A stretch of DNA of 64,000 bases. It comes from an uncultured Candidatus Saccharibacteria bacterium. Its GTDB lineage: Bacteria > Patescibacteriota > 4484-211 > JAGQKX01. The position numbers and the translations under genes are program-made. Shown here piece by piece: positions 1-64,000 of the stretch. The notes under the pieces are model-generated. The model searched no databases. It had not been told where the DNA came from and saw nothing but the letters and a program-made list of their open reading frames with translations. Where the stretch lies: NCBI GenBank assembly GCA_964392315.1, contig CAYMOT010000003.1, positions 67,665-131,664 on the forward strand, read 5' to 3'. Within the stretch, counting starts at the first letter, position 1; the number at the start of each line of letters is the position of its first letter.

Positions 1-16
1 AGTGAGGTAATCAAAC

Positions 17-787
17 ATGTCAGAGTCTGCACCAATTTTAAAACTTAAAAAGACGCCACAACACGTTGCATTTATCATGGACGGTAATCTGCGATGGGCA
101 AAAAAAAATAATATCTCTTCACTCGAAGGATTACGCAAAGGGCTCGGAACAATGCAGCCTGTTGTAAAACGTGCAAAACAATATGGCATCTCGTATGTTA
201 CGTTCTGGGCACTCTCCACGGATAATTGGCGCAAACGAGGACAAAAGTTTACCAATATTATCATGGACCTCATGCGAGAAAAGCTTGAGGATCTCAATCT
301 ATTCGATGACATTCTTGCTGAAGGTGGCGAATTGCATGCTTTGGGTGACATTTCTGCTTTTCCCGCTGATGTACAACAAAAAATCACAGATCGTTTTTCT
401 CAAAAACCTTCTGAAAAATACATCGACGTAAACATTGGCCTTAACTATGGTGGGCGAGCCGAAATACTACACGCAGTACGGGGTATTATACGTGACGCCA
501 GACGCCCTGAAGAGATAACTCCAGAAGTGTTTGGTGAATATCTATATACCGCAAACCAACCCGAACCTGACCTCATTGTACGTACTGGCTTTCATCAGCG
601 ATTGAGCGGCTTCCTTCCTTGGCAATCAGAATATGCTGAATTGTACTTTCCTTCGGTGTTTTGGCCTGATTTTAGTCCTGAGGAATTTGATAAAGCACTG
701 CACTTTTATAGTGAAGAAGACCGCAATTTTGGTGGAGTTTCACAAGGATTCAAAGACTACGAGACAGAAGCGAACCCTACCCAATAG
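17..787 (+). CDS. uppS: Undecaprenyl (isoprenyl) diphosphate synthase
   Basis: 256 aa. The N-terminal HVAFIMDGNLRWAKK matches the UppS HVAIIMDGNGRWA signature. A GAGGT Shine-Dalgarno lies upstream of the ATG. Confidence 0.85.
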   Translation: MSESAPILKLKKTPQHVAFIMDGNLRWAKKNNISSLEGLRKGLGTMQPVVKRAKQYGISYVTFWALSTDNWRKRGQKFTNIIMDLMREKLEDLNLFDDILAEGGELHALGDISAFPADVQQKITDRFSQKPSEKYIDVNIGLNYGGRAEILHAVRGIIRDARRPEEITPEVFGEYLYTANQPEPDLIVRTGFHQRLSGFLPWQSEYAELYFPSVFWPDFSPEEFDKALHFYSEEDRNFGGVSQGFKDYETEANPTQ

Positions 788-923
788 ATTCAGAACATAT
801 TTACAAAACGCGCAAGAGAAACACGCCTCCAGATCGAGGTGCAATCTCTACAATATATCGCTAAGTTCGGAAATAATATTTCTCCAACAAGGTGAAGATT
901 CTAAACTACACGCAAGAGGTTTT

Positions 924-1370
924 TTACATCTTCTTATGTAAAAATTCAGTATTCACCGAAAATTCTCTTGTATTCTCATTAATATAACAACACGTTATCC
1001 AAATCGTCTTTTCTGGGAGTATTTGCGGAAATTTATCTGCCCACTCTATCAACACAATGCCGTCTGCCAGATTGAATATGTCTTGTAGGCCGAGATCATT
1101 CACTTCAATATCCGACTCCAACCTATAGACATCTAAATGATGTAATTGCTGAATATGCGGGTGCTTTGTCTGGTATTGTCGCCATAGCACAAAGGTAGGA
1201 CTGGTAACCGATTCTTCAACTCCCAGTGCATTTGCTATTCCCTGTACAAATGCAGTTTTCCCTGCTCCCAGATCTCCCACCAAACCATAGACATCACCTA
1301 CATGCATATTTTTTGTTAAGTCTTGAGCAATCTCAAACGTGTCTTGTAGAGAAGTAGAGGTAACTATCAT
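924..1370 (-). CDS. tsaE: tRNA threonylcarbamoyladenosine biosynthesis ATPase TsaE
   Basis: 148 aa with P-loop GDLGAGKT; size and motif are typical of TsaE/YjeE. Confidence 0.75.
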   Translation of the reverse strand: MIVTSTSLQDTFEIAQDLTKNMHVGDVYGLVGDLGAGKTAFVQGIANALGVEESVTSPTFVLWRQYQTKHPHIQQLHHLDVYRLESDIEVNDLGLQDIFNLADGIVLIEWADKFPQILPEKTIWITCCYINENTREFSVNTEFLHKKM

Positions 1371-1777
1371 GCAGCGTGCTCATGTTCCTTTTTCCATTCT
1401 TTTACCTTTTCAAAAAACCAAAGTCCTATGACAATCCCAATGGAATCAACCAAAACATCCTGAATAGTTCCATTGCGTCCAGGTACGGTAGTTTGATGTA
1501 ATTCATCAATAATTGCGTACGTGAAGGTAAGGAAAGCAGCAAGAATTTTATGCGTTGTATTAAGCCTCCAAAACATCACCAGCACCGCGAACACACTAAC
1601 GTGCGCAAGTTTTCGTAATACAAAATCAAAGACTGCCAAGTTTCCTTTTAAGCTTAAATCCGGAATGCTGGAGAAATAAAATATAATACCCATCCATACA
1701 AACGGCAAAAGCCGACGGTCAATCGTGTCTAATGTTTTATTTGCAACCCCGATGAATGTCCGTTGTACTACCTTCAT
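1367..1777 (-). CDS. VanZ-like membrane protein
   Basis: 136 aa polytopic membrane protein with a VanZ-family pattern (DExHQ...GR..D region). Confidence 0.55.
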   Translation of the reverse strand: MKVVQRTFIGVANKTLDTIDRRLLPFVWMGIIFYFSSIPDLSLKGNLAVFDFVLRKLAHVSVFAVLVMFWRLNTTHKILAAFLTFTYAIIDELHQTTVPGRNGTIQDVLVDSIGIVIGLWFFEKVKEWKKEHEHAA

Positions 1778-1799
1778 TACTGCCTATCATATCATGAAT

Positions 1800-3119
1800 T
1801 CATAGGGCTCCGTGTGCATACATACTAGCTACTCGACGGATGAAATATTTTATGCCAATTCCTACCATCACAAGAATAGCTCCTATAAACGGATGATGTC
1901 CAAACGCACCAGTTTCGGGTAATACTGTTACAGCCCCTAATACCGCTGAGTCAATCGGCTGGGTCGAAACAACAATATCGTGTTGATACCGAGGCAAGAG
2001 CCGATAATCCTCATTATATTGACTTACGATTCCCTTGATCAGGGCATAATACCCTACTCGCATCTTTGGTTTATCTATCTGTGTAGTGGATTTGATATAC
2101 ACTTTGATGTCCCCACTTCCATCATTTACATAAAATATATTTCCACTCGTTGAGGAGACTTGTCCATTTACCACAATAAACCTACCTTCATGTTCTTCCC
2201 CGATTTCACCGGTAGGCACTTCAATAGGTACTGGTACACTGTGTGTTCCTAAAACTATAATGTCTTGAGAAGAATTAAGCTTCAAATACATTTCTTGAAA
2301 TGCCTGAAATATGTTTCCGGAGACTTGTACACGGGAGCCACGTTCTAGTTTTGCAACTGCCCCCTTCGCAGAGACTTTTATTCCGCTAGTTTCATCTGCT
2401 ATGTACAACACATTCTTGCCCAGCTCCTGTGGCAAAGATGTGACAAAACCTTCCAGTAATACAAACGTCCCAGGTAGCAAATCTCGTGCAGCAACAATCA
2501 TCTCCTTCGTCGGCACTGCTTCTTCGGGAAGAATATGTTCGGATTCCTCATCAGACTCTTCAAATAATTCTCCCGCAATAATATTAATAGTTCCTAGTGC
2601 AAAATCTTGATTTTTTCCTTTTTCAGATCGTATGCGTGCGACTACTCTACAACTACATTCGACGGCGGGATCAGGAATGATAATTCTCGTCACCTGTTTT
2701 ATCGACGCCTCTCCTACTGTGAACATGGGGAAATTTTCCCATGACGCATTCCATGGGATCCAACCCTGAACCGATTCACCCCATACCTTGTTCACCACGT
2801 CTTCACCATTTTGTATCATGAGCTTTACCCGATACCGTGTACCTACTTCACCCGTAATGATAGGCTGCAAGGTGACTTCTTCTCCAGCAGTTACAACTTC
2901 TGGAATATCAATACCAACGTGCAAAGTTTGGGGGGTAGGTACTGCTACAGACGTGGGAGTGCTTACAAGAGGTGGCGATAGAATGGCTTCAGCTACTGTG
3001 GGAACTGGCGAAAGTGTAGAAAATTCAGTACCAAACACCTCTTGTGCCTTCACTGAGGGAGCACTAAAAATATCAATTAAGAAAACCAATACAAAGAAGA
3101 TACAAAGTAGTTGTCTCAT
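1800..3119 (-). CDS. LPXTG-anchored cell-surface protein
   Basis: 439 aa. N-terminal signal peptide MRQLLCIFFVLVFLIDIFSAPSVKA. C-terminus is LPETG + hydrophobic segment + RRV, a sortase sorting signal. Confidence 0.7.
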   Translation of the reverse strand: MRQLLCIFFVLVFLIDIFSAPSVKAQEVFGTEFSTLSPVPTVAEAILSPPLVSTPTSVAVPTPQTLHVGIDIPEVVTAGEEVTLQPIITGEVGTRYRVKLMIQNGEDVVNKVWGESVQGWIPWNASWENFPMFTVGEASIKQVTRIIIPDPAVECSCRVVARIRSEKGKNQDFALGTINIIAGELFEESDEESEHILPEEAVPTKEMIVAARDLLPGTFVLLEGFVTSLPQELGKNVLYIADETSGIKVSAKGAVAKLERGSRVQVSGNIFQAFQEMYLKLNSSQDIIVLGTHSVPVPIEVPTGEIGEEHEGRFIVVNGQVSSTSGNIFYVNDGSGDIKVYIKSTTQIDKPKMRVGYYALIKGIVSQYNEDYRLLPRYQHDIVVSTQPIDSAVLGAVTVLPETGAFGHHPFIGAILVMVGIGIKYFIRRVASMYAHGAL

Positions 3120-3180
3120 ATCTCCACGATATATACATTAATATACAATGCTACGAAAGAATGTCAACAGCTGAAATTAC

Positions 3181-4506
3181 CTACCTCGCTTGGAGATGCC
3201 AATAAATAGTTTTTGTCCCGTCGGAATGATCTATCCTCACTCCAACACCACGTGTACCGGTTAACGAACAGGGGGTACCTTCTACCACCGAATACGCTGT
3301 ACCGGCTTTCGCCGCAAGAACGGGCGCCCCTTCCCCCGGCAATAGACTATCCGTTATATCAATACCGTTGTGTCCAGGCATCCCAAAGACACTCATATAC
3401 CATTCGTAATTTTCACCATAATTTTGCGAAACTCGCGGCGAGGCAAGTGGCCACTGTAATTCTCCGGAATCGAGGTAGGGGCGAGGGTTGACTGCAATGT
3501 TATTAATGTAATAGCCAAAATGCACATGCGGACCAGTAGAGCAGCCAGTATTTCCCAGATAGCCTATTACATCCCCCGGCTGGACAGTACCCAAGCTCAC
3601 TCCTTTCGCTGTTAGTGCTGCACGAATTGCTGCAATTTCCGATTCTATTTGCTTAATGAGTGTCTGATAATTTTTCTCTTCATTTTTGGTTTGTGCGAGT
3701 AGCCAATTCTGGGTTGACTGCTGCTTGCTCAGTGCTGCTTTCTGATTCTCTAAATAGGTACGTTTTTCCTCTAGCTGTGTTCTGAGCGTTTCTTTCTCAT
3801 TTTTGAAGGTCTCTAACTCTTGTGTACGTTTGGTATATTCGTCTTTTGTATCTCGAAGTTTATCCAAAAAGCGCATGTCTTCCTCCTGGAGACGCTCCAA
3901 ATAGGCGAAGCGCAGAACTGCGTCGTTGATATCTTCACTCTTCAAAAACACACCAATCTTTGGGACGAACTCATTCTGGTACGAATTTCGAACTCGCGCA
4001 TGATATGATCGTTCAAGCCCGCCAATACTATCTCCGAGTACACCTGTTTTAACAGAAAGGGATTCAATGTCACCTTCAAGTTGGACAACAAGTTCTTGTG
4101 TTTGGCCAATTTCGAGCATCGTGGCATTGATGTCGTATTCGGTGTATCGAATAAGGGTTGAAAGATAATTTAACTCACTAACTAAACTCTTTTCTCTATT
4201 TTTTGCGTCCTTCAATAATGCCTCAAGTCGTGCTCTTTCTGAACGGATATCCTCCAACCGCTCATACTGCTGCTGCACCGCATCAGTACCCAACAAATCT
4301 TCAATATGGTCCCCATCGTGTGCAAAGATCTGTCCGACTACGCCCGTAACAAACAACCCAATGCTTACTACACATACAACCAGTCCTACTACCACTGCAT
4401 GTGCATATTTGTTTATTTGTGTATTAGAGTATTTGCGTATTTGCATATTTGCCTGCCTGCGCAAACAGGCATATTTCTTAGACTCTGAGATGCTTCCAAA
4501 TCGCAA
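3181..4506 (-). CDS. Coiled-coil M23 (LytM) peptidoglycan endopeptidase, EnvC/PcsB-like FtsEX partner
   Basis: 441 aa. N-terminal TM segment, a long coiled coil, and a C-terminal M23 domain with intact HVHFGYY (HxH). It lies downstream of ftsE-ftsX on the same strand. The annotated N-terminus runs through a TATTTGCR repeat, so the true start is probably an internal Met. Confidence 0.8.
   Translation of the reverse strand: MRFGSISESKKYACLRRQANMQIRKYSNTQINKYAHAVVVGLVVCVVSIGLFVTGVVGQIFAHDGDHIEDLLGTDAVQQQYERLEDIRSERARLEALLKDAKNREKSLVSELNYLSTLIRYTEYDINATMLEIGQTQELVVQLEGDIESLSVKTGVLGDSIGGLERSYHARVRNSYQNEFVPKIGVFLKSEDINDAVLRFAYLERLQEEDMRFLDKLRDTKDEYTKRTQELETFKNEKETLRTQLEEKRTYLENQKAALSKQQSTQNWLLAQTKNEEKNYQTLIKQIESEIAAIRAALTAKGVSLGTVQPGDVIGYLGNTGCSTGPHVHFGYYINNIAVNPRPYLDSGELQWPLASPRVSQNYGENYEWYMSVFGMPGHNGIDITDSLLPGEGAPVLAAKAGTAYSVVEGTPCSLTGTRGVGVRIDHSDGTKTIYWHLQAR
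4400..4478. repeat. TATTTGCR octamer tandem-repeat element
   Basis: gtttatttgt gtattaga gtatttgc gtatttgc atatttgc in the ftsX/M23-peptidase spacer. Confidence 0.6.
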
Positions 4507-5368
4507 GCATACTGCCAGTTATACCGAGTATCAAGCCGAGCAGCAGACTCCCCCCAAATACGTATGCCACAAACAAATGCATAGTATCGAATAGCTGCAG
4601 GCCAGAAACCAACTCGCTACTAAATTCTTGTGCATACGGCAAAATCAAATAAATCGCGACCGTAGAGATTGTCGCAGAAATTACCGCGTAGAGCATACCA
4701 TCAAGCAAGAACGGCCAACGGACATACCCTGTTGAAGCGCCTACCAGACGCATCACTTCAATTTCTTTTGAAAACTCGCGAATACTCAAGGAGAGCACTA
4801 TTAGAAGAATCAAAATAGACATAGCCAAAAGGTACACAGAAAAGCCAAAACCGACAAAACGTATTCGCTGCGTCCAAAGCTCAAATTGCTCGGCGACATC
4901 TTCTTGATAAAGCACATCCTCAACCCGTTCATCATCAGCAAGCCGTTCAGCAAGCAACTTGAGATCATCCAAATCACGCGCCGAGACACTCAATGACGCA
5001 GGGAGTATGTCTGCGGTAACAAATTCGAGGGCGTTCGGATCATCAATATGTTGCTGTCGAAATATTTCCAATGCTTCTTCTTGTGAAATATAACGAACGT
5101 GTTCTGCCGTGTTTTGGAGTTCAAGCTCACGCTTCACGTTTAAGATATAGTCTTCCGAAGTATTCTCCATGAAAAACGCAGTCACTTCGAGACGATTCTC
5201 GAGATACACAAGTATCCGGTCCGATGAATACAGCAATACACCGAGCAGAGAGGTGATAAACAGGGTAAGTACCATCACCAAAACCGCAGTCACACTATGC
5301 CATGGATTTCGCACAATGTGCTGCAAGCTGTTTCTAAAAATTCGGGCAGTTGTAGTAAAAAGAGACAT
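4478..5368 (-). CDS. ftsX: Cell division permease FtsX
   Basis: 296 aa with four TM helices and a large extracellular loop after TM1; adjacent to ftsE. Confidence 0.8.
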   Translation of the reverse strand: MSLFTTTARIFRNSLQHIVRNPWHSVTAVLVMVLTLFITSLLGVLLYSSDRILVYLENRLEVTAFFMENTSEDYILNVKRELELQNTAEHVRYISQEEALEIFRQQHIDDPNALEFVTADILPASLSVSARDLDDLKLLAERLADDERVEDVLYQEDVAEQFELWTQRIRFVGFGFSVYLLAMSILILLIVLSLSIREFSKEIEVMRLVGASTGYVRWPFLLDGMLYAVISATISTVAIYLILPYAQEFSSELVSGLQLFDTMHLFVAYVFGGSLLLGLILGITGSMLAIWKHLRV

Positions 5369-5370
5369 AG

Positions 5371-5460
5371 GACAATTAAGTAATTATCTAATAAACTAAT
5401 ACACAAATAATCCAACTGCTTAATTCGCCTATTAGATTATTTGTATATTTGTCTATTACT
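5371..5460. repeat. AT-rich intergenic repeat element related to the TATTTGCR family
   Basis: attagattatttgtatatttgtctattact between ftsE and ftsX; shares attagattatttg with the 7684 copy. Confidence 0.5.
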
Positions 5461-6130
5461 CATATTTCCCCACCTTATCTCTTACCACCTTTCCATCTTC
5501 AATCCGAACGACACGTTTTTTTAGTTTATCAACAATTCGATCATCGTGCGTTGCCATAATGACCGTAGTACCCCATTCGTTTATTTGCGAGATTAGTTCC
5601 ATAATCTCTGCGGCATTTTGAGCATCAAGATTACCTGTTGGCTCATCAGCCAAAAGCACATCCGGCTCATGCACCAATGCACGTGCAATAGCTACACGTT
5701 GTGACTCACCCGTTGATAACTCATGAGGAAACGATTTGAGCTTATCAGCAAGACCAACTTTTTCAAGCATAAATGGTACGAGTTCTTTTATTTCCGCCTT
5801 AGATTTTCCTGCTACTTCCAGTGTCACCGCGACATTCTCAAACACCGTGCTACGCGTAAGGAGTTTAAAATCCTGAAACACGACACTGATTCTTTGACGA
5901 AGCCAGGGGATTTTCCTCCGTGGCAGGCGTGTGATATCTTCTTCCTTAAAAAACACGCCCCCTTCAGTCGGCCGATCCTCACGGGTCAAAAAACGAAGCA
6001 GCGTCGTCTTTCCCGCTCCTGACGGACCTACTAAGAAAATAAACTCGCTCGGCTCCACGGTAAATGAGACTTTTTTCAGTGCTTCAAATCCGTTGGGATA
6101 TGCTTTGGTAACTTTATCGAAGGTAATCAT
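5456..6130 (-). CDS. ftsE: Cell division ATP-binding protein FtsE
   Basis: 224 aa ABC ATPase: Walker A GPSGAGKTT, ABC signature LSTGESQR, Walker B LLADEPTGNLD. Confidence 0.85.
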   Translation of the reverse strand: MITFDKVTKAYPNGFEALKKVSFTVEPSEFIFLVGPSGAGKTTLLRFLTREDRPTEGGVFFKEEDITRLPRRKIPWLRQRISVVFQDFKLLTRSTVFENVAVTLEVAGKSKAEIKELVPFMLEKVGLADKLKSFPHELSTGESQRVAIARALVHEPDVLLADEPTGNLDAQNAAEIMELISQINEWGTTVIMATHDDRIVDKLKKRVVRIEDGKVVRDKVGKYE

Positions 6131-6170
6131 ACATACATGATATCGAGGAAATTCACCTGCCGCAACCTCA

Positions 6171-7277
6171 CTATTCTTTTAACGAGGCTTCTATAAATCC
6201 ATCCAAATCACCATCTAATACCCCCTCTGTATCACTCGTTTCATACTCAGTACGATGGTCTTTCACCATTTGATAAGGGTGCAGTACATAACTTCGGATT
6301 TGGTTTCCCCAGCTGGGAGCTTTATAACTCCCCTTCTCTTTTTGAAGTTCTTCTTCCTGCTGTTCCTCACGCATCTGTAACAGTTTCGAATGCAGCATCT
6401 GCATTGCTATTTCACGATTCCGTTGCTGATTTCGCTCTTTGTCGACACGTATGGTAATGCCCGTGGGTTTATGCGTCAACCGGACTGCAGTCGCGACTTT
6501 ATTAACATTTTGGCCCCCCGGACCTCCTGAGCGTGACGCCGTAAATTCGAGATCGTCTTCGTGGATGTCGATATCACCCGCAGACTCAATGAAGGGGACC
6601 ACTTCCACTAGCGCAAATGACGTCTGACGTAAATTATCTGCATTAAATGGACTCAGACGTACAAGCCGATGCGTACCCGCCTCATGCTTTAGTAAACCAT
6701 AAGCAAATTTACCCGTCACCTGATATGAGAGTGACTTAAATCCAGCCTCTTCTCCTCGGACTTCATCCAACTTTTCTATCTTCCAGCCTTTTCGATCAAC
6801 GAACCGCTCGTACATACGAGATAGAATGGCAACCCAATCCATTGCTTCTGTTCCACCTTGACCAGAATGAATCGAAAGAATTGCCGCATTAGTGTCATAC
6901 TTACCTCCGAGATACAGTTTAATTTCCAAATCTCCCAATCGTCTTTCAATGGTGCGCACGTCACTCTCCAAAGAAGCAACAAGTGCATCATAATCAGCAT
7001 CTTGTACCTGCTCACCCTCACGATCAGCCAAATCTATGAATGCGATATTCTCTGCGACTTTTTCTTTGATCTCTTGAATCTCGCGTACTTCTTTTTGTAG
7101 ATCGGACAACTCCTGACTGAGGTTTTGTGCGTGTTCTCGATCATCCCAAAATCCAGGCTTTAACATCTCGGCTTCAAGTGAGCGGATCTCGGATTGTTTT
7201 GCCTCTACATCGAGACGGCTCGCAAGCGTATCGATACGAGATTGAAGTTCGTGGAAAGAATCCTTCAGGTGTTGCAT
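6171..7277 (-). CDS. prfB: Peptide chain release factor 2
   Basis: 368 aa with the SPF tripeptide (RLSPFNADN) and GGQ ([11 protein letters not shown]). The frame is uninterrupted, so there is no programmed +1 frameshift. Confidence 0.85.
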
Positions 7278-7280
7278 ATA

Positions 7281-7336
7281 ACAATAGTCGAATAGTCAAA
7301 TAATCTAATATACGAATTTACTAATTATCTACTGAC
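7281..7336. repeat. AT-rich intergenic repeat element (related family)
   Basis: aatagtcaaataatctaata...; shares aatagtcaaat with the 8873 copy. Confidence 0.45.
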
Positions 7337-7681
7337 CTTACGGGTTCTGTAAATAATTACGCTTAGTATCCTTACAATTTCTGAACACTCTTTAATATAG
7401 CGATCTAACTTTACATTAGAATATAAGCAGTTAAGTAATCTCATCCAATACAAAGTTTCATTTGCCTCTTTTTTAGCAATAGTTAGCTTGTTAATAAAGT
7501 CACGCTTAGAACTACATGCATCTGCCTCATTTGCATTAGCACCTATAGAAGTGACTGAACGTATTAGTTGTTTTTTAATGATATAACACTCCTGGGTTTT
7601 AGGAATTAAACGCGTCGTTTTAAGAGTAGAAACAATGAACGCGAAAATTCTATCGTAGATATCTATCCCCTCTCTCTCCAT
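7325..7681 (-). CDS. Four-helix-bundle protein (23S rRNA intervening-sequence protein family)
   Basis: 118 aa; the family pattern ...IRSVTSIGANANEA... and its size match TIGR02436-like proteins. Confidence 0.6.
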   Translation of the reverse strand: MEREGIDIYDRIFAFIVSTLKTTRLIPKTQECYIIKKQLIRSVTSIGANANEADACSSKRDFINKLTIAKKEANETLYWMRLLNCLYSNVKLDRYIKECSEIVRILSVIIYRTRKVSR

Positions 7682-7683
7682 CT

Positions 7684-7746
7684 TATTATTTTATTTGTGT
7701 ATTAGTCTATCCGTCAATTAGTTTATTAGATTATTTGCTTATTTAC
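7684..7746. repeat. TATTTGYR octamer-repeat element
   Basis: ttatttgtgtattagtctat...attagattatttgcttatttactta. Confidence 0.55.
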
Positions 7747-8671
7747 TTAAAATCCCCTTCATCCCCCGATGTATCATTATCCCTCCAATTAGTAACCCCA
7801 CTGCCGGTAGTAAGTACATCACTATCCCACTGCTCGTCGCAGGCAGTCCATTTACCATGTGCTCACCGAGCGTAGTTCCACCCTTTGAGGTGCTCACCCC
7901 ATCAAGAATTTGCCCCTCTTCACATCCCTTGACTCGTACAAATGCGTCACGTGTTTGATTCTCTTCACCAAGTTCTTCCTGATAGCCAAATGGTTGCACC
8001 ACAACCCGATAGTATCCACAATTTTGTGGTTGCCAGGACAATTTGAGATTCGTTCGTTCATTGGGTGCCAATGCTATCTCATCGGTGATATGCACGTATA
8101 TTGGTTTGGTACCAAGTACAACACCACCATAGGGATAGTCACCATCCTCTGGGTTGGAAGTTTGATAGCAAAATTCCTCTGCTATCAGCGCACAATCCTT
8201 CGTATCGTAATACATAGTGCGAAGCGTATCCTCGCTTACTGCTTTTATTTCTGAATCAGGCTGACCATTAATGTAGGCGGTTCTCTGGTCATACGAAATA
8301 CCATGCATGGTCGAGTTCCATAGTTCGGTTACTTTGTAGACTTTTAGCTCAAAGGTATTGGCATGGGGGTCTGGGCTGTTGTTAACCACAAGTGTACGAA
8401 ACTCCACAGTGTCAGAGAGTGAATAGGTCTGCGGAGATGGACGATACCCAAATAGCACATCAGCTCTAATCGGATTTTCTTCAAGATTAGGGGTACCAAT
8501 TGATACCTCTCCAACAAATGGGATATTCACGGCATAGATAGAGCGAGAGAAAAATGAGGTCAGTGCAAGTATGAGAATAACGCTCAGCGCGAGAGGGACA
8601 GATCGCACAAAAAACTTTGTGCTGAACATACACGCATTATAGGGCATAGTGCTCAATAAGCAAATATGCAA
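7739..8671 (-). CDS. Hypothetical secreted protein with a C-terminal LPAVG-hydrophobic-basic tail
   Basis: 310 aa. The annotated start lies in a TATTTGCR repeat, so the likely start is MFSTKFF..., which reads as a signal peptide. The C-terminus LPAVGLLIGGIMIHRGMKG resembles a sorting signal with a non-canonical LPxxG. Confidence 0.5.
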   Translation of the reverse strand: MHICLLSTMPYNACMFSTKFFVRSVPLALSVILILALTSFFSRSIYAVNIPFVGEVSIGTPNLEENPIRADVLFGYRPSPQTYSLSDTVEFRTLVVNNSPDPHANTFELKVYKVTELWNSTMHGISYDQRTAYINGQPDSEIKAVSEDTLRTMYYDTKDCALIAEEFCYQTSNPEDGDYPYGGVVLGTKPIYVHITDEIALAPNERTNLKLSWQPQNCGYYRVVVQPFGYQEELGEENQTRDAFVRVKGCEEGQILDGVSTSKGGTTLGEHMVNGLPATSSGIVMYLLPAVGLLIGGIMIHRGMKGILSK

Positions 8672-8867
8672 ATAAAAGAAAAACCCCTCAGCTTTCGCGT
8701 TGGGGTTTCTCTTTTGTAATCAGGGAGATGAGCCACTGTATGAACAAAATTCATTCAGTGGAATGTAATAATCCATTCTCAGAACATATGTTCAAAAAAT
8801 GAAAAATTACAGGGATATTATAAAGGTTAAAAGGATAAAAGTCAACCTATAGTAGTATTTAATATAC

Positions 8868-8946
8868 AAACCCCTAATAAACAAATAGTCAAATTTCGTA
8901 GCCTAACACAGTGCGTCCTGTTTTATTAGTCTATTTGTCTATTTGG
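8868..8946. repeat. AT-rich intergenic repeat element (related family)
   Basis: ctaataaacaaatagtcaaat...ttttattagtctatttgtctatttgg. Confidence 0.5.
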
Positions 8947-9026
8947 ATAATGGAAAAGAAAAGAGCCGGGCAAAGGGGATCACCCCTCGGCCCGGCCCTG
9001 CTATGTGCGGTCATTTGGTCACCTCA

Positions 9027-9584
9027 TTACTTATCATTGCCGATGAGAATCACCGGCGTAAGGGTTTCGGGCGACCATCCATAGATCGCTCCACCGCTGT
9101 CACTCCCGCGGCGGAGTGCTTCAATCGCGGACTCCGATGTCGACCAGAGCTGCTTCTCGACGACGAGTGTAATCACCTTATCATCGAGAGTAGACAAAGA
9201 AACATCGAGCGCCCAACCGTAGCTACTGCCCCGACACCAGTACCCGAAATAGTCATAAGCCCCTCTCCACGGCGGCTCAGGGGTTGGATACCCAACCAAT
9301 GAAAGGCCGGGAACGTAGACATTCCCGACTTCGGACGTCGGGATCCGAATCTCAGTCACCTTGTCAGGATTCAGGTGACACTCCACCGAAGGCATCTCTA
9401 CCTCCGGAAACCCTCGTCGCCGAGGTATTTCCACAGGCACCTGCCCACTCCCCTCATCCTCCACACGGGAGCCATACCCGTGTAGCCAGATGAGGGAGGT
9501 GCAGGAGCACAGGATGCCGAGACCAATCACCACAAGGAATCCGTATCCCAGTATCCTTGCGCATCCATCAAAAAATTGTTTCAC
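9027..9584 (-). CDS. Hypothetical membrane-anchored protein in a GC-rich islet
   Basis: 185 aa with an N-terminal TM helix. A GGAGG Shine-Dalgarno sits 8 nt upstream of a GTG start. Local GC is well above the flanks. Confidence 0.5.
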   Translation of the reverse strand: MKQFFDGCARILGYGFLVVIGLGILCSCTSLIWLHGYGSRVEDEGSGQVPVEIPRRRGFPEVEMPSVECHLNPDKVTEIRIPTSEVGNVYVPGLSLVGYPTPEPPWRGAYDYFGYWCRGSSYGWALDVSLSTLDDKVITLVVEKQLWSTSESAIEALRRGSDSGGAIYGWSPETLTPVILIGNDK

Positions 9585-9701
9585 TTAATGTACCTCCATT
9601 AACTACGTTTGAGCCATTATACCATAGCCTATAGGCTTTATGTTTTACTTAACTCTTTCAATATACTTTACACTCAACCACACAGCGACTATCATATAAT
9701 C

Positions 9702-10787
9702 ATGCGCAACCAATTTGGTGAAAGCGGCGAGCCACGCGTAACTACCGTAGAAGAAGCAGCCGGTCAAAACCTTGATCTCGGTGCAGAATTCTTTGATGGT
9801 CTCCCTGTCGCTGGAGAAGCTCCAGCCACCCTCGGCTACGAACCCTCAATCGACCAAATCAACGAGCGTGCTGCACAACTCGACCCCTATAACGAGCAGC
9901 CAGCTGATATTGTGTCTGCGCTAGCTCGAGAGCAGCTGGTAGCAGAGCACGATAAAGCCCTCCGAGATGCAGAGTTAGCGTTAGAAGCAACTCGTGCAGA
10001 GGAACAAAGACAAGAGCAGAACAGGCAAAAGGCCGAAGAGTGGAATGCAGCATATGAAGCATTGGTAACCCGAAACATAAACGAGTCACAAATGCTCTTA
10101 GATGGTATCGGCCTCGATGAGACCACTTGCACAGATGCGCAACTCTGGCTAAATATGGATAGCCTCAGGGGATACACTACCTGGCAACTACAAGAATTAC
10201 AAAAAAAGACCATGCGATGGTCAAGCAGAGCACGAGCAACCACATATGCTCCCGATGATTTACGAGAAGACATCCGTGTCGGTACAACAACATATGACGA
10301 AAAAGATAGAATGAGTGGACATATTCAAATAGATCGCTATGCCTCTGATGAAAGACGCAATTTCCAGATTCATCTGGTAGACCCTGACGTTAAGAAAGAA
10401 CAAGGACCTCATTTTCGCAATATGATGATACGTTATAAAGGCAAAGGGAAATTCGGATCCGTTGATTCGGGAAATCCGGAGCACACTCGTTTTTTTATAA
10501 ATATTGATGTATCCGGAAAGATCGGTTCATTAATGGAAGTATTACCTACGACAAACGAGGTTATTGGTGCATCTCCCGGTGCGTCACATATACAAGATCA
10601 AGAAGGAGAGCACAGAAAAGCCGAGCAAATACTTTACCGTTTGAAGCAAGAATTCGGAGTTGATCTCCAGCTAGAAGCACCAGAAGGAATGCAATTAGAC
10701 ATGCAAGCAACGATTGTTGACCTTATAGAACGTGCCGCAGAAGATCCAGATGCCATGCCTATCCCAAGATACAAAGTCATAGAATAA
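9702..10787 (+). CDS. Hypothetical protein
   Basis: The ORF opens at 9609, but the likely start is the ATG at 9702 (MRNQFGESGEP), preceded by TATAAT. About 361 aa with no motif I recognise. Confidence 0.5.
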   Translation: MRNQFGESGEPRVTTVEEAAGQNLDLGAEFFDGLPVAGEAPATLGYEPSIDQINERAAQLDPYNEQPADIVSALAREQLVAEHDKALRDAELALEATRAEEQRQEQNRQKAEEWNAAYEALVTRNINESQMLLDGIGLDETTCTDAQLWLNMDSLRGYTTWQLQELQKKTMRWSSRARATTYAPDDLREDIRVGTTTYDEKDRMSGHIQIDRYASDERRNFQIHLVDPDVKKEQGPHFRNMMIRYKGKGKFGSVDSGNPEHTRFFINIDVSGKIGSLMEVLPTTNEVIGASPGASHIQDQEGEHRKAEQILYRLKQEFGVDLQLEAPEGMQLDMQATIVDLIERAAEDPDAMPIPRYKVIE

Positions 10788-10990
10788 GCACGTCGTACTA
10801 CTATTTCAAAATCTACAGTTACGAAAATATTAAATATAAAGTCAATTTGAGATAGTCACAATTCCTCCCACTATACAGCCTCTAGTAGCGGTAAATATTC
10901 GTTTCAAGAATATCAGCCTAATAGGTGTAACTCCCTTTCACATCAAGACTTTCATCCTATTACATAATTAGGTTTGTTGACAAATACCCC

Positions 10991-11019
10991 TTGACATAAC
11001 TATAGGCTTATAGTAGAAT
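10991..11019 (+). promoter_or_regulatory. Near-consensus sigma70 promoter in a gene-free region
   Basis: TTGACA (10991-10996), a 17-nt spacer, then TAGAAT (11014-11019). No ORF lies downstream for about 680 bp. Confidence 0.4.
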
Positions 11020-11300
11020 AGATCCCATAAGAAACAACTAGCACATTAATCATCATTATTTGACGCTCAAAGGGAGAGGGCACGGAATCAAAAAACTATT
11101 ACTATGCTCGCTCCCCGCGGGCTTTTTGTATTATATGGGCTTAATATCAGCGGCAAGTAGCCACTATTTGCCAGTGATATTAATCACTTCCCAATCAGGG
11201 ATTGCACTTAAAAAATCAATTCGCTAGTTATTTACAAGGTCCTGAGCGATTCGACTGAGCTCATCGTCGAAGTCTTGCCGAAGGACGAACAGACTAGCCC

Positions 11301-11440
11301 ATTTGCAGGAACAAGAGAGGTAAGAATGAGAAATGAGAAATATGCACATGTGAAATGAAATTCATTTGCATATTTACACATTTGCTTATTTGCATATTTG
11401 TTTATTTGCTTATTCTCTTCTCTCTCGTTCCTGCAAACAG
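11301..11440. mobile_element. MITE-like palindromic element built around seven TATTTGCR-type octamers
   Basis: tttgcaggaacaagagag... (11301-11330) is inverted-complementary to ...ctctctcgttcctgcaaa (11411-11437), with about 21 of 24 positions matching. The core (11351-11412) is catttgca tatttaca catttgct tatttgca tatttgtt tatttgct tattctct. Confidence 0.45.
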
Positions 11441-11699
11441 AAAGTGAATAATAGCTTCGACCGTCTTGGGGTGCCAAGAAACGGATGTCCTCCGTTAACT
11501 GAGTTGAAATATACTCCTTCGAAGTTATACTAGCTTTCTCACTGTGGGAAAATAGACAGGTTGGCGTGCCTTGGCCACCTGTTTGCTGCTGCGCCCCCCA
11601 TTGCGGGATAATGCGCAGACCCCGCAAGGGGCGCACCAAAGGCAACAAGCACTCAACCGCGGCATCCGCCGCTTATTAGCTTCACCAAGGAGGTTTGAG

Positions 11700-12602
11700 A
11701 TGAAGCAATATCGTCTGTTCGCTCTGTTCCTGGCCAGCATGATTCTGCTGGCCCTTGCCGCCTGCGGCGGTATGGTCGTCGGGGATCCGACCAATCCGAC
11801 CGGATCCAACTTCAGTGCCGAAGGCGGCACCATCGTCGTCATCGTCCCCGAAGACTATCCCATTGAGCCGGCGTATGCCGACTTCAACGGGATCAAGTTG
11901 ACGGTCGACCGCGTTGCGGCGCAGGTGCCCGGGTTTGATCCCTCCTTGCTGATCGGCGACCCCGTGGTCGCGGAGGCGGCCGGGATCAAGTACTATAGCA
12001 TCTTCGCTGATCAGCAGAACGCGACGCTCGATATCAACGGCGCGGCCATCACCTCGCCGATCGAGTCGACGCAAGAACTGCTGGCGATTGCCGCCAACGC
12101 CGGAATGTTCCCCGTCGAGGGCGCCACGGCTCTCAGCGCCGCTCTCGACTTCGTCGAGGGCAGTGGGTGGAACTTCAACTTCGCGATCGTCTACCCGGGT
12201 TTTGACACGGCGGTCGACGAGTTGCCGTGGGTGGCGGCCGACTTGGCCGCTCAAGCGGCTGCGCAGCAGACCGCCGCCCAGCAGCCGGCGCCGGTGGCCA
12301 CGCTGAGCCCGCTCGGCCAGCAGCTGGTCGCCGCCGGCCAGCCCGCGGTGCCGGCCTCGCCGGCGCCATGGGAAGGGATCGATCTCACGGGGGACATGTT
12401 TTCCCCATTGGATTACGAGTCCGCCACCCAGGCGGCCCGCCGTATCGGCACGCAAGGGTACTCGACACGGTGCCTCAGTTTGTACTTTGAGGCAGTGGTG
12501 GAGTGGGATTTCGAGCCTAACGGCGACGGGAACCCGAACCACTGGGACTACTGGCGCACGGACGTCGAGATCCCCCTGCCGGCCGTCTGCCTGGCCAACT
12601 AG
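11700..12602 (+). CDS. Lipoprotein, Ala/Pro-rich, GC-rich foreign-looking gene
   Basis: The ORF track starts at 11571, but an AAGGAGG Shine-Dalgarno precedes the ATG at 11700. MKQYRLFALFLASMILLALAACGG is a lipoprotein signal with lipobox LAAC. GC is very high, and the antisense shadow ORFs here are spurious. Confidence 0.65.
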   Translation: MKQYRLFALFLASMILLALAACGGMVVGDPTNPTGSNFSAEGGTIVVIVPEDYPIEPAYADFNGIKLTVDRVAAQVPGFDPSLLIGDPVVAEAAGIKYYSIFADQQNATLDINGAAITSPIESTQELLAIAANAGMFPVEGATALSAALDFVEGSGWNFNFAIVYPGFDTAVDELPWVAADLAAQAAAQQTAAQQPAPVATLSPLGQQLVAAGQPAVPASPAPWEGIDLTGDMFSPLDYESATQAARRIGTQGYSTRCLSLYFEAVVEWDFEPNGDGNPNHWDYWRTDVEIPLPAVCLAN

Positions 12603-12654
12603 CGAATTCAGTCCCGCCTTCACCGGCGAGACACTAGCCCCTAAGAAGGGCACC

Positions 12655-12705
12655 AAAAAAGAAGAGCGTAGCTATCCGAGCTACGCTCTCTTCTTATTTG
12701 CTTTC
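12655..12705 (+). terminator. Rho-independent terminator after the lipoprotein gene
   Basis: agaagagcgtagct-atccg-agctacgctctcttct stem-loop followed by a T-rich tail (tatttgctttc). Confidence 0.65.
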
Positions 12706-12723
12706 AAATTTTGAAGATAAATA

Positions 12724-12835
12724 AGAGGAACTACTAAACTCCAATTGCACATTTAAATAATTTCATCGACACCTCCATCGAAGGATCTAGCCGATACACA
12801 TTGCTTCCTGATAGATAGTTGGATGGAGGTGTAGG
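12724..12835 (+). promoter_or_regulatory. Conserved 5' leader copy 1 with anti-SD/SD hairpin
   Basis: About 55 nt (gaggaactac...ccaattgcacatttaaataatttcatc) nearly identical to 13311-13365. cacctccatc (12770-12779) is perfectly complementary to gatggaggtg (12821-12830), which holds the Shine-Dalgarno immediately 5' of the ATG at 12836. Confidence 0.55.
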
Positions 12836-13228
12836 ATGTGGAAAAGAATTGTTGATTTTATTTTTGAATTCGTAAATACCATGGCCTTTCTAGTAATGGC
12901 TGTGGCTATATTCGGTATGGCTGATGTCCAGATCGTTGCGGTAACCGCGGATTCGTCCGATGTTACTGTGACGTTCCGCGGGCAAGACCGTAGTATTGGC
13001 AACAACAGCTACGGTTTGATCGCAACGAATGTTCCCTTGTGGGATCTGGACGCCATCCAGGTCCAGATCGAGGGCAACCCTGAGTGGGTCGCCACCCAGG
13101 TTACCTATCCGAAGATCCTTCGGGTATTTGGGGTACATGGGTGCCTCGACCTGCAAGGTGTTGCGGAGGACGCCGTCGAACAAGAAATTACCGACGTCAT
13201 ATGCAGAATTACCTACACAGGTAGGTAG
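12836..13228 (+). CDS. Small membrane/secreted hypothetical protein
   Basis: 130 aa with an N-terminal hydrophobic segment; preceded by the conserved leader. Confidence 0.55.
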   Translation: MWKRIVDFIFEFVNTMAFLVMAVAIFGMADVQIVAVTADSSDVTVTFRGQDRSIGNNSYGLIATNVPLWDLDAIQVQIEGNPEWVATQVTYPKILRVFGVHGCLDLQGVAEDAVEQEITDVICRITYTGR

Positions 13229-13249
13229 CCTGCAAGAGACATAAACAGC

Positions 13250-13290
13250 AAGAAGGTGTGGAACCCACACCTTCCTTCTCTTTTGTTTTC
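13250..13290 (+). terminator. Rho-independent terminator
   Basis: gaaggtgtgg-aaccc-acaccttc hairpin followed by cttctcttttgttttc. Confidence 0.65.
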
Positions 13291-13310
13291 AATCACTTGA
13301 AAGCAGACGA

Positions 13311-13410
13311 GAGGAACTACTGAATTCCAATTGCACATTTAAATAATTTCATCAACGCCTCCACCAAGATCCTAGATCTGCTATGTGTTTTGGGATTTTA
13401 GTGGAGGTTT
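13311..13410 (+). promoter_or_regulatory. Conserved 5' leader copy 2 with anti-SD/SD hairpin
   Basis: Shares the conserved 55 nt with copy 1. cctccac (13359-13365) pairs with gtggagg (13401-13407) directly upstream of the ATG at 13411. The cat/gatg to cac/gtgg difference is compensatory and preserves the stem. Confidence 0.55.
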
Positions 13411-13830
13411 ATGATGAGACAAAGACATGGGTGGTTACTAACTTTCGCCTTACTAGCGCTTGTACTCGCCCTGGCGCAGGTGGGCGAAACACTTGTCCCC
13501 AAGGACAAGATATTCAGCGATGAATTCTATACGCTCCCTGCAGTAGAGAATACAGTCCGCCTAAACGTGAGAGGCATAGGCGAGGGAACGTATCAGATCC
13601 TCGGCTTCTGGGATGAAGCCCCTTGGAAGTTCGAGGAAAACAACGAAGGGGTTGTCGGGTATATACCCAGCCGTCACCCCATGATCGCGGTAAACGGACA
13701 GTGGACCGCAATTACTCTTCGGATCATTGGCGATACCGAGTACGTCGTCATGTTCGACAATAATTACCGGTATCACGTGGAAGAAGAGAGTTTGACTAAT
13801 GGGGTAATCGTCACGATCACCCACTATTAA
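13411..13830 (+). CDS. Secreted hypothetical protein
   Basis: 139 aa with signal peptide MMRQRHGWLLTFALLALVLALAQV. Confidence 0.6.
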   Translation: MMRQRHGWLLTFALLALVLALAQVGETLVPKDKIFSDEFYTLPAVENTVRLNVRGIGEGTYQILGFWDEAPWKFEENNEGVVGYIPSRHPMIAVNGQWTAITLRIIGDTEYVVMFDNNYRYHVEEESLTNGVIVTITHY

Positions 13831-13874
13831 TAGTATCACCGGCGAAACGACAATGCCGGGAAAGGAGATAAGAC

Positions 13875-14330
13875 ATGAAACGTTTGCTTCTTTTTGCTGG
13901 CCTACTGCTTCTGGGTATAGCCATTGGTGCGGCCGGAGGCTACGGCGTCGGCGTTCCCGTCGGGGAGGATCGGGCGTTCGACAAGACTGCCCAGTACCTC
14001 CACCAAGGCGGCACGCCCCCGTGGGCCGGCCAGGGCAATGAGGGCCTGGCCCTGTGCATCACTCTCACCGAAGGTGAGGATGCAGGGGCCCGTTGCCTCA
14101 CAGAAGTGGACGAGGAGCAAGCGGAGGAAGAGGCACCGTCCCCAGCCAACAACAATAGCGGTTCGCCCACGCCACAGACTTCGCCCACGGCACTGCCGAC
14201 CGTGGACTTGCATATTACGATCCTGTCACCGGCAGTCCCGACGCAAGTGGCAGCGACCCCAACTATCGCCTCGTCGGCGACCCCCTCGCCGACCGCGACA
14301 GCTCGTCCCACCCGGGACACAGGCGACTAA
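13875..14330 (+). CDS. Secreted Pro/Thr/Ala-rich hypothetical protein
   Basis: 151 aa. Signal peptide MKRLLLFAGLLLLGIAIGAAGG and a low-complexity PT-rich C-terminus; GC-rich. GGAGA Shine-Dalgarno upstream. Confidence 0.6.
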   Translation: MKRLLLFAGLLLLGIAIGAAGGYGVGVPVGEDRAFDKTAQYLHQGGTPPWAGQGNEGLALCITLTEGEDAGARCLTEVDEEQAEEEAPSPANNNSGSPTPQTSPTALPTVDLHITILSPAVPTQVAATPTIASSATPSPTATARPTRDTGD

Positions 14331-14331
14331 C

Positions 14332-14369
14332 GAGAGCGTGGCCAAGTGAACAACTTGGCCACGCTCTCA
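14332..14369 (+). terminator. 16-bp perfect stem-loop after the island's last gene
   Basis: gagagcgtggccaagt-gaaca-acttggccacgctctc. No U-tract follows, so it may be a GC-type terminator or a stability element. Confidence 0.45.
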
Positions 14370-14686
14370 CGCATCAGCTCTAAACCCACATCACAAAAAT
14401 ACACTGCATTCTATACTGTAAAAATTAAGAGAGTACTCTCACAGGAGAACGACTATGTTTAAGTTATTCGTAAGAGACAAATTGCCTGAGCATCAGGCCC
14501 TATTAGGTGGTTAAGATACGACAAACGACACAGTTTACCAAATCATTTTTGAAAGCTACCCTACAAACTTCAAAACATACAATATCCGTACCTATTTGTT
14601 AGTAACTTCGTATACTTTGCACCTGCTTGAAACCAGCACCTTTTATTGTTATAATTAGGTTCATCACGATGACCAAGCTAAGCAGC

Positions 14687-15189
14687 CTAAGGTTTCGACC
14701 GACCGCTGATCTTGGTCTTTTTTATTTGTAAGCTTTCTTTCAATAAATCTATTCTGACAACGTATTCATTGAATCTCCTTAATAGGCTAGAAAACTTTTT
14801 GTTTGGTACCATCAACCGAAGTAACTTATCTTTTCCTTCCAAATATTCTATCAAGCAATGAAAATCTCCATCGCCCGTTGCAATAATTGCTTTATTATAG
14901 CTTTTGTAGTGAATCATCGTGTGCAGCACTAACTCTGCGTCGACATTTCCTTTTACAGTACCGTCAGGTAATTCTAACGTAGGCTTGAATATCAAAATAA
15001 AACCGCACTCTTGTAAATGCGTATACAAAAACTCATTACCTGTCTCACATGTCCTATAAACACATACGCCTTAATGACACTGTATTTATTTCGTAGATAC
15101 TGACGAAATTTACTCCAATCCAAAATCCAACCCTGTGAACGGATACCAAGATTGACGTTTTGGCTATCAATAAACGCGTAGTTAGACAT
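14687..15189 (-). pseudogene. NYN-domain (LabA-like) nuclease gene disrupted by a frameshift
   Basis: ORFs 14992..15189 (N-terminal part, ...FIDSQNVNLG...) and 14687..15028 (C-terminal part, ...GNVDAELV...ATGDGDFHCLIEYL...) overlap in different frames. Together they form one NYN domain of about 170 aa. The shift falls near an A-rich run at about 14990-15010. Confidence 0.5.
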
Positions 15190-15296
15190 AAGGTCACTAT
15201 ATGTAATAGTATATACCGCAACCCTTCTCCTGAATCAATCCTGATCTCGCTATTCGGAAACTATAGACAGACCTTTATTGTTTATTTCATTGCCCT

Positions 15297-17435
15297 TTGC
15301 TATGCTTGATCTGTATGCATCAATCTCCCGAGCTCAGACACGAAATACTATCGCAGTACAGAGCCGCACGTGAGACTCTTACTCCAGAACAACGGGCAAA
15401 TCTTAGAGACATTCTCCGCGACGCTGAAAATCCTGCTCGTGCATATGACTGGTTTATTGGACTATTGGGTGATGAAGACTTAGCGGCACCCGAATCTTAT
15501 AACGCGTCACCATCTGAGCAAGAACTCTTAGAGAGGCAGTTAGAACTTGTCGATGCATTAGACACCTTTGTTGCAGATCCCCTAAGCATTCCTACCGAAA
15601 GGCACCCACAGCTCCTGAGACACTTAGCGTATCAGATGGAACGTGACCTCCCTACCCTCACCGGTGACCCACTCAAACCCGGAGAACATCTTGTGTCTCT
15701 TTCATTTAATGGTGTAAAAGCACTTAACCAAAACGGCGCAGGCATACATATAACCAATTTAATCCTCCAAAGATTTCGACAAGAGATAGACACCGCACTA
15801 CGGCAGCATGACCTAGTGGATGTAACAATGATCCCAACACAACAGCTATGGAAACGGGTAAGTTTTCGGATTTCCGAAGGAGATGCGGCTACGATCAGAG
15901 AAAAAACAGCGATACTCGAAGCACAAGTAACAGAACGGATACAGGCATATATCGACACATTTGATGATATAGACATCCCTCCGGAAGCAAAAACAGAAAC
16001 AAAGAATTCCATCCATATAACAAGCGGACTTGCATCTGCGCGGGAAAGCGAAATGGATGTTTTTGATGCATTGCAGATATCTGTCATGCAGTGTGAGGCC
16101 CAAAACTTTTTTGACGATTGTGAGGACAAGCGAGAAGTAATCCGAAGATATCTGGAAGAAACGCCAGGAGCTCAAGAAGTACTCGCACTGCTTGATCGTG
16201 AACTACCCGACACGTCTGAAGAACAGATGCAGCATTTGTTCGAAACATCGGATGCAATACATAGATATATCGTGGCTGTCTCCCAAAGATATGCACCTAC
16301 TTATGTAGAAGAAATGCCAGAGCTAAATGGCAATCTAGGCTTATCCGAGACATTCTTTGCTCATATTAGGCAAGACAACCTTGCAGCCATGTTTGATGCG
16401 TTTGAAGGTGCACCACTTACGCGAGGTGAAATAATCGCACTCTCACACCTTGGCGGTCTGTATACAAAGTCACTATTCACTCCTGCAGTACTCAAAGAGT
16501 TTACCCACGAACAATCAGCCCAGCATACCCGCAAGACCCAAGCATTACAGTCATCAACTGAACGAATACTGGCACTCGCAAAAGTGGGCAAAGTAACTCC
16601 TGAAAACGCACTTACCGCGAAACAACATCTTGCAGAAGCATGGGATCATCTACGAAGAGACCATCGGTTTACTGATGCTGGGCTCAATGGGTTATTCATG
16701 AATTCGCTTTTTTTTGATGAAACTGCATTAGCATATGACTCCCCGCAGTATTTATCACTTGACCTTATAGGAGTAGGCGCCGAATATCTAAAAGAAGCAC
16801 AGGTTGCCCAACAACGCATTGCTGCAACTGGCAACACCTATGCAGCCATCGTTACAGAAACAAGAACCCTGAGCGAAAACAGCTGGAGACGAATAAAAAG
16901 AACCTTTGACACAGTCGGCACATCACTCACGCAAGAACCATCTATCGCACCGTATATTACAGAAAATTATGGCCTAATTCCTGCGTTTACCAAGGGAGAT
17001 GAGATGGTGATCGCAATCCCCGGAACTATTCCAACCGAGGATATTATTCGGGCGATGCAGCGGTCGCTTCGAGAGTTGGGCTCGGAACATGGAAAAAAGG
17101 ATGCGCGGGTTTCTCTTGCGACAGCAGTACGACCTGACCTGCCCCACCAATCACCTAATGACCGAATTGCAGCACATCTTGATACACGTGTTCTGAGTGA
17201 AAAAGTGGGGATTGATATTGCGAAGAAATTAGAATTAATAATCCCGGATGGCGTAACAGAAATTGCACGGGATGAACATGGTACCATTCGATTCCGCGTT
17301 CATTGGGGTAAGACAGCAACTCAAACTACACGATGGTTTGACGTTAGTGACATACTAGATAAATCCGATGATGAAGATGATTTAGATCAATATAACCGAT
17401 TGCTTGATGAGATTCGTTCTATAGTTAGGGAATAA
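15297..17435 (+). CDS. Large hypothetical protein (712 aa)
   Basis: Long uninterrupted ORF with no motif I recognise; acidic C-terminus. Confidence 0.55.
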   Translation: MLCLICMHQSPELRHEILSQYRAARETLTPEQRANLRDILRDAENPARAYDWFIGLLGDEDLAAPESYNASPSEQELLERQLELVDALDTFVADPLSIPTERHPQLLRHLAYQMERDLPTLTGDPLKPGEHLVSLSFNGVKALNQNGAGIHITNLILQRFRQEIDTALRQHDLVDVTMIPTQQLWKRVSFRISEGDAATIREKTAILEAQVTERIQAYIDTFDDIDIPPEAKTETKNSIHITSGLASARESEMDVFDALQISVMQCEAQNFFDDCEDKREVIRRYLEETPGAQEVLALLDRELPDTSEEQMQHLFETSDAIHRYIVAVSQRYAPTYVEEMPELNGNLGLSETFFAHIRQDNLAAMFDAFEGAPLTRGEIIALSHLGGLYTKSLFTPAVLKEFTHEQSAQHTRKTQALQSSTERILALAKVGKVTPENALTAKQHLAEAWDHLRRDHRFTDAGLNGLFMNSLFFDETALAYDSPQYLSLDLIGVGAEYLKEAQVAQQRIAATGNTYAAIVTETRTLSENSWRRIKRTFDTVGTSLTQEPSIAPYITENYGLIPAFTKGDEMVIAIPGTIPTEDIIRAMQRSLRELGSEHGKKDARVSLATAVRPDLPHQSPNDRIAAHLDTRVLSEKVGIDIAKKLELIIPDGVTEIARDEHGTIRFRVHWGKTATQTTRWFDVSDILDKSDDEDDLDQYNRLLDEIRSIVRE

Positions 17436-17441
17436 TACGTA

Positions 17442-17771
17442 CTAATCTGAAGATTGTTGCTGGAGAAGTTCTTTCATACCTCCTACCTGCAATTGTTCGA
17501 CATATTCACGCGTCAGTTCATCACTTACTTTCTGGGGTTCTTCACCGGTTTCTTCAATAAATCTTTGTCTGATATATGCATTTGCCTCTTCTTCATCTTC
17601 AATTTGCTCTAGCTTTTGATAATCCTCCTCTACCATTATCTTGGTAAGCATACGATCCATGTTTCTGGCAACTTCAATGCCTATTGATTCCACAACCAAT
17701 GCTCGTTCAGCTTGACTTAGTTGCATCTTATTAAATAATTCTTCAAGTTTTTGAGCTATTTGTGTATCCAT
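17442..17771 (-). CDS. Small acidic helical protein (109 aa), partner of the 662-aa protein
   Basis: Immediately downstream of 17775..19763 on the same strand; highly acidic and predicted all-helical. Confidence 0.5.
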   Translation of the reverse strand: MDTQIAQKLEELFNKMQLSQAERALVVESIGIEVARNMDRMLTKIMVEEDYQKLEQIEDEEEANAYIRQRFIEETGEEPQKVSDELTREYVEQLQVGGMKELLQQQSSD

Positions 17772-17774
17772 AGG

Positions 17775-19763
17775 TTATGGTAACGGGATATCCAAAGTCT
17801 GTCCTGGATATATCCAATGTACTGCACGGAAAAAGTGCTTCCTGAATTCTTCTGCAGATGCATCAGGATTTTCAAGCGCAAACTCATAAAAATTATTGAC
17901 TCCAATTTCGTTACCTACACTTAATACTGCATCATTCCTTGTTATGAAATCAACCATCCACTCAGGATTATTATACGCATGTCCAGTAACACCAAGATTA
18001 TCCAGCATATGCTCCAATGGATGACCTGCCTCAACAACCATCTCCGTGGAGTTGAAATACTGCTCTATCCAATCACTGAACCGAGCACCAACTTCTCCTC
18101 CAAGATCAGAAGCTGTTTCACGTGCAATTCCAAGAGCCTCTGCAGCGGATTCTGGATTGCCTTCAACCAGTCTCCTGAAAAATTCACGCGCGCCTTCTGT
18201 AATTTGACTATCAAAAGATTCTGGCCCACCTGGAGCATGGTCGACTATATCTCCGATCAACTCTGCTGCTACTCCTCTTGCATCCCCAGCCGTATCAGCT
18301 ATTGCTCTCCATTGGTCCATAGCAGAGCCACCTGCATCCCGAGCGGCGTCTGCGATTGCCTCACCTACGGAATTTCCAGGCGTCCCATCGGCGATAGTAT
18401 CTATGAAATCAGCTCCTGACTCTCCAGCTTGTCGGATACCTTGCAAAAGCCCTTGATGTGCATCACCAATACGATCACCTACGTTCGCACCAAATTCCGC
18501 CACATTCCCTGCGGCATTTATTGCACGTGGCAGCATTCTGAATCCTAATCGAGCACCCGCCCCACCCATTTCTCCAGCTGCGTCAAGCGAAGCCCTTCCA
18601 ACCTCACGTGCTGCCTCTGCAACATTTTGCATCATTTCAGGTGCGACTGCATGCAAACCCAGGTTCATAAGACTACTTGCTGCGAGACCAGAGGAAAAGC
18701 CACTGAGTTTGTACCGTGCATTTTTGTATCGTTCTTCAAATCGCAAACGTTCTGCGGGAGTCAATTGCTTCTTCAGATGCCATCGAGAAATTTTTTCTAA
18801 TGCAAAGCTCGTCGCATACGTACCAGCAGTTATTGCTAATCGCGGAACCGGACCCATTCCTGCAAAACCTAGTCCTGTTGCAGTACCTCCAACAATTGCA
18901 CCAAAAATATATGCCTTTTTACTTTTACCGGTCCAGGTATATGGCCGTGTAAACGCACTAACTACACCCTTAATTTTCTGCCATTTAGTTTTTTCTGATT
19001 CTTGAGCTTCAGGAGTACGCTGAGTTTCTGCACTAGGTGTTATATCTTGACTCCTCGGTCTCTCTGGAAAAATAGGATAGTTACGCTCTTCATGCAAAAC
19101 AATATTACCCTCTGCATCTCTATGAGGTGTAACTGGTCTCCTAACACTAAGATACGGTCGCCAATACAATGAATCATCTTCTACACTAGTACCTGGAGTA
19201 AGCGGTAATTGGGCACCTGATTCAGCAGTATTAGCAGCCCGGGTTGTCGGCGATCCAGCTCTCTGAGTTTCTTGTGTCGCCGGTTGTTCAGCTAAACGCT
19301 GAGCTGCTACTTGTCTTTCTTGTTGCCGTTGTTGAATAGCCCGCTCTATGTCATCTAGTGTTCGATCTGGTCCAGCAACTGACTGGTGCAATCTGCCTTC
19401 TCCTAAATTCATTACTGCATCTGGCCGACGCGGATTACCTTGTGCATCTCTAAGCACTGCTCCACCTTCAGCTCTAGCAGCAGGCGCAAGTTGATTTGCG
19501 CGAGGTTGCGGTGCTGTGGCATGTCGAGGATTATCTGAAAATCTACTAGCTATAGGAGGCAAGGGATTTAAAAGGTCAGCATTATTTCGGCGTGGATTTG
19601 GCCCATTAGCGGCTGTAGATGCATCCTGTGGTCCAATTTCATTTTGTGCCAATTGGGCATATCGTTCAGGGTCTGAGGGTAAGCCTGGCAAAGGAGGTAA
19701 TGGTCCTGTCATAATATCTAGTAATAGATATAACCGAATCGTATTTTTTAAACAAGTACCCAA
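17775..19763 (-). CDS. Large low-complexity membrane/surface protein with LysM-like C-terminus
   Basis: 662 aa with a Pro-rich N-terminus, a TM-like Gly-rich segment, and Ala/Gly/Asp-rich repeats (AxDAxG). The C-terminus ...IYPGQTLDIPLP resembles the end of a LysM motif. Confidence 0.55.
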   Translation of the reverse strand: MGTCLKNTIRLYLLLDIMTGPLPPLPGLPSDPERYAQLAQNEIGPQDASTAANGPNPRRNNADLLNPLPPIASRFSDNPRHATAPQPRANQLAPAARAEGGAVLRDAQGNPRRPDAVMNLGEGRLHQSVAGPDRTLDDIERAIQQRQQERQVAAQRLAEQPATQETQRAGSPTTRAANTAESGAQLPLTPGTSVEDDSLYWRPYLSVRRPVTPHRDAEGNIVLHEERNYPIFPERPRSQDITPSAETQRTPEAQESEKTKWQKIKGVVSAFTRPYTWTGKSKKAYIFGAIVGGTATGLGFAGMGPVPRLAITAGTYATSFALEKISRWHLKKQLTPAERLRFEERYKNARYKLSGFSSGLAASSLMNLGLHAVAPEMMQNVAEAAREVGRASLDAAGEMGGAGARLGFRMLPRAINAAGNVAEFGANVGDRIGDAHQGLLQGIRQAGESGADFIDTIADGTPGNSVGEAIADAARDAGGSAMDQWRAIADTAGDARGVAAELIGDIVDHAPGGPESFDSQITEGAREFFRRLVEGNPESAAEALGIARETASDLGGEVGARFSDWIEQYFNSTEMVVEAGHPLEHMLDNLGVTGHAYNNPEWMVDFITRNDAVLSVGNEIGVNNFYEFALENPDASAEEFRKHFFRAVHWIYPGQTLDIPLP

Positions 19764-19784
19764 TTTGTAGCTATCACAAATCTA

Positions 19785-19817
19785 TTGACAACTCTAAAAA
19801 TAGCATGTATCTATTAT
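19785..19817 (+). promoter_or_regulatory. Sigma70-like promoter for the 863-aa gene
   Basis: TTGACA (19785-19790), a 17-nt spacer, then TATCTA, continuing into TATTATAT. The ATG at 19832 has no obvious Shine-Dalgarno. Confidence 0.4.
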
Positions 19818-19831
19818 ATAGTATTTAACAT

Positions 19832-22423
19832 ATGCCCAATCCTGCTTCACCAGCACAAGAACCACAGCCACCACTCGATCCACGTGTAGCAATTCAAAGA
19901 AGATTACAAGGAGATCAAGGATCAGCAGAACAGTTTGTTATCGGAAATGCTCGACCTATTAATAAAGAAGTAGGAGGGATAGATTTTGGTGGTGAGGCAC
20001 GACGAGAGAAAAAAGGTCTCGAGAGACTCGCATTTTGGAGAAAAACAGAAACTGTAGGAGTTCCTGCTGGTGCTATTGCACGAGAAAGTCTTGGAGGCCC
20101 CGGTACCATTCAAAATCGTGAAAATCAGAGAAAAGCTGAGAGCCTCCGCACACGACTCGTTGAATTGCGAGAACAGATTCCCGATCTAACCCAAGAACAA
20201 CTAGATAGAATGACTCCGCAAGAAATTGAGGAAATTCGCCGGAAGCGTGAACAATATATGCAGCTGCATGAAGCACATCGAGTAATGACAGAATTCCAAA
20301 CTGCTGCCGCATCCCTAGGAGAACTCGAACGAGCGCAAAGACTTTTAGAAAACCCAAATATAACCGCCGAAGAACGCACTATTTTGCTACAAAAGCAGGC
20401 AGCGCACCTTGCGACTGCTCATTGGGGGATCACTCGATACCAACAACGATATGAGATAGGTGGCCCCTCCTTTGCAGAGGCCCGCAACCAAGTTAGTTCT
20501 GGTACTCAGCGTTTAGAGGATACTGCATGGTACCAAAGCGTTGTACAAAAAGTTGCTCTGGAATACGGCATGAACGAACAAAGCAATATCGTCAAGCAAG
20601 CAGCGCGCTCTATTTTCGATAAAGAGCAGCAGCCAAATACAAGTATGGGGGCCGCACTCGGCGAGGTAGAGGCGGCAATGTTAGGAGCACCACGTCCTGA
20701 ATTAAGAGTAAAAATGACGAAGCAAGAGCTTGCAATGCAACAGACGGTACTTGCTAATCTCCGAAACAATCACTTTGTGTTCCGGGTATTACAAAATGAA
20801 TCTGGTCCACAGGCTGCCCTTAACGAATATGAAAAATACCTTGCTATGCAGCGAGCACAATTTGTTTCGGAAGCTCGCAGAGGTATTAGCAATGAAGTTA
20901 ATGCAATAGCGCCCGAAAGACGATCTCCTACTCTTCAAGGACTCGTTCGGTCAGTCGAGACAGCTCATGACGAATATAGAGTCATAGAGCAAACAATAAA
21001 TCCTGCTCTGAGGGAAGCAACACGTCAACAAGAAGACGCTGAGCGGGAGTACAACGCAGCGCATCAGGAAGCGAATGAATTACGAAGTGACAAGGCAGCC
21101 GCCGAAGACGAACTTCAAGATTTAGAAACACAAAGAAGAGATGCAAATCCTGTGGTTAAGTTTCATGAGGATGAAGAAAAGCTTAGATCCGATGTCAGAC
21201 AATTAGCATTTAGGGTAAGGTTTGATAACTTAAATAGATTCCTAACACAAGGAGAGTTTAATAGAATGTGTACAGCATTAGGAGGACTAAGTAGCTCTGA
21301 TAACTTGAATGCACGTTCTGTTAGAGAAGCAGGTATTACAAGCTCGAGTATTGGAATAGTTACTGAAAGTTTCAGAAGTACTGTTACACCTGAGGTTAGT
21401 GGTATCACTACCACTTTGGTTACCCTAAGGACAGATATACAGACATTAGAGAATCAACTACTTGTACTACAAAATAATGGAACAGTATTAGAAAGTGACC
21501 GTGAGCTTCTTAGATTAGAAAATGAATTAATACAACAAATCAATGATCTAGAAAATTTACTGGAGCAAGCGGAAAACGGAAGTGTTCAGTTGGAGCAATC
21601 GCTAGTTGATTTAGCAACTGCTGTCCGAAGTAATGACGAACAAGATATCCGCAATGCAGTTGTTGACGTACTTGCTACAAGAGATTCACTGAGAAATGTA
21701 TGGCAAAATGCAAGAAGGGCAATAAATCCAGGAGGAGCAGGAAATAGGTATGGTGGCCGACAAAGGGAGATCAGTGATTCTAGAGGCGAATTAGAAGCAT
21801 ATGCAGCAAATCCTAATATTGTTCAAGAGAGAAACGATCGAAAATCTGGGTATCAGTATGCCCTCTCTGCACAGGCAGCGTCTCATATACGCAGCTTACA
21901 GAGCGAAATACGACAAACTAATGGTGCATTGAGCCGTGCAGAACAAGAAGAAACTGCAGCTAGGGGAGAGCTTGATCAAATTCGTACAGAGTCTGCCCAA
22001 GAAGCAGCAAGAAAGGTAAGCAGGGAAATCTTGGGCGCCCAAGTTGGGAATGACCACGAACTCGTCAGAGGGTTAGAGCGGGAACTGGCGAGTGATTTTA
22101 GAAATCCACGAAATGCTGATAGGAGACTCGCGTGGTATAAAATATTGAACTTCCTCGATCATGCATTTACTACAGAGATCGCGACCCCTTATACGCCAAC
22201 CACTCCTGCACAACAGCCACCTAGGAGGCGCTTTCAAGGAGCATCAGCAGATGCAGATAGGGACAACAATACAGCACCACGCAGAGATGCTACACTAACC
22301 GCACGAGGAGGAGGAAGGACACCCCGAGGAGCTGGCGCTCCAGGACCTAGCCCTCGGCCACGAGGAGCACAAGGAGGAAGAGGGTCTGGCCGTGGACGGA
22401 GAGGAGGAGGAACTAACTTTTAA
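19832..22423 (+). CDS. Large coiled-coil hypothetical protein with RGG-rich C-terminus (863 aa)
   Basis: Long Q/E/R/L-rich heptad-like regions. The C-terminal 60 aa are Arg/Gly-rich (GGRGSGRGRRGGG). Confidence 0.55.
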   Translation: MPNPASPAQEPQPPLDPRVAIQRRLQGDQGSAEQFVIGNARPINKEVGGIDFGGEARREKKGLERLAFWRKTETVGVPAGAIARESLGGPGTIQNRENQRKAESLRTRLVELREQIPDLTQEQLDRMTPQEIEEIRRKREQYMQLHEAHRVMTEFQTAAASLGELERAQRLLENPNITAEERTILLQKQAAHLATAHWGITRYQQRYEIGGPSFAEARNQVSSGTQRLEDTAWYQSVVQKVALEYGMNEQSNIVKQAARSIFDKEQQPNTSMGAALGEVEAAMLGAPRPELRVKMTKQELAMQQTVLANLRNNHFVFRVLQNESGPQAALNEYEKYLAMQRAQFVSEARRGISNEVNAIAPERRSPTLQGLVRSVETAHDEYRVIEQTINPALREATRQQEDAEREYNAAHQEANELRSDKAAAEDELQDLETQRRDANPVVKFHEDEEKLRSDVRQLAFRVRFDNLNRFLTQGEFNRMCTALGGLSSSDNLNARSVREAGITSSSIGIVTESFRSTVTPEVSGITTTLVTLRTDIQTLENQLLVLQNNGTVLESDRELLRLENELIQQINDLENLLEQAENGSVQLEQSLVDLATAVRSNDEQDIRNAVVDVLATRDSLRNVWQNARRAINPGGAGNRYGGRQREISDSRGELEAYAANPNIVQERNDRKSGYQYALSAQAASHIRSLQSEIRQTNGALSRAEQEETAARGELDQIRTESAQEAARKVSREILGAQVGNDHELVRGLERELASDFRNPRNADRRLAWYKILNFLDHAFTTEIATPYTPTTPAQQPPRRRFQGASADADRDNNTAPRRDATLTARGGGRTPRGAGAPGPSPRPRGAQGGRGSGRGRRGGGTNF

Positions 22424-22447
22424 TAAAAAGTTAGTTATAATAAACAT

Positions 22448-23935
<1,488 letters not shown>

Positions 23936-23942
23936 TCAAACC

Positions 23943-24950
23943 TTACGATAGGCAATTCATTAGTACCTTTGCGAGCTTATCAGGATCATGACGAATCAGA
24001 CTCCGCCTGATCACATCAGATGTTGACTTGACTACTTCCTGTGATTTTATAATATCTGCTCTAATTACCTTGTACTCTTCGTTTTTTCCAAAATTATCCA
24101 CCACTAAATGCTCATGTGCTTTGGCATATTTCTTAACTATTGGCTGGGGAATTTCTCCTGTGTTTACAATCACAACATCAGGCATACGTCCAGTATATTG
24201 CGTAACAAGTTCAACATGATCCTTTCCTGTCAGTCCATGAGTCTGGCCCAGTTTTGTCATCAGGTTGAGAATATAGACAAATTTTGCGTTAGAACGCTGT
24301 ATTACTTCTCTTGCCCCCTCGACAACAATATCAGCTAATAAACTCGTATATAAATCGCCAGGCCCTAAAATAATGCAGTCGGCTTTTAAAATTTCGTTGC
24401 GTGCGTCATCGGTTATTTGCGCAGCAGGTTCAATAGATAAAGAAACAATTGAAGGAAGATTTTTATGAGACATTGGTTGTGCATCTATTACTGACTGTCC
24501 GACAATGCTTGTTCCATCACTATACTGGGCTATTAACTTAACTGGTTCTGCGGTAATCGGAACAACGCGACCCTGTATGCGAAGTATTTGTGATGCAACT
24601 TCTACGGCTTTAACAGAATCCTGCAACATTTCAGAAAGCGCTACTAAAAAAAGATTCCCAAAATTATGTCCTTTCAAGCCTTCACCCTTATCAAATCTAT
24701 ATAAAAACAGTTCACGTAACAGTTGGTGGTTTGCTGAATCTTCAGATAAAGCTACCAGTGCCATTCGAATATCACCAACAGGTAGGACACCAAATTCATC
24801 ACGCAAACGGCCGGTACTCCCCCCATCATCTGCCATACTTACGATGGCCGATAGATTAACGGGGTACTTTTTAAGTCCTGATAAAACCGTAAAGGTGCCG
24901 GTTCCACCTCCAATGGTTACTATATTCATAAGGAAAACACTTCGACACAC
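23943..24950 (-). CDS. yvcK: YvcK/CofD-family gluconeogenesis factor (UPF0052)
   Basis: IVTIGGGTGTFTVLSGLKKY N-terminal motif. The probable start is MNIVTIGGG at 24929. Confidence 0.75.
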   Translation of the reverse strand: MCRSVFLMNIVTIGGGTGTFTVLSGLKKYPVNLSAIVSMADDGGSTGRLRDEFGVLPVGDIRMALVALSEDSANHQLLRELFLYRFDKGEGLKGHNFGNLFLVALSEMLQDSVKAVEVASQILRIQGRVVPITAEPVKLIAQYSDGTSIVGQSVIDAQPMSHKNLPSIVSLSIEPAAQITDDARNEILKADCIILGPGDLYTSLLADIVVEGAREVIQRSNAKFVYILNLMTKLGQTHGLTGKDHVELVTQYTGRMPDVVIVNTGEIPQPIVKKYAKAHEHLVVDNFGKNEEYKVIRADIIKSQEVVKSTSDVIRRSLIRHDPDKLAKVLMNCLS

Positions 24951-24983
24951 TTCGCTCTGATCAGTGCGAAGTGTGCCGATATA

Positions 24984-26060
24984 CTAACCCTTTTTGGTTA
25001 TCTTCGCAATGTAGAATGGACGGAAAATCCCATCTGGGATAACTCGTATTGTCTTTGCCAGATCTGGATGAAATGTATGCGTTTTCCATTGCAAAATGCC
25101 ACCGCACCACGGTATTTGTTCAAGCATACGAGAATCGATGGTGGTAACTTCGGCATCTTCTCTTTCCAGAAGCCAGTTAACGACTCCTTCGTTTTCTTCA
25201 ACACTAAGAGTACAGGTTGAATACACCAAAATACCTCCGGGCTTTACCATTTCAAAACCTGCTTTTAGTAAACCTTTTTGTTGCCAGACCATATCAGTAT
25301 ACTTCTTTGGGTTCCAGAATTTATAAGATGCGGGAGCAGACAAGTTGATATACCCCTCGTTCGAACAAGGGGCATCAACCAACACTGTATCGAAGCTGTC
25401 TATTAATTCAGAATGAGCACGAGGCAATACAAATCCATCTGCGTGGAGCACATGCGTGTTTGTTACGCCAAGCCGGTCGAGATTATCTCTTAACTTCTGC
25501 ACACGCTTTGCATTCTTTTCCACTGCGAAAATGGAGCCCGTATTGGCCATCAATGCTGCGATATGGGATGTCTTGCTGCCTGGTGCCGCACATAAATCCA
25601 GTACCCGTTCCCGTAAGCTTGGTTCAAGTACCAAACTTGCTAACATGCTCGACATTCCTTGAATATAGATATACCCATTGGAAAATGCATCAGTCGTGGA
25701 AAGCGGTATGGGAGATTCAGTCAGCACATAGGAATTTGGTAGTTGTCCTTTCTCAAATCCAAATCCCTGTACATGCAACTGGTTTAAAATGTCATTGGAT
25801 GCAGTAAGTGTATTAACACGAAATGTAACCCTGGGCTCATGAGAAATCTCATTGATAAACTGCTCATACCCTATTGGATAGATACGTTTAATTTTTTCAA
25901 GAATTTTCTCGACTTTTACATCCATGGTTCGGATATTTAGCGTACACCTGGGTAAAACCTTACAACTGAAGCAGACAAGGAATGTACAGCAAGAAAGCCT
26001 TGACGAGGAGTAAATAACAACACAGTCCCTATACCAACTCCAATGAGTAACAAGAGACAA
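24984..26060 (-). CDS. NOL1/NOP2/Sun-family rRNA cytosine-C5 methyltransferase (RsmB/RsmF-like)
   Basis: SAM motif LDLCAAPGSKTSHIA, plus DAPCS and the catalytic-Cys region STCT. The probable true start is MDVKVEKIL at about 25925, because the annotated N-terminal extension overlaps the upstream gene. Confidence 0.75.
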   Translation of the reverse strand: MSLVTHWSWYRDCVVIYSSSRLSCCTFLVCFSCKVLPRCTLNIRTMDVKVEKILEKIKRIYPIGYEQFINEISHEPRVTFRVNTLTASNDILNQLHVQGFGFEKGQLPNSYVLTESPIPLSTTDAFSNGYIYIQGMSSMLASLVLEPSLRERVLDLCAAPGSKTSHIAALMANTGSIFAVEKNAKRVQKLRDNLDRLGVTNTHVLHADGFVLPRAHSELIDSFDTVLVDAPCSNEGYINLSAPASYKFWNPKKYTDMVWQQKGLLKAGFEMVKPGGILVYSTCTLSVEENEGVVNWLLEREDAEVTTIDSRMLEQIPWCGGILQWKTHTFHPDLAKTIRVIPDGIFRPFYIAKITKKG

Positions 26061-26455
26061 AATAGAGCCAAAAATTGCCGTTCATAGCGCATCCAGAGGA
26101 AATCAAAAAAGTTTGTAGAAGCTATATGCATTGTACCTGATATTCTCGTCGTTGGTTCGTTATATACAACGGTATGCAATGCAAATGAGACAGCCTCCTG
26201 CCGAGAATAGTTTCCTGTACCGACCACATTTTCTGCAGCCTCCATAATAGACACCGTGCTTGATGGTACCGAAGGAGCATACGTCGCAAATGGATCCTGT
26301 ATATATCCCAAGTCAACAAGAATACTCAGGTACTCAGAAGCGTCTTGGATAGAAATTCCTCTGTGATGGGCATCACGAAAACACTGGTAAAGGGTGATTG
26401 TTGATGGTTCAGCGTTCTCCATAGGAATACTATCGCGGGCCTTCAAGATGGTCAA
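25937..26455 (-). CDS. Hypothetical membrane protein
   Basis: 172 aa with a C-terminal TM helix; no motif recognised. Confidence 0.4.
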   Translation of the reverse strand: MTILKARDSIPMENAEPSTITLYQCFRDAHHRGISIQDASEYLSILVDLGYIQDPFATYAPSVPSSTVSIMEAAENVVGTGNYSRQEAVSFALHTVVYNEPTTRISGTMHIASTNFFDFLWMRYERQFLALFCLLLLIGVGIGTVLLFTPRQGFLAVHSLSASVVRFYPGVR

Positions 26456-26904
26456 CCAATTCGGCTTGACATCCGTTGCCGTCTCATTGCCGCTTCAGGA
26501 GAAACCATTGCTTGACTTCGTTGCACACGGGAAAGTTGTTCTATTGCTTTTTCACGCGTTTGTTGCTGAACTCGCTCTTCTCTACTTCGAAAATGCGTTT
26601 TGAGGAGAGGATCGTTGACGTTGCCTGCCATCTGATCATCTAAAAAATCTACAACCCACTGCGGATAGTGGTCAACTGGTCCATGATCTATAGAGCTATA
26701 CTTCTTCTGTGGTTTAAACCCCTCAGGAAGATTACCCTTTTGCATATGCTCCTTAATAAGCGTATCGAGATGGGTAATATCTCTTACTTTAAGTCCACGC
26801 TTCTGAAGTTCCCGTAGCATTAGGGTCTTAGAGACTTGCTGCTGACCCGCAGCAGAAGTCAAATACTGAGCATATGGTTTGTCCATTTCCGCCCGATCAA
26901 ACAT
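26452..26904 (-). CDS. Hypothetical protein
   Basis: 150 aa; 4-bp overlap with the downstream gene. Confidence 0.4.
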   Translation of the reverse strand: MFDRAEMDKPYAQYLTSAAGQQQVSKTLMLRELQKRGLKVRDITHLDTLIKEHMQKGNLPEGFKPQKKYSSIDHGPVDHYPQWVVDFLDDQMAGNVNDPLLKTHFRSREERVQQQTREKAIEQLSRVQRSQAMVSPEAAMRRQRMSSRIG

Positions 26905-26963
26905 ACTTAAATAGTATCGTAATTTGTAAGATAGTCCAATAGGTGTTGTATTTTCGACAGTTA

Positions 26964-29717
26964 TTATATTTTTGTAAGCTGTTGGTGTTCATCCGAGTTG
27001 ATGAGGCCACAATGTTTATACTTTTTCCCACTTCCACACCAGCACGGGTCATTACGGCCGATTTTCTCTTTGTCAGTTTTTACCACTGGTTCGTGTGAAA
27101 CCGGTTCCGTAACTGAAGAACGCTGTTCTTGTGGCGCTTCTACTTGAAACTGTCCGAGTTGCTTATGTTCAGTTCTTGCTTCTTCCAACACTTCTTGTTC
27201 TTGCTCCAACAACGGTTGCACCAATTGAACTTTGAATATTCGACTCATGACTGCATAATCTATGTCGTCTAAAAGCATTCCAAACATTCTGAATGCTTCG
27301 TTTTTGAATTCTACAAGCGGATCACGCTGCCCATACGCACGCAGTCGCACTCCATATCGCAGCTCATCTAATGCATCAATATGGTCCATCCATTTGAGGT
27401 CGATACTCGAGAGCATCAATGAGCGTTCAATCTGGCTCAACACGTCTGCACCAAACTGCTCCTCTCGTGCCGTGTATTGTTCGCGCGTCATATTCATCAG
27501 TTTTTCTACGGTATCCTCTATGCTCACGTGTGAAAGGTGGGTAAGTTCATCGGTTAGTTCTTCGTGCTGCGTCGTAGTGAGAGGAATCAGCCGTTGTATT
27601 TCTGATAACACATCCCCTGTTTCGGAGTCAGTGGCACTTACCTGTTGTTGCAGTAACTGCGTCCAGTATTTCTGGAATGCGTCAAATATCTTGTCGCGAA
27701 TCGGTTGCGTGTTCTCTTCATCGTTTGACTGAACAAGCAACCTCCGGCGACGTTCGTAAATAATTTCACGCTGCTTGTTGATGACATCGTCATATTCGAC
27801 TAGATGCTTTCTGATATCAAAGTTATATGTCTCTACTTTCTTTTGAGAATTTTCAATTGAGCGCGAGACAATATTCGCTTCTATCGGAACATCTTCGGGC
27901 ATATTAAACGCGGTCATGAGTCCTGCAATCTTCTCCCCACCAAATATTCTCATCAGATCGTCATCGAGCCCTACAAAAAATCTACTCTCACCCGGATCAC
28001 CTTGACGGCCAGATCGGCCACGCAGCTGATTATCAATACGCCGTGCTTCATGACGTTCAGTACCGATTACAAATAACCCTCCTCGTTCACGCACCTCATC
28101 AGTGATCTTGATGTCTGTACCGCGTCCAGCCATGTTGGTCGCAATGGTGACTGAACCCTTTTGTCCTGCACGGGCAATAATTTCTGCTTCGCGTTCGTGG
28201 TTCTTGGCATTCAGCACCTCATGCGGAATGCCTCGACGTTTCAACAATCCGCTTAGAAGTTCGTTCTTCTCAACGCTTGTGGTACCTGCCAGGATTGGTT
28301 GTCCTTTTTCGTGAATGAGTGCGATCTCATCTACTATCGCTTTCCATTTAGCTCGCTGATTTTTGTATATCCTGTCTGGATGGTCTACGCGCACGACAGG
28401 TTTATGCGTCGGTACCGCAACGGATTCGAGGTTATAAATCTTAAAGAACTCTTCTGATTCGGTCATGACCGTTGCACTCATACCAGAAAGTTTTTTGTAT
28501 AACCGGAAGTAATTTTGAAAGGTGATGGTCGCGAGGGTCTTAGACTCTTTTTGAATAGGAACTTTTTCCTTTGCCTCAATTGCCTGGTGCAACCCCTCGC
28601 TATACCGTCTACCCGGCATCAATCGCCCAGTAAAGGTATCAACGATAATTACCTCATTATCCTTTACAACATAGTCTCGGTCTTTGATATACAGATACTG
28701 CGCCTTGAGTGCCTGGTCGAGATGATGCGCAAGTTGGAAGTCTTCATACAAGTTTTCTGTCTTTAGCCACGACTCTACTTTCTTGACTCCAAAGTCAGTT
28801 AAGTGAGCGCTCTTTGCCTTTTCATCGATGATATAGTCTTCCAGATTAAGCCGTGGCATCAGCTGCGCAAATTGTGCATACAGCTGATTACTCTCTTCTG
28901 CAGGTGCAGAAATAATCAAGGGCGTCCGTGCTTCGTCAATGAGAATGCTATCCGCCTCGTCAACAATTGCAAAGTTGTGCGCACCAAATAAACCCGAAGG
29001 CGTAACCTGTACAATCTGACTTTGATCCTGCACCATGTTGTCACGCAAATAGTCAAAACCAAATTCATTGTTCGTACCATAGGTGACATCACACGCATAC
29101 ACTTCGCGCCGTGATACCGGCTGCAAAAAATCGCCTTTGCCAATCTTTTCTTTGTACTCTTTGCTGATAGGACCAGTAAACGTGGTAATTTCTGTTGGTG
29201 GAGTGTATATGTATGAGGTGTTTTGGGAATTGATCACCCCTACCGAAAGACCAAGAACACTAAACACTCCTCCCATCCATTCTGCATCTCGCCGTGCCAG
29301 ATAATCGTTTACCGTGATCAAGTGCGCACCATTTCCTGTGAGTGCATTCAAATACAGGGGATGTACCGCAGCGTGGGTTTTACCTTCACCAGTCTTTTGC
29401 TCCGCAAGCTTCCCTTGGTGAAGTGCGATGCCAACCATCAATTGCTCACGAAATGAACGCTCACCAATGACACGTTTTGCGACTTCACGCACCATCGCAA
29501 ACGCTTCGGGCAAAATATCATTGAGTGTACTCTCGTAACTGCCGTCAGAGTTGTTTTTAATCAAGTCCTTGAATTCCGAGGTCCTTTTGGCAAATGTCTC
29601 AAGTGGCCACTGGGAGACAATCTCCTCCCACCCATCGATCTGTGAGATAAGTGCATCATATTCTTTTATTTGTTTGGAGTTCGCATCAAAAAGCTTGTTA
29701 AGAAGACCCAAAACCAT
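26964..29717 (-). CDS. secA: Preprotein translocase ATPase SecA
   Basis: 917 aa with DEAD-like motor motifs and the C-terminal zinc finger CWCGSGKKYKHCG. Confidence 0.9.
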   Translation of the reverse strand: MVLGLLNKLFDANSKQIKEYDALISQIDGWEEIVSQWPLETFAKRTSEFKDLIKNNSDGSYESTLNDILPEAFAMVREVAKRVIGERSFREQLMVGIALHQGKLAEQKTGEGKTHAAVHPLYLNALTGNGAHLITVNDYLARRDAEWMGGVFSVLGLSVGVINSQNTSYIYTPPTEITTFTGPISKEYKEKIGKGDFLQPVSRREVYACDVTYGTNNEFGFDYLRDNMVQDQSQIVQVTPSGLFGAHNFAIVDEADSILIDEARTPLIISAPAEESNQLYAQFAQLMPRLNLEDYIIDEKAKSAHLTDFGVKKVESWLKTENLYEDFQLAHHLDQALKAQYLYIKDRDYVVKDNEVIIVDTFTGRLMPGRRYSEGLHQAIEAKEKVPIQKESKTLATITFQNYFRLYKKLSGMSATVMTESEEFFKIYNLESVAVPTHKPVVRVDHPDRIYKNQRAKWKAIVDEIALIHEKGQPILAGTTSVEKNELLSGLLKRRGIPHEVLNAKNHEREAEIIARAGQKGSVTIATNMAGRGTDIKITDEVRERGGLFVIGTERHEARRIDNQLRGRSGRQGDPGESRFFVGLDDDLMRIFGGEKIAGLMTAFNMPEDVPIEANIVSRSIENSQKKVETYNFDIRKHLVEYDDVINKQREIIYERRRRLLVQSNDEENTQPIRDKIFDAFQKYWTQLLQQQVSATDSETGDVLSEIQRLIPLTTTQHEELTDELTHLSHVSIEDTVEKLMNMTREQYTAREEQFGADVLSQIERSLMLSSIDLKWMDHIDALDELRYGVRLRAYGQRDPLVEFKNEAFRMFGMLLDDIDYAVMSRIFKVQLVQPLLEQEQEVLEEARTEHKQLGQFQVEAPQEQRSSVTEPVSHEPVVKTDKEKIGRNDPCWCGSGKKYKHCGLINSDEHQQLTKI

Positions 29718-29757
29718 TAGGGGATTATAGCATGTGCACGTCTATTCTCACTATTAC

Positions 29758-32055
29758 TTACGTCGCCGCATTTATTACTTTTGACATTAACTGGACAAGC
29801 CGCCCAATCCAAGATAGGGTTTGCCCAAGACCTCTTTCACTGCTTCCAATACCTCCACCGACTTGATTAAATAACCCCATAAGATCATCCATGGTAAGCT
29901 CAGGATTCGCCTCCGCCGCTGCAATCAATTCCTCAATCTGTGCGTCTTGTTCAGACTGCTCGCCAGCTTCCTCGACTAATTGATCCCTTCGCTCAGTAAC
30001 TTTCTTTATTATTTCATTATTTTTATCTCGAGCTGCTTCTAATATAGTACGCACTGGCGTTAACTGTTCTTGACGCTCCTCTGGCAGGTTAGCAATCATT
30101 TGAATTCCTGCCTCTATATTTGCCTGCTGAACTGATAACTCCTGAAGAACATTATTTAACTCAGGAATTGTATATTCGTTTAACTTTCTCATAGAGAAAC
30201 GTTCGGGCCGAGATGCTGGAAGTACAGGCGCTTCTGCAACAGGTCGTCTTTCTTCTCCTCGGGGCCTTACTTCATCCGCAGCCTCAGTTTGAGCAGCCCT
30301 TTCGTTTGTAACTGTCTGAGCCTCACCTCCCGCTTCTGCTACTGTGGCTCTTGCTGTACCAGTTGCTCCAGTCTCCGATACGCGACCCGCCCTAGACGCT
30401 ACTGGAGATTGTGCTTCTGCAGTAGCTTGTCCTGCAGCTGTGACACCTTCGCCCTTATTCATAAATCCATGCTGCTGTGCTTCATCAGGCGTCATGGTAA
30501 GTGGTAGTCTTCGACCATCGGAACCATAAAAAGTAATCTTCCCGCCTTTTATAGGACCCATGTATGCATCACCAACCTCTAACTGAGCCTTTACTTCTCT
30601 ACCCACTCGTCCAAAAGCAGTCTGCTCTTCAAGTGGGATAGCTTCCCCGCGGGCAATTCGATTTCTATAGCTTGCGCCACGAGCCCCTGCACCTAACACG
30701 GTGTCTGTCACTTCACTAGGAGACATCCTTCTGAGAAGGGTATTATTCGGGCCTATAACATCGTACCGCCTGGGTAATCCATCTCTCCCAAGAACTTCAC
30801 GTAATTGAAACTTTCCCGATCCCAGGTTTGCCTCTAATGATCTTTGTATTTGTTCCGGATTATTTTTGTTGGCCTTTATCAACTCTGCGTATGCCTTTCT
30901 TTCTGCCTTACGAGGAAAACCCTGAGGTATTTCTGTTTCTCGACCGAGCCGCTCTACTGCACGCACAACTCGTTCCCCCGCCGCTCGTGCGCCTCCTTGT
31001 ACTGCTTCTCCCGCTCTTCGCACTTGTCCTCCAGTAAACTCGGCTTGCTCACGAACTGCTCGTGCTTCATGACGTACACCTTCCTGAACCCTACGTCCGA
31101 CTGCACTGGCAGCACCTCCCACTGCCTCTCCGGCTCTGCCTACTTGCCCACTGGTAAACTCCGCCTGCCTTCTTACCGCATCCCGTTCATTCTGCACCCC
31201 TGCTCTCACCCGATCTCCTACTGCTCGTGCTCTCCCTTGCACCGCTTCTCCCACCCTTCGTACTCGTTCCCCTGTCTTCCCATCACCTGTAGCTCCCGCC
31301 TGATTCTCCATTTTCCCTGCTGTTCCCCCATACACCACGTTATCCAAATTTGCTGGCTTCATTGCCTCTTGCACTCTCCCTCTCACTGCTCCTGCAGCTC
31401 CTTGTACCGCTTCTCCCGCTCTTTGCACCTGTCCTCCAGTAAACTCCGCCTGCCTTCTTACCGCATCCCGTTCGTTCTGCATCCCTGCTCTCACCCGATC
31501 TCCTACTGCTCGTGCTCTCCCTTGCACCGCTCCTGCTACCTCTCGTACTCGCTCCCCTCCTCGACTTTGGCCAGGTGTAATTGTCATACTTCCTGCTTTC
31601 CATTCACTGCCAGCAACACCATACTGCTCGCTTCTAGGTGTTGTTGTAGCTCCTGTTGTAGCCATTGGTTCCCTACCAGCCATTGCTGCATTCCAACCTT
31701 CTGCAGCAGTATTACGAGCCGCATGAAATGTCTCGCTTCCTAAATCTTGAGTTGGTTCCGCTGATGCAGAAACGACTGGAGGTGGTGTAGTTTCAGCTCG
31801 TTTAGGGGTAGTAGCCGTAGGTAAACTCGGTTCGAACTGCCTATAAATTTCCCCCATTTCAGCCCCGGTACCATACCCCGGACCCATCTCTGTCCCTCTT
31901 TGAAAACCCGCCAACGCTCCCATTGCCGAATCAGTATCACCAGCTGCTGTCATAACTGCCGCAGCTTCGGACTCTGCCGTTACAGGTATTGCGGGTGACG
32001 CAGTTACAATTTCCGGTCCTAGGTTTTGTTCAGCTGGTCCTGGAGCATTTCTCAT
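29758..32055 (-). CDS. Large low-complexity protein with internal 95-aa tandem repeat (765 aa)
   Basis: Ala/Gly/Arg-rich. The repeat GERVR.VG.AVQGRARAVGDRVRAG.QNERDAVRRQAEFTGGQV.RAGEAVQG occurs two to three times. The gene ends 40 bp upstream of secA on the same strand. Confidence 0.6.
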   Translation of the reverse strand: MRNAPGPAEQNLGPEIVTASPAIPVTAESEAAAVMTAAGDTDSAMGALAGFQRGTEMGPGYGTGAEMGEIYRQFEPSLPTATTPKRAETTPPPVVSASAEPTQDLGSETFHAARNTAAEGWNAAMAGREPMATTGATTTPRSEQYGVAGSEWKAGSMTITPGQSRGGERVREVAGAVQGRARAVGDRVRAGMQNERDAVRRQAEFTGGQVQRAGEAVQGAAGAVRGRVQEAMKPANLDNVVYGGTAGKMENQAGATGDGKTGERVRRVGEAVQGRARAVGDRVRAGVQNERDAVRRQAEFTSGQVGRAGEAVGGAASAVGRRVQEGVRHEARAVREQAEFTGGQVRRAGEAVQGGARAAGERVVRAVERLGRETEIPQGFPRKAERKAYAELIKANKNNPEQIQRSLEANLGSGKFQLREVLGRDGLPRRYDVIGPNNTLLRRMSPSEVTDTVLGAGARGASYRNRIARGEAIPLEEQTAFGRVGREVKAQLEVGDAYMGPIKGGKITFYGSDGRRLPLTMTPDEAQQHGFMNKGEGVTAAGQATAEAQSPVASRAGRVSETGATGTARATVAEAGGEAQTVTNERAAQTEAADEVRPRGEERRPVAEAPVLPASRPERFSMRKLNEYTIPELNNVLQELSVQQANIEAGIQMIANLPEERQEQLTPVRTILEAARDKNNEIIKKVTERRDQLVEEAGEQSEQDAQIEELIAAAEANPELTMDDLMGLFNQVGGGIGSSERGLGQTLSWIGRLVQLMSKVINAAT
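31040..31620 (-). repeat. Intragenic tandem direct repeat, period about 285 bp
   Basis: Near-identical stretches such as aaactccgcctgccttcttaccgcatcccgttc...cccgatctcctactgctcgtgctctcccttgcaccgc occur at about 31156 and 31441. Confidence 0.7.
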
Positions 32056-32060
32056 AGTTT

Positions 32061-32384
32061 TTACTTAATTTGCTTTGCAAGTTCTGCAGCCTCTTCAATT
32101 TTCCCCTGCTTTAATAGTTCATTTGCTTGTTGACGCAAATATTGATCATGTGCTTCTTTTGCTTTCGCTTTCTCTAACTCTACCACGGTCTTCATCTCCG
32201 GTATAGTGGTCTCCATTTCTGACATTTCACGCTGTAATTCCTCTTCTGTTTGCACCTTTTTTAGTTTACTTAAATAAAAGCGAGCAATTTCTTGAGCGCG
32301 CTGAAGGGGTATACTTCCGGCCTTTAGGTTCCGAACTAATAATTCAACCATTAATTTGCCGATTTGCTGGATATGATCTTGCAT
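32061..32384 (-). CDS. Small helical protein, paralog family member A (107 aa)
   Basis: IQQIGKLMVELLVRNLKAGSIPLQRAQEIARFYLSKLK aligns with the neighbouring paralog. Confidence 0.55.
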   Translation of the reverse strand: MQDHIQQIGKLMVELLVRNLKAGSIPLQRAQEIARFYLSKLKKVQTEEELQREMSEMETTIPEMKTVVELEKAKAKEAHDQYLRQQANELLKQGKIEEAAELAKQIK

Positions 32385-32385
32385 C

Positions 32386-32718
32386 TTAGGTTTGCTGCGA
32401 ATTTTTTTGTTCTACTTTTATCATTCGAATTTTGTCTGATCTCACAGCAACATGCATTTCTGGCAATTCAGTAAGCATTGTCTGAACATATTGGGTTAAT
32501 TCTGTATGGCTCCCTGCGGTTTTAATTTTTTCTAGATAAAAATGAGCTGCGTGCTGTGCTCGATGAAGGGCGATCTCACCATTCTTCAACTGTTCTATGA
32601 GAATTTCTACCATGTGCTTACCAATGAGCTCAATACGCGTGGAAACTTCCATACATACATAATAGACAAACAAGACGAATCCGCCAAGGGGCGGACAGGT
32701 ATACAAATAGTCAAACAT
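32386..32718 (-). CDS. Small helical protein, paralog family member B (110 aa)
   Basis: IELIGKHMVEILIEQLKNGEIALHRAQHAAHFYLEKIK; tandem to member A with a 1-bp gap. Confidence 0.55.
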   Translation of the reverse strand: MFDYLYTCPPLGGFVLFVYYVCMEVSTRIELIGKHMVEILIEQLKNGEIALHRAQHAAHFYLEKIKTAGSHTELTQYVQTMLTELPEMHVAVRSDKIRMIKVEQKNSQQT

Positions 32719-32744
32719 ACAGATTCAGTAATAGAAACAGAAAG

Positions 32745-33812
32745 TCACACGACCTGGTCAACGGTGTTTTCGAGGGATGCAGCTTGTTGGATTTGTTGTT
32801 GGACTGGTGTTGGAGCTGGTGGTGTCTGGATCGTACCATTTTGCTGATCACTTACAAATATTGTGCCAGCAGCGGTATCGTCTGTCGTAGTACTCGTTCC
32901 TTGTGGATCTGCATAATTGTCATCCTGTACCGCATCACTTGCGTGTTGCGCCTGAGATTCTTCGAGGTCGAGTTTGTCATTTTCATTGAGCATGTAATCA
33001 ATCGCTTGCTGGATTTTTTGCCGAGTTGCTTCGTTGGTGGTTTTGTTCTTAAGCTCCCGAAACAATCCTACAATTGCAAAAATTCCCATCTTCATCGCCA
33101 ATGATTCCATACTTCTCGTGGAATCCCACTGTCCTTCCCGAACACGTTCAAGAATTAACTTCATAGCGTCTTTTTGGATCATCCGAAAAAGTGCTTCTTC
33201 GCTATTCTCAACAGCCAGCTTATCGATTCCCATCTTGGATGCATCTAGTTTTTCAATGACTGCTGCAAGCAAAGAAACCGTTGCTTCGCGTCCCGGATCT
33301 CCCTGGGTCTCCACATGCGGTGCAGCTTCGGCACGCGGTTGGGGCGTTACCGCTGCACGAACTTCTGGACGCAAGTTATCGGACATACGATTAATGGCCG
33401 CAGGTTGTTGCACTGGTTCTGGTTCGTCATCAATGATTGTTTTGCTTTCAATGATTGGCGGGTTTGCCTGCTGAGGAGCAACCTCAGGCGTGGGCGGCTT
33501 TGTCGCTGGTCCTGCCAACTGAGAAAGCTCCTGCAACACTTCTTCTTCCGCCTTGACCGCTTGTGAAAGATCTTGCTTTTTGAGTTGCTGGGCTTGTGCA
33601 TGGCCTTCTTTTGCATGCGCTAATGCTTGCTGAATAAAGGGGGGCAATTCTCCAGCTACTTGAGTATCAATGGATTTTTGTGTTTCAAAAGAAGCGGGTT
33701 GCTCTGCTCCCCCCGGCATTGAAGGGGCTTGTTGCGAAGTGCCTTCATCTTCCAGCTCTTCAACTTCTATAGAATCATCGACAGGTTGTGTATTCGTTTG
33801 GTCGTCAGGCAT
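32745..33812 (-). CDS. Acidic Gln/Pro-rich hypothetical protein (355 aa)
   Basis: Low-complexity acidic N-terminal half and a helical C-terminal half. Confidence 0.5.
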   Translation of the reverse strand: MPDDQTNTQPVDDSIEVEELEDEGTSQQAPSMPGGAEQPASFETQKSIDTQVAGELPPFIQQALAHAKEGHAQAQQLKKQDLSQAVKAEEEVLQELSQLAGPATKPPTPEVAPQQANPPIIESKTIIDDEPEPVQQPAAINRMSDNLRPEVRAAVTPQPRAEAAPHVETQGDPGREATVSLLAAVIEKLDASKMGIDKLAVENSEEALFRMIQKDAMKLILERVREGQWDSTRSMESLAMKMGIFAIVGLFRELKNKTTNEATRQKIQQAIDYMLNENDKLDLEESQAQHASDAVQDDNYADPQGTSTTTDDTAAGTIFVSDQQNGTIQTPPAPTPVQQQIQQAASLENTVDQVV

Positions 33813-33816
33813 GGGT

Positions 33817-33902
33817 GAATAATCAAATATGCAAATAGCTAATACGAAAATGAATGTATTAATTTGCTTATTTGCATATTGGTATTATTTGCTTATTAAA
33901 TC
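33817..33902. repeat. TATTTGCR octamer-repeat element
   Basis: caaatatgcaaatagc...aatttgcttatttgcatattggtattatttgcttattaaatc. Confidence 0.6.
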
Positions 33903-34303
33903 TTCGCTATCTTCTCTTGCAATTCGGGAGGAATTGTGCCTCCGGTTATTGTTTTTGCCAATATCAGCGCATCATCAACTTTTTTCTCAGCTATCAGGTG
34001 CTCTACTGTTTCTTTTATCAATGCCTCGGCTTGTTCTTTCACATACACTTCTTCATGCGCCTCAATCTCTTTAAGTTCAGGATACTCGGTTTCTGAATGT
34101 TTTACTAGATCTGCAAGTTGAGCACGGGTATATGCCTGAGATACGATTTCTAAAACTTTTGCTGCAATGTGTCCGACATACGCCGGTTGTAGTTTTTGGC
34201 TCTGTAATTTGCGAATAAGTAGCTGTACCACATTATCTTCGACACGAAATTTGTGTTCAAGTATATTTGCTACCGGTGTTGTAGGGTTTTGGGTATCTGC
34301 CAT
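33896..34303 (-). CDS. Small helical protein, paralog family member C (135 aa)
   Basis: VVQLLIRKLQSQKLQPAYVGHIAAKVLEIVSQAYTRAQL shows the same pattern as members A and B. Confidence 0.5.
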   Translation of the reverse strand: MADTQNPTTPVANILEHKFRVEDNVVQLLIRKLQSQKLQPAYVGHIAAKVLEIVSQAYTRAQLADLVKHSETEYPELKEIEAHEEVYVKEQAEALIKETVEHLIAEKKVDDALILAKTITGGTIPPELQEKIAKI

Positions 34304-34345
34304 AATCTGTCCGTACTCAATTCTTCCTCATAATACCAAATAGTG

Positions 34346-35713
34346 TTATCTCCGTGGAGTGATTACATCTTTTCCTACATATTGTTGGAGAACATCCGGT
34401 ACCCGTACCGAACCATCTGGCTGTTGATACGTATCAAGGATTGCTGCAATGGGACGAGTACTCGTGATCGCAGTCGCCGAAATAGTATGCGGATGTTCTA
34501 GCGAGCCGTCTTCGGTGCGATAACGAATATTGAGCCGCCTTGTATGAAACTGCGCGAGATCCGAATTTGACTGCGTTTCCATCCACGTTTGTTCGCTTGG
34601 CATCCATACCTCCACATCAAATTTACGATATGTGGGCATCCCCACATCCCCTGTGCACATTTCGAGTACATGATAGGTCAGTCCGAGCTCTTGCAGCAAT
34701 TCTTCCTCTATAGCAAGTGCTTCCTGCATGTAATCCTGTGACGTCTGCGGTGTCGTAAAATAAATCATCTCGACTTTATCAAACTGATGTACTCGTTTGA
34801 TGCCGCGCGTATCTCTACCCCAACTCCCCGCTTCACTTCGGAAACACGCAGAAATACCCGCATATTTTAACGCCATGTCGTCGGTTAATTCGAGAATATC
34901 ATCCATATGATACGACACAATCGCTTGCTCTGACGTGCCCGTCAAATAGAGCTGTGTACCATCCTCCACCTTTTCTTCATCAGCCTGTATTGCGTAAATA
35001 CTTGCAACCTCTGAAGGAAAGTACCCTGTACCATACAGCGGACGCTCACGAACGAGTACTGGTGGATACATTGGTGTAAATCCACGCTGTACCAATTTCT
35101 GGAGAGCCAGACTCATGAGACCCCAATAGAGCAACGCCCCTTCGTTTTTGAGATAATAGAATCTGCTACCAGAGACTTTGCCGCTTTTCTGGTTATCAAT
35201 CACGTCAAGACTTTCGGCGATGTCGATATGGTGACGAGCATCAAAGTCAAACGTTTTCTTCTCACCTACGACTTTAATTTCTAAATTACCACTATCATCA
35301 GAGCCTACAGGCATAGAAGGATGGGTGATATTTGGCATCCAATCCATGCGCTCTTGCCACTCTTTTTTTGCAACGTCAAGCTCTGCATCTTTATCGTGAA
35401 TTTGTTGCTTCAGTTGTGTAGCTTGGGCTATCAATTCAGGACTTTTGTCCTGAGCGATTTGCGCAGTAATCGTATTCTGTTCCGCACGAAGGCTCTCAAG
35501 TTCTTGGAGAAGTTTTCTCCGCAACGTATCAACGGCGAGTAATGCATCAACATCAGCTACCTTAGGATCTATCCCACGGTTAATAATATTTTGTTTAAGT
35601 TCTTCGGGATTCTCCCGAATGTATGCAATGTCTAACATGATAAATAAATGTTTGCCATATTCATTTGCGTATTTGCATATTTGTATATATTTACATATTC
35701 TCTTTAGAGCCAT
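34346..35713 (-). CDS. serS: Seryl-tRNA synthetase
   Basis: N-terminal coiled-coil arm, the class II core, and MLDIAYIRENPEEL as the canonical start. The probable true start is at 35638, because the annotated start runs into an upstream TATTTGCR repeat. Confidence 0.85.
   Translation of the reverse strand: MALKRICKYIQICKYANEYGKHLFIMLDIAYIRENPEELKQNIINRGIDPKVADVDALLAVDTLRRKLLQELESLRAEQNTITAQIAQDKSPELIAQATQLKQQIHDKDAELDVAKKEWQERMDWMPNITHPSMPVGSDDSGNLEIKVVGEKKTFDFDARHHIDIAESLDVIDNQKSGKVSGSRFYYLKNEGALLYWGLMSLALQKLVQRGFTPMYPPVLVRERPLYGTGYFPSEVASIYAIQADEEKVEDGTQLYLTGTSEQAIVSYHMDDILELTDDMALKYAGISACFRSEAGSWGRDTRGIKRVHQFDKVEMIYFTTPQTSQDYMQEALAIEEELLQELGLTYHVLEMCTGDVGMPTYRKFDVEVWMPSEQTWMETQSNSDLAQFHTRRLNIRYRTEDGSLEHPHTISATAITSTRPIAAILDTYQQPDGSVRVPDVLQQYVGKDVITPRR
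35646..35700. repeat. TATTTGCR octamer-repeat element
   Basis: catttgcg tatttgca tatttgta tatattta catattct between the serB-like gene and serS. Confidence 0.6.
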
Positions 35714-36366
35714 TCTAACACTGCCTGCAGGTTTGGCGCATTAGTGTAAAACGGTGACCGTGCTTTAACACTCTCCCGCTCAACCACTCCCCCAAATCCA
35801 ATAAACCGATCTACATATTCAGCAGTTTCCAGGTCGGTTACACCATCACCAACAAACGCAATGTGCCGCATCAATTGGAGTGATTCAATTAAATTCTTCT
35901 TACCACCCTCTTCACTCAGTATCTGCTCCGGGCAGATCCCGGTATATGCACCTGCTTCATCAAACGCAAGGTTGATTCCAAATACCCGATCAGTAGGAAT
36001 AGCAAAGAATTCCGCTAAGGCTTGTAATGCCGTTGTGTATGCTCCTGAAACCATATACACATCAACTCCACGATTATGCAAAACATTAACGACTTCTTCC
36101 GCTCCTGGAGTAACGCACTGAATGTATTGCTCGCCAAGCCACTCTATATCCTGTTTATCAGGATGTACAAGATTCAGACGCGCGGTCAGCGATTGCGTGA
36201 ACGGGATATCCCCATCCATACCGCTATTTGTTATCGCAAGCACTTCATCATATACTCCTTTTTTTCGTGCGATTTCCGCAAGGCCTTCGATTGTTACGAG
36301 TGTGCTATCCACATCAAAGACAACTGAATTGAATTGCATATAATAAAAAACCCCTTGTTTCATCAC
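35704..36366 (-). CDS. HAD-family phosphoserine phosphatase (SerB-like)
   Basis: Motif I FDVDSTLV and a C-terminal GDGVTD; the probable start is MQFNSV at 36339. Adjacent to serS. Confidence 0.65.
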   Translation of the reverse strand: MMKQGVFYYMQFNSVVFDVDSTLVTIEGLAEIARKKGVYDEVLAITNSGMDGDIPFTQSLTARLNLVHPDKQDIEWLGEQYIQCVTPGAEEVVNVLHNRGVDVYMVSGAYTTALQALAEFFAIPTDRVFGINLAFDEAGAYTGICPEQILSEEGGKKNLIESLQLMRHIAFVGDGVTDLETAEYVDRFIGFGGVVERESVKARSPFYTNAPNLQAVLEWL

Positions 36367-36601
36367 GTATATCGTGATTCAACAAGGGTCATGAGACGGT
36401 ACCACCTTTTCTTTTGCTCTTCCAGCAGTTTCGGGCTTACCCGGAATAGTTATCGGAAACTCCTTTTCCTATTCTGCTCAAGAGAAGGGAACCCAACCTT
36501 CCATAGTGGTACGTTGGTCATCTCTTGTGGTCTTCTTTGACCGCGCTTTAAAATTACTTACGAACTATACCAAACCGACTTATCCTTCGCAACCGTTCCA
36601 T

Positions 36602-37366
36602 TTATTCATTTCTGTGAGAAACAATACCTACCGTTTCAAGAATATATATTTTTATGAACAACAGCAGAATACCAACAACAATCAAAATACCGTAGAGCGG
36701 AGATAACCCAATCACCCAAGCAATATATGAAACAACCACTGATAAAAGTAATGAACCGTTCGACAGCGCTATAAAAAAAGTCTTTGTATAATGCCCTAGT
36801 GAATGTAATACATGCTTTTGGTCTGTCGTTTTCAATCGAATAAGGGTCATATGGATGATTGGTGGTGCACCTTCGTGTACCAGCACCGGTGTGGCAAACG
36901 ATTCATCCGTTGCCTCAAGTTCGATGTTTTCTGGATCCAAAAATGAAGGCATGCTGTAGTAATTTTTGATTGCCCGTACGAAGTAATCGCCCGGAGTAAC
37001 GTTGAATCCAAACTCACCCAACCTGCTTGTGAATGTCGTCTTTACGACCCGTAAGCTTTTTCGATCAATCAACTCTACCACCGCAAGTGGAATTCGTTTT
37101 CCCGTTTCTTCCTCAGAAACAGTACCCCACACCGGAGCGTCTTGTAAAATGTGAAAGTTTACCAAAAAGCGTTTTATTCCAAACGTGGGTAGATTCCAAT
37201 AATATTTTAACGGTAAGCGAATTTCGATAAGGAGGACCACAAAACCAACCGCAAGCAGTAGTAAATTTATAATAAGAAGCTCACGCTGCAGAAAATCCCG
37301 TATTACATAGTACTGACTGTAGTTTTGAACGTATTGTTGAATTTCTGCCAATAGATCAAGCACCAT
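36602..37366 (-). CDS. Hypothetical membrane protein
   Basis: 254 aa with several TM helices. Confidence 0.45.
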   Translation of the reverse strand: MVLDLLAEIQQYVQNYSQYYVIRDFLQRELLIINLLLLAVGFVVLLIEIRLPLKYYWNLPTFGIKRFLVNFHILQDAPVWGTVSEEETGKRIPLAVVELIDRKSLRVVKTTFTSRLGEFGFNVTPGDYFVRAIKNYYSMPSFLDPENIELEATDESFATPVLVHEGAPPIIHMTLIRLKTTDQKHVLHSLGHYTKTFFIALSNGSLLLSVVVSYIAWVIGLSPLYGILIVVGILLLFIKIYILETVGIVSHRNE

Positions 37367-37386
37367 ATACTGATAAAAGTATACCG

Positions 37387-39486
37387 TCAGGACATTTGTT
37401 TGTATACATCTATTAGAAACTGTATATGTTCCTCTATCGTTATGCCCATCAACTCCACACCCCTCATGATTTCTGCTCGATCCACCTTCGCAGCAAACGA
37501 AGCGTCCTTAAACTTTTTCATTGCGGAACTGACTTTCATGTTTTCAAACTTCTCTTCCCGCATGAGAGAATATGCATAGAGTAATCCCGCTAATTCGTCG
37601 GTCGCCACAAGCGTCTTTGCGAGTAAGGTCTGCGGCTGTACTCCGGTACGATGCTGTGCATGCGCTGCAACCGCGTGCCGAAGCGCCTCAGGGTATCCCC
37701 ACTCTTTGAACCAATCCAAGCTTTTGGTTGGATGGTCGTCTGGGTATTGGAAATAGTCCAAATCATGCAGCAATCCTGTTAAGTACCATAAGTCTTTGTG
37801 CATTCCATACTTTTCGGCGTATGCCTCTAGCCCAAGTGCCACCATGCGCGCGTGCAGTCGCTGGTAGGAATCCTGAACGTACTCTTCAAGAAGCGTTGCT
37901 GCTTCTTCACGCGTTGGAAGACCAGTAGCATCTTCCTTCTGAGATGTAATAGTCGGTTTATGCGCTGGTAATATATCGTGATACAATTTTTGCGTGTTTG
38001 CATCGTATTCTGCTTTCATAAGGGGGAATAATGTCCCTTCACGCGCGGTAACGTCCTCAAAAAACCAAAATACCCGCTCACTATGCCCATACCCTGCCGT
38101 AGGTGGCATACCATATTCAAGCATTTCTACATAATCGATATCTAGCATCTGTGCTTCTTCGTCCCCCGTATCCCGCAGAGACTGCTGCTCTACAAAACGC
38201 TCCAGTTGGTCTAATGGATCGTTGAGCTCGCTATATCCATTTGCAAGCTCACTACCTGCTAAGAGTACGTGAAACCGTTGCGTCAAGCGAGGGTCATCTT
38301 CTTGGGATTTTGCAAGCGGTGACATGAACTTTGGCTCATTTACCAAAAATGCTGGCCCGCTTATTGTCTTGCGGATAACCTTCCACAGATTATCAATGAG
38401 TCGATTTCTATTCACATCTCCCGAAAGCACCACGCCTTGTTGTCTTAGAACTTCGGTCATTCGTTCTTCTGAATCTTCAAAGATATCAATGCCAAGCTTT
38501 TCCTGAATCACCGCTACATAGTCGATTTCTTCCCATTCGTCCTGTAAGTCAAAGATGTGCCCACGGGTTTGGAATTTAGTCGTTCCATAGACCTTCTGAG
38601 CGACAAAACGAAACAACTCCTGGGTGAAAGTCATCGCTTTTCGTGAATCCGCATATGCCCAATACCATTCTAGTTGGGTGTATTCTTGTAGGTGCTCGTC
38701 GCTCACCCCTTCGTTACGGAAATTCGGACCTAATGTAAAAATTTTTTCAAATCCTCCGCCAATCAATCGTTTTTGATAGAGTTCGGTTGAGATACGCAGG
38801 TAGAGCGTCTCATCAAGATCGTTATGATAGGTTTCAAAAGGGCGGGCATCAGCGCCTCCGGTTACATGTTCAAGTACCGGAGTCTCCACTTCTACAAAAC
38901 CATTCCGCTGCATAAATTCCCGATTTGCCTGCCAGAACCTCGACTTACGCAAAAACCGCTCCTTCACGTCAGGGTTTATCCATAGGTCTATATACCGCCT
39001 ACGGTAGCGCTGTTCTTTATCCTCTAAATGCACTGGATGAGGACGGAGAGATTTTGTCAGCATCCGAATGGTCTGCGCCAAGACTGATACCTCACCCGTA
39101 CGTGTTTTAGTTACCGTACCATGAACTTCGACAAAATCTCCCAGATCTATCAGATACATATCTTCCCACCCAAGAAATCCTTTTTCATGATCTTCTTGCA
39201 CGGTATCGGTGCGAATATAAATTTGAATTGTTCCTGAGGCATCCTGAAGGTCAGCAAACATAACTGAGCCGTGTTCACGTTGCGCAGTAAGCCGCCCAGC
39301 GACTGTTACTTCTGTGCCCTCTAATACGTCAAATTGTGTGTGAATGTTGTTATTCTCATAGTTTTTTTGAGAATGTGCGGGATACGGATTTATACCAAGT
39401 GCTCTGAGTTTATTGGCATGCGCCAGTCGTGTTGCTCTTTGGTCTACTAACGTGCTACCGGTTGATTGGTCATGCATATGCCCCAT
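37387..39486 (-). CDS. lysS: Lysyl-tRNA synthetase (class II) fused to a C-terminal YqeK-like HD-domain hydrolase
   Basis: 699 aa. OB anticodon-binding domain VTVAGRLTAQREHGSVMFADLQDASGTIQIYIR and the class II core. The C-terminal ~190 aa carry H...HD...H..H...D (RLHARMVALG...LLHDLDYF...RHAVAAHAQHRTG...ATDEL), which aligns with the YqeK HD pattern. Confidence 0.75.
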   Translation of the reverse strand: MGHMHDQSTGSTLVDQRATRLAHANKLRALGINPYPAHSQKNYENNNIHTQFDVLEGTEVTVAGRLTAQREHGSVMFADLQDASGTIQIYIRTDTVQEDHEKGFLGWEDMYLIDLGDFVEVHGTVTKTRTGEVSVLAQTIRMLTKSLRPHPVHLEDKEQRYRRRYIDLWINPDVKERFLRKSRFWQANREFMQRNGFVEVETPVLEHVTGGADARPFETYHNDLDETLYLRISTELYQKRLIGGGFEKIFTLGPNFRNEGVSDEHLQEYTQLEWYWAYADSRKAMTFTQELFRFVAQKVYGTTKFQTRGHIFDLQDEWEEIDYVAVIQEKLGIDIFEDSEERMTEVLRQQGVVLSGDVNRNRLIDNLWKVIRKTISGPAFLVNEPKFMSPLAKSQEDDPRLTQRFHVLLAGSELANGYSELNDPLDQLERFVEQQSLRDTGDEEAQMLDIDYVEMLEYGMPPTAGYGHSERVFWFFEDVTAREGTLFPLMKAEYDANTQKLYHDILPAHKPTITSQKEDATGLPTREEAATLLEEYVQDSYQRLHARMVALGLEAYAEKYGMHKDLWYLTGLLHDLDYFQYPDDHPTKSLDWFKEWGYPEALRHAVAAHAQHRTGVQPQTLLAKTLVATDELAGLLYAYSLMREEKFENMKVSSAMKKFKDASFAAKVDRAEIMRGVELMGITIEEHIQFLIDVYKQMS

Positions 39487-39506
39487 TGTAACATGACTAT
39501 TTGGTC

Positions 39507-39989
39507 TTATTGAGATGTTTTATCGTGGATCTTGACAACCTTATAGAGAATTGTCGTATGCGGAAGTCTTACTTCTACCTCATCACCTGTTTTGAGTCCG
39601 AGCAGTGCTTTTCCAACTGGTGATTCGTAGGAAATTTTGCCGGTAGCAGGGTCAGCCTCTGCTGATCCTACTAACTGGTATACAACGTGCTCGCCGTCAA
39701 TTTCTACCGTAACCATTGCCCCGACATTTATCGTTGTAGAAACGTTTTGCTCAGGGTCAATGACCTTAGCATTTTCCAGTATCTGTTCAATCTCTATAAT
39801 GCGCCCTTCGAGCATCATCTGCTGATCCCGGACATTTTCAAACTCCGGATTATCTTCGAGGTTGCCCTTGCCCCGAGCCTCTTTTACCTGCTGTAACATT
39901 TCAGGTTTATCCTCTTTTGTAAGTTTGTGGTACTCTTGCTTTAATTTGTTATACCCATCCTGGGTAAGATAGTATGGCTCGGTTGACAT
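39507..39989 (-). CDS. greA: Transcription elongation factor GreA family, copy 2
   Basis: 160 aa. N-terminal coiled coil with an acidic tip (GNLEDNPEFE) and a C-terminal FKBP-like domain. Confidence 0.75.
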   Translation of the reverse strand: MSTEPYYLTQDGYNKLKQEYHKLTKEDKPEMLQQVKEARGKGNLEDNPEFENVRDQQMMLEGRIIEIEQILENAKVIDPEQNVSTTINVGAMVTVEIDGEHVVYQLVGSAEADPATGKISYESPVGKALLGLKTGDEVEVRLPHTTILYKVVKIHDKTSQ

Positions 39990-40021
39990 TTTACTTGATG
40001 AATACTATGCAATTTGGCAGG

Positions 40022-40495
40022 TTAGTCAATATGCAATATTTCATACAATACATTACCCCCTGGTGCCTCAACAGAAATTTTATCACCTTTTGTTTTTCCT
40101 ATTAGTGCTGTTCCAATCGGAGATGTCGCTGATATTTTTCCCTGCGTGATATCAGCCTCAGTCTCACCAACAAGCTGATACGTTACTTTATCATTTACAA
40201 TATGTAGCGTCACCACAGACCCTATCCCTACGGTTCCGTCAGAGGTCTTCTCTATGACCTGGGCGTTCTTGGTTAAATCCTCTAGTTCTGCAATCCTGCC
40301 GTCCAGAAATGATAATTTATTCTTCTGAATCTCATACGCCGCATTCTCTTTCAGATCACCCAGACTTCTCATGCTCTCAAGTTCCTTTACTACATGGGGG
40401 CGCTCATTCTTTAATTGTTCTAACTCTCGTTCCAGGTCGTGAAGACCGCTTAGTGTTAGGTGAATTTGAGTTGGTTGTATCGTACTTTTTGCCAT
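40022..40495 (-). CDS. greA: Transcription elongation factor GreA family, copy 1
   Basis: 157 aa with acidic tip GDLKENAAYE; tandem to copy 2. Confidence 0.75.
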   Translation of the reverse strand: MAKSTIQPTQIHLTLSGLHDLERELEQLKNERPHVVKELESMRSLGDLKENAAYEIQKNKLSFLDGRIAELEDLTKNAQVIEKTSDGTVGIGSVVTLHIVNDKVTYQLVGETEADITQGKISATSPIGTALIGKTKGDKISVEAPGGNVLYEILHID

Positions 40496-40566
40496 AGAAA
40501 ACCTCCATTTGAATTTGTCATAACGAGCTATTCATGCTTAAAACTGGAATAAGCGAGGAGTGACTG

Positions 40567-41235
40567 TTATCGAGAAACGCCTCTTCTCAATAACCCCCGT
40601 ATTATATTTTTTGCTATGAACATTGTCAATATAACGATGACTACACAAACAACCTGGTTCAGAGTCAACATCCCTGCAATCCTATATTCAGTTCGCAGAA
40701 ATTCGAGGCTGAAGCGGACAATCGCATACAAAAAAAGAGCAACTAGGAACAAATTCTCTCGGATCCAGAGCACTTGTTTCTCCATAACGAGTACTGCGGT
40801 AAAAAGAGCAAGGTTAGCAATAGAATCATAATAAGCAAACGGGACGAGTTCATTATTGAGAATATTTCCCCATCTACCAATCGCAATAACGAAAAATATA
40901 TATGGCGCAATGCCATTTAAGATAGTACGAGCGGATATGCCTGTTTTTTTTGAGTATATAGACACCGTCGCAACTCCTGCCCAGAATGCCCCCCAAAAAC
41001 CGAGTCCACCGCGCCAAATATAAAAAATATTGACAAGATTTTCCTCATACAGATACCAGTCGGTTATCACATGGTGCACACGCGCGCCAATAAGGATTGC
41101 AGGTGCAGCAATCAAAGCTAACGTCATCACATGATCAGATGAAATTCCCCTATGAAGCAGGCGCCTACGTGCGAGTAAATATGCGATGAGTAACGCAAGG
41201 GAAAGCAACATTCCGTATGACGAAGGCAAGAACAT
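40567..41235 (-). CDS. lgt: Prolipoprotein diacylglyceryl transferase
   Basis: 222 aa polytopic protein. The Lgt signature region ...IGRWGNILNNELVPF... matches RiGNFfNgElyG. Confidence 0.65.
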   Translation of the reverse strand: MFLPSSYGMLLSLALLIAYLLARRRLLHRGISSDHVMTLALIAAPAILIGARVHHVITDWYLYEENLVNIFYIWRGGLGFWGAFWAGVATVSIYSKKTGISARTILNGIAPYIFFVIAIGRWGNILNNELVPFAYYDSIANLALFTAVLVMEKQVLWIRENLFLVALFLYAIVRFSLEFLRTEYRIAGMLTLNQVVCVVIVILTMFIAKNIIRGLLRRGVSR

Positions 41236-41269
41236 ACTGAAATAGTATCAAATCCTTTATAATGTACCT

Positions 41270-42508
41270 ATGTTTACTCCCGAAACAGTGAGGAAAGACT
41301 TTCCATCATTAGAACAACTGCGCAATAGGAAAAAGCCTATCTATTTTGACACTGCGTGTACATCATTGAAGCCACAGACTGTTGTTGACGCATGCACCGA
41401 CTACTATACCCATTTCCCTGGTTGCGCCGAACGCAGCACCCATTGGTTCGCTGAGGCGACACAAATACGCGTTGATGAGTCCAGAAAAAACGTAGCCAAC
41501 TTTTTAAAAGCCTTTTCTGATCAAGAAATAGTATTTACTCCCAACACGACGGCTTCAATAAATCTGATCGCACACCAACTGTATATACGCGGTGGAATCG
41601 TCGTCGTGAGTGACAAAGAGCACAACTCAAATTTTCTCCCTTGGCAACAAGCTGCGCGAAATCCAAAGGTGCACCTGGAAATAATTCCCACAGACCAGCC
41701 CTCAGGTGCGCTTGATCTCAAAGTGCTCGAGGAGAGATTAGCAGAGCATACCGAGGGAGAAGGATTGAAAATCGTCTCTACGTTTTTGGTGTCAAATTTT
41801 GACGGCAGCCACAATCCCGTAGAAACGATTGCAAAACTGGCAAAAAAATATGGATATCTTTTTCATCTTGACGCTGCACAGGCTGCATCACACATTCCTT
41901 TGAATGTGCAACAGCTTGGATGCGATCTGTTGTCTTTTTCTGGTCATAAGACCCTTGGTCCTACCGGAATAGGGGTACTTTGGGGAAAATCTGACCTTCT
42001 GGAAACATTTGAACCATATATGGTTGGTGGAGGTACACCGCTCGACGTAACGGATACCGACACCCAATACTCCTACCCACCCAAACGGTTTGAAGCCGGT
42101 ATTCAAAATTATGCAGGTATTATTGGCCTCAACGCGGCGCTTACCTATCTCACGCATATTCCCGGTTACCACGAGTCATCTATCTCTATCCATGCGCAAA
42201 ATCTAAATGAATTTGTAACAAAGGAACTGCGTGCGATGGACATGAGAATCAGTATACTCGGACCTTATGATACTCAGGATAGGCCCACCATCCTCGCGTT
42301 TACCTTACAAGGTGTACATGCCCAGCAAGTTGCGTATCTCCTTAATGAAAAGGCAAATATTATGACACGTGCAGGCAGGCACTGTGTGCACGCATACTGT
42401 AACAAGTACCATATTGCAGGAAGCGTACGGTTGTCGTTTTACGCATATAACACACGGCAAGAATGCGAAACGTTTTTGGGCGTGATGGAAGATATTATTC
42501 GGTTATAA
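41270..42508 (+). CDS. Class V aminotransferase, cysteine desulfurase (SufS/CsdA-like)
   Basis: 412 aa with the PLP-Lys region SFSGHKTLGPTGIGVLWG and the Cys loop RAGRHCVH. Confidence 0.75.
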   Translation: MFTPETVRKDFPSLEQLRNRKKPIYFDTACTSLKPQTVVDACTDYYTHFPGCAERSTHWFAEATQIRVDESRKNVANFLKAFSDQEIVFTPNTTASINLIAHQLYIRGGIVVVSDKEHNSNFLPWQQAARNPKVHLEIIPTDQPSGALDLKVLEERLAEHTEGEGLKIVSTFLVSNFDGSHNPVETIAKLAKKYGYLFHLDAAQAASHIPLNVQQLGCDLLSFSGHKTLGPTGIGVLWGKSDLLETFEPYMVGGGTPLDVTDTDTQYSYPPKRFEAGIQNYAGIIGLNAALTYLTHIPGYHESSISIHAQNLNEFVTKELRAMDMRISILGPYDTQDRPTILAFTLQGVHAQQVAYLLNEKANIMTRAGRHCVHAYCNKYHIAGSVRLSFYAYNTRQECETFLGVMEDIIRL

Positions 42509-42553
42509 GAGTGAGCGATGTGTAGATTAGTTATGAAAGCGAGTGAGATAAAA

Positions 42554-42700
42554 ATGTGCAGGCATCAACGTAAATGTCCGAAATGTAGCACATCCTGTTG
42601 GTGCGATTTGATGACAAACATTTTTATTCTTACGAGCGGAAACTTGACTTTCCAAAGATTTAGGCTTACTTATTTCGCGCTTTTTCTAGCAAGTCATTAA
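42554..42700 (+). CDS. Small Cys-rich peptide, copy 1
   Basis: MCRHQRKCPKCSTSCWCDLMTNIF... The N-terminal 24 aa and the upstream gcgagYgagata...aaaATG are conserved with the copy at 57928. Synonymous differences (ccg/cct, aca/acg) suggest the ORF is coding. Confidence 0.4.
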   Translation: MCRHQRKCPKCSTSCWCDLMTNIFILTSGNLTFQRFRLTYFALFLASH

Positions 42701-43328
42701 GCATCTTTTCTGATGGCACACCTGCCAGGAGCTCTCCATTTATATAAAACGATGGTGTAGAGTTTAGATTGAGTTCATTTGCTTTCGCCCGATCAGCATC
42801 AACACGACTGGCATATATTGATCCAGCGTTGCTTGCGTCTTGTAATGCGGTGGTGAAGGCGGCTTCATCGAGCTCTATATTCTTAGCATAGGTGACAAAA
42901 AACGACTTCGGGTCGCTTGCGTCAGACCATTCTTCTTGATTATCAAAAAGCTGGTCATGATATTCCCAGAATTTACCCTGCTCTGCCGCTATTTCCGACG
43001 CAATCGCTGCACTACGCGCATTAGCGTGAATTGAAGTCAAAGGAAAATGCCGATACATCAGCCGTACTTCCGTCGCATTATTTTCAACAAATTGCGTTAT
43101 GAGCGGCTCCGCTGCTTTGCATGCGGGACATTGAAAATCAGAAAACTCAACGATAGTCAGGAGTGCGTTCTCCGTGTTTGCACCTTTAATATGACGGGCT
43201 TCACTCGTGACTTGAGATTGTTCGATTTGAGGGACTGTTTGATTTGAACTGGTGAACCATAGTATTAAGCCAAACAAGACAATAGTTCCGAGGATTACGC
43301 CAATTATGATTTTTTGATCACCTTTCAT
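42666..43328 (-). CDS. DsbA-like thiol:disulfide oxidoreductase, membrane-anchored
   Basis: 220 aa with an N-terminal TM anchor and a thioredoxin-fold CPAC active site (FQCPACKAAEP). Confidence 0.75.
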   Translation of the reverse strand: MKGDQKIIIGVILGTIVLFGLILWFTSSNQTVPQIEQSQVTSEARHIKGANTENALLTIVEFSDFQCPACKAAEPLITQFVENNATEVRLMYRHFPLTSIHANARSAAIASEIAAEQGKFWEYHDQLFDNQEEWSDASDPKSFFVTYAKNIELDEAAFTTALQDASNAGSIYASRVDADRAKANELNLNSTPSFYINGELLAGVPSEKMLNDLLEKARNK

Positions 43329-43376
43329 AACCTCCCCATTATATCCGATGGATTCAAAATATGCTAAAAATACATT

Positions 43377-44738
43377 ATGCCCATTCCATACGACCTTTTG
43401 GTTATTGGCTCTGGTTCTGGCTTATCCGTTGCTTCGAAACTGGCAACAGAACACAATTTTCGGGTAGCGGTTATCGAATCTGGCCCCATTGGAGGAACGT
43501 GTCTCAACCGCGGGTGTATTCCTTCAAAAATGCTTATTCATGTCGCAGAAGTACTCGAGACAATAAACACCGCAAAGCAGTTCGGTATAGATGCTTCTGT
43601 ACATGCAATAGACTTTGCACGTATTACAAATCGCGTACACGAGATGGTCGACGAAGAATCACGAATGCTTGAAGAGAATATTCGAGACCACCCCCGTATT
43701 GACCTGTACACAGGAATAGCCCAATTCGTTGCATCAAAAGAAGTCCTTGTCGCAGATACCCAGATCACCGCCGACCGTGTATTGATCGCCGCTGGAGCAC
43801 GACCATTCGTACCGCCTATTCCAGGTATAGAATCGGTCGAATATTGGACGAGTACGGAAGCACTCAGGCAAAATATGCAACCATCGTCGCTCATCATTAT
43901 TGGCGGTGGATATATTGGCATGGAGCTCGGACACTTCTATGGCAATTTGGGCACCGATGTGACAGTGATCGAAATGCTTGACCTTCTCCTAGCTCGAGAA
44001 GACCACGAAATTGCAGAAACGTTTACTCAATTATTTAGTAAAAAATACCCCGTATATCTCAAATCGAAAATTGAAAAAGTGTCGCAAAAAGCAGACGGAA
44101 CCAAAGTCGTCACCTGCATTACGAGTACAAACGAGCGAAAAGACTTCGAGGCGGAGGCGCTCTTATTGGTCACTGGCACCAAGCCTAATTCTGACACGTT
44201 ACACCTTGAGAACACTAAAGTAGCAGTAAACGAGCGGGGATATATACAGGTCGATGAATATCTGCAAACAACCGAAGAAAATGTCTGGGCATTAGGAGAT
44301 ATCGTTGGCAAGGCGCCATTCAAGCACGGCGCAAACTACGAAGCAAACATCATACTGAATAACATTGTGGGCAATGAAAAAATGAAAGCAGATTACTCGG
44401 TTATGCCACACGCAGTATTCTCATCTCCCCAAGTGGCAGGTGTTGGCCTTACGGAAGAGCAGGTCAAAGAAAGCGGCATTCCCTATGAGGTACGAAAGAA
44501 AGAGTACATCAAAACCGGTATGGGACAAGCCATGCAGGCACATGAGGGTTTCGTTAAATTTATCATAAACCCCACGGATGAAACTATTCTGGGTTGTCAT
44601 ATTATCGGACCACACGCGTCAACGTTGATCCAAGAAGTTGTACTCGCTATGAGCACTGCCGGTGCAAAAACTTCAGCAATAAAAAACAGCATTCATATCC
44701 ACCCTGCACTCACCGAAGTAGTCCAGCGAGCACTGTAA
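43377..44738 (+). CDS. Class I pyridine nucleotide-disulfide oxidoreductase (dihydrolipoyl dehydrogenase / glutathione reductase family)
   Basis: 453 aa. FAD motif GSGSG, redox-active disulfide GGTCLNRGCIPSK, and an HPALTE-type C-terminal dimerisation motif. Confidence 0.8.
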   Translation: MPIPYDLLVIGSGSGLSVASKLATEHNFRVAVIESGPIGGTCLNRGCIPSKMLIHVAEVLETINTAKQFGIDASVHAIDFARITNRVHEMVDEESRMLEENIRDHPRIDLYTGIAQFVASKEVLVADTQITADRVLIAAGARPFVPPIPGIESVEYWTSTEALRQNMQPSSLIIIGGGYIGMELGHFYGNLGTDVTVIEMLDLLLAREDHEIAETFTQLFSKKYPVYLKSKIEKVSQKADGTKVVTCITSTNERKDFEAEALLLVTGTKPNSDTLHLENTKVAVNERGYIQVDEYLQTTEENVWALGDIVGKAPFKHGANYEANIILNNIVGNEKMKADYSVMPHAVFSSPQVAGVGLTEEQVKESGIPYEVRKKEYIKTGMGQAMQAHEGFVKFIINPTDETILGCHIIGPHASTLIQEVVLAMSTAGAKTSAIKNSIHIHPALTEVVQRAL

Positions 44739-44792
44739 CACCGATTTGACAGAAACAAACACTAAAATTAGAATGTTAGAAATTCTAACATT

Positions 44793-45020
44793 ATGAACAT
44801 CGACATTATTCGAATACAAAAAAAAGGGTTAGTTACTCTTCCAAAAAAGATGCGCGATGCGGTGGGTTTGGAAGAAAATGGATATGCACGTATTACTAAA
44901 GAAGGCAAGAAAATCATTTTAGAACCTGTGCGTATTGATTATCCTGTTCGATCTTATACAGAGAAAGAAGTGGATGATTTTATAACAACTGATCGCGAAG
45001 AGACAACGCAGCTTGCGTAA
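44793..45020 (+). CDS. AbrB/SpoVT-domain protein, putative antitoxin
   Basis: 75 aa; IQKKGLVTLPKKMRDAVGLEENG fits the swapped-hairpin AbrB/MazE fold. Confidence 0.5.
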   Translation: MNIDIIRIQKKGLVTLPKKMRDAVGLEENGYARITKEGKKIILEPVRIDYPVRSYTEKEVDDFITTDREETTQLA

Positions 45021-45040
45021 AAGAGGCTGCTGTAGAGAGA

Positions 45041-45460
45041 ATGGACAACAAACCGTTAGTGTTTTTAAATGCCTCTGTCATATTGGCAGGACTCCACTCG
45101 CCAAGTGGTGGCTCTGCAAAAATATTACACTGGGGCAAAACACATAAAATTCAATGTATTATTAGTGAAATCGTATTTAAAGAGGTTCTCCGGCATGCAA
45201 ATAAGCTCGGTCTTTCTCCGCTATTTATTAGTACTGCAATCTTTACGTTCGCAAAAATTTCTCCTGCCCCACTTAGGTTACATACAAGATATAAAGACAT
45301 CGTAAAAGACGAAGGCGACCTCCATTTATTTACTTCATGTGCAAGTTTACATATTGATTATCTCGTTTCCTTAGACAAAAAACATGTCCTTGCATTAAAA
45401 GAAAAGATAACCGAATTCACAATCGTAACCCCAGGAGAGCTTATTTCACTCCTTTCATAG
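45041..45460 (+). CDS. Putative PIN-like toxin partner (degenerate)
   Basis: 139 aa, 20 bp downstream of the AbrB-like gene. LVFLNASVIL has the PIN first-strand pattern with Asn where the catalytic Asp is expected. The call is uncertain. Confidence 0.35.
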   Translation: MDNKPLVFLNASVILAGLHSPSGGSAKILHWGKTHKIQCIISEIVFKEVLRHANKLGLSPLFISTAIFTFAKISPAPLRLHTRYKDIVKDEGDLHLFTSCASLHIDYLVSLDKKHVLALKEKITEFTIVTPGELISLLS

Positions 45461-45498
45461 TTATTGCGAAAAATAAAGGTACTATTTATCATCAGTCA

Positions 45499-45888
45499 AT
45501 GCACAAAGACATTACCGCATACAACAAAAAACAAACTTCTCCCTGGAAGGAAATTTGCGAAATACTCGCTAAGGAAATCGATGCAGGACTTCCCCAAGCA
45601 GACAGTAAAGTGTGGCATGCACACCCAGTGTGGTTTTTGGACGGTAATCCAGTCGCAGGGTATAGCAAACTAAAAGACTCTGTCAGATTATTATTCTGGA
45701 GCGGGCAATCATTTGATGAGCCCGAATTACAAAAAGAAGGCAGCTTCAAAGCAGCAGAAGCACGCTACACCGACGTATCCCAAATAGATGTTGATGCCCT
45801 CCACCACTGGCTCCAAAAAGCCACTGATATCCAATGGGATTACAAAAATATTGTGAAGAGAAAAGGGAGACTTGAGCGATTGTCCTGA
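45499..45888 (+). CDS. Small conserved hypothetical (YdhG/DUF1801-like)
   Basis: 129 aa; the family assignment is tentative and rests on overall pattern only. Confidence 0.4.
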   Translation: MHKDITAYNKKQTSPWKEICEILAKEIDAGLPQADSKVWHAHPVWFLDGNPVAGYSKLKDSVRLLFWSGQSFDEPELQKEGSFKAAEARYTDVSQIDVDALHHWLQKATDIQWDYKNIVKRKGRLERLS

Positions 45889-45914
45889 AGAGTTATGTGC
45901 AGATAAAAAACATC

Positions 45915-46514
45915 TTAGGGTCTTTTGTACTTTGCATAAACTGTATCGAAATCATTTTGAATTCCTAGCTTCCTCCATAAACCAGTAACCCATTCCGCAT
46001 CACTCATTCCATAATAAGCATAATGAAAAAAATAAATTACTTTATTATTGTAACTTCTCACAAAATATTTATTAAACACATTGGCTAAGAAAGAATTTGG
46101 CGCACCCAATACAATAAATGTGGTAGCATCATGGATCCCAATATCTTTCATTTCCTGACTAAAACTGTTCAAACTCTTATCAATGAGACCCGGGGTTAAG
46201 ATGGATTTTACTTTTTGTGACTCTACTTCAGGTAAATCCTTAAACAAATCCGTGATATAAGAACCTCTCAATTCCATATCATTACAAGCATATTTTATTT
46301 TTCTGTCATGCTTACCGCCGTGGAAGTTTATCCAATCTATTCCTGTTAATGATCTGGAGATGTTTAATCCTATTAGTACAAAGTTTGCATGTAGTTCCTG
46401 ATAGTTTCTATCAATAACAGTAGTATCTTTCTCGGTCTTGTAATCCCAAATAGCCCAACTTGAGTAAGCACCATATGTAACTTTTAAGGAATTATATTCG
46501 TCAAGCGTATACAT
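45915..46514 (-). CDS. Hypothetical protein downstream of hsdR (199 aa)
   Basis: Its start lies 79 bp below the hsdR stop on the same strand. Very AT-rich, with no motif recognised. Confidence 0.5.
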   Translation of the reverse strand: MYTLDEYNSLKVTYGAYSSWAIWDYKTEKDTTVIDRNYQELHANFVLIGLNISRSLTGIDWINFHGGKHDRKIKYACNDMELRGSYITDLFKDLPEVESQKVKSILTPGLIDKSLNSFSQEMKDIGIHDATTFIVLGAPNSFLANVFNKYFVRSYNNKVIYFFHYAYYGMSDAEWVTGLWRKLGIQNDFDTVYAKYKRP

Positions 46515-46592
46515 ATTATTGCTAAACTAACATTTTCTATGTTTAATGCTAACAATTTTTATGTCAAAAGATCTCACCTTTTAGTACTCCCT

Positions 46593-49391
46593 TTACCAAT
46601 CAAAGACTTCGACAATACTCTCAATTCGAGCTTTAATTCTGTCAACAACATCATGCCATTCTAGTATTCTGGGTTGCTCTGTGAGCATATCGGCGATCTC
46701 TTGTTTTTGTGGCAACTTCTGGGTATATGTGTATTCACTAATAACTTTCTTAAGTCTTTCAATAGGTATGTTCTCTTTCTCTGCCAATTCTTGGAGTGCG
46801 TATAGCCGCTCGGTATTCCAAAATTCAACAAATGCTTCCTCAACTCCTTCATGTGTTGTTACTTTCGGTAAATTTTCTTCAATAAACTTACGAATCAAAT
46901 CTTTCTTTTTCCTCAGTTGTACGTCTCGGTCAAATACGCTCAATATCTCCTCTGTTTTCTTCTGTCTGAGTTCACCAAGCGGTATATTCCTGAGTCCAGC
47001 AAGCAGCATAATTATGTAGTCAAAATCGATAATATCGCGTACCGTTAACTCAAGTTCAAAATCTATCTGGTCAAGTATAGACTCAGCATCTGGATCATGG
47101 TTCTTACGTTCATCGTAAATATCCAGGTATTTACTTTGATAATCGTAAAACTCCTGCTCGCTGATACTGAGTATACTAAACGAAAACTCAGCGAATGTTT
47201 CTAATGATGCCTTGATACGAAGCAAATCACGGAATGATTTAATAAATGCTGCTTTCTGCTCATCCCCCTGGAGATCGTCAATAGCCTCAACGGTTGGCAC
47301 CACTTCTTTAAGTTCTGCCAATTTGTCTTCAAAATCTTTCTTTTGCTCGTCAAACGGTCGTTTGAATACAACTTCTTTGGCATTTTCATCACCAAAGAGT
47401 GCCAACGCTTTATCTGTTGCTTCTTTGAGATTTCTAAATGAGGTGATATTCCCGTGTGGTTTATCAGAATTATACAAGCGGTTAGTGCGAGAATACGCCT
47501 GAACTAGTCCGTGATATCGCAAGTTTTTGTCGACAAATAACGTGTTGAGCAGTTTGCTATCAAAACCAGTCAAAAACATATTTACTACTAACACGAGATT
47601 CACTTCATTCTTCTTTATACGTTCCTGCAGATTTTTGTAATAATCGTAAAACCGATCAGTTGAATAATTGGTACCAAATGTTTCATTGTAATCACTGATA
47701 CACGTTTCTAAAAATTCTCGGGAATGTTCATTACCTACCGTCCCTTCTCCGGCAAATACATCCACTTCTAACATGTCTGAGCTCTCATCCTCATTTGCTT
47801 GGTACGTAAAAATTGTAGCAATGGTGAAATCTTCAGGCTTTCTCTCCTTAAATAATGTGTAGTACCTTTTGAGCACTTCTATTCGTGGGGTAGCAAACAA
47901 CGCATTGAATTTACCGTTTTTGGTTTTACGCTTCCAGTCTGCAAGTATATAGTCAGCTATCTTACTAAGGCGATCTTCACTTTCGAGAACTTCGCGCGTA
48001 TCGATTCCTTCCACCATTGCATCAGCTAAGATATCCGCATCAAGCGTATCTGCGTCTTTTTGTGTGTATTTTCCGACGTACTCGACGGCAAATCCAAGCA
48101 CGTTATTATCTTCTATGGCGTGGGTAATAATGTACTTATGAAGGCATTCACCAAATACATCTGCTGTGGTAACCCCACCAATATTGTTCTCTGCAAAAAT
48201 TGGTGTTCCAGTAAACCCAAATAGCTGCGCATTAACAAAGCATTGTTTGATGCGTGTGTGCGTCAGTCCAAATTGTCCTCGATGGCATTCATCGAAAATT
48301 ATTACTACCTTCTCGTTCTTTAGAAATTCAAACTGTTTTTGGTAGGATTCTTTTGTTATAGCGATATCGAGTTTTTGGATGGTAGTTACGATAAGCTTTC
48401 TATTTGGGTCTTTGAGTTGTTCTACCAAATTCCTAGTATTATCTGTACCATCAACTGATCCGTCAGAGAATGAATTAAATTCTTTAGTTGTTTGTATATC
48501 AAGGTCTTTGCGGTCAACAACAAACAAGACTTTCTTAATTTCCGGTATTCGTGAAAGTACTTGGCTTGTTTTGTAAGAAGTGAGTGTTTTACCTGATCCG
48601 GTAGTGTGCCAGATATATCCATTCTTGGTAGATTCTCGTACACGCTTCTCTATCGCCTTTACTGCGTAATATTGGTAAGGTCGTAGTACCATTGGGATCT
48701 TAGGTGCCTCTGCGAGTACCGTGTACTCAGCGATCATGGCGGAGACGTTACACTTTTCCAAGAATACTTCGGCAAACTCTGAGAGCTTGGTTGTTTTTTG
48801 GTTGTTTATATCTGTCCAGAAGAATGTTTGTTCGAAGGATTGTTCGGGGTTATTTGCAAAATACTTGGTGTTCACACCGTTACTAATTACAAATATCTGC
48901 ACATATTCAAAGAGGGTGCCGCTAAATGAGTGCCTGTGATATCGCCGAATCTGATTGAATGCTTCTTTCATCTCAACGCCTCGGCGTTTTAGCTCTATGT
49001 GTACCAGTGGTAAGCCATTAACAAGGAGAGAAACGTCGTAACGGTTTTTGTAACTTCCGTCCTGAGTGATCTGACGCGTAACTTGATACACGTTTTTGCA
49101 CCATTGATCCATGTTAAAGAATCGAATGAACTTTGTACTTTCATCATCACGTTTTAAGGCAAATCTATCTCGTAATGTCTTGGCCTTGGCAAATCGATCA
49201 CCTTTGTTGAGGTGATTAAGGATACGTGTAAACTCAGCATCCGAGAATGTCGTCTCGTTAAACCGCTCCAACTGCGCGCGGAGATTTGCAATAAGAACAT
49301 TTTTGTCAGGAATCACAACATTTTCAAATCCCAAACCATTGAGCTGCTCAATTAGTTCGTTCTCGAGTTCTAGTTCACTCTGATGTGTCAT
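46593..49391 (-). CDS. hsdR: Type I restriction enzyme R subunit
   Basis: 932 aa with helicase motif I HTTGSGKTLTSYK and motif II IFDECHRGQ, and the size and order of an HsdR. Confidence 0.85.
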   Translation of the reverse strand: MTHQSELELENELIEQLNGLGFENVVIPDKNVLIANLRAQLERFNETTFSDAEFTRILNHLNKGDRFAKAKTLRDRFALKRDDESTKFIRFFNMDQWCKNVYQVTRQITQDGSYKNRYDVSLLVNGLPLVHIELKRRGVEMKEAFNQIRRYHRHSFSGTLFEYVQIFVISNGVNTKYFANNPEQSFEQTFFWTDINNQKTTKLSEFAEVFLEKCNVSAMIAEYTVLAEAPKIPMVLRPYQYYAVKAIEKRVRESTKNGYIWHTTGSGKTLTSYKTSQVLSRIPEIKKVLFVVDRKDLDIQTTKEFNSFSDGSVDGTDNTRNLVEQLKDPNRKLIVTTIQKLDIAITKESYQKQFEFLKNEKVVIIFDECHRGQFGLTHTRIKQCFVNAQLFGFTGTPIFAENNIGGVTTADVFGECLHKYIITHAIEDNNVLGFAVEYVGKYTQKDADTLDADILADAMVEGIDTREVLESEDRLSKIADYILADWKRKTKNGKFNALFATPRIEVLKRYYTLFKERKPEDFTIATIFTYQANEDESSDMLEVDVFAGEGTVGNEHSREFLETCISDYNETFGTNYSTDRFYDYYKNLQERIKKNEVNLVLVVNMFLTGFDSKLLNTLFVDKNLRYHGLVQAYSRTNRLYNSDKPHGNITSFRNLKEATDKALALFGDENAKEVVFKRPFDEQKKDFEDKLAELKEVVPTVEAIDDLQGDEQKAAFIKSFRDLLRIKASLETFAEFSFSILSISEQEFYDYQSKYLDIYDERKNHDPDAESILDQIDFELELTVRDIIDFDYIIMLLAGLRNIPLGELRQKKTEEILSVFDRDVQLRKKKDLIRKFIEENLPKVTTHEGVEEAFVEFWNTERLYALQELAEKENIPIERLKKVISEYTYTQKLPQKQEIADMLTEQPRILEWHDVVDRIKARIESIVEVFDW

Positions 49392-50529
49392 AATTGTTGT
49401 TTCGAGGTACTTTTTTTATTGCTAGGTCTATCAAAGCAAGTATACGGAAAAACAGGTAGTCTTTATTTGAATTATCATTCAGTGGGATTTTATCTGTTTC
49501 GGAATGTCTAATCATGTAATTATTACCTATCTGTGTTAAAGTTCTAAATTCGCTCTCGAAAAAAGACTTATCTAGTTCGTTTGAAAGAATTCCAATTAAT
49601 TCTGCGACAGACGCTTTCTTATCAGTAGGTATGTTTATAGATTTGAGTCGTTCGAAAGCATCCCACACTTTCTCGATAGCCTCTTGTTTCCTACCTTCAA
49701 TATAGAAGTTCTTTGCGGAATCAATTAATTCATTAAAAATATTATCTTCGGTGCTTGTTGACTTATTGGTGAGTAATTCAAGATTAACATTCAGTTTATA
49801 TGCTGCATCTGTATCAATTGTCTGATTTGCGGAAATAGAATTTTCGAGAAAGTCAGAGAACTCTTCCCTTGCTTCTGTTATTAATGTATCCAAGTCCAAC
49901 TCTTTAATTTTCGAATAATCTACAAAGTATTTTTTTCTGAAAACCGCTTCTGTTATTCGATAAATATCATGGATGTTTAATTCATATAATACGGAGGCAA
50001 TCCAAGTTGCTCTTGTTGAACCATCATGTTGATAATCAAACCCAATATCTCTGAAAAATTTTGTAATATACCAGGAAGATCTATAAGGAAACTTCTCATT
50101 GTCCCCACAAATGATTACTGCTAAATCATCTTCGAAGTCAACAGATTCCCTTCTGGCTTCTAGTAATTTCTTTTTTTTCAAAAATGCTTCGTCAGGGTAC
50201 TCGTTACTTGAATAATAAAAAACCTCATCCTCGAGTAAAGAATCCAACATATTTATTGATTTTATGCTTGGACCTACGAATACGTAATTACTTCCCCATT
50301 TTTCCAAAATATCGTAGCAGCCAAGATCAATTCGAGTTAATTTGCATCTGACATGAGGTGACAATGCAACTTTAATTTCATCGATTAATTTATTGAAGGC
50401 TAATAACCATTTTTCTTCCTGACCATGATTGGGCAATGTGCTAACGAATTCGTTTAACTGTCCTATTTGTTTATTAAGTAAGTCTTGTTTGGTCATATGA
50501 ACATCCTTTGCAGCAAGCCTTTTTTCCAC
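49375..50529 (-). CDS. Hypothetical protein embedded between hsdS and hsdR (384 aa)
   Basis: Overlaps the hsdR start by 17 bp and the hsdS stop by 37 bp, which suggests translational coupling. No Walker A, and more AT-rich than the hsd genes. Confidence 0.55.
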   Translation of the reverse strand: MEKRLAAKDVHMTKQDLLNKQIGQLNEFVSTLPNHGQEEKWLLAFNKLIDEIKVALSPHVRCKLTRIDLGCYDILEKWGSNYVFVGPSIKSINMLDSLLEDEVFYYSSNEYPDEAFLKKKKLLEARRESVDFEDDLAVIICGDNEKFPYRSSWYITKFFRDIGFDYQHDGSTRATWIASVLYELNIHDIYRITEAVFRKKYFVDYSKIKELDLDTLITEAREEFSDFLENSISANQTIDTDAAYKLNVNLELLTNKSTSTEDNIFNELIDSAKNFYIEGRKQEAIEKVWDAFERLKSINIPTDKKASVAELIGILSNELDKSFFESEFRTLTQIGNNYMIRHSETDKIPLNDNSNKDYLFFRILALIDLAIKKVPRNNNYDTSE

Positions 50530-51680
50530 AGCTCTGCTTGGGATATTTGTTGTTGTTTGGATTCTATAAGATTATCCAAAGAAGTCAAAAAGTCAGCGAT
50601 CCTTTGCTGTTCTGCGACACTAGGCATTTCGATTGCAATAGACGCCATAACGTTATTCATCAGTTTAGGGTTTCCTACGTAAGATACATAACGGCGGGTT
50701 ACTTGATTGAGCATTTCGGCAATCGTTGCATTCGCAAAACCCACTTCCGAAAGTAGTACCCCACATACGTTAGTACAATAAAACTTCCCATTGCGGTAAG
50801 TTACACGTCCGGCGTTCGCTCCGTCAGTAGTCCACGTTATTGCATCTTCATATAAATAATCGTTGTAATATCCCCAGAGACCATTATTCTGTGTTTGAGA
50901 TGAGTATACTGGGTACAGATATTCACCATCGGGTATAGGTTTTATATTGTTGGCGGCAAGTACATCACCCCTGGTTATTTTGAAAACATCGTGTACTTTT
51001 TTTTCCTTCCACTTCGGAAAATCATTCCCATCATCATCTTTGAACCGTACCTCTTGCGAGAAGATCTTTTGCATCATGCCTTTTTTGTATTGCTCAAGTG
51101 CCTTCTTTTGTTGTTTGAGATTCCCAATCCACTCATCAGCAGTGGAGAGAAATGCCGCTATCTTCTGTTGTTCGCCTTCCGTTGGTACGTTGGTTACCAG
51201 TGATTTAAGGCCTGATGCGTATAGATGCACGACGGAATTACCTTGTGCAAGTCGTGCTATATCTCTTTGTCTGAAGTTTGAAAGATAATAAGCCCAGAAT
51301 ACTCCAATACTACCCTGCTTTAATCTGAGCACGTTGAGGTCTCCACCCAAGAGAATGCCAGCACGTAATACACAGCTAGTTGTTGCAATATCCAATGCTG
51401 TCTCGCCAGATGAAGGAATCAGTAAATCATTTTCCTCACTAACAAATGAATCTTCTGGCGATACATCTGTATTGGATATGATTTCATACACGACTTCACT
51501 ATACTGTGTATATAATTCCCCATATCGTATGCACTGATGCACTCCATCAATAGAAACATCATCTTTTGATATCCCTTTACCTTTGTAAAAAGTAGCAATA
51601 TCGCCTAACTTTTTCTCGTCCCACTCTCCGCTAAATTCAGAAAACCGCAGTTGGGGTATTTTTTTTATTAGCTTATTCAT
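50493..51680 (-). CDS. hsdS: Type I restriction-modification specificity subunit
   Basis: 395 aa with two target-recognition-domain halves separated by conserved helical spacers (e.g. ...LEQYKKGMMQKIFSQE... and ...AELWKKGLLQRMF). Confidence 0.8.
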   Translation of the reverse strand: MNKLIKKIPQLRFSEFSGEWDEKKLGDIATFYKGKGISKDDVSIDGVHQCIRYGELYTQYSEVVYEIISNTDVSPEDSFVSEENDLLIPSSGETALDIATTSCVLRAGILLGGDLNVLRLKQGSIGVFWAYYLSNFRQRDIARLAQGNSVVHLYASGLKSLVTNVPTEGEQQKIAAFLSTADEWIGNLKQQKKALEQYKKGMMQKIFSQEVRFKDDDGNDFPKWKEKKVHDVFKITRGDVLAANNIKPIPDGEYLYPVYSSQTQNNGLWGYYNDYLYEDAITWTTDGANAGRVTYRNGKFYCTNVCGVLLSEVGFANATIAEMLNQVTRRYVSYVGNPKLMNNVMASIAIEMPSVAEQQRIADFLTSLDNLIESKQQQISQAELWKKGLLQRMFI

Positions 51681-52356
51681 ATCCCTCCTTTTTATTTGTC
51701 AGGTCTGCGTTACTAATAAACTGATAATAGTGACTTCCTAGACCAGAAATAAGAATATAGGGTGTTGGCACCCCTGGCTTATCGGTAGCCATACGTGCAC
51801 GATCATCGTGAATAAGAAGGCCTAGTGATATTAGATGCAGTATAGATTCATGACGAGAAGGGGACTCTCTAGTATCTCTAAATGACCTGCCAGTCTCATA
51901 TTCTTTTGATAACCTCACTAAATATTCGAAAGTTTCTGCATCATACAGTGTAATTTGCTTGGTAAGTTCATTTAATCGCTCAAGTGGGTATAATACTGGG
52001 TGCTGAGAACACGAGTAACTCTTGAAAATTTCACGTAGTATTTTTCTCTTTGATTCATTTCGTTCTCTTATATAGTTTTCTAAAGATATTACGAATGCGT
52101 CTTGAAACTCTTCTGTACTCACAACGTCCTTCGTAAATATTGTGGGATTATCACGTATCATTTCTACCCACTCAATGGCTTTTTTCTGTCTCAGGGCGAT
52201 CCCATTTCCAATTAGAGCTTTGGTTAATCCCCACGCACCAGATACTAATGGAGTACCCCCCAGAGTTGTATCAATTGCTACAACAATAGCATCCACACTT
52301 GCTATTCCAGCTCTTTTCATAAGCTCTTTGTCACTTTCTAATATTTTATCTTGCAT
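51673..52356 (-). CDS. Hypothetical protein embedded between hsdM and hsdS (227 aa)
   Basis: 8-bp overlap with the hsdS start and a 12-bp gap after hsdM; no motif recognised. Confidence 0.55.
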   Translation of the reverse strand: MQDKILESDKELMKRAGIASVDAIVVAIDTTLGGTPLVSGAWGLTKALIGNGIALRQKKAIEWVEMIRDNPTIFTKDVVSTEEFQDAFVISLENYIRERNESKRKILREIFKSYSCSQHPVLYPLERLNELTKQITLYDAETFEYLVRLSKEYETGRSFRDTRESPSRHESILHLISLGLLIHDDRARMATDKPGVPTPYILISGLGSHYYQFISNADLTNKKEGYE

Positions 52357-52368
52357 GTATTCCTAGTA

Positions 52369-53946
52369 TCAAAATGGTGTCTCTATTCCGAGTTCTTTGC
52401 AGTATTCGGCTATTTTGTCTTTGAGCGGTAGTTCATCTTGTGCAAGTTTTTTTATTTCTTTTGCCACTGTTTCTATATCTATTTCTGGTTCAGGTTCAAA
52501 GGCATCTACGTATCGCGGAATATTGAGGTTGTAGTCGTTTTCTTTGATCTCATCGAGTGTGGCTTTGTGTGAGTATTTGTCTACTTCCATGCGAGCTGAA
52601 TAGGTATCAAAAATCTTTGCTAAGTTCTCGTCACTAAGTCTGTTCTGGTTCTTACCTTTTTCAAAACCTTTTGACGCATCGATAAATAAAATATCATCAT
52701 CTTCTTCCCGACATTTTTTAAACACTAACACCGTTGCAGGGATTGATGTACCGTAAAATAGATTGGCAGGAAGTCCAATGACCGCATCAAGATAATTCTG
52801 CTTTTCTATGATGTACTTACGAATCTGTCCTTCTGCCCCAGAACGGAATAATGCGCCATGTGGCAAGACAACCGCCATAACTCCATTGTCTGCGAGGTGA
52901 TAGAGCATGTGTGTAACAAACGCGTAATCTGCAGCACTTTTTGGTGCTAACCTACCGTATTGGGAGAATCGTTCATCATGCGCAAGTACCGGATCATTAT
53001 CACTTTTCCATTTGGCAGAAAAAGGTGGGTTTGCAACGACTGCCTCAGCTTGCAAATCAAGATGCATATCATCGGAAAGCGTATCTCCCTGGCGTATGCT
53101 AAAGTGACTGAACGGAACACCGTGCAATATCATATTCATACGGGCAAGGTTATACGTTGTCTGATTGAGTTCCTGCCCATAGTAGTCAACAACCTGTGCA
53201 TACTCACCAACACGCAACAGTAACGAACCCGATCCACACGTTGGATCATACACAGACTTAAGTCTATTTTTACCTTCTGTAACTATTTGCGCCAATAGAC
53301 GAGAGACTTGGGCAGGTGTATAGAATTCACCACCCTTTTTTCCGGCCCCCGCAGCAAACTCTCCAATAAGATATTCATACGCATCACCCAACAAATCACT
53401 CCTTGAATCTTCGATTTGAAAATCTATACCCGATAGTAGCGTAAGCACATCCACGATTACCTCGTTTTTTTTGCTCTCTGATTTACCGAGCTTTGAAGAA
53501 GTAAGATCCACATCAGCAAAGAGTTCATTAAAGTCGTCTTCACTTGCCGTACCCATTGATGTTTGTTCAATTGTATTGAGTACATTTTTAAGATCTTCAA
53601 GAATAAAAGTATCCTGACCATTAATCTCACCGTTACCTTTTTTCACAAGAAATGAAAACAATTCTGTTGGCTTGAGGAAATACCCTAGGTGATCCACCGT
53701 TGCATCTTTGACCGCAGCTAGTACCTTACTACTATCACGTGAGTCTTCATCAATTTCTTCGAAAGTATACTTTTCGCGGGTGAGGAGTCTGCTGTTTATG
53801 TACGCAGCAAGTTTCTCCGAGAGGTATTTATAAAAAATAAACCCGAGGATGTAGTTTTTATACTCATCGGCATTCATTTTGCCACGCAAAACATTTGCCA
53901 CTGCCCACAATTGTTTTTCTAGAAGTTGCTTATGATCTTCAGACAT
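52369..53946 (-). CDS. hsdM: Type I restriction-modification N6-adenine DNA methyltransferase
   Basis: 525 aa with SAM motif I DPTCGSGSLL and motif IV VVANPPFS. Confidence 0.85.
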   Translation of the reverse strand: MSEDHKQLLEKQLWAVANVLRGKMNADEYKNYILGFIFYKYLSEKLAAYINSRLLTREKYTFEEIDEDSRDSSKVLAAVKDATVDHLGYFLKPTELFSFLVKKGNGEINGQDTFILEDLKNVLNTIEQTSMGTASEDDFNELFADVDLTSSKLGKSESKKNEVIVDVLTLLSGIDFQIEDSRSDLLGDAYEYLIGEFAAGAGKKGGEFYTPAQVSRLLAQIVTEGKNRLKSVYDPTCGSGSLLLRVGEYAQVVDYYGQELNQTTYNLARMNMILHGVPFSHFSIRQGDTLSDDMHLDLQAEAVVANPPFSAKWKSDNDPVLAHDERFSQYGRLAPKSAADYAFVTHMLYHLADNGVMAVVLPHGALFRSGAEGQIRKYIIEKQNYLDAVIGLPANLFYGTSIPATVLVFKKCREEDDDILFIDASKGFEKGKNQNRLSDENLAKIFDTYSARMEVDKYSHKATLDEIKENDYNLNIPRYVDAFEPEPEIDIETVAKEIKKLAQDELPLKDKIAEYCKELGIETPF

Positions 53947-54010
53947 ATCTAAAGGGCTTATTCGGCCATTATAGCACGCAAAAATGGCTAACCAGAGATA
54001 ATTCTTGGAA

Positions 54011-54430
54011 CTAATGTGTCTCGGTGTATTTTTTGAAGTTGTCGAGAATTACCTGCCAGCCGTCGTGTTGCATTTCGCGGGGGTTTTCGTTTTCTGGATC
54101 GAAGGTTTGGGTTATGGTCACGCCTTCTGCTGATTCTGATAACTCTGTTTTCACATGCCGTCCGTCATCCATGTCATATTCTATGAGTTCATGTTGCTTC
54201 ACATTGGTATACGTACCGACAAAATCAAAACTGGCACTGTTGTCCTTTGCACTCATGATGGTCTTGAACGTACCGCCGACCTGCAGATCATTATGAACGC
54301 CTTCTGCTTCCCAGTCGTCTGAGGCAAATGCCCAGCGAGTTATATGCTCAGGACTATTTAAGTATTCCCATACCTTTTCCATTGAAGCGTGAACAGTTAT
54401 TTGAATGGTAATCGGCTCATCCGTGTGCAT
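54011..54430 (-). CDS. SRPBCC-fold protein (AHSA1/YndB-like)
   Basis: 139 aa; ITIQITVHASMEKVWEYLNSPEHITRW is typical of the Activator-of-Hsp90-ATPase-homolog-like SRPBCC family. Confidence 0.6.
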   Translation of the reverse strand: MHTDEPITIQITVHASMEKVWEYLNSPEHITRWAFASDDWEAEGVHNDLQVGGTFKTIMSAKDNSASFDFVGTYTNVKQHELIEYDMDDGRHVKTELSESAEGVTITQTFDPENENPREMQHDGWQVILDNFKKYTETH

Positions 54431-54456
54431 ACTTTTATTCTAAGCAACAATTTGAA

Positions 54457-55209
54457 TTAATTGTATTTTTGCTCAGGGTACGTAATTCGAGATTGTTTGA
54501 CAGTAAACCCTCTGACTTCTAAATTAACTATGGCGTCACCGACGCATCTACTCGGAAAATTTGCAACTTCAGTGTTATTTCCATCGACAATTTCAGGATG
54601 ATTTTGTAAATACAACTCATGAGCTGAATCAAGAGAAGCAATACGTTTATCTTCGTAAGTTAAGTTTCTGCCTCGAATGATTATTGTCTTAACACCTAAA
54701 GACGCCATTAAGCTACCTAATTCATTCCAGTTATCCAGCACCGTGTCTTCTTTCTGTATGACCAAGTCTTCCTGATGTTTTAAACACGGCACGGCACTCC
54801 CTTGGAACGTTCGTACAAAATAAACTTTTCCTCCTATCTTTTCTTGTAAATCTCGGTAGAAAATTTCATAATCTGTAATATTTTCTTCCATCTCTGGAAC
54901 AAATGGATTCGCTTCGATCAAACTAACTACTGGTATTTTTCCTTTTGAAATTTGCTTTAAAGCCCTATCTCGGTCTTCTGCATATCTGGTAAACATCTCG
55001 ATCTCTTCCTCAGTACTCGGATCAAAATCACCTACATAATGGGAATGAATCCACATTTCAATAGCACCATTAGTAGAAGCAATTCTTGCACGAAGCTCTT
55101 CCAATTCTTCTGGTGACAAATTAACCAAATCTCGAAATTCGAACTCATCGCTTAGTGTTTCTTGCGTTTCTACTATTTCTCGAAAATCTCTCATTGCTCT
55201 TTCTATCAT
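54457..55209 (-). CDS. Hypothetical protein (250 aa)
   Basis: Acidic; no motif recognised. Confidence 0.4.
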   Translation of the reverse strand: MIERAMRDFREIVETQETLSDEFEFRDLVNLSPEELEELRARIASTNGAIEMWIHSHYVGDFDPSTEEEIEMFTRYAEDRDRALKQISKGKIPVVSLIEANPFVPEMEENITDYEIFYRDLQEKIGGKVYFVRTFQGSAVPCLKHQEDLVIQKEDTVLDNWNELGSLMASLGVKTIIIRGRNLTYEDKRIASLDSAHELYLQNHPEIVDGNNTEVANFPSRCVGDAIVNLEVRGFTVKQSRITYPEQKYN

Positions 55210-55280
55210 GCGTTAAGTATAGCAAAATGAGCATTAATCACTTTCTTGCACATGTGTTACATCCTTGGCATACTGATATC

Positions 55281-55841
55281 ATGGCGACTAAAAAAGCAAA
55301 AAAAGGATTCTCGTTTAACCGTCGTTTGCAGCTCATCATCTTTGCCATTGCCCTGGTGGTGATTGGAGTTGTTGGCTATTACGCCGTTACAGTGTATGAG
55401 GAAACTGAGGCAGAACAGCTCGGGATTGTAATTTGTAACGCAGAAAAATGCGAAAAATCCGTTCACATCCACGCGGACATTCATGCTTCTGTATGCGGTG
55501 AGAAAATCGACTTTCCAAAAAATGAAGGGAGCGTTGTGGAACAACATACACACGCTGAGCAGGATTACCTTCACCTGCATATTAAATTCGAAGTCGATCC
55601 GGTAACACACGAACCAATCGACCGAGCACCTCATGAACTCGCAAACTTTTTCAAAAACGTAAAAATCCCCTTCTCCTCTAACCCGGCGACACTCGGTGAG
55701 TATACTGTTGGACAAACCTGCCCGAATGGCAAAATACTTGCACAGGAAGACCTCAATATGTCAGTGAATGGTGTCGAAACAACTGAATTTGAACAGTATA
55801 TGTGGAAAGACGGCGATGATATTCGGCTCACCTTTGAGTAG
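55281..55841 (+). CDS. Membrane-anchored His-rich hypothetical protein
   Basis: The ORF opens at 55155, but the likely start is MATKKAKKG at 55281. One TM helix, followed by a His-rich ectodomain (HIHADIH, HTHAEQDYLHLH). Confidence 0.45.
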   Translation: MATKKAKKGFSFNRRLQLIIFAIALVVIGVVGYYAVTVYEETEAEQLGIVICNAEKCEKSVHIHADIHASVCGEKIDFPKNEGSVVEQHTHAEQDYLHLHIKFEVDPVTHEPIDRAPHELANFFKNVKIPFSSNPATLGEYTVGQTCPNGKILAQEDLNMSVNGVETTEFEQYMWKDGDDIRLTFE

Positions 55842-55893
55842 CGCTTGCCCAACACGGTTGAAGTGTGTTAAGAATAATAAAGATCATTAGGTT

Positions 55894-56061
55894 ATGGAAG
55901 ATAACACCTGCACATACTGCGAAAAACCACATAGTACCGGCGAGAAAGGCCCTTTCGTTGCTGATACCGAGGAAAAGTATTGCTGTGAACAGTGCTACAA
56001 GGAACACGAAGAGCAAGCCGACCATTCAAAAAAGAAAGAAACCGCGTGTGAATTCTGCTAA
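55894..56061 (+). CDS. TRASH/YHS-like small Cys-rich metal-binding protein (55 aa)
   Basis: MEDNTCTYCEKPH...YCCEQCYKEHEE...ACEFC has the CxxC...CxxxC spacing of TRASH domains. It ends 2 bp before the ccdA-like gene. It is under 60 aa and so absent from the ORF track. Confidence 0.45.
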   Translation: MEDNTCTYCEKPHSTGEKGPFVADTEEKYCCEQCYKEHEEQADHSKKKETACEFC

Positions 56062-56063
56062 TT

Positions 56064-56750
56064 ATGAATGATATAAGCCTTCCAGTTATTATTGGTGCGG
56101 GAATCATCGATAGTATTAACCCATGTGCAATTGGCGTTCTCGTCTTTCTCCTAGCCTATCTTCTTGAACAAACAAAAAAAGCAAGTGCGCTGTTGATACA
56201 TGGTCTTGTCTATGTTGCTGCAGTATTTATAACGTACTTTCTCGCTGGCCTTATCCTACTTCCCATTATTGATAAATTAGGAGAAGTATCTACAACCCTG
56301 TATGTGGTGCTTGGTGCAATCGTAACCTTTGCAGGACTACTGGAGATAAAAGATTTCTTCTGGTACGGTAAAGGCCCAAGCCTTGCCATAATCCCCGGTG
56401 CTGCTGAACGAATCAAAATATACACAAAGAAAATATCAGGCAATCTGCTCTCTACATTTGGACTTGGAGTATTTGTGGCACTGGTAGAACTCCCCTGTAC
56501 TGGTGCGGTGTATCTTGCGATCCTCTCATTGATGACGCTCTCTGGAGTGAGTATGAGCAACGTAACTTTTTTGATTCTTTATAACTTCATCTTTGTATTA
56601 CCCCTTATTATCATTCTTTTTGCCATGTATTTCGGCGTTAGTGCAGAGACATTTGAAAAGTGGAGAAAGAAAAACCGCGGACTGATGAGACTTTTTATCG
56701 GATTGGTGCTTGTTGCAATGGGTTTGTGGATGATACTGTATCGACTCTAA
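56064..56750 (+). CDS. ccdA: CcdA/DsbD-family cytochrome c-type biogenesis / thiol-disulfide transfer membrane protein
   Basis: 228 aa with six TM helices and conserved Cys in NPCAIGVL (TM1) and ELPCTGAV (TM4). Confidence 0.7.
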   Translation: MNDISLPVIIGAGIIDSINPCAIGVLVFLLAYLLEQTKKASALLIHGLVYVAAVFITYFLAGLILLPIIDKLGEVSTTLYVVLGAIVTFAGLLEIKDFFWYGKGPSLAIIPGAAERIKIYTKKISGNLLSTFGLGVFVALVELPCTGAVYLAILSLMTLSGVSMSNVTFLILYNFIFVLPLIIILFAMYFGVSAETFEKWRKKNRGLMRLFIGLVLVAMGLWMILYRL

Positions 56751-57866
56751 TTAAAACCCGCGTGTTACTTCATATACAATACCAGCGATAAATACCGCCG
56801 CAACCAAAACATACCACACTTTCTTTGCCGCAGTGATTGGTACGTGTTTTTGGGATGCCATTTTAAAATATATGGCGATAAGTAACGCACCGGTTAGCCC
56901 TACCGTTATCCCACCACTGATCTCGAGTACTTTTACGATCCCCAATCCACCCGTTAGAAATAGTAGCATCGGTGGATAGAGCGCAAAAAACCATCCAAGC
57001 GGACCATGAATTTTTAAATCTCTGACAAATAGATCCTGTGCAACACGCGAAAGACTAATGTACGAAGTCGTCACTGGTAGAAGCGCAACGAGCGCGATAT
57101 ATTTCACCATATCTGCTCCAAAGACGCTCGTTAGCCCAACGACCGCATCTTCGCTCACCTGCTCTCCGGTGATACCAAGTATTACAGTCGAAAACACCAC
57201 ATACACCAACGCAACAACGCCAGTACCCATGATAACCGCCTTCCGTAATGATCGCCGGTTGTACCGTGTAATTTCTCCTACTTCGGGAATGATTGAATAA
57301 CCAGAAAATGCAAATAGTAGTACCCCGTATGGCAGCAATACTTCAGAAAGTTTTGTTGACGTTATATCAAAATGCTGCGGTGAAATATACGCAATTCCCA
57401 CAATACTCAATACGGTAATAAGCACTAAGAGCACTCCCACCATAATACTTTGTAATTCCGAAAACAGTTTCATATTCATAAGACCAACCAGGGAGATCAC
57501 CAAAAAAAAGAATAATGAGTAATAAAATTCGGAAAGAAAAGGAAACGCAGTATTCAAAAATATCCCTCCTTGGATAATATACGCAAGACACGCACCATAC
57601 GCGCCTACCAAAAGCGCAACAGTTGCTAATATCTTACCGGTCTTTCCAAAAAATAGCCCTGCATATCCGGCGAATTGATGTTTGCCTTTAACATGAAGCA
57701 GCACTTCTACATAGAGCAAATTGATGGTTACGGTGAGCACCAATGCTATGACGAGCAACGTAATCGCCGGAACAAGCCCACTTCTACTAAATGTATACGG
57801 AAGCGCCAAAATACCAATGCCAATGGTCGCAGCAATGAGTGTAAAAGACGCGAGCAGTGTTTTCAT
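56751..57866 (-). CDS. Amino acid permease, HAAAP (Tyr/Trp-specific) family
   Basis: 371 aa with about 11 TM helices and an N-terminal ...IAATIGIGILALPYTF... motif, as in Mtr/TyrP/TnaB. Confidence 0.65.
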   Translation of the reverse strand: MKTLLASFTLIAATIGIGILALPYTFSRSGLVPAITLLVIALVLTVTINLLYVEVLLHVKGKHQFAGYAGLFFGKTGKILATVALLVGAYGACLAYIIQGGIFLNTAFPFLSEFYYSLFFFLVISLVGLMNMKLFSELQSIMVGVLLVLITVLSIVGIAYISPQHFDITSTKLSEVLLPYGVLLFAFSGYSIIPEVGEITRYNRRSLRKAVIMGTGVVALVYVVFSTVILGITGEQVSEDAVVGLTSVFGADMVKYIALVALLPVTTSYISLSRVAQDLFVRDLKIHGPLGWFFALYPPMLLFLTGGLGIVKVLEISGGITVGLTGALLIAIYFKMASQKHVPITAAKKVWYVLVAAVFIAGIVYEVTRGF

Positions 57867-57927
57867 ACGATATTAGTACTAGAAGCCATTTCAAAACCTG
57901 ACAATGGACGCGAGCGAGATAGAAAAA

Positions 57928-58032
57928 ATGTGCTGGCATCAACGTCGATGTCCTAAACACAACACGATATGCTGGTGCGATTTGATGACGAACATTTTTT
58001 CCTATCTCTACAAGCGAACCTCTTGGTTTTGA
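57928..58032 (+). CDS. Small Cys-rich peptide, copy 2 (34 aa)
   Basis: MCWHQRRCPKHNTICWCDLMTNIFSYLYKRTSWF; conserved with copy 1 at both the amino-acid and nucleotide level. Confidence 0.4.
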   Translation: MCWHQRRCPKHNTICWCDLMTNIFSYLYKRTSWF

Positions 58033-58040
58033 AATGGCTT

Positions 58041-59048
58041 CTATTTAACCAAATTCTGAGGTGATCCTGTGATGAAAGCTTTGATGTTTTCAACGGTAGT
58101 TTGCAAGTTACGAAAGTGCGCCTCCTTCGTGTTAAAGGCATTATGTGGTGTAACGACAACATTATCTTGTTCAAGAAGAATATGATCCTCGAGCACACTC
58201 CGCATCTCTTCTTCAGTGTGCTCCTCTGACAAAAATTGAAGTTCATTTTTTAAGAACTCCTCACCCTCCAACACATCAATCCCAACTCCCGCCAACCGTC
58301 TATCGTGCAGTGCACGTACGAGTGCGTCAGTCTCTACAAGTCCACCACGAGCAGTGTTAATAAGATATGAACCCTGCTTAAAATGCGCTAACCGTTCTTC
58401 ATTAATAATGTGCGCCGTATGTTCGTTGAGTGGTAAGTGCAAAGACACGACATCACTTTGACTGAGTAGCTTGTCCAGATCTGGCTCATATTGGAAATGA
58501 TACTGTGTAGAAAGCGCAGGATCTGGATGAATATCATATACCAGCACGTTCATACCGAAGCCGTTAGCAATTTGCGCGACATGAATACCGATATGTCCAC
58601 CACCCACCACTCCCATTGTTTTCCCCATCAAGTCGACCCCTTGCAGGCCTTCATACGTGAAAGTACCGTCTTTAACTCGCTCATATGATTCGGGGATTTT
58701 TCGGGTTAAGGACAGGAGTAGTGCAAAAGCATGTTCTGCGACAGTATTCGATCCATAGAATGGAACGTTTGCAACCTTGACATCCCGAGCTTCGGCCGTA
58801 GCTAAATCGACATGATCAAACCCAGTGGAACGGGTGGTGATAAAACGAAGTTGGGGAAAATTTTTAAACTGCTCTGCGTCAAATTTTGATGTGACAAATA
58901 TCGAAATTGCTTCGACATCCTCCAACGATCGATCTTTTGAATACTCGGCCACTGTTTGAGAAGTAAATTCTACCGTATGACCATTAAGTTCCTGGCGTAC
59001 ATAATCTTCATGGTCGCCGATTGTGTAGTCAAAAAATATAATTTTCAT
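58041..59048 (-). CDS. D-isomer-specific 2-hydroxyacid dehydrogenase (D-lactate dehydrogenase-like)
   Basis: 335 aa with NAD motif GVVGGGHIGIHVAQIANGFGMNVLVYD and a catalytic R/E/H arrangement. Confidence 0.8.
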   Translation of the reverse strand: MKIIFFDYTIGDHEDYVRQELNGHTVEFTSQTVAEYSKDRSLEDVEAISIFVTSKFDAEQFKNFPQLRFITTRSTGFDHVDLATAEARDVKVANVPFYGSNTVAEHAFALLLSLTRKIPESYERVKDGTFTYEGLQGVDLMGKTMGVVGGGHIGIHVAQIANGFGMNVLVYDIHPDPALSTQYHFQYEPDLDKLLSQSDVVSLHLPLNEHTAHIINEERLAHFKQGSYLINTARGGLVETDALVRALHDRRLAGVGIDVLEGEEFLKNELQFLSEEHTEEEMRSVLEDHILLEQDNVVVTPHNAFNTKEAHFRNLQTTVENIKAFITGSPQNLVK

Positions 59049-60058
59049 GTGTTTATACTGCCAATCACAGATGGTTGTAGATCAGCATTCTCTCTAAGAA
59101 TATCCTCCAATGCTGCCCGTGACAAGAGCTGTCTAGAAGATCCATGTCTACCAACGACATACGCAGATTCTGCGGCCCCCCAACGCAGCGCTTCGGAAAG
59201 GGGCAAATTCTGAGTAAATGCGGCAATAACCCCTGCAGTAAATGCATCTCCTGCTCCAGTTTTTTCTACGAGCTTAGTAGGAAAAGGAGCAATATGATAC
59301 ATGTCGGTACCTCCTGTTGCATATGCACCATGTGCTCCGTCGGTTATAAACGTCGTTGCAATTCCTAAGTGAGCAAAGAATGCTAAGAGCCCGTGTATCT
59401 GTGTCACGCGGTCAGCCTCAATAACTTCATAGCCCATAAGATTAGCAATTTCTGAGGCTTCTTCGAAATTTACAAAAAGCGCCTGAGTTCGCTGAAGCAC
59501 TGTTTTGAAAGCCGAACCTTGTTTTATCTCACGCAAGCTGGGATTGTATGCTAATTGTATCGTAGGATGGTGCTCACAATACTCAAGCACGCGATGGTAT
59601 ATGTCTTCAAATGGTGTAAAACCTATTGATGTAAGAAATATCCACTTCGGCTGGACCTGTTGAAATTCCTGGGCAGGAAATTGATATTTTTCTCCACTGT
59701 GGTAGCCAAGAATGGTTCGGTCACCTTGCACATTGAGAATGACAGACACACTCGTCTTCGCTACCGGAACTACGTATGTATCATCAACGCTGTTTTTCTG
59801 TAATAACGCTCGCCCATAGGATCCAAAAACATCTTCACCGAGCGCCGAGACGAGGACGACTTCAATCCCGAGTGCATCAAGCCCGGCACTCACGTTATAT
59901 GCGTTTCCTCCGAGTCCTGACTCCATGCGCTCCGCCTCATATTTTGCACCCCACAGAAGACACATCTCCTTTTGGTTATGATCGGTATGAATATGAGCTT
60001 CAGGAATATCCATGTATATGTCTACGATTGAATGGCCGATAGATATGACATCTGGCAT
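59045..60058 (-). CDS. PfkB-family carbohydrate kinase (ribokinase-like)
   Basis: 337 aa with C-terminal GAGDAFTAGVIAAF; 4-bp overlap with the downstream gene. Confidence 0.75.
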   Translation of the reverse strand: MPDVISIGHSIVDIYMDIPEAHIHTDHNQKEMCLLWGAKYEAERMESGLGGNAYNVSAGLDALGIEVVLVSALGEDVFGSYGRALLQKNSVDDTYVVPVAKTSVSVILNVQGDRTILGYHSGEKYQFPAQEFQQVQPKWIFLTSIGFTPFEDIYHRVLEYCEHHPTIQLAYNPSLREIKQGSAFKTVLQRTQALFVNFEEASEIANLMGYEVIEADRVTQIHGLLAFFAHLGIATTFITDGAHGAYATGGTDMYHIAPFPTKLVEKTGAGDAFTAGVIAAFTQNLPLSEALRWGAAESAYVVGRHGSSRQLLSRAALEDILRENADLQPSVIGSINT

Positions 60059-60085
60059 AGTAATTTGGTTACTGTATCAAAAATT

Positions 60086-61093
60086 TTATGTATGCGAAAC
60101 GAATTTCTCCACCGATGCAGCAATTTTTTCAGCAGTCAAGCCAAAATAATCAAGCAACTCCGATGCTTCCCCTGATTGCCCATACACATCAGGTACCCCT
60201 AACCGTAGGAGAGGAACCGGCACGTGCTCACCCAAAGTCTCAGCTACTGCACCACCCAACCCGCCGGTAATCTGGTGCTCCTCGACCGTAACCACCTTTC
60301 GAGTTTTAGCAGCAGATGCGCATATCGTATCAATATCGAGTGGTTTAATTGTGTGACTATTAATCACTTCTGCATGAATTCCTTTGCGTGCTAATACTTC
60401 ACTTGCCTGTAGTGCTTCATATACCACGGGCCCACATGCAATAAGCGTTACATCCGTCCCTTCCCGCGCCACAATTGCCTTGCCAATGACAAACGGCGCA
60501 GATTCCTTGGTAAATACAGGAGTTTTTTCACGCGTAAATCGTATATACACCGACGTATCCCAAGAGACAGCAGCAAGTACCGCGCGGTATGTCTCTAAGG
60601 AATCAGCGGGTGCGAGCACGGTCATCTTGGGTATAACACGCATGATAGCGATATCTTCAAGTGCTTGATGTGTTGCCCCATCCGGTCCAACGGACACCCC
60701 AGAATGCGCACCGGCAATAATTACTTTTTGTTCGTTATATCCAAGTGTTGTACGAACCTGCACCCAAGACAACCCAGGACAAAACATCGCGTACGACGCA
60801 ATAAAAGGGATTTTCCCCACTGCAGCAAGACCAGAAGCCACCGTTGTCATATTCTGTTCCGATACACCCATTTCGATGAATCGTTCAGGAAACTTTTCCT
60901 TAAATGCTAAAGAACGGGTTGATTCGGTTAGATCCGCACAAAGTACCACCACATGCGGGTTATCCTCACCTGCTTTGACGAGCGCATCACCATAGCCATT
61001 GCGGGTAGGTTGTTGGTCAAGTGCGACTCGATCAGTCCAATTGTCAACTAAATATTGAGACGTGTTCATACGTATTGGCTTATCTAAAAACAA
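60086..61093 (-). CDS. Transketolase, C-terminal subunit
   Basis: 335 aa; the pyrimidine-binding and C-terminal domains of a split transketolase. Confidence 0.8.
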   Translation of the reverse strand: MFLDKPIRMNTSQYLVDNWTDRVALDQQPTRNGYGDALVKAGEDNPHVVVLCADLTESTRSLAFKEKFPERFIEMGVSEQNMTTVASGLAAVGKIPFIASYAMFCPGLSWVQVRTTLGYNEQKVIIAGAHSGVSVGPDGATHQALEDIAIMRVIPKMTVLAPADSLETYRAVLAAVSWDTSVYIRFTREKTPVFTKESAPFVIGKAIVAREGTDVTLIACGPVVYEALQASEVLARKGIHAEVINSHTIKPLDIDTICASAAKTRKVVTVEEHQITGGLGGAVAETLGEHVPVPLLRLGVPDVYGQSGEASELLDYFGLTAEKIAASVEKFVSHT

Positions 61094-61096
61094 TTA

Positions 61097-62011
61097 TTAC
61101 TCGTGTTCACCTCTAATTTTTCCACCTAATGTCCGTAAATCATGTAATGCCTCAACGACCTCACCAACATTATCTTTAAGACCAGGTGGATTACCGTGCC
61201 AGGTGTAGTCACGTTCCATGTACTCGACACCTTTTCCAGGAATGGTGCGACATATTATCACTGACGGCTGATTGTAAATAGCTTTGGATAAGTTAATTGC
61301 GTCGATAATCTCTTCCATATTGTGACCATCAATTTCCTGCACATGCCAATTAAATGCCTTGTATTTTTCTATCAGTGGCTCAAGTGGCATGATGTTTTCG
61401 GTATACCCATCTATCTGAATATTATTGCGGTCTATTAAAACCGTCAGATTGTAGAGTTTATATTTACCCGCAAACAAAATTGCCTCCCAGGTGTTTCCTT
61501 CCTGGTGTTCCCCATCCGACAGAAGCGCGTACACCCAGCTCTTCTTTCGATCCATGAGAAATCCATACGCCATGCCTGCAGCTTGTCCCAATCCCATCCC
61601 TAATGGACCACTCGTCGACTCAAGCCCAGGCAATGATGTCCTATGCGGATGTCCTTGCAAGCGCGTGCCAAATTTTCGAAGGGTCATTAATTCTGGTATA
61701 GGAAAAAATCCTGCATGCGCCAACGTTGTGTACAGAACAGGACAAATGTGTCCATTTGAGAGAACAAGTCGATCGCGTTCATCCCATGTCGGATTTTGTG
61801 GGTCATAGGTCATTACTCCGCCAAAATATAACGCAGTAAACACATCTGCCATACCGAGTGGACCAGCAGAGTGCCCAGATCCTGCTTCATATAACATTTT
61901 GATGATATCGATTCGGATATCATTTGCCTTTTGCTGTAATTGTGTCAAAGAAAAATCACTCATTCTGTAACGTATCGAGCAAATAGAGAACCTCACTCGG
62001 GCTATCAACAA
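61097..62011 (-). CDS. Transketolase, N-terminal (TPP-binding) subunit
   Basis: The GDGEHQEG-type TPP/Mg motif (LSDGEHQEGNTWEA) is present. The probable start is MSDFSLTQ at about 61964. Confidence 0.8.
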   Translation of the reverse strand: MLIARVRFSICSIRYRMSDFSLTQLQQKANDIRIDIIKMLYEAGSGHSAGPLGMADVFTALYFGGVMTYDPQNPTWDERDRLVLSNGHICPVLYTTLAHAGFFPIPELMTLRKFGTRLQGHPHRTSLPGLESTSGPLGMGLGQAAGMAYGFLMDRKKSWVYALLSDGEHQEGNTWEAILFAGKYKLYNLTVLIDRNNIQIDGYTENIMPLEPLIEKYKAFNWHVQEIDGHNMEEIIDAINLSKAIYNQPSVIICRTIPGKGVEYMERDYTWHGNPPGLKDNVGEVVEALHDLRTLGGKIRGEHE

Positions 62012-62522
62012 TATGGTACAGTTTTTGGAAACCTCTATTCACCTCTTCTTCACGAATCCGCATATTAGCGGCAAACGCTTCCATTATGTCGTGCCAATAT
62101 GCCCCATACAAGATGAGGTGCTTATGCTTACCGAGATACAAACGGCCCAGCGCCCATGCCATCCCAAACTCAGATACTGTTCCCGTCCCTCCATTAAAAA
62201 TTACATATATATCAGCATCTTCCATAATACGAAGTGTCCGTTCCACATAACTGTTTGTTTTTATTTCACTATCAATGGGATTAGATGGGTCACGTCCTTC
62301 AAATTGAGGCATATCGGCCGGATAGAATGTAATGCCAATAGCTTTCCCTTTCCCTGCATGTGCTCCAAGTGTGGAAGCTTTCATAACACCAGGCCCACCA
62401 CCATTTATAATGGTATACCCATTATGGGCAAGCAATTTGGCAGTTTTAAATGCCTGTTTAAATTCTTCATCCGAGGGAACTGAGTCAGCAAATCCCAAAA
62501 AGGCTACTTTTTCTATATGCAT
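61956..62522 (-). CDS. LOG-family (TIGR00730) Rossmann-fold nucleotide-binding protein
   Basis: 188 aa with GGGPGVMKA and GGTGTVSEF motifs. Confidence 0.7.
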   Translation of the reverse strand: MHIEKVAFLGFADSVPSDEEFKQAFKTAKLLAHNGYTIINGGGPGVMKASTLGAHAGKGKAIGITFYPADMPQFEGRDPSNPIDSEIKTNSYVERTLRIMEDADIYVIFNGGTGTVSEFGMAWALGRLYLGKHKHLILYGAYWHDIMEAFAANMRIREEEVNRGFQKLYHIVDSPSEVLYLLDTLQNE

Positions 62523-62525
62523 AGG

Positions 62526-63206
62526 TTATATAACTGCTTCTTGTAATTCTTGAATCGCGGCTAGTGGATCTTTATCTGCGAAAATATCACTTCCTACCGC
62601 AAGTATGGATGCACCAGCTTCAACCAGTTGTGCAGCGTTTTCACTATTTACACCACCATCTACTTCTATATCAACGTGAGGCGCCAATTCTTTTAGCTTC
62701 CTAATGCGCGCAAATATATCTGGATTGAGCGGTGTCCCTCCTTGGATTCCAACCTCATGAGCCATCAAAAGCACTACATCCAAAGATGGTAACAGCGACT
62801 TTTCTAAATGAGAGAGTGACGTGTCCAAATTTAATGCAAGACCAACACTTAATCCATACTCAGCTACCTTTTCCACAAACGCTACTTGATCTTCCATTTC
62901 TTCGATATGCCCGATAATTCTCTCTACCCCTGCCTCTGCCCACGCACGCACTTGTGAAGCGGGATCAACTACCATTAAGTGCACTTCGAGGCCTACCTGT
63001 GTATCTATTTCCCGTATATACCGCGCTTCACAACAACTCACTTCGGGCGAGAAATATCCATCCACATAATCGATCTGTACACGATCAACATGTTGTTCGA
63101 CTAGCTTAAGCTTCTCTTCAAAATCGTCGATGTCATCAGTTAAAATTGCCGGAATTATTTGTATAGACATAGTAAGCATTAATAAACAAATATCCAAATA
63201 AACCAA
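62526..63206 (-). CDS. rpe: Ribulose-phosphate 3-epimerase family
   Basis: 226 aa TIM-barrel. IIPAILTDD, ...HLMVVDP... and a C-terminal GG..N pattern are present. Confidence 0.65.
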   Translation of the reverse strand: MVYLDICLLMLTMSIQIIPAILTDDIDDFEEKLKLVEQHVDRVQIDYVDGYFSPEVSCCEARYIREIDTQVGLEVHLMVVDPASQVRAWAEAGVERIIGHIEEMEDQVAFVEKVAEYGLSVGLALNLDTSLSHLEKSLLPSLDVVLLMAHEVGIQGGTPLNPDIFARIRKLKELAPHVDIEVDGGVNSENAAQLVEAGASILAVGSDIFADKDPLAAIQELQEAVI

Positions 63207-63258
63207 TAAGCAAATGCATTATTTCAATTTACTTATGTGTACTATTTGCTTATTCTTA
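63181..63258. repeat. AT-rich repeat element (TATTTGCR family)
   Basis: aataaacaaatatccaaataaaccaataagcaaatgcatt...actatttgcttattcttaacc between rpiB and rpe. Confidence 0.5.
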
Positions 63259-63261
63259 ACC

Positions 63262-63714
63262 TCATCCCACCATCTCTTCATGTTCCTTAATCTTGTCAAG
63301 ACGACGCAAGTGACGTTCTTCTCCTGAGAACTCAGTGGTGATAAACGTGTCCACGATTTCATACACTGCATCCCTATCGACATAATCAGCAGCAATACAC
63401 AAGACATTTACGTTATCATCTTGTCGTGCGGCACGAACCTGTTCTGGCGTCATGGCGAGCCCAGCCCTAATTCCCTTTACCTTATTTGCAGTCACGCAAA
63501 TCCCCACGCCCGAACCACAAAGCAATATTCCAAAATGTTCTCCTTCTGTATCTACTACTTGGTTTGCCACCGGGAACGCAAAGTCTGGGTAGTCATCGTC
63601 CTGGTTGTACTCAACATTACCCAAGTCACGAAACTCGTACCCTTGTTGGTCAAGGTACTTTTTAATCTCTTCTTTGAGGGCAAACCCTCTGTGATCAGCG
63701 CCAAGGTAAATCAC
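63262..63714 (-). CDS. rpiB: Ribose-5-phosphate isomerase B
   Basis: 150 aa with MIYLGADHRGFALKEEIKKYL and GSGVGICVTANK, both RpiB/LacAB hallmarks. Confidence 0.85.
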   Translation of the reverse strand: MIYLGADHRGFALKEEIKKYLDQQGYEFRDLGNVEYNQDDDYPDFAFPVANQVVDTEGEHFGILLCGSGVGICVTANKVKGIRAGLAMTPEQVRAARQDDNVNVLCIAADYVDRDAVYEIVDTFITTEFSGEERHLRRLDKIKEHEEMVG

Positions 63715-63753
63715 GTTATACTCATTGTAGACAGATCACCACGGGGAGTCAAA

Positions 63754-64000
63754 CAATGGAAACGAGTCGTATAATGGACCAGCTTCCACACCCATACTAT
63801 TACCGCTATAATGCTTACCATGGTTATCCGAAACTTTGAGAAACTTGCATCCTCTCCACTCCGTAAAAAAACCCTCGAAATTATAGAGGCAGGCTACGAA
63901 GCTATCCAAACGGACAATGTCATTACTGCAAATTTGACACTAGACAATACAACATTACATATCAAAGAGCAGACATACGATTTACATACGTTTGAGAATA
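63754..64000 (+). CDS. Partial ORF (5' end only), hypothetical
   Basis: METSRIMDQLPHPYYYRYNAY... runs to the window edge; the function cannot be called. Confidence 0.35.

Follow-up and report, generated by a model that had tools for sequence, protein, structure and literature searches.

How a block of markedly GC-rich genes comes to lie in the window, i.e. the whole 64-kb stretch of DNA analysed here, which has a mean GC of 0.437, is the question raised by this locus. The best reading, to which a probability of about 60% may be assigned, is that the island is a lineage-restricted, recombining array of surface-protein cassettes whose coding GC is kept high, the GC being either actively maintained or carried by alleles which diversified in a reservoir outside all searched collections. 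The features of the locus are as follows.

9027–9584, minus strand: p185, with a GTG start, GGAGG at 9593–9597 and a hydrophobic N-terminus
11205–11230, plus strand: left anchor common to divergent lipoprotein cassettes, where assembly graphs branch
11302–11437, no strand: inverted repeat with the core TGCAGGAAC ... GTTCCTGCA, surrounding an AT-rich variable array
11455–11699, plus strand: 5' leader of the lipoprotein gene, GC-rich and with several hairpins; its GGAGG lies at 11689–11693
11700–12602, plus strand: gene of a 300-aa lipoprotein with the lipobox LALAAC
12663–12689, plus strand: terminator-like hairpin 3' of the lipoprotein gene, followed by the block CTTCTTATTTGC
12711–12835, plus strand: leader 1 (p130), holding copy 1 of a 67-nt repeat (12711–12777)
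12836–13228, plus strand: p130, which has a membrane helix at its N-terminus and then a beta-rich domain, and falls into four allele classes
13252–13274, plus strand: terminator-like hairpin 3' of p130
13297–13410, plus strand: leader 2 (p139), holding copy 2 of the 67-nt repeat (13297–13363)
13411–13830, plus strand: p139, with a signal peptide and, after it, a domain of about 115 aa
13875–14330, plus strand: p151, with a hydrophobic N-terminus, an acidic middle and a Pro/Thr-rich tail
14332–14368, no strand: perfect 16-bp inverted repeat closing the island, with no T-run after it

Composition and coding content

In 300-nt windows, the GC content climbs from about 0.40 at 11.2–11.5 kb to 0.56–0.72 at 11.5–12.7 kb, drops to 0.41–0.53 at 12.7–13.9 kb and returns to 0.64–0.66 at 13.9–14.35 kb, past the end of which it is 0.35–0.38. 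The earlier note had described a GC-rich island against its flanks, which is borne out by windowed GC, GC3 and tetranucleotides; its statement that GC stays elevated to about 14.35 kb holds for the first and last of these segments, but not for 12.7–13.9 kb. The compositional anomaly is located at synonymous sites, where the lipoprotein gene, p130, p139, p151 and p185 have GC3 values of 0.84, 0.58, 0.60, 0.68 and 0.61, respectively (z = 9.1, 4.0, 4.4, 6.0 and 4.6), against a background of 0.379 ± 0.050 with a maximum of 0.49 in the 51 other genes. The lipoprotein gene has a GC of 0.65 compared with 0.44 for the window, and the tetranucleotide distance of the island from the remaining window is 0.47 (median 0.19). 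From background to island, the codon GCA falls from 0.46 to 0.02, while ATC rises from 0.23 to 0.81 and AAG from 0.36 to 1.0; in both its codon usage and its Ala-rich, Lys-poor composition, the lipoprotein resembles the protein of a high-GC organism. GC skew is about zero over 11.5–12.7 kb (−0.07 to +0.02). The three spacers inside the island have GC contents of 0.43, 0.41 and 0.50 (the last being 44 nt), the two long ones thus being genome-like. The compositional foreignness of the island is real, and the second islet reported at 8.95–9.6 kb is present as well, corresponding to p185 with its GGAGG and GTG start. The antisense ORFs had been taken as artefacts; the long antisense ORF in the codon-aligned frame is a by-product of the avoidance of A-ending codons and is broken by a stop in three of the six alleles. 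Another GC-rich patch lies at 31–32 kb and has a GC3 of only 0.33; its GC is due to amino-acid content and it is therefore distinct from the island anomaly.

In the lipoprotein, an Ala/Gln/Pro linker joins a variable N-terminal domain to a conserved C-terminal domain with two Cys. As read from the sequence, the lipobox of this protein fits the pattern L-[AS]-[GA]-C and is preceded by a K/R n-region, and in the other alleles the Cys is invariant, with LAAC, GTAC or LNGC. The N-termini of p139 and p151 are likewise read as signal-peptide-like, while p130 has an N-terminal hydrophobic helix; the export features listed earlier (the LAAC lipobox, these two N-termini and the Pro/Thr-rich tail of p151) are all present. 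SecA and Lgt (PF01790; 40567–41235; E = 1.5e-33) are encoded in the window. The array products are probably exported and surface-exposed, leaving the cytoplasm via Sec, and the lipoprotein would be lipid-anchored through Lgt. Each array gene starts directly downstream of a strong Shine-Dalgarno (SD) sequence, and the GGAGG motifs previously noted lie 6–8 nt upstream of the starts of the lipoprotein gene, p130, p139 and p185. As to the bounding of the genes by terminators or hairpins, hairpins are found 3' of the lipoprotein gene, p130 and p151 (the last being the 16-bp repeat), but none was found after p139.

All five proteins (lipoprotein, p130, p139, p151 and p185) are orphans. The lipoprotein has no Pfam match, VlsE included, and neither p185 nor the ~115-aa domain of p139 matches any family. 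No significant fold match was obtained with the AF2 models of the lipoprotein (low confidence) and p130 (pLDDT 67), models which have pLDDT values of 63–67 here.

Allele classes and their reassortment

Hypervariability, cassette shuffling and regulatory leaders are new beyond the earlier note. Compared with the strain represented by L095, nucleotide identity is 95–100% in the flanks and 59–85% over 8.8–9.65 kb and 10.7–13.29 kb, returning sharply to about 100% at 13293 (leader 2). Amino acid identity to this strain is 68% for the lipoprotein, 75% for p130 and 70% for p185 (dS 0.74, dN/dS 0.25), versus 98–99.8% for housekeeping proteins. The six lipoprotein alleles form a domain mosaic with mutual identities of 54–84%, the p130 alleles share 72–75% identity with dN/dS of 0.15–0.38, and p151 in L008 is a protein of 142 aa with 71% identity and indels. 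The slot of p139 is occupied in other strains by unrelated proteins of unchanged size, where the replacement protein shows no similarity to p139 (E = 7) and a third protein type is found in L120. Between alleles, dS is 0.77–1.3, versus 0.03–0.2 in housekeeping genes, and dN/dS is 0.17–0.46, which is also the range for the lipoprotein; as dS is saturated at such dN/dS, the alleles are old and under purifying selection, and not the product of fresh mutagenesis.

Alleles of the successive slots occur in seven combinations (W-W-W-W, B-B-W-W, A-A-A, C-C, R-W-A, hybrid-C and W-V). Recombination breakpoints at 12717, 13237, 13293 and 13322 fall in the conserved intergenic leaders, as at ~12717 in L108 (leader 1) and ~13322 in L008 (leader 2), and the two domains of the lipoprotein recombine with each other too, giving two intragenic hybrids (P0003 and L117). 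Two alleles are found together in the single sample ERR2586216, and likewise in SRR26868046; samples that are unrelated share identical allele classes, within which no polymorphism was found.

Several non-coding elements persist between the alleles. The CTTCTTATTTGC block is kept across alleles, and the lipoprotein leader (fold z = −3.5; no Rfam match) is 92% identical over 11518–11665, compared with 59–78% in the adjacent coding sequence; it is kept in the W, A, B and C alleles, while the R allele has an unrelated GC-rich leader. At the left anchor, the window is 100% identical to the R allele, though the R upstream region otherwise differs, and the Logan contigs L001, L003 and L005 all begin at 11200/11201. 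The inverted repeat at 11302–11437 encloses variable, AT-rich 8-nt units (ATTTGCNT), and in the L095, L091 and L111 alleles its core is kept and its interior replaced.

These observations are consistent with an array in which each cassette is a single gene for a cell-envelope or secreted protein (lipoprotein, p130, p139 and p151), the first three having long leaders of their own; p185, set apart from the array, may be a fifth gene of this type. The population would hold several old allele classes per slot, where whole cassettes would be exchanged among strains by homologous recombination within the conserved blocks between genes, which consist of terminator and leader, and recombination in the Ala/Gln/Pro linker of the lipoprotein would exchange its domains, so that near-identical genomes would differ in the sets they show at the surface. 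The driver is most likely frequency-dependent selection by phages, by a host or partner cell, or by an immune system.

In hypervariable ('metagenomic' or flexible) islands, for instance the loci for O-antigen or capsule and the hypervariable regions found in marine bacteria, homologous recombination in conserved flanks is known to replace alleles of surface structures; such islands are as a rule more AT-rich than the genome, and their genes specify glycosyltransferases or surface proteins already known. The cassette array is like them in its near-identical flanks enclosing deeply diverged alleles older than the strains, in its mosaic combinations, in the presence of several alleles per sample and in its probably exported or surface-located products. 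Unlike them, it has coding sequences which are 4–9 SD richer in GC3, its products are all orphans, and what is exchanged is one small gene at a time, together with its leader.

All six lipoprotein alleles have GC3 values of 0.80–0.87. The differences between alleles at four-fold sites comprise 298 G↔C, 237 S↔W and 7 A↔T, compared with 9, 72 and 10, respectively, in the flanking genes, the G↔C share thus being 55% in the alleles versus 10% in the flanks. The coding sequences are stably GC-rich, and their GC is not the fading scar of a recent import. The G/C-ending codons may be kept because heteroduplexes formed in recombination are repaired with a bias to GC, or because selection acts on mRNA or codons. 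The effect of GC-biased conversion in bacteria is reportedly only a few GC3 points, far below the 45 points at the island, which counts against the first of these. For such conversion, recombining genes have been reported to differ positively from non-recombining ones (PMC4450053). High GC limited to one compartment of a low-GC genome is also known from Cryptosporidium canis, which has GC-rich subtelomeric genes for secreted proteins (PMC10438818); this case concerns a eukaryote, which recombines at meiosis, and is an analogy and not a test.

Predicted leader hairpins of p130 and p139

In leader 1, a hairpin is predicted at 12764–12838, where an anti-SD strand pairs with the SD and AUG of p130, and a predicted hairpin at 13347–13419 in leader 2 buries the SD and AUG of p139. 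Fold z values across five p130/p139 leaders range from −2.8 to −5.9 (leader 1: −2.8 for the window copy, −5.3 to −5.9 for three further alleles; leader 2: −4.7), and the consensus hairpin contains 23 pairs, 3 of which show a compensatory change. By burying the SD and AUG, the hairpins may gate the translation of p130 and p139. RNA thermometers such as ROSE and fourU, as well as other anti-SD hairpins, are SD-sequestering translational leaders, which the present leaders resemble in that a CCUCC-containing upstream strand pairs with GGAGG and the start codon, and in that the structure survives sequence change. The present stems, at −33 to −39 kcal/mol, greatly exceed those of typical thermometers in length and stability, and no Rfam family is matched, whether at the gathering threshold or with E ≤ 1.

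Alternative origins of the island

An unlikely but not negligible alternative is an origin from a high-GC donor, whether by recent transfer or through an ancient ancestor or continuing feed from an unsampled high-GC reservoir. The GC3 values of 0.58–0.84 and the codon usage are those of high-GC bacteria, which together with the Ala-rich, Lys-poor lipoprotein make an ancient foreign origin possible; G↔C-rich substitutions are also expected from divergence inside high-GC genomes, and it is difficult to see how the genes could have arisen in a genome with 43% GC. A donor is made less likely by the confinement of homologues to the lineage's own contigs in all collections searched. Among 5.8 billion proteins, the lipoprotein has only five clusters, all on those contigs, while p139 has one and p130 three; across 1.84 billion representatives, a full HMMER profile search added to the family only a 37-residue motif match; and no homologues were found in GTDB representatives, IMG/VR, JGI metagenomes, plasmids or phages, collections which cover assemblies of the very samples bearing the island. 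In all related strains the island occupies one site, with deeply diverged alleles (dS ~1) which are all GC-rich, and this is not the pattern of an ameliorating recent insertion. The two long spacers at 0.41–0.43 GC and the conserved terminator and leader blocks also speak against a donor. Horizontal acquisition, as proposed in the earlier note, is thus upheld as regards foreign composition at synonymous sites and not as regards recent transfer from an identifiable high-GC donor; that strong form, for example from an actinobacterial host, is already contradicted, and searches with the island proteins recover the family alone. A classical acquired genomic island would share the sharp compositional break and foreign codon usage. 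The present locus differs from such an island in having no identifiable donor, no mobility genes (no integrase-type Pfam matches among the neighbouring ORFs scanned), no tRNA gene (in the 64-kb window) or flanking direct repeats as a boundary and no presence/absence polymorphism, all of which also weigh against a donor, as well as in its host-like spacers and in a GC that is unameliorated despite saturated synonymous divergence.

Far less probable is antigenic variation of the vls type, where the lipoprotein expression site would be rewritten by gene conversion from silent cassettes at other genomic sites. The vls cassettes of Borrelia encode a variable surface lipoprotein and have 49% GC in a genome of 28.6% GC (PMC11499132). 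The island is similar in its variable lipoprotein, in DNA about 20 GC points above the genome and in mosaics made by recombination, the lipoprotein gene here exceeding the others in GC as well as in mosaicism. It differs in its GC skew near zero, against 0.52 in vls, in having no G-runs, in having no silent copies or fragments in the 64-kb window (repeat search, blastn and tblastn) and in showing no sequence relationship, with no match to VlsE or any other Pfam family. In addition, the divergence extends over whole genes plus leaders, and the variation lies between strains, as stable allele classes which are not segmentally scrambled in unrelated samples, and not within a clone.

Targeted hypermutation by a diversity-generating retroelement or similar mutator, with GC as a side effect, has a practically negligible probability, as the window contains no template/variable repeat pair, the ORFs scanned include no reverse transcriptase, the divergence covers 2.5 kb with non-coding DNA included and the combination of saturated dS with such dN/dS already contradicts it, even though such retroelements are common in small-genome lineages and a four-helix-bundle (Avd-like family) gene lies at 7334–7681.

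Equally remote is a chimera or binning error joining DNA of a high-GC organism to a low-GC contig, the alternative raised earlier, whose sole point in favour is the abrupt change in composition and which is refuted by independent assemblies spanning both boundaries. Both junctions are reproduced, identical, in contigs of more than ten independent run series (Logan assemblies), where the boundary-crossing contigs (ERR2586215-7, SRR15237799/813/816, SRR12898367, SRR13871837, SRR34646260, SRR36615392-401, SRR35280562 and others) match the window at 99–100% identity. The same arrangement is found in a strain diverged to 85–89%, with the gene order FtsX-FtsE-RF2 ... lipoprotein-p130-p139-p151-NYN, and the cassettes are present in every related contig reaching the site, so that alleles differ and presence does not. 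GC-rich coding sequences alternate with AT-rich spacers, which are the same in every contig examined and contain the organism's own repeat motifs, and the locus is therefore not the product of any single mis-join.

Two further genes nearby were observed, namely the hypervariable four-helix-bundle gene (49% identity; GC3 about 0.2–0.3) and a 320-aa insertion gene (GC3 0.26), which weigh against the best reading in that not all hypervariable segments in the neighbourhood are GC-rich.

Composition, gene content and contiguity of the island

The window has a mean GC content of 43.7%, and in 300-nt windows the value rises from about 0.40 to 0.56–0.72 at 11.5–12.7 kb, lies at 0.41–0.53 from 12.7 up to 13.9 kb and then reaches a further peak of 0.64–0.66 up to 14.35 kb, with a second GC-rich patch (0.56–0.58) at 8.95–9.55 kb. 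The genes concerned are the four of the island (slots 1–4) and the separate gene p185.

Third-position GC (GC3) of the five genes and z-score against 51 other genes of the window (0.379 ± 0.050, maximum 0.49)
11700–12602, lipoprotein (slot 1), GC3 0.84, z 9.1
12836–13228, p130 (slot 2), GC3 0.58, z 4.0
13411–13830, p139 (slot 3), GC3 0.60, z 4.4
13875–14330, p151 (slot 4), GC3 0.68, z 6.0
9027–9584, minus strand, p185, GC3 0.61, z 4.6

The GC-rich island pointed out in the earlier note is thus real, both in GC windows and in the GC3 of all five genes, and the lipobox, the hydrophobic N-termini, the Pro/Thr tail, the GGAGG sites, two terminator-like hairpins and a perfect 16-bp inverted repeat are all found where that note had placed them. 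The anomaly resides at synonymous sites, where codon preference is flipped relative to the genome (GCA from 0.46 to 0.02, ATC from 0.23 to 0.81, AAC from 0.36 to 0.92 and AAG from 0.36 to 1.0). The GC-rich coding sequences are interleaved with spacers, of which the two long ones have a GC content of 0.43 and 0.41 and the 44-nt spacer before p151 one of 0.50. The antisense ORFs of the island had been regarded as a high-GC artefact, and for the long one this holds: it occupies the codon-aligned frame, which is open wherever the sense strand is free of TTA, CTA and TCA codons, and it is broken by a stop in three of the six alleles, so that it is a by-product of composition and not a gene.

The GC-rich kilobase at 31–32 kb is not the same phenomenon, as its GC3 is 0.33 and its GC content is due to an Ala/Gly/Arg-rich repeat protein. 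Three large orphan proteins rich in Ala, Gly, Arg and Pro (17775–19763, minus strand; 19832–22423, plus strand; 29758–32055, minus strand) have a GC1 of 0.62–0.67, a GC2 of 0.45–0.53 and a GC3 of 0.27–0.33, the minimum of the window, and the last of them contains internal repeats of 120 nt and 285 nt at 30968–31558. The lowest GC content of the window (0.35–0.40) is found in a complete type I restriction-modification system (HsdR, HsdS and HsdM; 46593–53946, minus strand).

Exact-protein look-ups recovered contigs of the region from many independent sequencing runs.

Short-read contigs 98–100% identical to the window
L001, window 11201–15429
L002, window 10182–13952
L101, window 10836–15228
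L007, window 12522–23833

The gene order (FtsX-FtsE-RF2, the four island genes, the NYN gene) is also kept in a more distant strain (contigs L006/L095), and together with the spanning contigs from independent runs this excludes, as far as assemblies can tell, the assembly chimera raised as an alternative in the earlier note. Short-read contigs end at conserved blocks such as the 26-nt anchor at 11205–11230, which is shared even by the R allele of the lipoprotein, whose upstream region is different in other respects.

Divergence and reassortment of the cassettes

The window was aligned at the nucleotide level with the strain represented by L095.

Nucleotide identity of the window to L095
Most of 3.1–8.8 kb, 92–100%
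7.33–7.77 kb (four-helix-bundle gene), 55–72%
8.82–9.65 kb, 70–83%
10.7–13.29 kb, 59–85%, with two conserved blocks at 92% (11518–11665 and 12551–12699)
From 13293 onward, 99–100%

A 67-nt repeat precedes both p130 (12711–12777) and p139 (13297–13363), and its second copy starts at position 13293. Amino acid identity to the L095 strain is 99.8% for the M23 peptidase, 99.6% for FtsE, 99.2% for FtsX and 98.6% for RF2, and 68%, 75% and 70% for the lipoprotein, p130 and p185, respectively, while p139 and p151 are 100% and 99% identical. Synonymous divergence between alleles amounts to 0.77–1.3 for the lipoprotein and 0.39–1.3 for p130, compared with 0.03–0.20 for housekeeping genes, at a dN/dS of 0.15–0.46; the alleles are therefore genuine genes, kept under purifying selection, and their age far exceeds that of the strains in which they occur.

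Every contig fetched was typed against reference alleles (W being the allele of the window).

Allele combinations in the order lipoprotein, p130, slot 3, slot 4
W-W-W-W, window and related contigs
B-B-W-W, L095 series
A-A-A, L091
C-C, L089
R-W-A, L108
A/C hybrid lipoprotein with p130-C, L117
Slot 3 W with slot 4 V, L008

Contig L108 has the p130 allele of the window between foreign neighbours, with breaks at about 12717, where leader 1 (the 5' region of p130) starts, and at about 13237, just past the stop codon. The N- and C-terminal domains of the lipoprotein also reassort across the linker, as two members of the family (P0002 and P0003) are 100% identical in their last 70 residues and 68–75% identical in the preceding part, and the lipoprotein of L117 has an A-like N-domain fused to a C-type C-domain. 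The slot 3 alternatives have the same length and a signal peptide, but no detectable similarity. Differing alleles occur within one run (L107 and L117 in ERR2586216; L090 and L093 in SRR26868046), and the same alleles recur, identical, in unrelated run series. This hypervariable, reassorting cassette array is a new finding. A diversity-generating retroelement was considered and rejected, as no repeat pair is present in the window and no reverse transcriptase was found among the ORFs scanned, and silent cassettes were not detected within the 64-kb window.

The best description of the region is a recombining cassette array, restricted to this lineage, that encodes orphan proteins (exported, as predicted from sequence) and has a coding GC content far above that of the genome. 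It probably belongs to the known class of hypervariable surface-protein islands, from which its compositional behaviour sets it apart. The locus marks the most variable of the predicted exported proteins of a deeply branching lineage, which are thus prime candidates for recognition by phages, hosts or partner cells.

Origin and probable maintenance of the high GC content

None of the five proteins has a match above threshold in Pfam, NCBIfam, PHROGs or PADLOC, and sub-threshold traces are confined to IgGFc_binding in p130 and a weak phrog_20083 trace among the island proteins. Among 5.8 billion proteins the lipoprotein is represented by five clusters, all from short-read assemblies of this lineage (54–100% identity), p130 by three and p139 by one. 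A HMMER profile of the five lipoprotein clusters run against all 1.84 billion representatives returned the family itself and one motif match. The beta-helix repeat protein P0013 was rejected as a homologue, as it has only a 37-residue "LDxNGA" motif in common with the lipoprotein (hhalign probability 23%). A scan of GTDB species representatives, IMG/VR and JGI metagenomes gave no homologue of the lipoprotein, a metagenome scan gave no match to the leader motif and tblastn found nothing in plasmids and phages; no tRNA gene lies within the 64-kb window and no repeats bracketing the island were found. Acquisition from a high-GC donor, the origin proposed in the earlier note, is thus unsupported in the form of a recent transfer, as no donor appears in the protein, GTDB, IMG/VR, JGI, plasmid or phage searches and the protein searches returned only the family of this lineage. 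An ancient foreign origin of the locus is possible. SecA (26964–29717, minus strand) shares at most 52% identity with any of 185,579 GTDB species representatives, its best matches including Patescibacteria genomes and others, and the lineage is therefore one without a close representative in the GTDB collection searched.

The GC3 is high in every allele, at 0.80–0.87 in all six lipoprotein alleles and 0.58–0.74 in all p130, slot 3 and slot 4 alleles, although the synonymous sites of the alleles are saturated and the host bacterium has a GC content of 43%. At four-fold degenerate sites, the lipoprotein alleles differ by 298 G↔C, 237 strong↔weak and 7 A↔T changes, and the flanking genes of the same strains by 9, 72 and 10, respectively. 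The ratio of G↔C to strong↔weak differences is 1.26, against about 0.23 predicted in our own calculation from the flank spectrum scaled to island composition. The alleles therefore diverged either where G/C-ending codons were preserved or in high-GC genomes. Divergence and maintenance of GC in place is favoured over the latter, because family members are seen in no other context, the long spacers are host-like in composition, and the searched collections include assemblies of the samples that carry the island. Third-position singletons polarised among four alleles comprise 50 S→W, 11 W→S and 66 S→S changes, counts obtained by parsimony, which is biased at such saturation and composition; within allele classes there are no SNPs to polarise.

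It is tentatively proposed, with a probability of about 0.3, that a GC-favouring process acting in place, either biased heteroduplex repair upon recombination of divergent cassettes or selection on mRNA or codons, keeps the synonymous GC content above 0.8, the leaders serving as recombination anchors and translational switches. For bacteria in general, the reported GC shifts from biased repair fall well short of the one at this locus. The correlation of variability with GC content is imperfect, as AT-richness is found both in the four-helix-bundle gene, itself hypervariable, and in the 320-aa gene inserted in L095. As a mechanism for maintaining GC, the most obvious candidate is biased heteroduplex repair at a hot spot of recombination (PMC4450053). 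The closest precedent for a GC-rich variable lipoprotein locus is Borrelia vls, which has 49% GC in a genome of 28.6% and for which its authors infer selection for high G+C (PMC11499132); unlike vls, the present locus has no GC skew, no silent cassettes within the 64 kb and no sequence similarity to a described family. If such a process does act in place, the locus would be an extreme example among bacteria of GC elevation linked to recombination, would parallel vls in function with a different construction, and would offer a natural setting in which to measure GC-biased gene conversion in bacteria, unusually clean for distinguishing it from selection acting on the composition of codons or mRNA. 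A local GC anomaly is routinely interpreted as recent horizontal transfer. That default fails here: the anomaly is old and without a detectable donor, is restricted to coding sequences, and has lasted through synonymous divergence to saturation at a locus with heavy recombination.

Leaders, protein models and neighbouring elements

Long hairpins are predicted in the leaders of p130 (12764–12838; −34 kcal/mol, z = −2.8) and p139 (13347–13419; −39.5 kcal/mol, z = −4.7). In each, a strand containing CCUCC pairs with GGAGG, and the CAUC next to it pairs with the start-codon GAUG. In three further alleles the p130 leader differs in its interior sequence and retains the fold (z −5.3 to −5.9), and the consensus of five leader sequences comprises 23 pairs, with compensatory changes in three. 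Rfam gave no match for the leaders, and no promoter for p130 or p139 passed a consensus scan. These leaders, with the Shine-Dalgarno site and AUG sequestered as modelled, probably form a regulatory RNA motif not previously described, for which natural covariation is available. A multi-hairpin, GC-rich 5' leader of some 245 nt (z = −3.5) lies ahead of the lipoprotein gene; four alleles conserve it much more strongly than they do the coding sequence, and the R allele has a different GC-rich leader in its place.

The organism encodes SecA and Lgt, and lgt is preceded by two tandem GreA/GreB-family genes (39507–40495, minus strand). The AF2 models of the lipoprotein and p130 have low pLDDT (63.5 and 67.3), and a Foldseek search of PDB and BFVD gave nothing better than E = 0.002 (best match TM 0.12), hence no significant structural neighbour for either. 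In these low-confidence models, p130 has a helix at its N-terminus and then a beta-rich domain, and the lipoprotein has a mixed alpha/beta domain (residues 31–180, pLDDT 63–83) followed by a disordered Ala/Gln/Pro linker; its C-terminal domain contains two invariant cysteines. A 310-aa orphan (7739–8671, minus strand) has a signal-like N-terminus and a C-terminal LPATS followed by a hydrophobic stretch and a basic tail, resembling a sortase sorting signal, which suggests a wall-anchored protein adjoining the variable region.

An AT-rich 8-nt unit (TATTTGNN / ATTTGCNT) forms short tandem arrays on either strand, mostly in or near gaps between ORFs (4390–4465, 5414–5457, 7684–7751, 8655–8676, 8864–8954, 11355–11422, 33847–33885, 35646–35689 and 63181–63230), and may be a protein-binding or promoter-associated motif of the lineage. 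Upstream of the lipoprotein gene, other strains carry arrays of another 8-mer (CTAATTNN) instead, and the variable array is enclosed by a conserved inverted-repeat core (TGCAGGAAC ... GTTCCTGCA; window 11302–11437, L111 40–160, L095 about 9600–9740). This bracketed array may be an invertible or hairpin-forming element; that of the R allele aligns with a score of 20 forward and 27 in reverse, the segment itself being palindromic. A 76-nt element with inverted ends (AAAAATGT ... ACATTTTT) occurs between ORFs in two copies of 82% identity (42550–42625 and 57924–57999) and may be a small repeat element or a structured RNA.

The four-helix-bundle gene (7334–7681, minus strand; TIGR02436 / 23S_rRNA_IVP family) is 49% identical between strains, with neighbours at 98–99%, and, being AT-rich, represents a second kind of hypervariable spot. 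The L095 and L096 strains carry an additional 312–320-aa orphan gene (L095 8188–9150, GC3 0.26), which is absent from the window and whose site lies between window positions 10828 and 10977, an insertion/deletion polymorphism directly left of the island. The NYN-domain (LabA-like) gene (14687–15189, minus strand) is split into two ORFs of 113 aa and 65 aa by a 2-bp difference at about 15043–15045 relative to other strains, where an intact 166-aa ORF is found, and the same split is present in the identical contig L101.

Follow-up and report, generated by a model that had tools for sequence, protein, structure and literature searches.

Results

Two genes on the plus strand of the window (the whole 64-kb stretch of DNA that was analysed), beginning at 12836 and 13411, both have a homologous AT-rich block ahead of them, followed by a 63-75-nt stem-loop. 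Each lies downstream of a terminator-like stem, and the elements of the locus are arranged as follows.

11700-12602: gene for a 300-aa lipoprotein, upstream neighbour of T1
12663-12689, plus strand: T1, GC-rich terminator-like stem 3′ of the lipoprotein gene (terminator scan, fold)
12689-12729, plus strand: H2 copy 1, AU-rich hairpin (fold z −4.9; pairs changed on both sides; strand test)
12730-12763, plus strand: spacer or platform copy 1, AU-rich and predicted single-stranded, ACUACUAAACUCCAAUUGCACAUUUAAAUAAUUU (conserved primary sequence)
12764-12838, plus strand: H3 copy 1, putative RBS lock (fold, accessibility, variants in relatives)
12836-13228, plus strand: gene 1, 130-aa protein with an N-terminal hydrophobic segment
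13252-13274, plus strand: T2, GC-rich terminator-like stem 3′ of gene 1 (terminator scan, fold)
13272-13316, plus strand: H2 copy 2, stem UUCCUUCUCUUUUGUUUUCAA / UUGAAAGCAGACGAGAGGAA (fold z −4.7; pairs changed on both sides)
13317-13346, plus strand: spacer or platform copy 2 (sequence identity with copy 1)
13347-13419, plus strand: H3 copy 2, predicted RBS hairpin (folds, variants)
13411-13830, plus strand: gene 2, ORFan, 139-aa protein with a signal-peptide-like N-terminus
13875-14330, plus strand: gene 3, 151 aa, with its own exposed SD, 44 nt 3′ of gene 2
14334-14366: T3 stem, 3′ of gene 3

Given the 44-nt gap and the exposed SD of its own, gene 3 is probably co-transcribed with gene 2. 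Genes 1 and 2 both encode small proteins with N-terminal hydrophobic segments, in agreement with the small secreted proteins that the first-pass annotation of this DNA had postulated, and the two products are unrelated, giving no alignment with each other. No Pfam family was matched at threshold by the gene 1 product, its sole match being a weak one to IgGFc_binding (16.8 bits against a cut-off of 25.6). The 130-aa protein falls into 3 clusters among 5.8 billion proteins and the 300-aa lipoprotein into 5, all of the same lineage, while the 139-aa protein forms 1 cluster, itself alone among 1.84 billion representatives; with homologues thus confined to their own lineage, there are no distant loci at which the leaders could be compared. 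An AlphaFold model of the lipoprotein (5 sequences) reached a mean pLDDT of 63.5, insufficient for a fold search. An NYN-domain gene adjoins the island in which these genes lie and is frameshifted in the source strain; strain L001 has an intact version of 166 aa.

The near-identical leaders previously noted ahead of 12836 and 13411 are present and match their description. Their 27-nt core, CCAATTGCACATTTAAATAATTTCATC, is present at two places in the 64-kb window, 12741 and 13327, and nowhere else in it, no copy being expected in shuffles, and a repeat finder returned a 67-nt pair (12711-12777 and 13297-13363) with 85% identity. What had been described as a 55-nt leader is indeed repeated, but it is a composite rather than a single unit, its first bases (AAGAGGAAC) being the 3′ arm of H2 and its last 17 nt the anti-RBS, with the spacer in between. 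Spacer and anti-RBS are 89% identical between the copies, as against 50% for the hairpin interior. In the source genome, paralogy or gene conversion appears to have made the two copies so nearly identical; the copy-1 spacer of related strains (type B) is only ~75% identical, with the structure maintained.

In copy 1 of H2, the pyrimidine tail of the terminator (UCUUCUUAUUUG) pairs with AAAUAAGAGGA, the start of the leader as first annotated; copy 2 has the same architecture with a different stem sequence. Three H2 pairs are altered on both sides, the U·G wobbles are conserved, and the plus strand folds better than the minus strand in all six variants. Copy 2 of H2 is kept in strains L041 and L032 ahead of a different downstream leader. 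H2 is a part of the terminator region of the upstream gene and remains attached to that gene in exchanges of the downstream cassette.

The conserved 5′ arm of H3, CAUC-RAC-N-CCUCCA, is predicted to pair with the GGAGG and the AUG of its own gene. In copy 1, ACACCUCCAUC (12769-12779) pairs with GAUGGAGGUGU (12822-12832) over 11 bp, the SD GGAGG lying at 12825-12829, and CAUC at 12764-12767 pairs with GAUG at 12835-12838 (AUG 12836-12838). In copy 2, GCCUCCAC pairs with GUGGAGGU over 8 bp, followed by an 11-bp inner stem, with CCUCC at 13358-13362 and the SD at 13403-13407; furthermore, UUUCAUCA pairs with UGAUGAGA, the AUGs standing at 13411-13413 and 13414-13416. Pairing of the SD, previously put at 10 and 7 bp, is therefore borne out in both copies and extends to 11 and 8 bp. 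Since the CAUC at the end of the block pairs with the GAUG that contains the start codon, the entire initiation region is enclosed. This start-codon pairing had not been part of the earlier description.

The minimum free energies of the two H3 copies are −27.0 and −27.2 kcal/mol (z −3.34 and −5.65), with 0 of 200 shuffles folding as well, and z ranges from −3.3 to −5.7 across five sequence variants. Among 63 crude gene starts in the window, these two have the least and the third least accessible RBS, and they are the only sites on the plus strand of the 64 kb with a CCTCC...GGAGG-N3-10-start architecture. SD and start codon are thus predicted to be paired within a significant sense-strand helix, as befits an RBS-sequestering 5′ UTR stem-loop; the folds support the plus-strand, SD-sequestering stem that had been proposed, predict that the AUG is sequestered too, and indicate that the structure is conserved.

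Both H2 and H3 are conserved structures of plus-strand RNA. Further leaders homologous to these two exist in close relatives only, and all variants come from a handful of such relatives, with flanks 89-98% identical. The compensatory change (cat/atg versus cac/gtg) reported between the copies is real and is seen again in the orthologous leaders of the relatives; one H3 pair (alignment columns 96/141) is U-A in the window, U·G in L037 and C-G in L032 and L001. As for the “classic covariation” read into this change, both strands have indeed changed, but formal covariation is modest and touches 1 H3 pair only. Because the variants come from few close relatives, it rests on six sequences and four pairs, that is, 4 of the 35 pairs of H2 and H3 that change on both sides (only one of them in H3). 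The outer stem is mostly invariant, and its 3′ side would be conserved regardless because it is the SD. In this small sample of six close relatives, pairing is maintained through compensatory and wobble changes: 95.7% of the cells are paired, compared with 44-53% when partners are slid, and the H3 interiors are only 50-59% identical and yet retain 24-30 pairs in every variant. Owing to G·U pairs, the plus strand was more stable than the minus strand in 11 of 11 comparisons. The gene content of the island varies between strains, in that L003 is without the 130-aa gene and carries a hybrid leader, and in L032 and L041 another gene replaces the 139-aa gene.

Searches beyond the locus agreed with the first-pass annotation that this is not a named Rfam family, as no family was found over the whole window at the gathering score, and at E≤1 the stretch 10700-14800 gave nothing beyond miRNA and CRISPR-repeat noise. 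The pattern TTTCATCRACNCCTCCA-N25-55-TGGAGG(T) was scanned against GTDB species genomes and JGI metagenomes, neither of which contains the source genome. It gave 1 match in the GTDB species representatives and 17 in the JGI metagenomes, none with the conserved block upstream; all were treated as chance, many of them resembling by eye gene starts on the reverse strand (GGAGG-N-ATGAAA). A covariance model of H2, spacer and H3 was applied to ~180 kb, comprising the window and related contigs of ~115 kb; it returned the known sites and their orthologues only, besides H2-only matches before a different leader. A search of the 64-kb window for RNA complementary to the platform or the 5′ arm gave nothing above chance, and two sRNA-like units flanking the island, each a promoter plus terminator, paired with platform and 5′ arm in RNAduplex no better than shuffles did. 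A sigma-70 scan reported no plus-strand promoter in the conserved block; the best candidate found manually, TTGAAR-18 nt-TAAAYT, has 8 of 12 matches, is below the scan threshold, and is weak and inconsistent across variants. Samples that carry the strain include ERR2586215-7, SRR15237799-815, SRR26868044-51 and SRR36615392-402; a search of the literature by SRA accession turned up no paper, and neither did one on SD sequestration in the Candidate Phyla Radiation.

Discussion

We propose, at a probability of roughly 55%, that the two intergenic regions are modular expression units acting in plus-strand RNA, and that each forms a constitutive translational lock which requires an active opener. 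A module would comprise, in order, the T stem, the AU-rich H2 built from the pyrimidine tail of the terminator and the purine run AAAUAAGAGGA, ~30 nt of conserved single-stranded AU-rich RNA, and the long stem-loop H3, whose 5′ arm would act as a near-perfect mimic of the ribosome's anti-SD and of an anti-start-codon, pairing with a strong SD (GGAGGU) and the AUG. Judging from the thermodynamics of initiation, whose rules were reportedly established by de Smit and van Duin, a helix of −27 to −35 kcal/mol over the RBS would render the mRNA translationally silent by default, and translation would then depend on active opening, not on heat or a small ligand. The two copies would have arisen by module duplication or gene conversion, ahead of unrelated cassette genes in a strain-variable island. 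The extreme stability of the lock, together with the same anti-RBS before unrelated genes, implies that the unlocking step is active and shared.

Two openers appear most plausible. First, an RNase III-type double-strand nuclease may cut the 20-30-bp stem and so free its 3′ arm. In the Escherichia coli adhE 5′ UTR and in phage T7 and lambda leaders, cleavage of an occluding duplex by RNase III exposes the RBS. H3 resembles these leaders in that its RBS lies in a long, near-continuous duplex of about two helical turns, and its 20-30 bp would be suitable; with 24-30 pairs in all variants it has the near-continuous duplex of at least ~20 bp expected of an RNase III-processed leader, so that an assignment to this type would be one of geometry alone. 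No RNase III gene is seen within the 64-kb window. Second, a protein or an RNA may bind both the 5′ arm and the platform, whose single-stranded sequence is conserved. The inhibitory 5′ UTR stems of rpoS (DsrA, RprA, ArcZ) and hla (RNAIII) are opened by trans-acting RNA, translation being off by default. Like them, the leaders described here have a long 5′ UTR hairpin with an upstream arm on SD and AUG and with single-stranded sequence upstream. Unlike them, they have no partner RNA that could be found in the window, H3 greatly exceeds theirs in stability and comes closer to a perfect stem, and it shows neither sequence homology nor an Rfam match to them. The unstructured AU-rich stretch directly 5′ of a structured RBS is also reminiscent of ribosome standby sites, such as those of the tisB +42 mRNA and the MS2 coat gene. 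However, standby works with hairpins that open transiently, whereas one would expect a helix of about −30 kcal/mol to stay shut practically always; and instead of small toxins the genes here encode proteins of 130-139 aa with hydrophobic N-terminal segments.

A hairpin as stable as H3 could equally serve stability or processing and not regulation. An unlikely though serious alternative is therefore that the modules are mRNA processing or stability elements, in which an endonuclease (of RNase E, Y or J type, or an NYN nuclease) cuts the AU-rich spacer of a long transcript, after which the upstream cistron would be shielded at its 3′ end by H2 and the downstream cistron at its 5′ end by H3, with RBS occlusion being either a side effect or relieved by processing. 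The layout of hairpin, AU-rich single strand and hairpin fits this well, as does the result that no good internal promoter was found. H2 bears the signatures of plus-strand RNA (conserved U·G wobbles, compensatory pairs) and stays with the upstream gene despite the change of downstream cassette; since it forms only in transcripts reading through T, read-through RNA must matter on this account. The proximity of the NYN-domain gene to the island would also fit, although its frameshift in the source strain speaks against it. The T stems with their pyrimidine tails, in turn, resemble terminators, and, above all, a protective 5′ hairpin needs neither SD nor AUG, whereas the exact and conserved complementarity to both points at translation.

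Returning to the translational lock, it is conceivable, although we regard it as doubtful, that the leader is a portable locked cassette peculiar to its lineage, in which the platform and the anti-RBS arm are the address of one dedicated trans-acting factor that unlocks several ORFan secreted proteins together. Candidates for this factor would be an sRNA, a protein or a nuclease, for instance the NYN protein. If true, this would be a post-transcriptional regulon that arose through copies of a leader and not of a promoter, and it would be switched on, for example, at contact with a host cell; its targets would be unrelated, fast-evolving secreted ORFans in a strain-variable, high-GC island of a small-genome lineage that, judging by gene content, is CPR/Patescibacteria-like.

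It seems improbable that the repeats are instead a duplicated DNA promoter or operator with a repressor or activator site (candidate palindromes CAATTG, ATTTAAAT and TTTCAA-N-TTGAAA) and that the hairpin is incidental. This would account for identity being highest in the unpaired spacer (core 27/27, overall 89%), for the TTGAAR followed 18 nt on by a TA-rich hexamer in all variants, and for the location right after a terminator, where a promoter is expected. Yet the hexamers that might serve as promoter elements are weak and differ between variants (TAAACT, TGAATT, TATTTA, TATTCA), type-B orthologues conserve the spacer to only ~75%, and the anti-RBS arm, the long stems with diverged sequence and the G·U asymmetry would all be left unexplained. 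Moreover, an operator is compatible with an RBS lock and need not replace it.

We consider it very improbable that the hairpins are DNA recombination sites at cassette boundaries, folding as single strands in the manner of attC, even though such sites would explain gene gain and loss between strains such as L003, L032 and L041. The likeness to attC, REP/BIME, BOX and Correia elements lies in structured, imperfect palindromes between strain-variable, cassette-like genes; these inverted repeats are ~60-75 nt long and conserved in structure more than in sequence. However, the exchange junction is directly 3′ of H2 (GAGAGGRAC), outside H3; the RYYYAAC/GTTRRRY boxes of attC are absent from 12764-12838 and 13347-13419; no integrase or recombinase family is represented among the neighbouring genes; and the hybrid leader is explicable by ordinary homologous recombination between repeated modules. 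The 3′ arm coincides with the SD of the gene itself, at exactly SD distance from the AUG, and the minus strand folds worse in every variant, a plus-strand RNA-specific asymmetry that a DNA cruciform would not show. A dispersed repeat of REP, BOX or MITE type was also considered and rejected, there being two copies in 64 kb, none elsewhere in ~180 kb, and a 3′ arm that is the SD of the gene.

An RNA thermometer, a ligand riboswitch or a leader-peptide attenuator of the ermC/cat type each employs an SD-sequestering stem, and the first two had been suggested by the first-pass annotation, but as a group they are hardly tenable. Thermometers (ROSE, fourU, the prfA leader) likewise have SD and AUG paired in a 5′ UTR hairpin; they are marginally stable, carry mismatches and G·U or U·U pairs in the SD helix, and melt at 30-45°C. 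H3, in contrast, is predicted to remain closed, the unpaired probability of the SD GGAGG being 0.00 at 20-75°C and 0.01 at 85°C in all five variants in silico, which excludes a thermometer at the level of prediction. A ligand riboswitch is unlikely because the hairpin interiors differ between the copies, leaving no conserved pocket or loop in what is a simple stem-loop with no Rfam match. The ermC, cat and cmlA attenuators similarly have a conserved leader before an SD-sequestering hairpin, but their mechanism needs a translated leader ORF overlapping the 5′ arm. At these loci type A and type B leaders share no conserved upstream ORF, nor does any such ORF extend into the anti-SD, which argues against attenuation of the ermC type; the plus-strand leader-peptide candidates, all SD-less, TTG-started ORFs of 1-8 codons, were rejected.

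Finally, the chance is negligible that the repeat encodes a tiny minus-strand peptide (MKLFKCAIGV / MKLFKCAIGIQ), for although both copies have a GGAGG 5 nt before the ATG of a 10-11-codon ORF and the bidirectional-looking T1 follows, we rejected this mini-ORF as the automatic mirror image of an arm complementary to SD and AUG, with type B giving MKFLIRC through an indel that shifts the frame while retaining the nucleotide motif AATT(A)GCAC, with weaker structures on that strand, and with neither promoter nor gene context there.

The hairpin is a lineage-restricted case of translational blocking by RBS occlusion, a principle already in the textbooks, and its practical value is limited, the module occurring in only a few metagenomic strains that are nearly identical. 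If functional, however, it would be a previously undescribed cis-regulatory RNA outside any Rfam family, and the bacterium that carries it is little known, has a small genome and is probably uncultivated. Such an RNA would control lineage-specific secreted or membrane proteins, the type of gene expected in interactions with a host or a neighbour, and the shared step by which the lock is opened would be the interesting part to find.

The gene island and its strain variants

The window (G+C about 43%) is a bacterial chromosome segment encoding SecA, SerRS, LysRS, RF-1, FtsEX, a type I restriction-modification system and pentose-phosphate genes; its housekeeping set is small, the transketolase is split and many of the proteins belong to no Pfam family, a combination that may point to a CPR/Patescibacteria-like organism. 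The LysRS gene (37387-39486, minus strand) specifies a class II enzyme with a C-terminal HD domain, and an ORF at 29758-32055 (765 aa, no Pfam domain) contains repeats of 120-nt (and 285-nt) period at 30968-31558, minus strand, in a region of 55% G+C and strong C-skew. An island at 11571-14330, whose coding regions reach 50-65% G+C versus 43% for the genome, carries four plus-strand genes:

11700-12602, plus strand: 300-aa lipoprotein, no Pfam family
12836-13228, plus strand: 130-aa protein, sole Pfam match sub-threshold
13411-13830, plus strand: 139-aa protein, no Pfam family
13875-14330, plus strand: 151-aa protein, no Pfam family

The one weak match, of the 130-aa protein to IgGFc_binding, scores 16.8 bits against a cut-off of 25.6, and comparison of the 130-aa and 139-aa proteins found no relationship between them. 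Among 5.8 billion proteins these two form three clusters and one cluster, respectively, at 90% identity, and a search of 1.84 billion representatives with the 139-aa protein returned only itself; both are essentially ORFans.

Contigs of related strains, with flanks 89-100% identical to the window, were retrieved from about 20 public sequencing runs by exact-protein look-up. In four of them (L001, L003, L032 and L041) the island is only 65-80% identical where the flanks are 89-98% identical, and gene gain, loss and exchange set the strains apart: L032 and L041 carry a 138-aa gene where the window has the 139-aa gene, and L003 lacks the 130-aa one. The GC-rich region of about 240 nt ahead of the lipoprotein gene (11440-11699), kept in L001 and L032, has many local inverted repeats and may be a structured leader; it has no Rfam match. 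Adjoining the island is an NYN-domain gene (14687-15189, minus strand; predicted RNase), split into 113 + 65 aa in the window and L004 and intact (166 aa) in L001, L002, L003 and L005.

A repeated leader that buries the ribosome-binding site

The first-pass annotation had described a duplicated 55-nt leader before the 130-aa gene (copy 1) and the 139-aa gene (copy 2), each followed by an anti-SD/SD hairpin with compensatory changes. The duplication is real: a 27-nt core occurs exactly twice, with no occurrence expected by chance, within a repeat of 67 nt at 85% identity according to repeat finder and alignment. The hairpins (H3) are likewise real and significant, with folding energies of -27.0 and -27.2 kcal/mol (z -3.3 and -5.7), and their stem, a near-continuous duplex (24-30 pairs across the variants), exceeds the one first described. 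The terminal CAUC of the conserved block pairs with the GAUG containing the start codon, which makes the 5' arm, CAUC-RAC-N-CCUCCA, an anti-RBS over both SD and AUG. The arrangement CCTCC...GGAGG-start is found on the plus strand at only these two sites in 64 kb, and the two starts rank first and third in RBS inaccessibility among 63 gene starts in a crude survey with automatic, imperfect start-codon choice.

Five distinct leader versions occur among the related contigs, and they bear out the compensatory change: the pair originally singled out (cat/gatg versus cac/gtgg) is U-A in the window, U.G in L037 and C-G in L032 and L001. In L001 the interior of H3 is an unrelated replacement sequence, and a 30-pair stem is still formed. 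By RNAalifold and explicit pair counting, 95.7% of cells are paired, compared with 44-53% when partners are slid by 1-3 columns, and four pairs changed on both sides. This covariation evidence is modest, coming as it does from six sequences of close relatives with an SD side that would be conserved anyway. The plus strand folds better than the minus strand in 5/5 H3 and 6/6 H2 variants, owing to G.U pairs, and this asymmetry argues independently for a plus-strand RNA structure over a DNA palindrome.

Modular organization of the leader

Folding of the entire intergenic region yielded a second conserved, AU-rich hairpin, H2:

12689-12729, plus strand: H2 upstream of the 130-aa gene
13272-13316, plus strand: H2 upstream of the 139-aa gene

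The pyrimidine tail UCUUCUUAUUUG that follows the GC-rich, terminator-like stem (T) of the preceding gene pairs here with the purine run AAAUAAGAGGA, the start of the 55-nt leader. The repeat thus stands as a repeat and not as one unit, since it begins with the 3' arm of H2 and is composite. H2 is present in all variants (z -4.7 to -8.7 when folded jointly with T), with compensatory change at three pairs and its U.G wobbles conserved. In L032 and L041, T and H2 are kept up to GAGAGGRAC, after which the 138-aa gene has a different leader lacking the RBS hairpin; we therefore regard H2 as part of the upstream gene's 3' end and place the exchange junction just after it. In L003 the 139-aa gene's leader lies behind a different upstream gene and its H2 and spacer are hybrid, as would be expected of homologous recombination between repeated modules. 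The predicted order is T, H2, a platform of about 30 AU-rich, single-stranded nt, H3 and the gene. Island genes end in perfect GC-rich hairpins, of which that after the 151-aa gene (14334-14366) has no U-tail; the tails of the other two are pyrimidine-rich, not U-rich, and are sequestered in H2.

Between the two copies in this genome, identity is 89% in the platform and anti-RBS, 67% in H2 and 50% in the H3 interior. The copy-1 platform of L001 and L037 ("type B") is only about 75% identical and keeps ACTA, AATT(A)GCAC and AAATTTCATCGAC; that of L001 copy 2 is still type A. Paralogy or gene conversion, together with constraint on a few motifs and on the anti-RBS, is probably the best explanation for the near-identity of the copies.

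Other repeats were also noted. Many intergenic regions, on both strands, hold short arrays of 8-bp period (ATTTGCNT / TATTTGYN):

4402-4452, 11364-11414, 33862-33897 and 63181-63215: 8-bp-period arrays
5414-5457, 7684-7751 and 35646-35689: further 8-bp-period arrays

The array just upstream of the island is enclosed by a long inverted repeat, TTTGCAGGAACAAGAGAGG ... CTCTCTCGTTCCTGCAAA (11296-11440). Its stems are kept in L001 (7900-8020) and L032 (275-410) around a different AT-rich loop with AATTGCAC and TAAATAATT, motifs common to the leader platform. A 76-nt repeat (82% identity), palindromic at its ends (AAAAATGT...ACATTTTT), lies at 42550-42625 and 57924-57999, 15 kb apart.

Distribution and mechanism

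That a 5' UTR helix can occlude the RBS is textbook knowledge. The leader element itself matches no described family, the Rfam search agreeing with the initial impression, and its range is confined to a single narrow lineage. When GTDB representatives and JGI metagenomes were scanned for the pattern, only chance matches came up, and the covariance model, proposed earlier as a route to more copies, found none in about 180 kb of the lineage beyond the orthologous leaders of close relatives.

We propose that H3 would keep two mRNAs constitutively locked against translation, their products being small, mutually unrelated proteins that each have a hydrophobic N-terminal segment. De Smit and van Duin are reported to have related the stability of an RBS helix to initiation; on this established relation, stabilities of -27 to -35 kcal/mol would preclude spontaneous initiation, so that an active opening step would be needed. 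One candidate opener is cleavage of the RNase III type, known from adhE and phage leaders, which the near-continuous duplex of H3 would suit; another is a factor that may bind the conserved single-stranded platform beside the 5' arm, resembling rpoS-type activation.

The main rival reading takes the layout of hairpin, AU-rich single strand and hairpin as an intercistronic processing and stability module, and it is compatible with the translational lock. The island is probably expressed at least in part polycistronically, since H2 has RNA-level signatures and forms only in read-through transcripts. The plus-strand promoter scan had no match within the conserved block, and the best manual candidate, TTGAAR-18 nt-TAAAYT, is weak.

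For an sRNA target, one of the readings suggested at the outset, no partner was found in the 64-kb window, including two compact promoter-plus-terminator units flanking the island (10985-11130 and 14627-14725), whose complementarity to the leaders is not above chance. These units, candidate small RNAs, have strong sigma-70-like promoters (TTGACA-17-TAGAAT; TTGAAA-17-TATAAT with TG) with an intrinsic terminator 60-110 nt later, and the first contains GCACATTAATCATCATTATTTGA, similar to the platform in sense orientation. Other readings fare worse, including two more from the outset. A ligand-responsive riboswitch is unlikely, given that the stem-loop is simple, its interior is not conserved and Rfam offers no match. 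An RNA thermometer is ruled out in silico, the predicted unpaired fraction of the SD being 0% at temperatures up to 75 C and 1% at 85 C in all variants. As for ermC-type attenuation, no conserved SD-preceded upstream ORF reaches the 5' arm. A minus-strand peptide fails too: its SD and ATG are the mirror image of the arm complementary to SD and AUG, and its frame differs between type A (MKLFKCAIGV) and type B (MKFLIRC) with the nucleotide motif kept. An attC-like site lacks boxes and an integrase, with the junction elsewhere and the wrong strand asymmetry, and the element lacks the defining features of dispersed repeats as well.

Taken together, the structure of the leader is convincing and its extreme stability curious; the principle is a known one, and its distribution is tiny.

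Follow-up and report, generated by a model that had tools for sequence, protein, structure and literature searches.

The lysS::HD locus

Within the 64,000-nucleotide stretch of DNA analyzed here (the window), a lysS gene continues into a domain of the HD superfamily, forming a single gene that we refer to as lysS::HD (Table 1). The initial annotation had described one 699-aa open reading frame (ORF) at this position. Its frame is indeed uninterrupted, and the strings quoted from its translation are all present in the protein: RLHARM (aa 543-548), LLHDLDY (aa 572-578), ATDEL (aa 628-632), and GYGHSER (aa 465-471); the string AAHAQH occupies aa 607-612. Two tandem greA paralogues are found upstream, the nearer of them 20 bp from the lysS start, and a block of co-directional genes that includes serS lies downstream. 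The same greA-lysS-HD...serS order is found in WWE3, but there lysS (505 aa) and HD (183 aa) are separate genes. No tRNA or Rfam matches were found in the window, and a search of its 494 segments identified neither a second member of the HD family nor a YqeK.

Table 1. Features of the lysS::HD locus and their positions in the window
Feature	Position	Strand	Basis
lysS::HD gene, whole	37387..39486	-	Single uninterrupted ORF, 699 aa plus stop
OB-fold anticodon-binding domain (aa 60-143)	39058..39309	-	PF01336 tRNA_anti-codon, 47.7 bits
Class II catalytic core (aa 157-489)	38020..39018	-	PF00152 tRNA-synt_2, 221.6 bits
Motif 2 FRNEG (aa 256-260), within catalytic core	38707-38721	-	
Motif 3 variant GYGHSER (aa 465-471)	38074..38094	-	Alignment to 3A74
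Variable inter-domain linker (aa 493-521)	37924..38010	-	Alignment of homologues and model confidence
HD phosphohydrolase domain, predicted (aa 522-699)	37390..37923	-	PF01966 and TIGR00277 above cutoff
greA paralogues, two in tandem, upstream of lysS	39507-39989 and 40022-40495 (span 39507..40495)	-	ORFs; Pfam GreA_GreB on identical contig
Downstream co-directional genes, whole block	34346..37366	-	ORFs; Pfam families on identical contig
254-aa protein, downstream of lysS::HD	36602-37366	-	ORF
HAD hydrolase, downstream of lysS::HD	35704-36366	-	ORF; Pfam on identical contig
serS, downstream of lysS::HD	34346-35713	-	ORF; Pfam on identical contig

To judge from its sequence, the LysRS half is a complete class II lysyl-tRNA synthetase, and the earlier recognition of a canonical OB domain and catalytic core agrees with the NCBIfam scan of the whole protein, in which both NF001756 (503.3 bits vs a cutoff of 468) and TIGR00499 (460.1 bits vs 427.6) were exceeded. 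Residues 13-491 align end to end with Geobacillus stearothermophilus LysRS 3A74 (E=5e-111), while the FRNEG sequence of motif 2 and the E470-R471 pair of motif 3 are unvarying in 52 homologues. Across 115 homologues, the median identity is 69.7% for the catalytic core and 47.6% for the OB domain. This half is probably a housekeeping enzyme, with lysylation as its predicted activity. Motif 3 had also been singled out as unusual, and the GYGHSER reading is correct; in the alignment with 3A74 it lies opposite GLGIGVDR, with the Arg kept and a gap of one residue. The form G[YFW]G[HQM]SER is found in ~117 of 120 close homologues plus the unfused WWE3 LysRS, and other LysRS-HD fusions have the canonical GxGxGxDR. 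Thus, we rejected motif 3 as the mark of a degenerate or special LysRS; the variant, which is clade-wide and one residue shorter, is a clade trait that is independent of the fusion and retains the catalytic Arg.

A flexible and poorly conserved linker of ~30 aa tethers LysRS to the HD domain. In 115 homologues, it ranges from 23 to 63 aa with a median identity of 17.2%, and in the full-length model its pLDDT is 58-71, falling to <50 at aa 510-515. Standalone HD homologues start at an LPTREEA motif just after this linker. As for how widely the fusion occurs in relatives, a question already raised in the initial annotation, the architecture proved to be widely conserved, being common to at least 120 clusters of ~700 aa. 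More than 115 full-length homologues from many samples, at 52-94% identity, each consist of one ORF, the fusion is present in 21 of 80 species-representative genomes, and the identical 699-aa protein is encoded on an independent Logan assembly contig. Split lysS and HD gene pairs do occur in related genomes, and one locus (L022) resembles a frameshifted fusion, but the homologues that keep a single ORF and the identical protein from an independent assembly led us to reject a joining of two genes through sequencing or assembly error, which we consider a negligible prospect. The gene is real and widely conserved in tiny-genome (CPR) bacteria. In public databases, the fusion proteins are annotated simply as 'lysine--tRNA ligase'.

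The HD domain and its candidate metal site

The C-terminal HD-hydrolase arrangement reported initially was borne out by domain models. PF01966 HD (aa 545-633) scored 35 bits with the whole protein and 38.7 bits with the C-terminus alone against a cutoff of 22, while the HDIG model TIGR00277 scored 29.3 and 28.2 bits in two scans of the C-terminus (cutoff 27.6) and matched all 34 HD-family members examined. The H...HD...H...H...D series is also intact: the candidate metal ligands H545, H574, D575, H585, H609, and D630 are unvarying in 115/115 fused homologues, and the same six are kept in all 34 sequences of alignment A1, most of which are standalone. The HD domain is under purifying selection: its ligands do not vary, and its median identity in the 115 homologues is 56%, compared with 48% in the OB domain and 17% in the linker. 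A basic motif, KKFKDxxFAAKxDR, is likewise conserved at aa 657-670. The extended H...HD...H...H...D signature serves as the criterion for dinuclear HD sites (PMC8177086), and by this sequence criterion the two extra His residues between the HD doublet and the final Asp (H585 and H609) are unvarying in 115/115. The six unvarying residues are therefore diagnostic of a predicted two-metal site.

The AF2 model of the HD domain is all-helical (pLDDT 94.6), and every Foldseek match of significant probability was to an HD domain. The best match was the HD domain of E. coli GlyRS-beta (7eiv_D; E=3.7e-3, TM 0.47, 16% identity), whereas the top TM among solved structures, 0.52, belonged to the c-di-AMP phosphodiesterase PgpH (14-15% identity). 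Small alarmone hydrolases (TM 0.51) and YpgQ were also among the structural neighbors. As modeled, the domain has no close solved structure (best E 3.7e-3, TM ~0.5), and its substrate therefore cannot be inferred from its fold.

Linkage to LysRS and candidate functions

The HD family is large, uncharacterized, and distinct from YqeK. It comprises 210 clusters at 50% identity with E<=1e-30 and ~4,000 at E<=1e-3, consisting of ~180-aa HD proteins whose source labels read just 'HD domain-containing' or 'predicted hydrolase (HD superfamily)', and we found no paper on either this family or its fusion to LysRS. Among the 80 species-genome loci, the 21 fusions are joined by another 8 loci in which the gene immediately upstream, on the same strand, is lysS. 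In CPR, lysS and HD also occur as paired genes that adjoin or overlap, and at several split loci the overlap of the HD start with the lysS stop amounts to 13-35 nt. A fusion of the reverse order, HD-LysRS, is found on 9 contigs (P0318/P0390; LysRS 627 bits). Hence, the HD family has been joined to LysRS repeatedly, as a C-terminal fusion, as an N-terminal fusion, and as translationally coupled neighbor genes, and among the top 150 family representatives LysRS is the sole aminoacyl-tRNA synthetase found in aminoacyl-tRNA synthetase fusions. Two nucleotide hydrolases are also partners of the family, in LysRS-NUDIX-HD (P0364) and MazG-HD (P0310) proteins. In addition, the slot between LysRS and HD can hold tRNA_bind (P0120, P0350), the editing-type domain B3/4 (P0350, L029), or DUF2000 (L012, L013, L019, L033, L040). 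The 3' end of CPR lysS therefore gathers accessory modules (HD, Nudix, tRNA_bind, B3/4, and DUF2000), a collection that bears on translation quality control in minimal-genome bacteria. Outside CPR, members of the family stand alone and have no LysRS in the vicinity. An earlier all-vs-all ORF clustering of such standalone neighborhoods was swamped by high-GC shadow ORFs; five hand-picked loci (Caldilineaceae, Lacunisphaera, Rhodothermales, Pelolinea, and Anaerolineales) had no shared neighbors, the genes present being SBP_bac_5, GT2, MlaD, DUF445, SBF, MFS, and PfkB.

LysRS makes Ap4A/Ap4N through the reaction of lysyl-adenylate with ATP or a different NTP. Among the synthetases that produce Ap4A, it has been named the principal one (PMC13627108). 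We tentatively propose that the HD module functions as a di-metal phosphohydrolase whose substrate, a phosphoester or phosphoanhydride, is generated at, or bound by, LysRS. As LysRS by-products, the dinucleoside polyphosphates Ap4A/Ap4N would be the most likely candidates, and in minimal-genome bacteria the fusion would remove this by-product or alarmone where it arises. The repeated LysRS linkage, together with the Nudix and MazG fusions, lends the idea indirect support. Two features of the relatives count against it. The tRNA_bind, B3/4, and DUF2000 modules in the slot point towards tRNA, not nucleotides, and the LysRS-NUDIX-HD protein would have no need of a further Ap4A hydrolase if its Nudix domain cleaves that compound. 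Furthermore, because non-CPR members are standalone, without LysRS or conserved neighbors, the ancestral substrate of the family need not be LysRS-specific.

The presence of tRNA_bind, B3/4, and DUF2000 at the same position makes a tRNA-directed role a serious rival, even though we regard it as unlikely. Here the HD module would act on tRNA(Lys) or Lys-tRNA, either as a 2',3'-cyclic phosphodiesterase or phosphatase mending tRNA 3' ends or as a module that binds and positions the acceptor arm in the manner of the GlyRS-beta HD domain. There is precedent for the former in the HD domain of the E. coli CCA-adding enzyme, which has been reported to repair tRNA 3' ends through cyclic phosphodiesterase/phosphatase activity. 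The latter draws upon the top Foldseek match (7eiv_D), as the GlyRS-beta HD domain binds the tRNA acceptor arm (PMC8464048), yet this match hardly outscores PgpH, YpgQ, and the alarmone hydrolases. Moreover, the GlyRS-beta HD domain is without the H-D doublet, whereas all of the ligands are unvarying here, making a purely binding role unlikely. The conserved basic motif and weak matches of 7/34 members to an archaeal Trm56-HD fusion model would also fit a tRNA substrate; however, the Nudix and MazG fusions point to free nucleotides, and members of the family in most phyla stand alone and do not adjoin tRNA genes or tRNA enzymes.

We consider it rather improbable that the HD domain is a general enzyme of nucleotide house-cleaning or salvage whose substrate is a product shared by the fusion partners. 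Such an enzyme could be a pyrophosphatase, an AMP-cleaving 5'-nucleotidase, or one that hydrolyzes some other signaling nucleotide, for instance (p)ppGpp/(p)ppApp or c-di-AMP, and its co-localization with LysRS would serve just to couple expression or to remove the product. LysRS, Nudix, and MazG, each of them a fusion partner, release NMP and/or PPi, the structural neighbors include PgpH, small alarmone hydrolases, and YpgQ, and outside CPR standalone members that lack LysRS linkage are widespread, all of which would suit such an enzyme. On the other hand, AMP and PPi are released by all aminoacyl-tRNA synthetases, yet LysRS was the sole synthetase partner among the top 150 representatives, which speaks for a substrate specific to LysRS. 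The six-residue dinuclear signature of the family is also unlike the alarmone hydrolases and YfbR-type nucleotidases, which are described as mononuclear (PMC8177086).

Relation to YqeK and other known systems

The initial annotation had likened the C-terminal domain to the YqeK family of symmetrical Ap4A hydrolases (COG1713/TIGR00488) on the strength of a motif-by-motif match. This match turned out to be just the generic signature of dinuclear HD sites (PMC8177086), and of the HMMER comparisons proposed with it, PF01966 was above threshold while TIGR00488 had no match to the window protein even at E<=1 in the NCBIfam scan. Only 1 of 34 family members matched TIGR00488, at E=0.05. Similarly, an HMM built from five solved YqeK chains (2O08, 2OGI, 3CCG, 8WMY, and 8JJA) gave the window protein 2.7 bits (E=2.5) among 494 segments, no YqeK was recovered in PDB phmmer and profile searches, and in Foldseek the YqeK chains ranked 10, 15, and 32 (TM 0.36-0.48), behind the unrelated GlyRS-beta HD and PgpH. 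The two families do share the H...HD...H...H...D pattern and an identical H-to-HD spacing of 29 residues, and hhalign aligned them with 75% probability, but over 51 columns only, from the N-terminal helix to HD, with nothing aligning past the HD motif. The later ligands are spaced +10/+24/+21 in the HD family vs +32/+26/+18 in YqeK 2O08. YqeK has a catalytic Lys in its HDxxK motif (K62 in S. pyogenes; PMC11857287), a position taken in the window protein by Y578 and in the 115 homologues by Tyr (76), Trp (34), or Phe (5). A further hint of YqeK kinship came from NF005519, annotated as a nicotinate-nucleotide adenylyltransferase, which matched 28 of 34 members weakly (12-21 bits) over ~45 residues around H...HD (profile positions 186-238 of 361), although RNase Y and Cas3-HD models match the family just as weakly. 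Given the outcome of the NCBIfam, PDB, YqeK HMM, hhalign, and Foldseek comparisons, we rejected YqeK membership as highly improbable. We are very confident of the overall anatomy, which is that of a real fusion with an intact HD site that is not YqeK.

Under the reading proposed above, the HD domain would probably act as an Ap4A hydrolase from outside the YqeK family. It is possible, if somewhat doubtful, that the LysRS-linked HD proteins constitute a third bacterial Ap4A/Ap4N hydrolase family, unrelated at the family level to ApaH and YqeK, which CPR bacteria and, as a separate event, a Bacteroidota-like lineage have joined to the main Ap4A synthase by fusion or by translational coupling. It has long been debated whether Ap4A is a genuine alarmone or instead a damage metabolite produced by aminoacyl-tRNA synthetases. 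If the proposal is correct, a synthetase to which the hydrolase of its side-product is permanently attached would be strong natural evidence for the clean-up view. A third family of this kind would amount to a built-in 'damage pre-emption' device that destroys Ap4A where it is made, and it would argue that Ap4A in these organisms is a by-product for removal, not a signal. Whatever the substrate, the strong Rosetta-stone link to LysRS provides an experimental handle on a large uncharacterized HD family.

Among known systems, YqeK resembles the HD family in being a small all-helical HD domain of ~180 aa with a six-residue dinuclear-type pattern, and both the Firmicutes YqeK, a symmetrical Ap4A/Ap4N hydrolase, and the HD family are plausibly tied to Ap4A, with LysRS as the partner here. 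They differ in their C-terminal halves, that of the HD family carrying KKFKDxxFAAKxDR, and homology is undetectable past the first ~50 residues. Gene context also sets them apart, as the YqeK gene is typically next to nadD, while that of the HD family is lysS. The Nudix (RppH/NudH-type) and ApaH Ap4A hydrolases are candidate functional analogues with folds unrelated to HD. We know of none fused to LysRS in characterized systems and found no report of one in the searchable literature, although the LysRS-NUDIX-HD relative does carry a Nudix domain between LysRS and HD. PgpH is listed as having a dinuclear HD site (PMC8177086), but it carries a 7-TM receptor module rather than a synthetase, and we saw no sign in this analysis of cyclic dinucleotide substrates for lysS::HD.

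GlyRS-beta, like the fusion, has an HD-fold module attached to an aminoacyl-tRNA synthetase; however, its HD doublet has been lost and replaced by Ser393/Lys394 (PMC8464048), whereas H574-D575 and all of the other candidate ligands are unvarying in the fusion. We therefore rejected a GlyRS-beta-type non-catalytic module with a degenerate doublet, and the unvarying ligands would imply catalysis, unlike the GlyRS-beta HD domain. Mycobacterial LysX likewise combines a LysRS core with a second enzyme that uses a LysRS product, and the LysRS part of the window protein scores 409 bits with the LysX model NF002821, far under its cutoff of 742. In LysX, the second enzyme is an N-terminal membrane transferase (an MprF-like lysyl-phosphatidylglycerol synthase), whereas here it would be a C-terminal HD hydrolase, and the metabolite presumed to be coupled to LysRS in lysS::HD differs from that of LysX.

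LysRS and HD modules of the fused gene

The lysS::HD gene encodes a protein that scores above the curated cutoffs of two NCBIfam LysRS models (NF001756, 503 vs. 468; TIGR00499, 460 vs. 428), and its C-terminus exceeds the cutoffs of both the Pfam HD model and the NCBIfam HDIG domain model (29.3 vs. 27.6 for the latter). The presence of LysRS and a C-terminal HD domain within one ORF, as proposed in the initial annotation, was therefore borne out, and all of the sequence strings quoted there were found in place. The LysRS part is complete. GC content and skew are even along the whole gene. The full-length AlphaFold model (pLDDT 87.2, pTM 0.73) has two confident domains separated by a low-confidence linker, which is consistent with a flexible tether.

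Coordinates of the lysS::HD gene, its domains, its neighbors, and related fusion loci
Feature	Position	Strand	Basis
lysS::HD ORF, 699 aa, uninterrupted	37387-39486	-	ORF reading
OB anticodon-binding domain	aa 60-143		Pfam
Class II D/K/N catalytic core	aa 157-489		Pfam
HD domain PF01966	aa 545-633		Pfam, 35 bits full protein; 38.7 bits C-terminus alone; gathering cutoff 22
greA paralogue, 160 aa	39507-39989	-	
greA paralogue, 157 aa	40022-40495	-	
254-aa ORF	36602-37366	-	
LysRS-NUDIX-HD fusion P0364	L086:1362-4169		
HD-LysRS fusion P0390/P0318	L084:5001-7148		
Overlapping LysRS and HD frames	L022:3418-5552		

A search with the full protein recovered the same architecture in at least 120 clusters of ~700 aa (52-94% identity; source names Roizmanbacteria, Woesebacteria, Dojkabacteria, WWE3, and 'Patescibacteria group'), while an independent Logan assembly carries an identical protein with the same neighbors, and together these rule out an artefactual fusion. 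In an alignment of 115 full-length homologs, median identity was 69.7% for the catalytic core, 56.2% for the HD domain, 47.6% for the OB domain, and 17.2% for the linker, which is 23-63 aa long. H545, H574, D575, D577, H585, H609, D630, E631, K657, and R670 were identical in all 115. These regional identities and invariant residues show that purifying selection acts on the HD module, and its active site appears intact.

Motif 3 of the LysRS reads GYGHSER. In alignment with the G. stearothermophilus enzyme (GLGIGVDR), it is one residue shorter and retains the invariant Arg. About 117 of 120 close homologs have G[YFW]G[HQM]SER, and an unfused WWE3 LysRS has a motif of the same type (GYGHAER). 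In other LysRS-HD fusions, motif 3 is the canonical GxGxGxDR, such that HD fusions are found on both variant and canonical backbones. The variant is a clade trait that is not tied to the fusion, and it does not indicate a loss of function.

The two greA paralogues lie in tandem immediately upstream of lysS::HD; a related WWE3 locus (L001) has only one greA upstream of lysS. The 254-aa ORF is located 20 bp downstream, before a HAD hydrolase gene and serS; it contains hydrophobic segments, and its sole match, to CarboxypepD_reg, is weak. ARAGORN found no tRNA genes in the window (1-64000), and no Rfam family reached its gathering score in the 64 kb.

Family membership of the HD domain

When used alone as a query, the C-terminal 192 aa found 457 proteins, the best of which are standalone ~180-aa proteins of 50-65% identity with source names of 'HD domain-containing protein', 'predicted hydrolase (HD superfamily)', and 'putative nucleotidyltransferase with HDIG domain'. 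An exhaustive profile search for this HD family gave 3,994 representatives at E≤1e-3 and 210 at E≤1e-30 (50% clustering), most being 180-200 aa. The HD domain model is all-helical and of very high confidence (pLDDT 94.6), yet it has no close counterpart among solved structures, with no Foldseek match at E≤1e-3. GlyRS-beta of E. coli gave the best match through its HD domain (E=3.7e-3, TM 0.47), followed by PgpH (TM 0.52), YpgQ, and small alarmone hydrolases, with YqeK lower in the list.

The initial annotation had described the domain as YqeK-like, a putative Ap4A hydrolase, through a motif-by-motif match. This match is generic, because H...HD...H...H...D marks any dinuclear HD site, including those of YqeK, PgpH, HD-GYP, Cas3, and oxygenases (PMC8177086). 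The YqeK model TIGR00488 did not match the window protein at E≤1 and matched 1 of 34 HD family members (E=0.05). NF005519 matched 28 of the 34, at 12-21 bits vs. a cutoff of 315 and over ~45 residues around H...HD; RNase Y and Cas3-HD models matched equally weakly. YqeK was also absent from the results of PDB sequence and profile searches. Five solved YqeK sequences were taken from the PDB and aligned; the resulting HMM gave the window protein 2.7 bits (E=2.5, 494 segments), and the hhalign alignment of the HD family profile to YqeK spans just 51 columns (75% probability), starting at the N-terminal helix and stopping at HD. The catalytic lysine of YqeK sits in HDxxK (PMC11857287), a position occupied by Tyr, Trp, or Phe in the LysRS-HD homologs. 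The later ligand spacing differs as well, being +10/+24/+21 after the HD motif in the window family vs. +32/+26/+18 in the YqeK structure 2O08 (by the ligand numbering of PMC8177086). YqeK identity was rejected on all of these counts. The domain belongs to the HD superfamily but falls outside the YqeK family; its signature is of the dinuclear type and it is predicted to be catalytically intact. Of the original interpretation, the HD domain and the fusion stand, while the YqeK assignment falls.

Linkage to LysRS and other partners

We surveyed 80 species-representative genome loci encoding HD-domain relatives for LysRS. HD was fused to the LysRS C-terminus in 21, lysS was directly upstream of the HD gene on the same strand in 8, and no LysRS was found within the available flank of 51, 6 of which are cut at the upstream edge. 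These 51 are mostly from Thermoleophilaceae, Caldilineaceae and other Chloroflexi, Opitutaceae/Lacunisphaera, and Rhodothermales; standalone homologs outside CPR, compared at five loci, had no conserved neighbors and gave no functional hint. A WWE3 genome has the gene order of the window with LysRS and HD as separate genes (greA-lysS(505 aa)-HD(183 aa)...serS). In several split CPR loci, lysS and the HD gene share 13-35 nt at their junction, the HD start lying ahead of the lysS stop, which suggests that the two genes are translationally coupled. A reverse-order fusion (P0390/P0318), with N-terminal HD and C-terminal LysRS (627 bits), is present on 9 contigs. Since a neighboring gene encodes a Por_Secre_tail domain, which is typical of Bacteroidota, this fusion is probably an independent event in a Bacteroidota-like host. 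Among the best 150 HD family representatives, every aaRS fusion is to LysRS. Thus, the HD family has been coupled to LysRS repeatedly and independently, either physically or genetically.

At L022, LysRS and HD lie in different reading frames that overlap by 112 nt. The gene is probably a fusion interrupted by a frameshift, either through a sequencing error or because it is a pseudogene. Some MAG contigs with CPR-type LysRS-HD genes or close HD homologs (L006, L007, L035, L041, L042, L044, L045, L062, L032; P0024) have doubtful-looking taxonomic labels ('uncultured Gammaproteobacteria', 'Pseudomonadales', 'Saprospiraceae', 'Weeksellaceae'), which were not relied upon.

Further modules accompany the pair. 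The triple fusion P0364 (LysRS-NUDIX-HD) is known from one 6.7-kb contig. Its gene contains 17 in-frame TGA codons and terminates at TAG, so its host has recoded TGA (code 4 or 25) and the gene is not broken. P0350 is LysRS-tRNA_bind-B3/4-HD and P0120 is LysRS-tRNA_bind-HD. Just before the HD gene, the LysRS of five split loci (L012, L013, L019, L033, L040) has DUF2000 (90-100 bits), a domain with a peptidyl-tRNA-hydrolase-II-like fold, at its C-terminus, and that of L029 has B3/4 (85 bits) there. In CPR, the 3' end of lysS seems to be a favored site for the addition of accessory modules. Outside the window, the 310-aa P0310 (IMG name 'predicted hydrolase (HD superfamily)/phosphoribosyl-ATP pyrophosphohydrolase') joins a MazG nucleoside-triphosphate pyrophosphohydrolase to the same HD family.

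Candidate functions and known systems

Known HD enzymes act either as phosphohydrolases or as oxygenases (PMC8177086), and the HD domain is predicted to hydrolyze a LysRS-linked substrate with a phosphoester or phosphoanhydride bond, for which Ap4A/Ap4N and tRNA(Lys) would be the LysRS-specific phosphorylated candidates. Reaction of lysyl-AMP with an NTP yields Ap4A/Ap4N, and LysRS is their main source (PMC13627108). The Nudix and MazG partners point to free nucleotides. Of three ranked options, we tentatively place Ap4N hydrolysis first, since it would account for the specificity for LysRS and for the Nudix and MazG partners; Ap4A hydrolysis by the domain is plausible, though unproven. The tRNA_bind, B3/4, and DUF2000 partners point to tRNA, and a tRNA-directed phosphoesterase ranks second as a less likely candidate. 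A general nucleotide hydrolase ranks third and seems improbable.

LysRS-HD proteins are already in public databases with precomputed Pfam domains, named just lysine--tRNA ligase; no paper on either the fusion or the HD family turned up in our literature search. The HD domain is unlikely to serve only as a structural tRNA-binding module, as that of GlyRS-beta does, because the metal ligands are invariant in the window family, whereas GlyRS-beta HD has lost the H-D doublet (PMC8464048). LysRS-HD brings a testable functional hypothesis of possible importance, and it combines two known kinds of protein, namely aaRSs that carry an appended domain and HD hydrolases.
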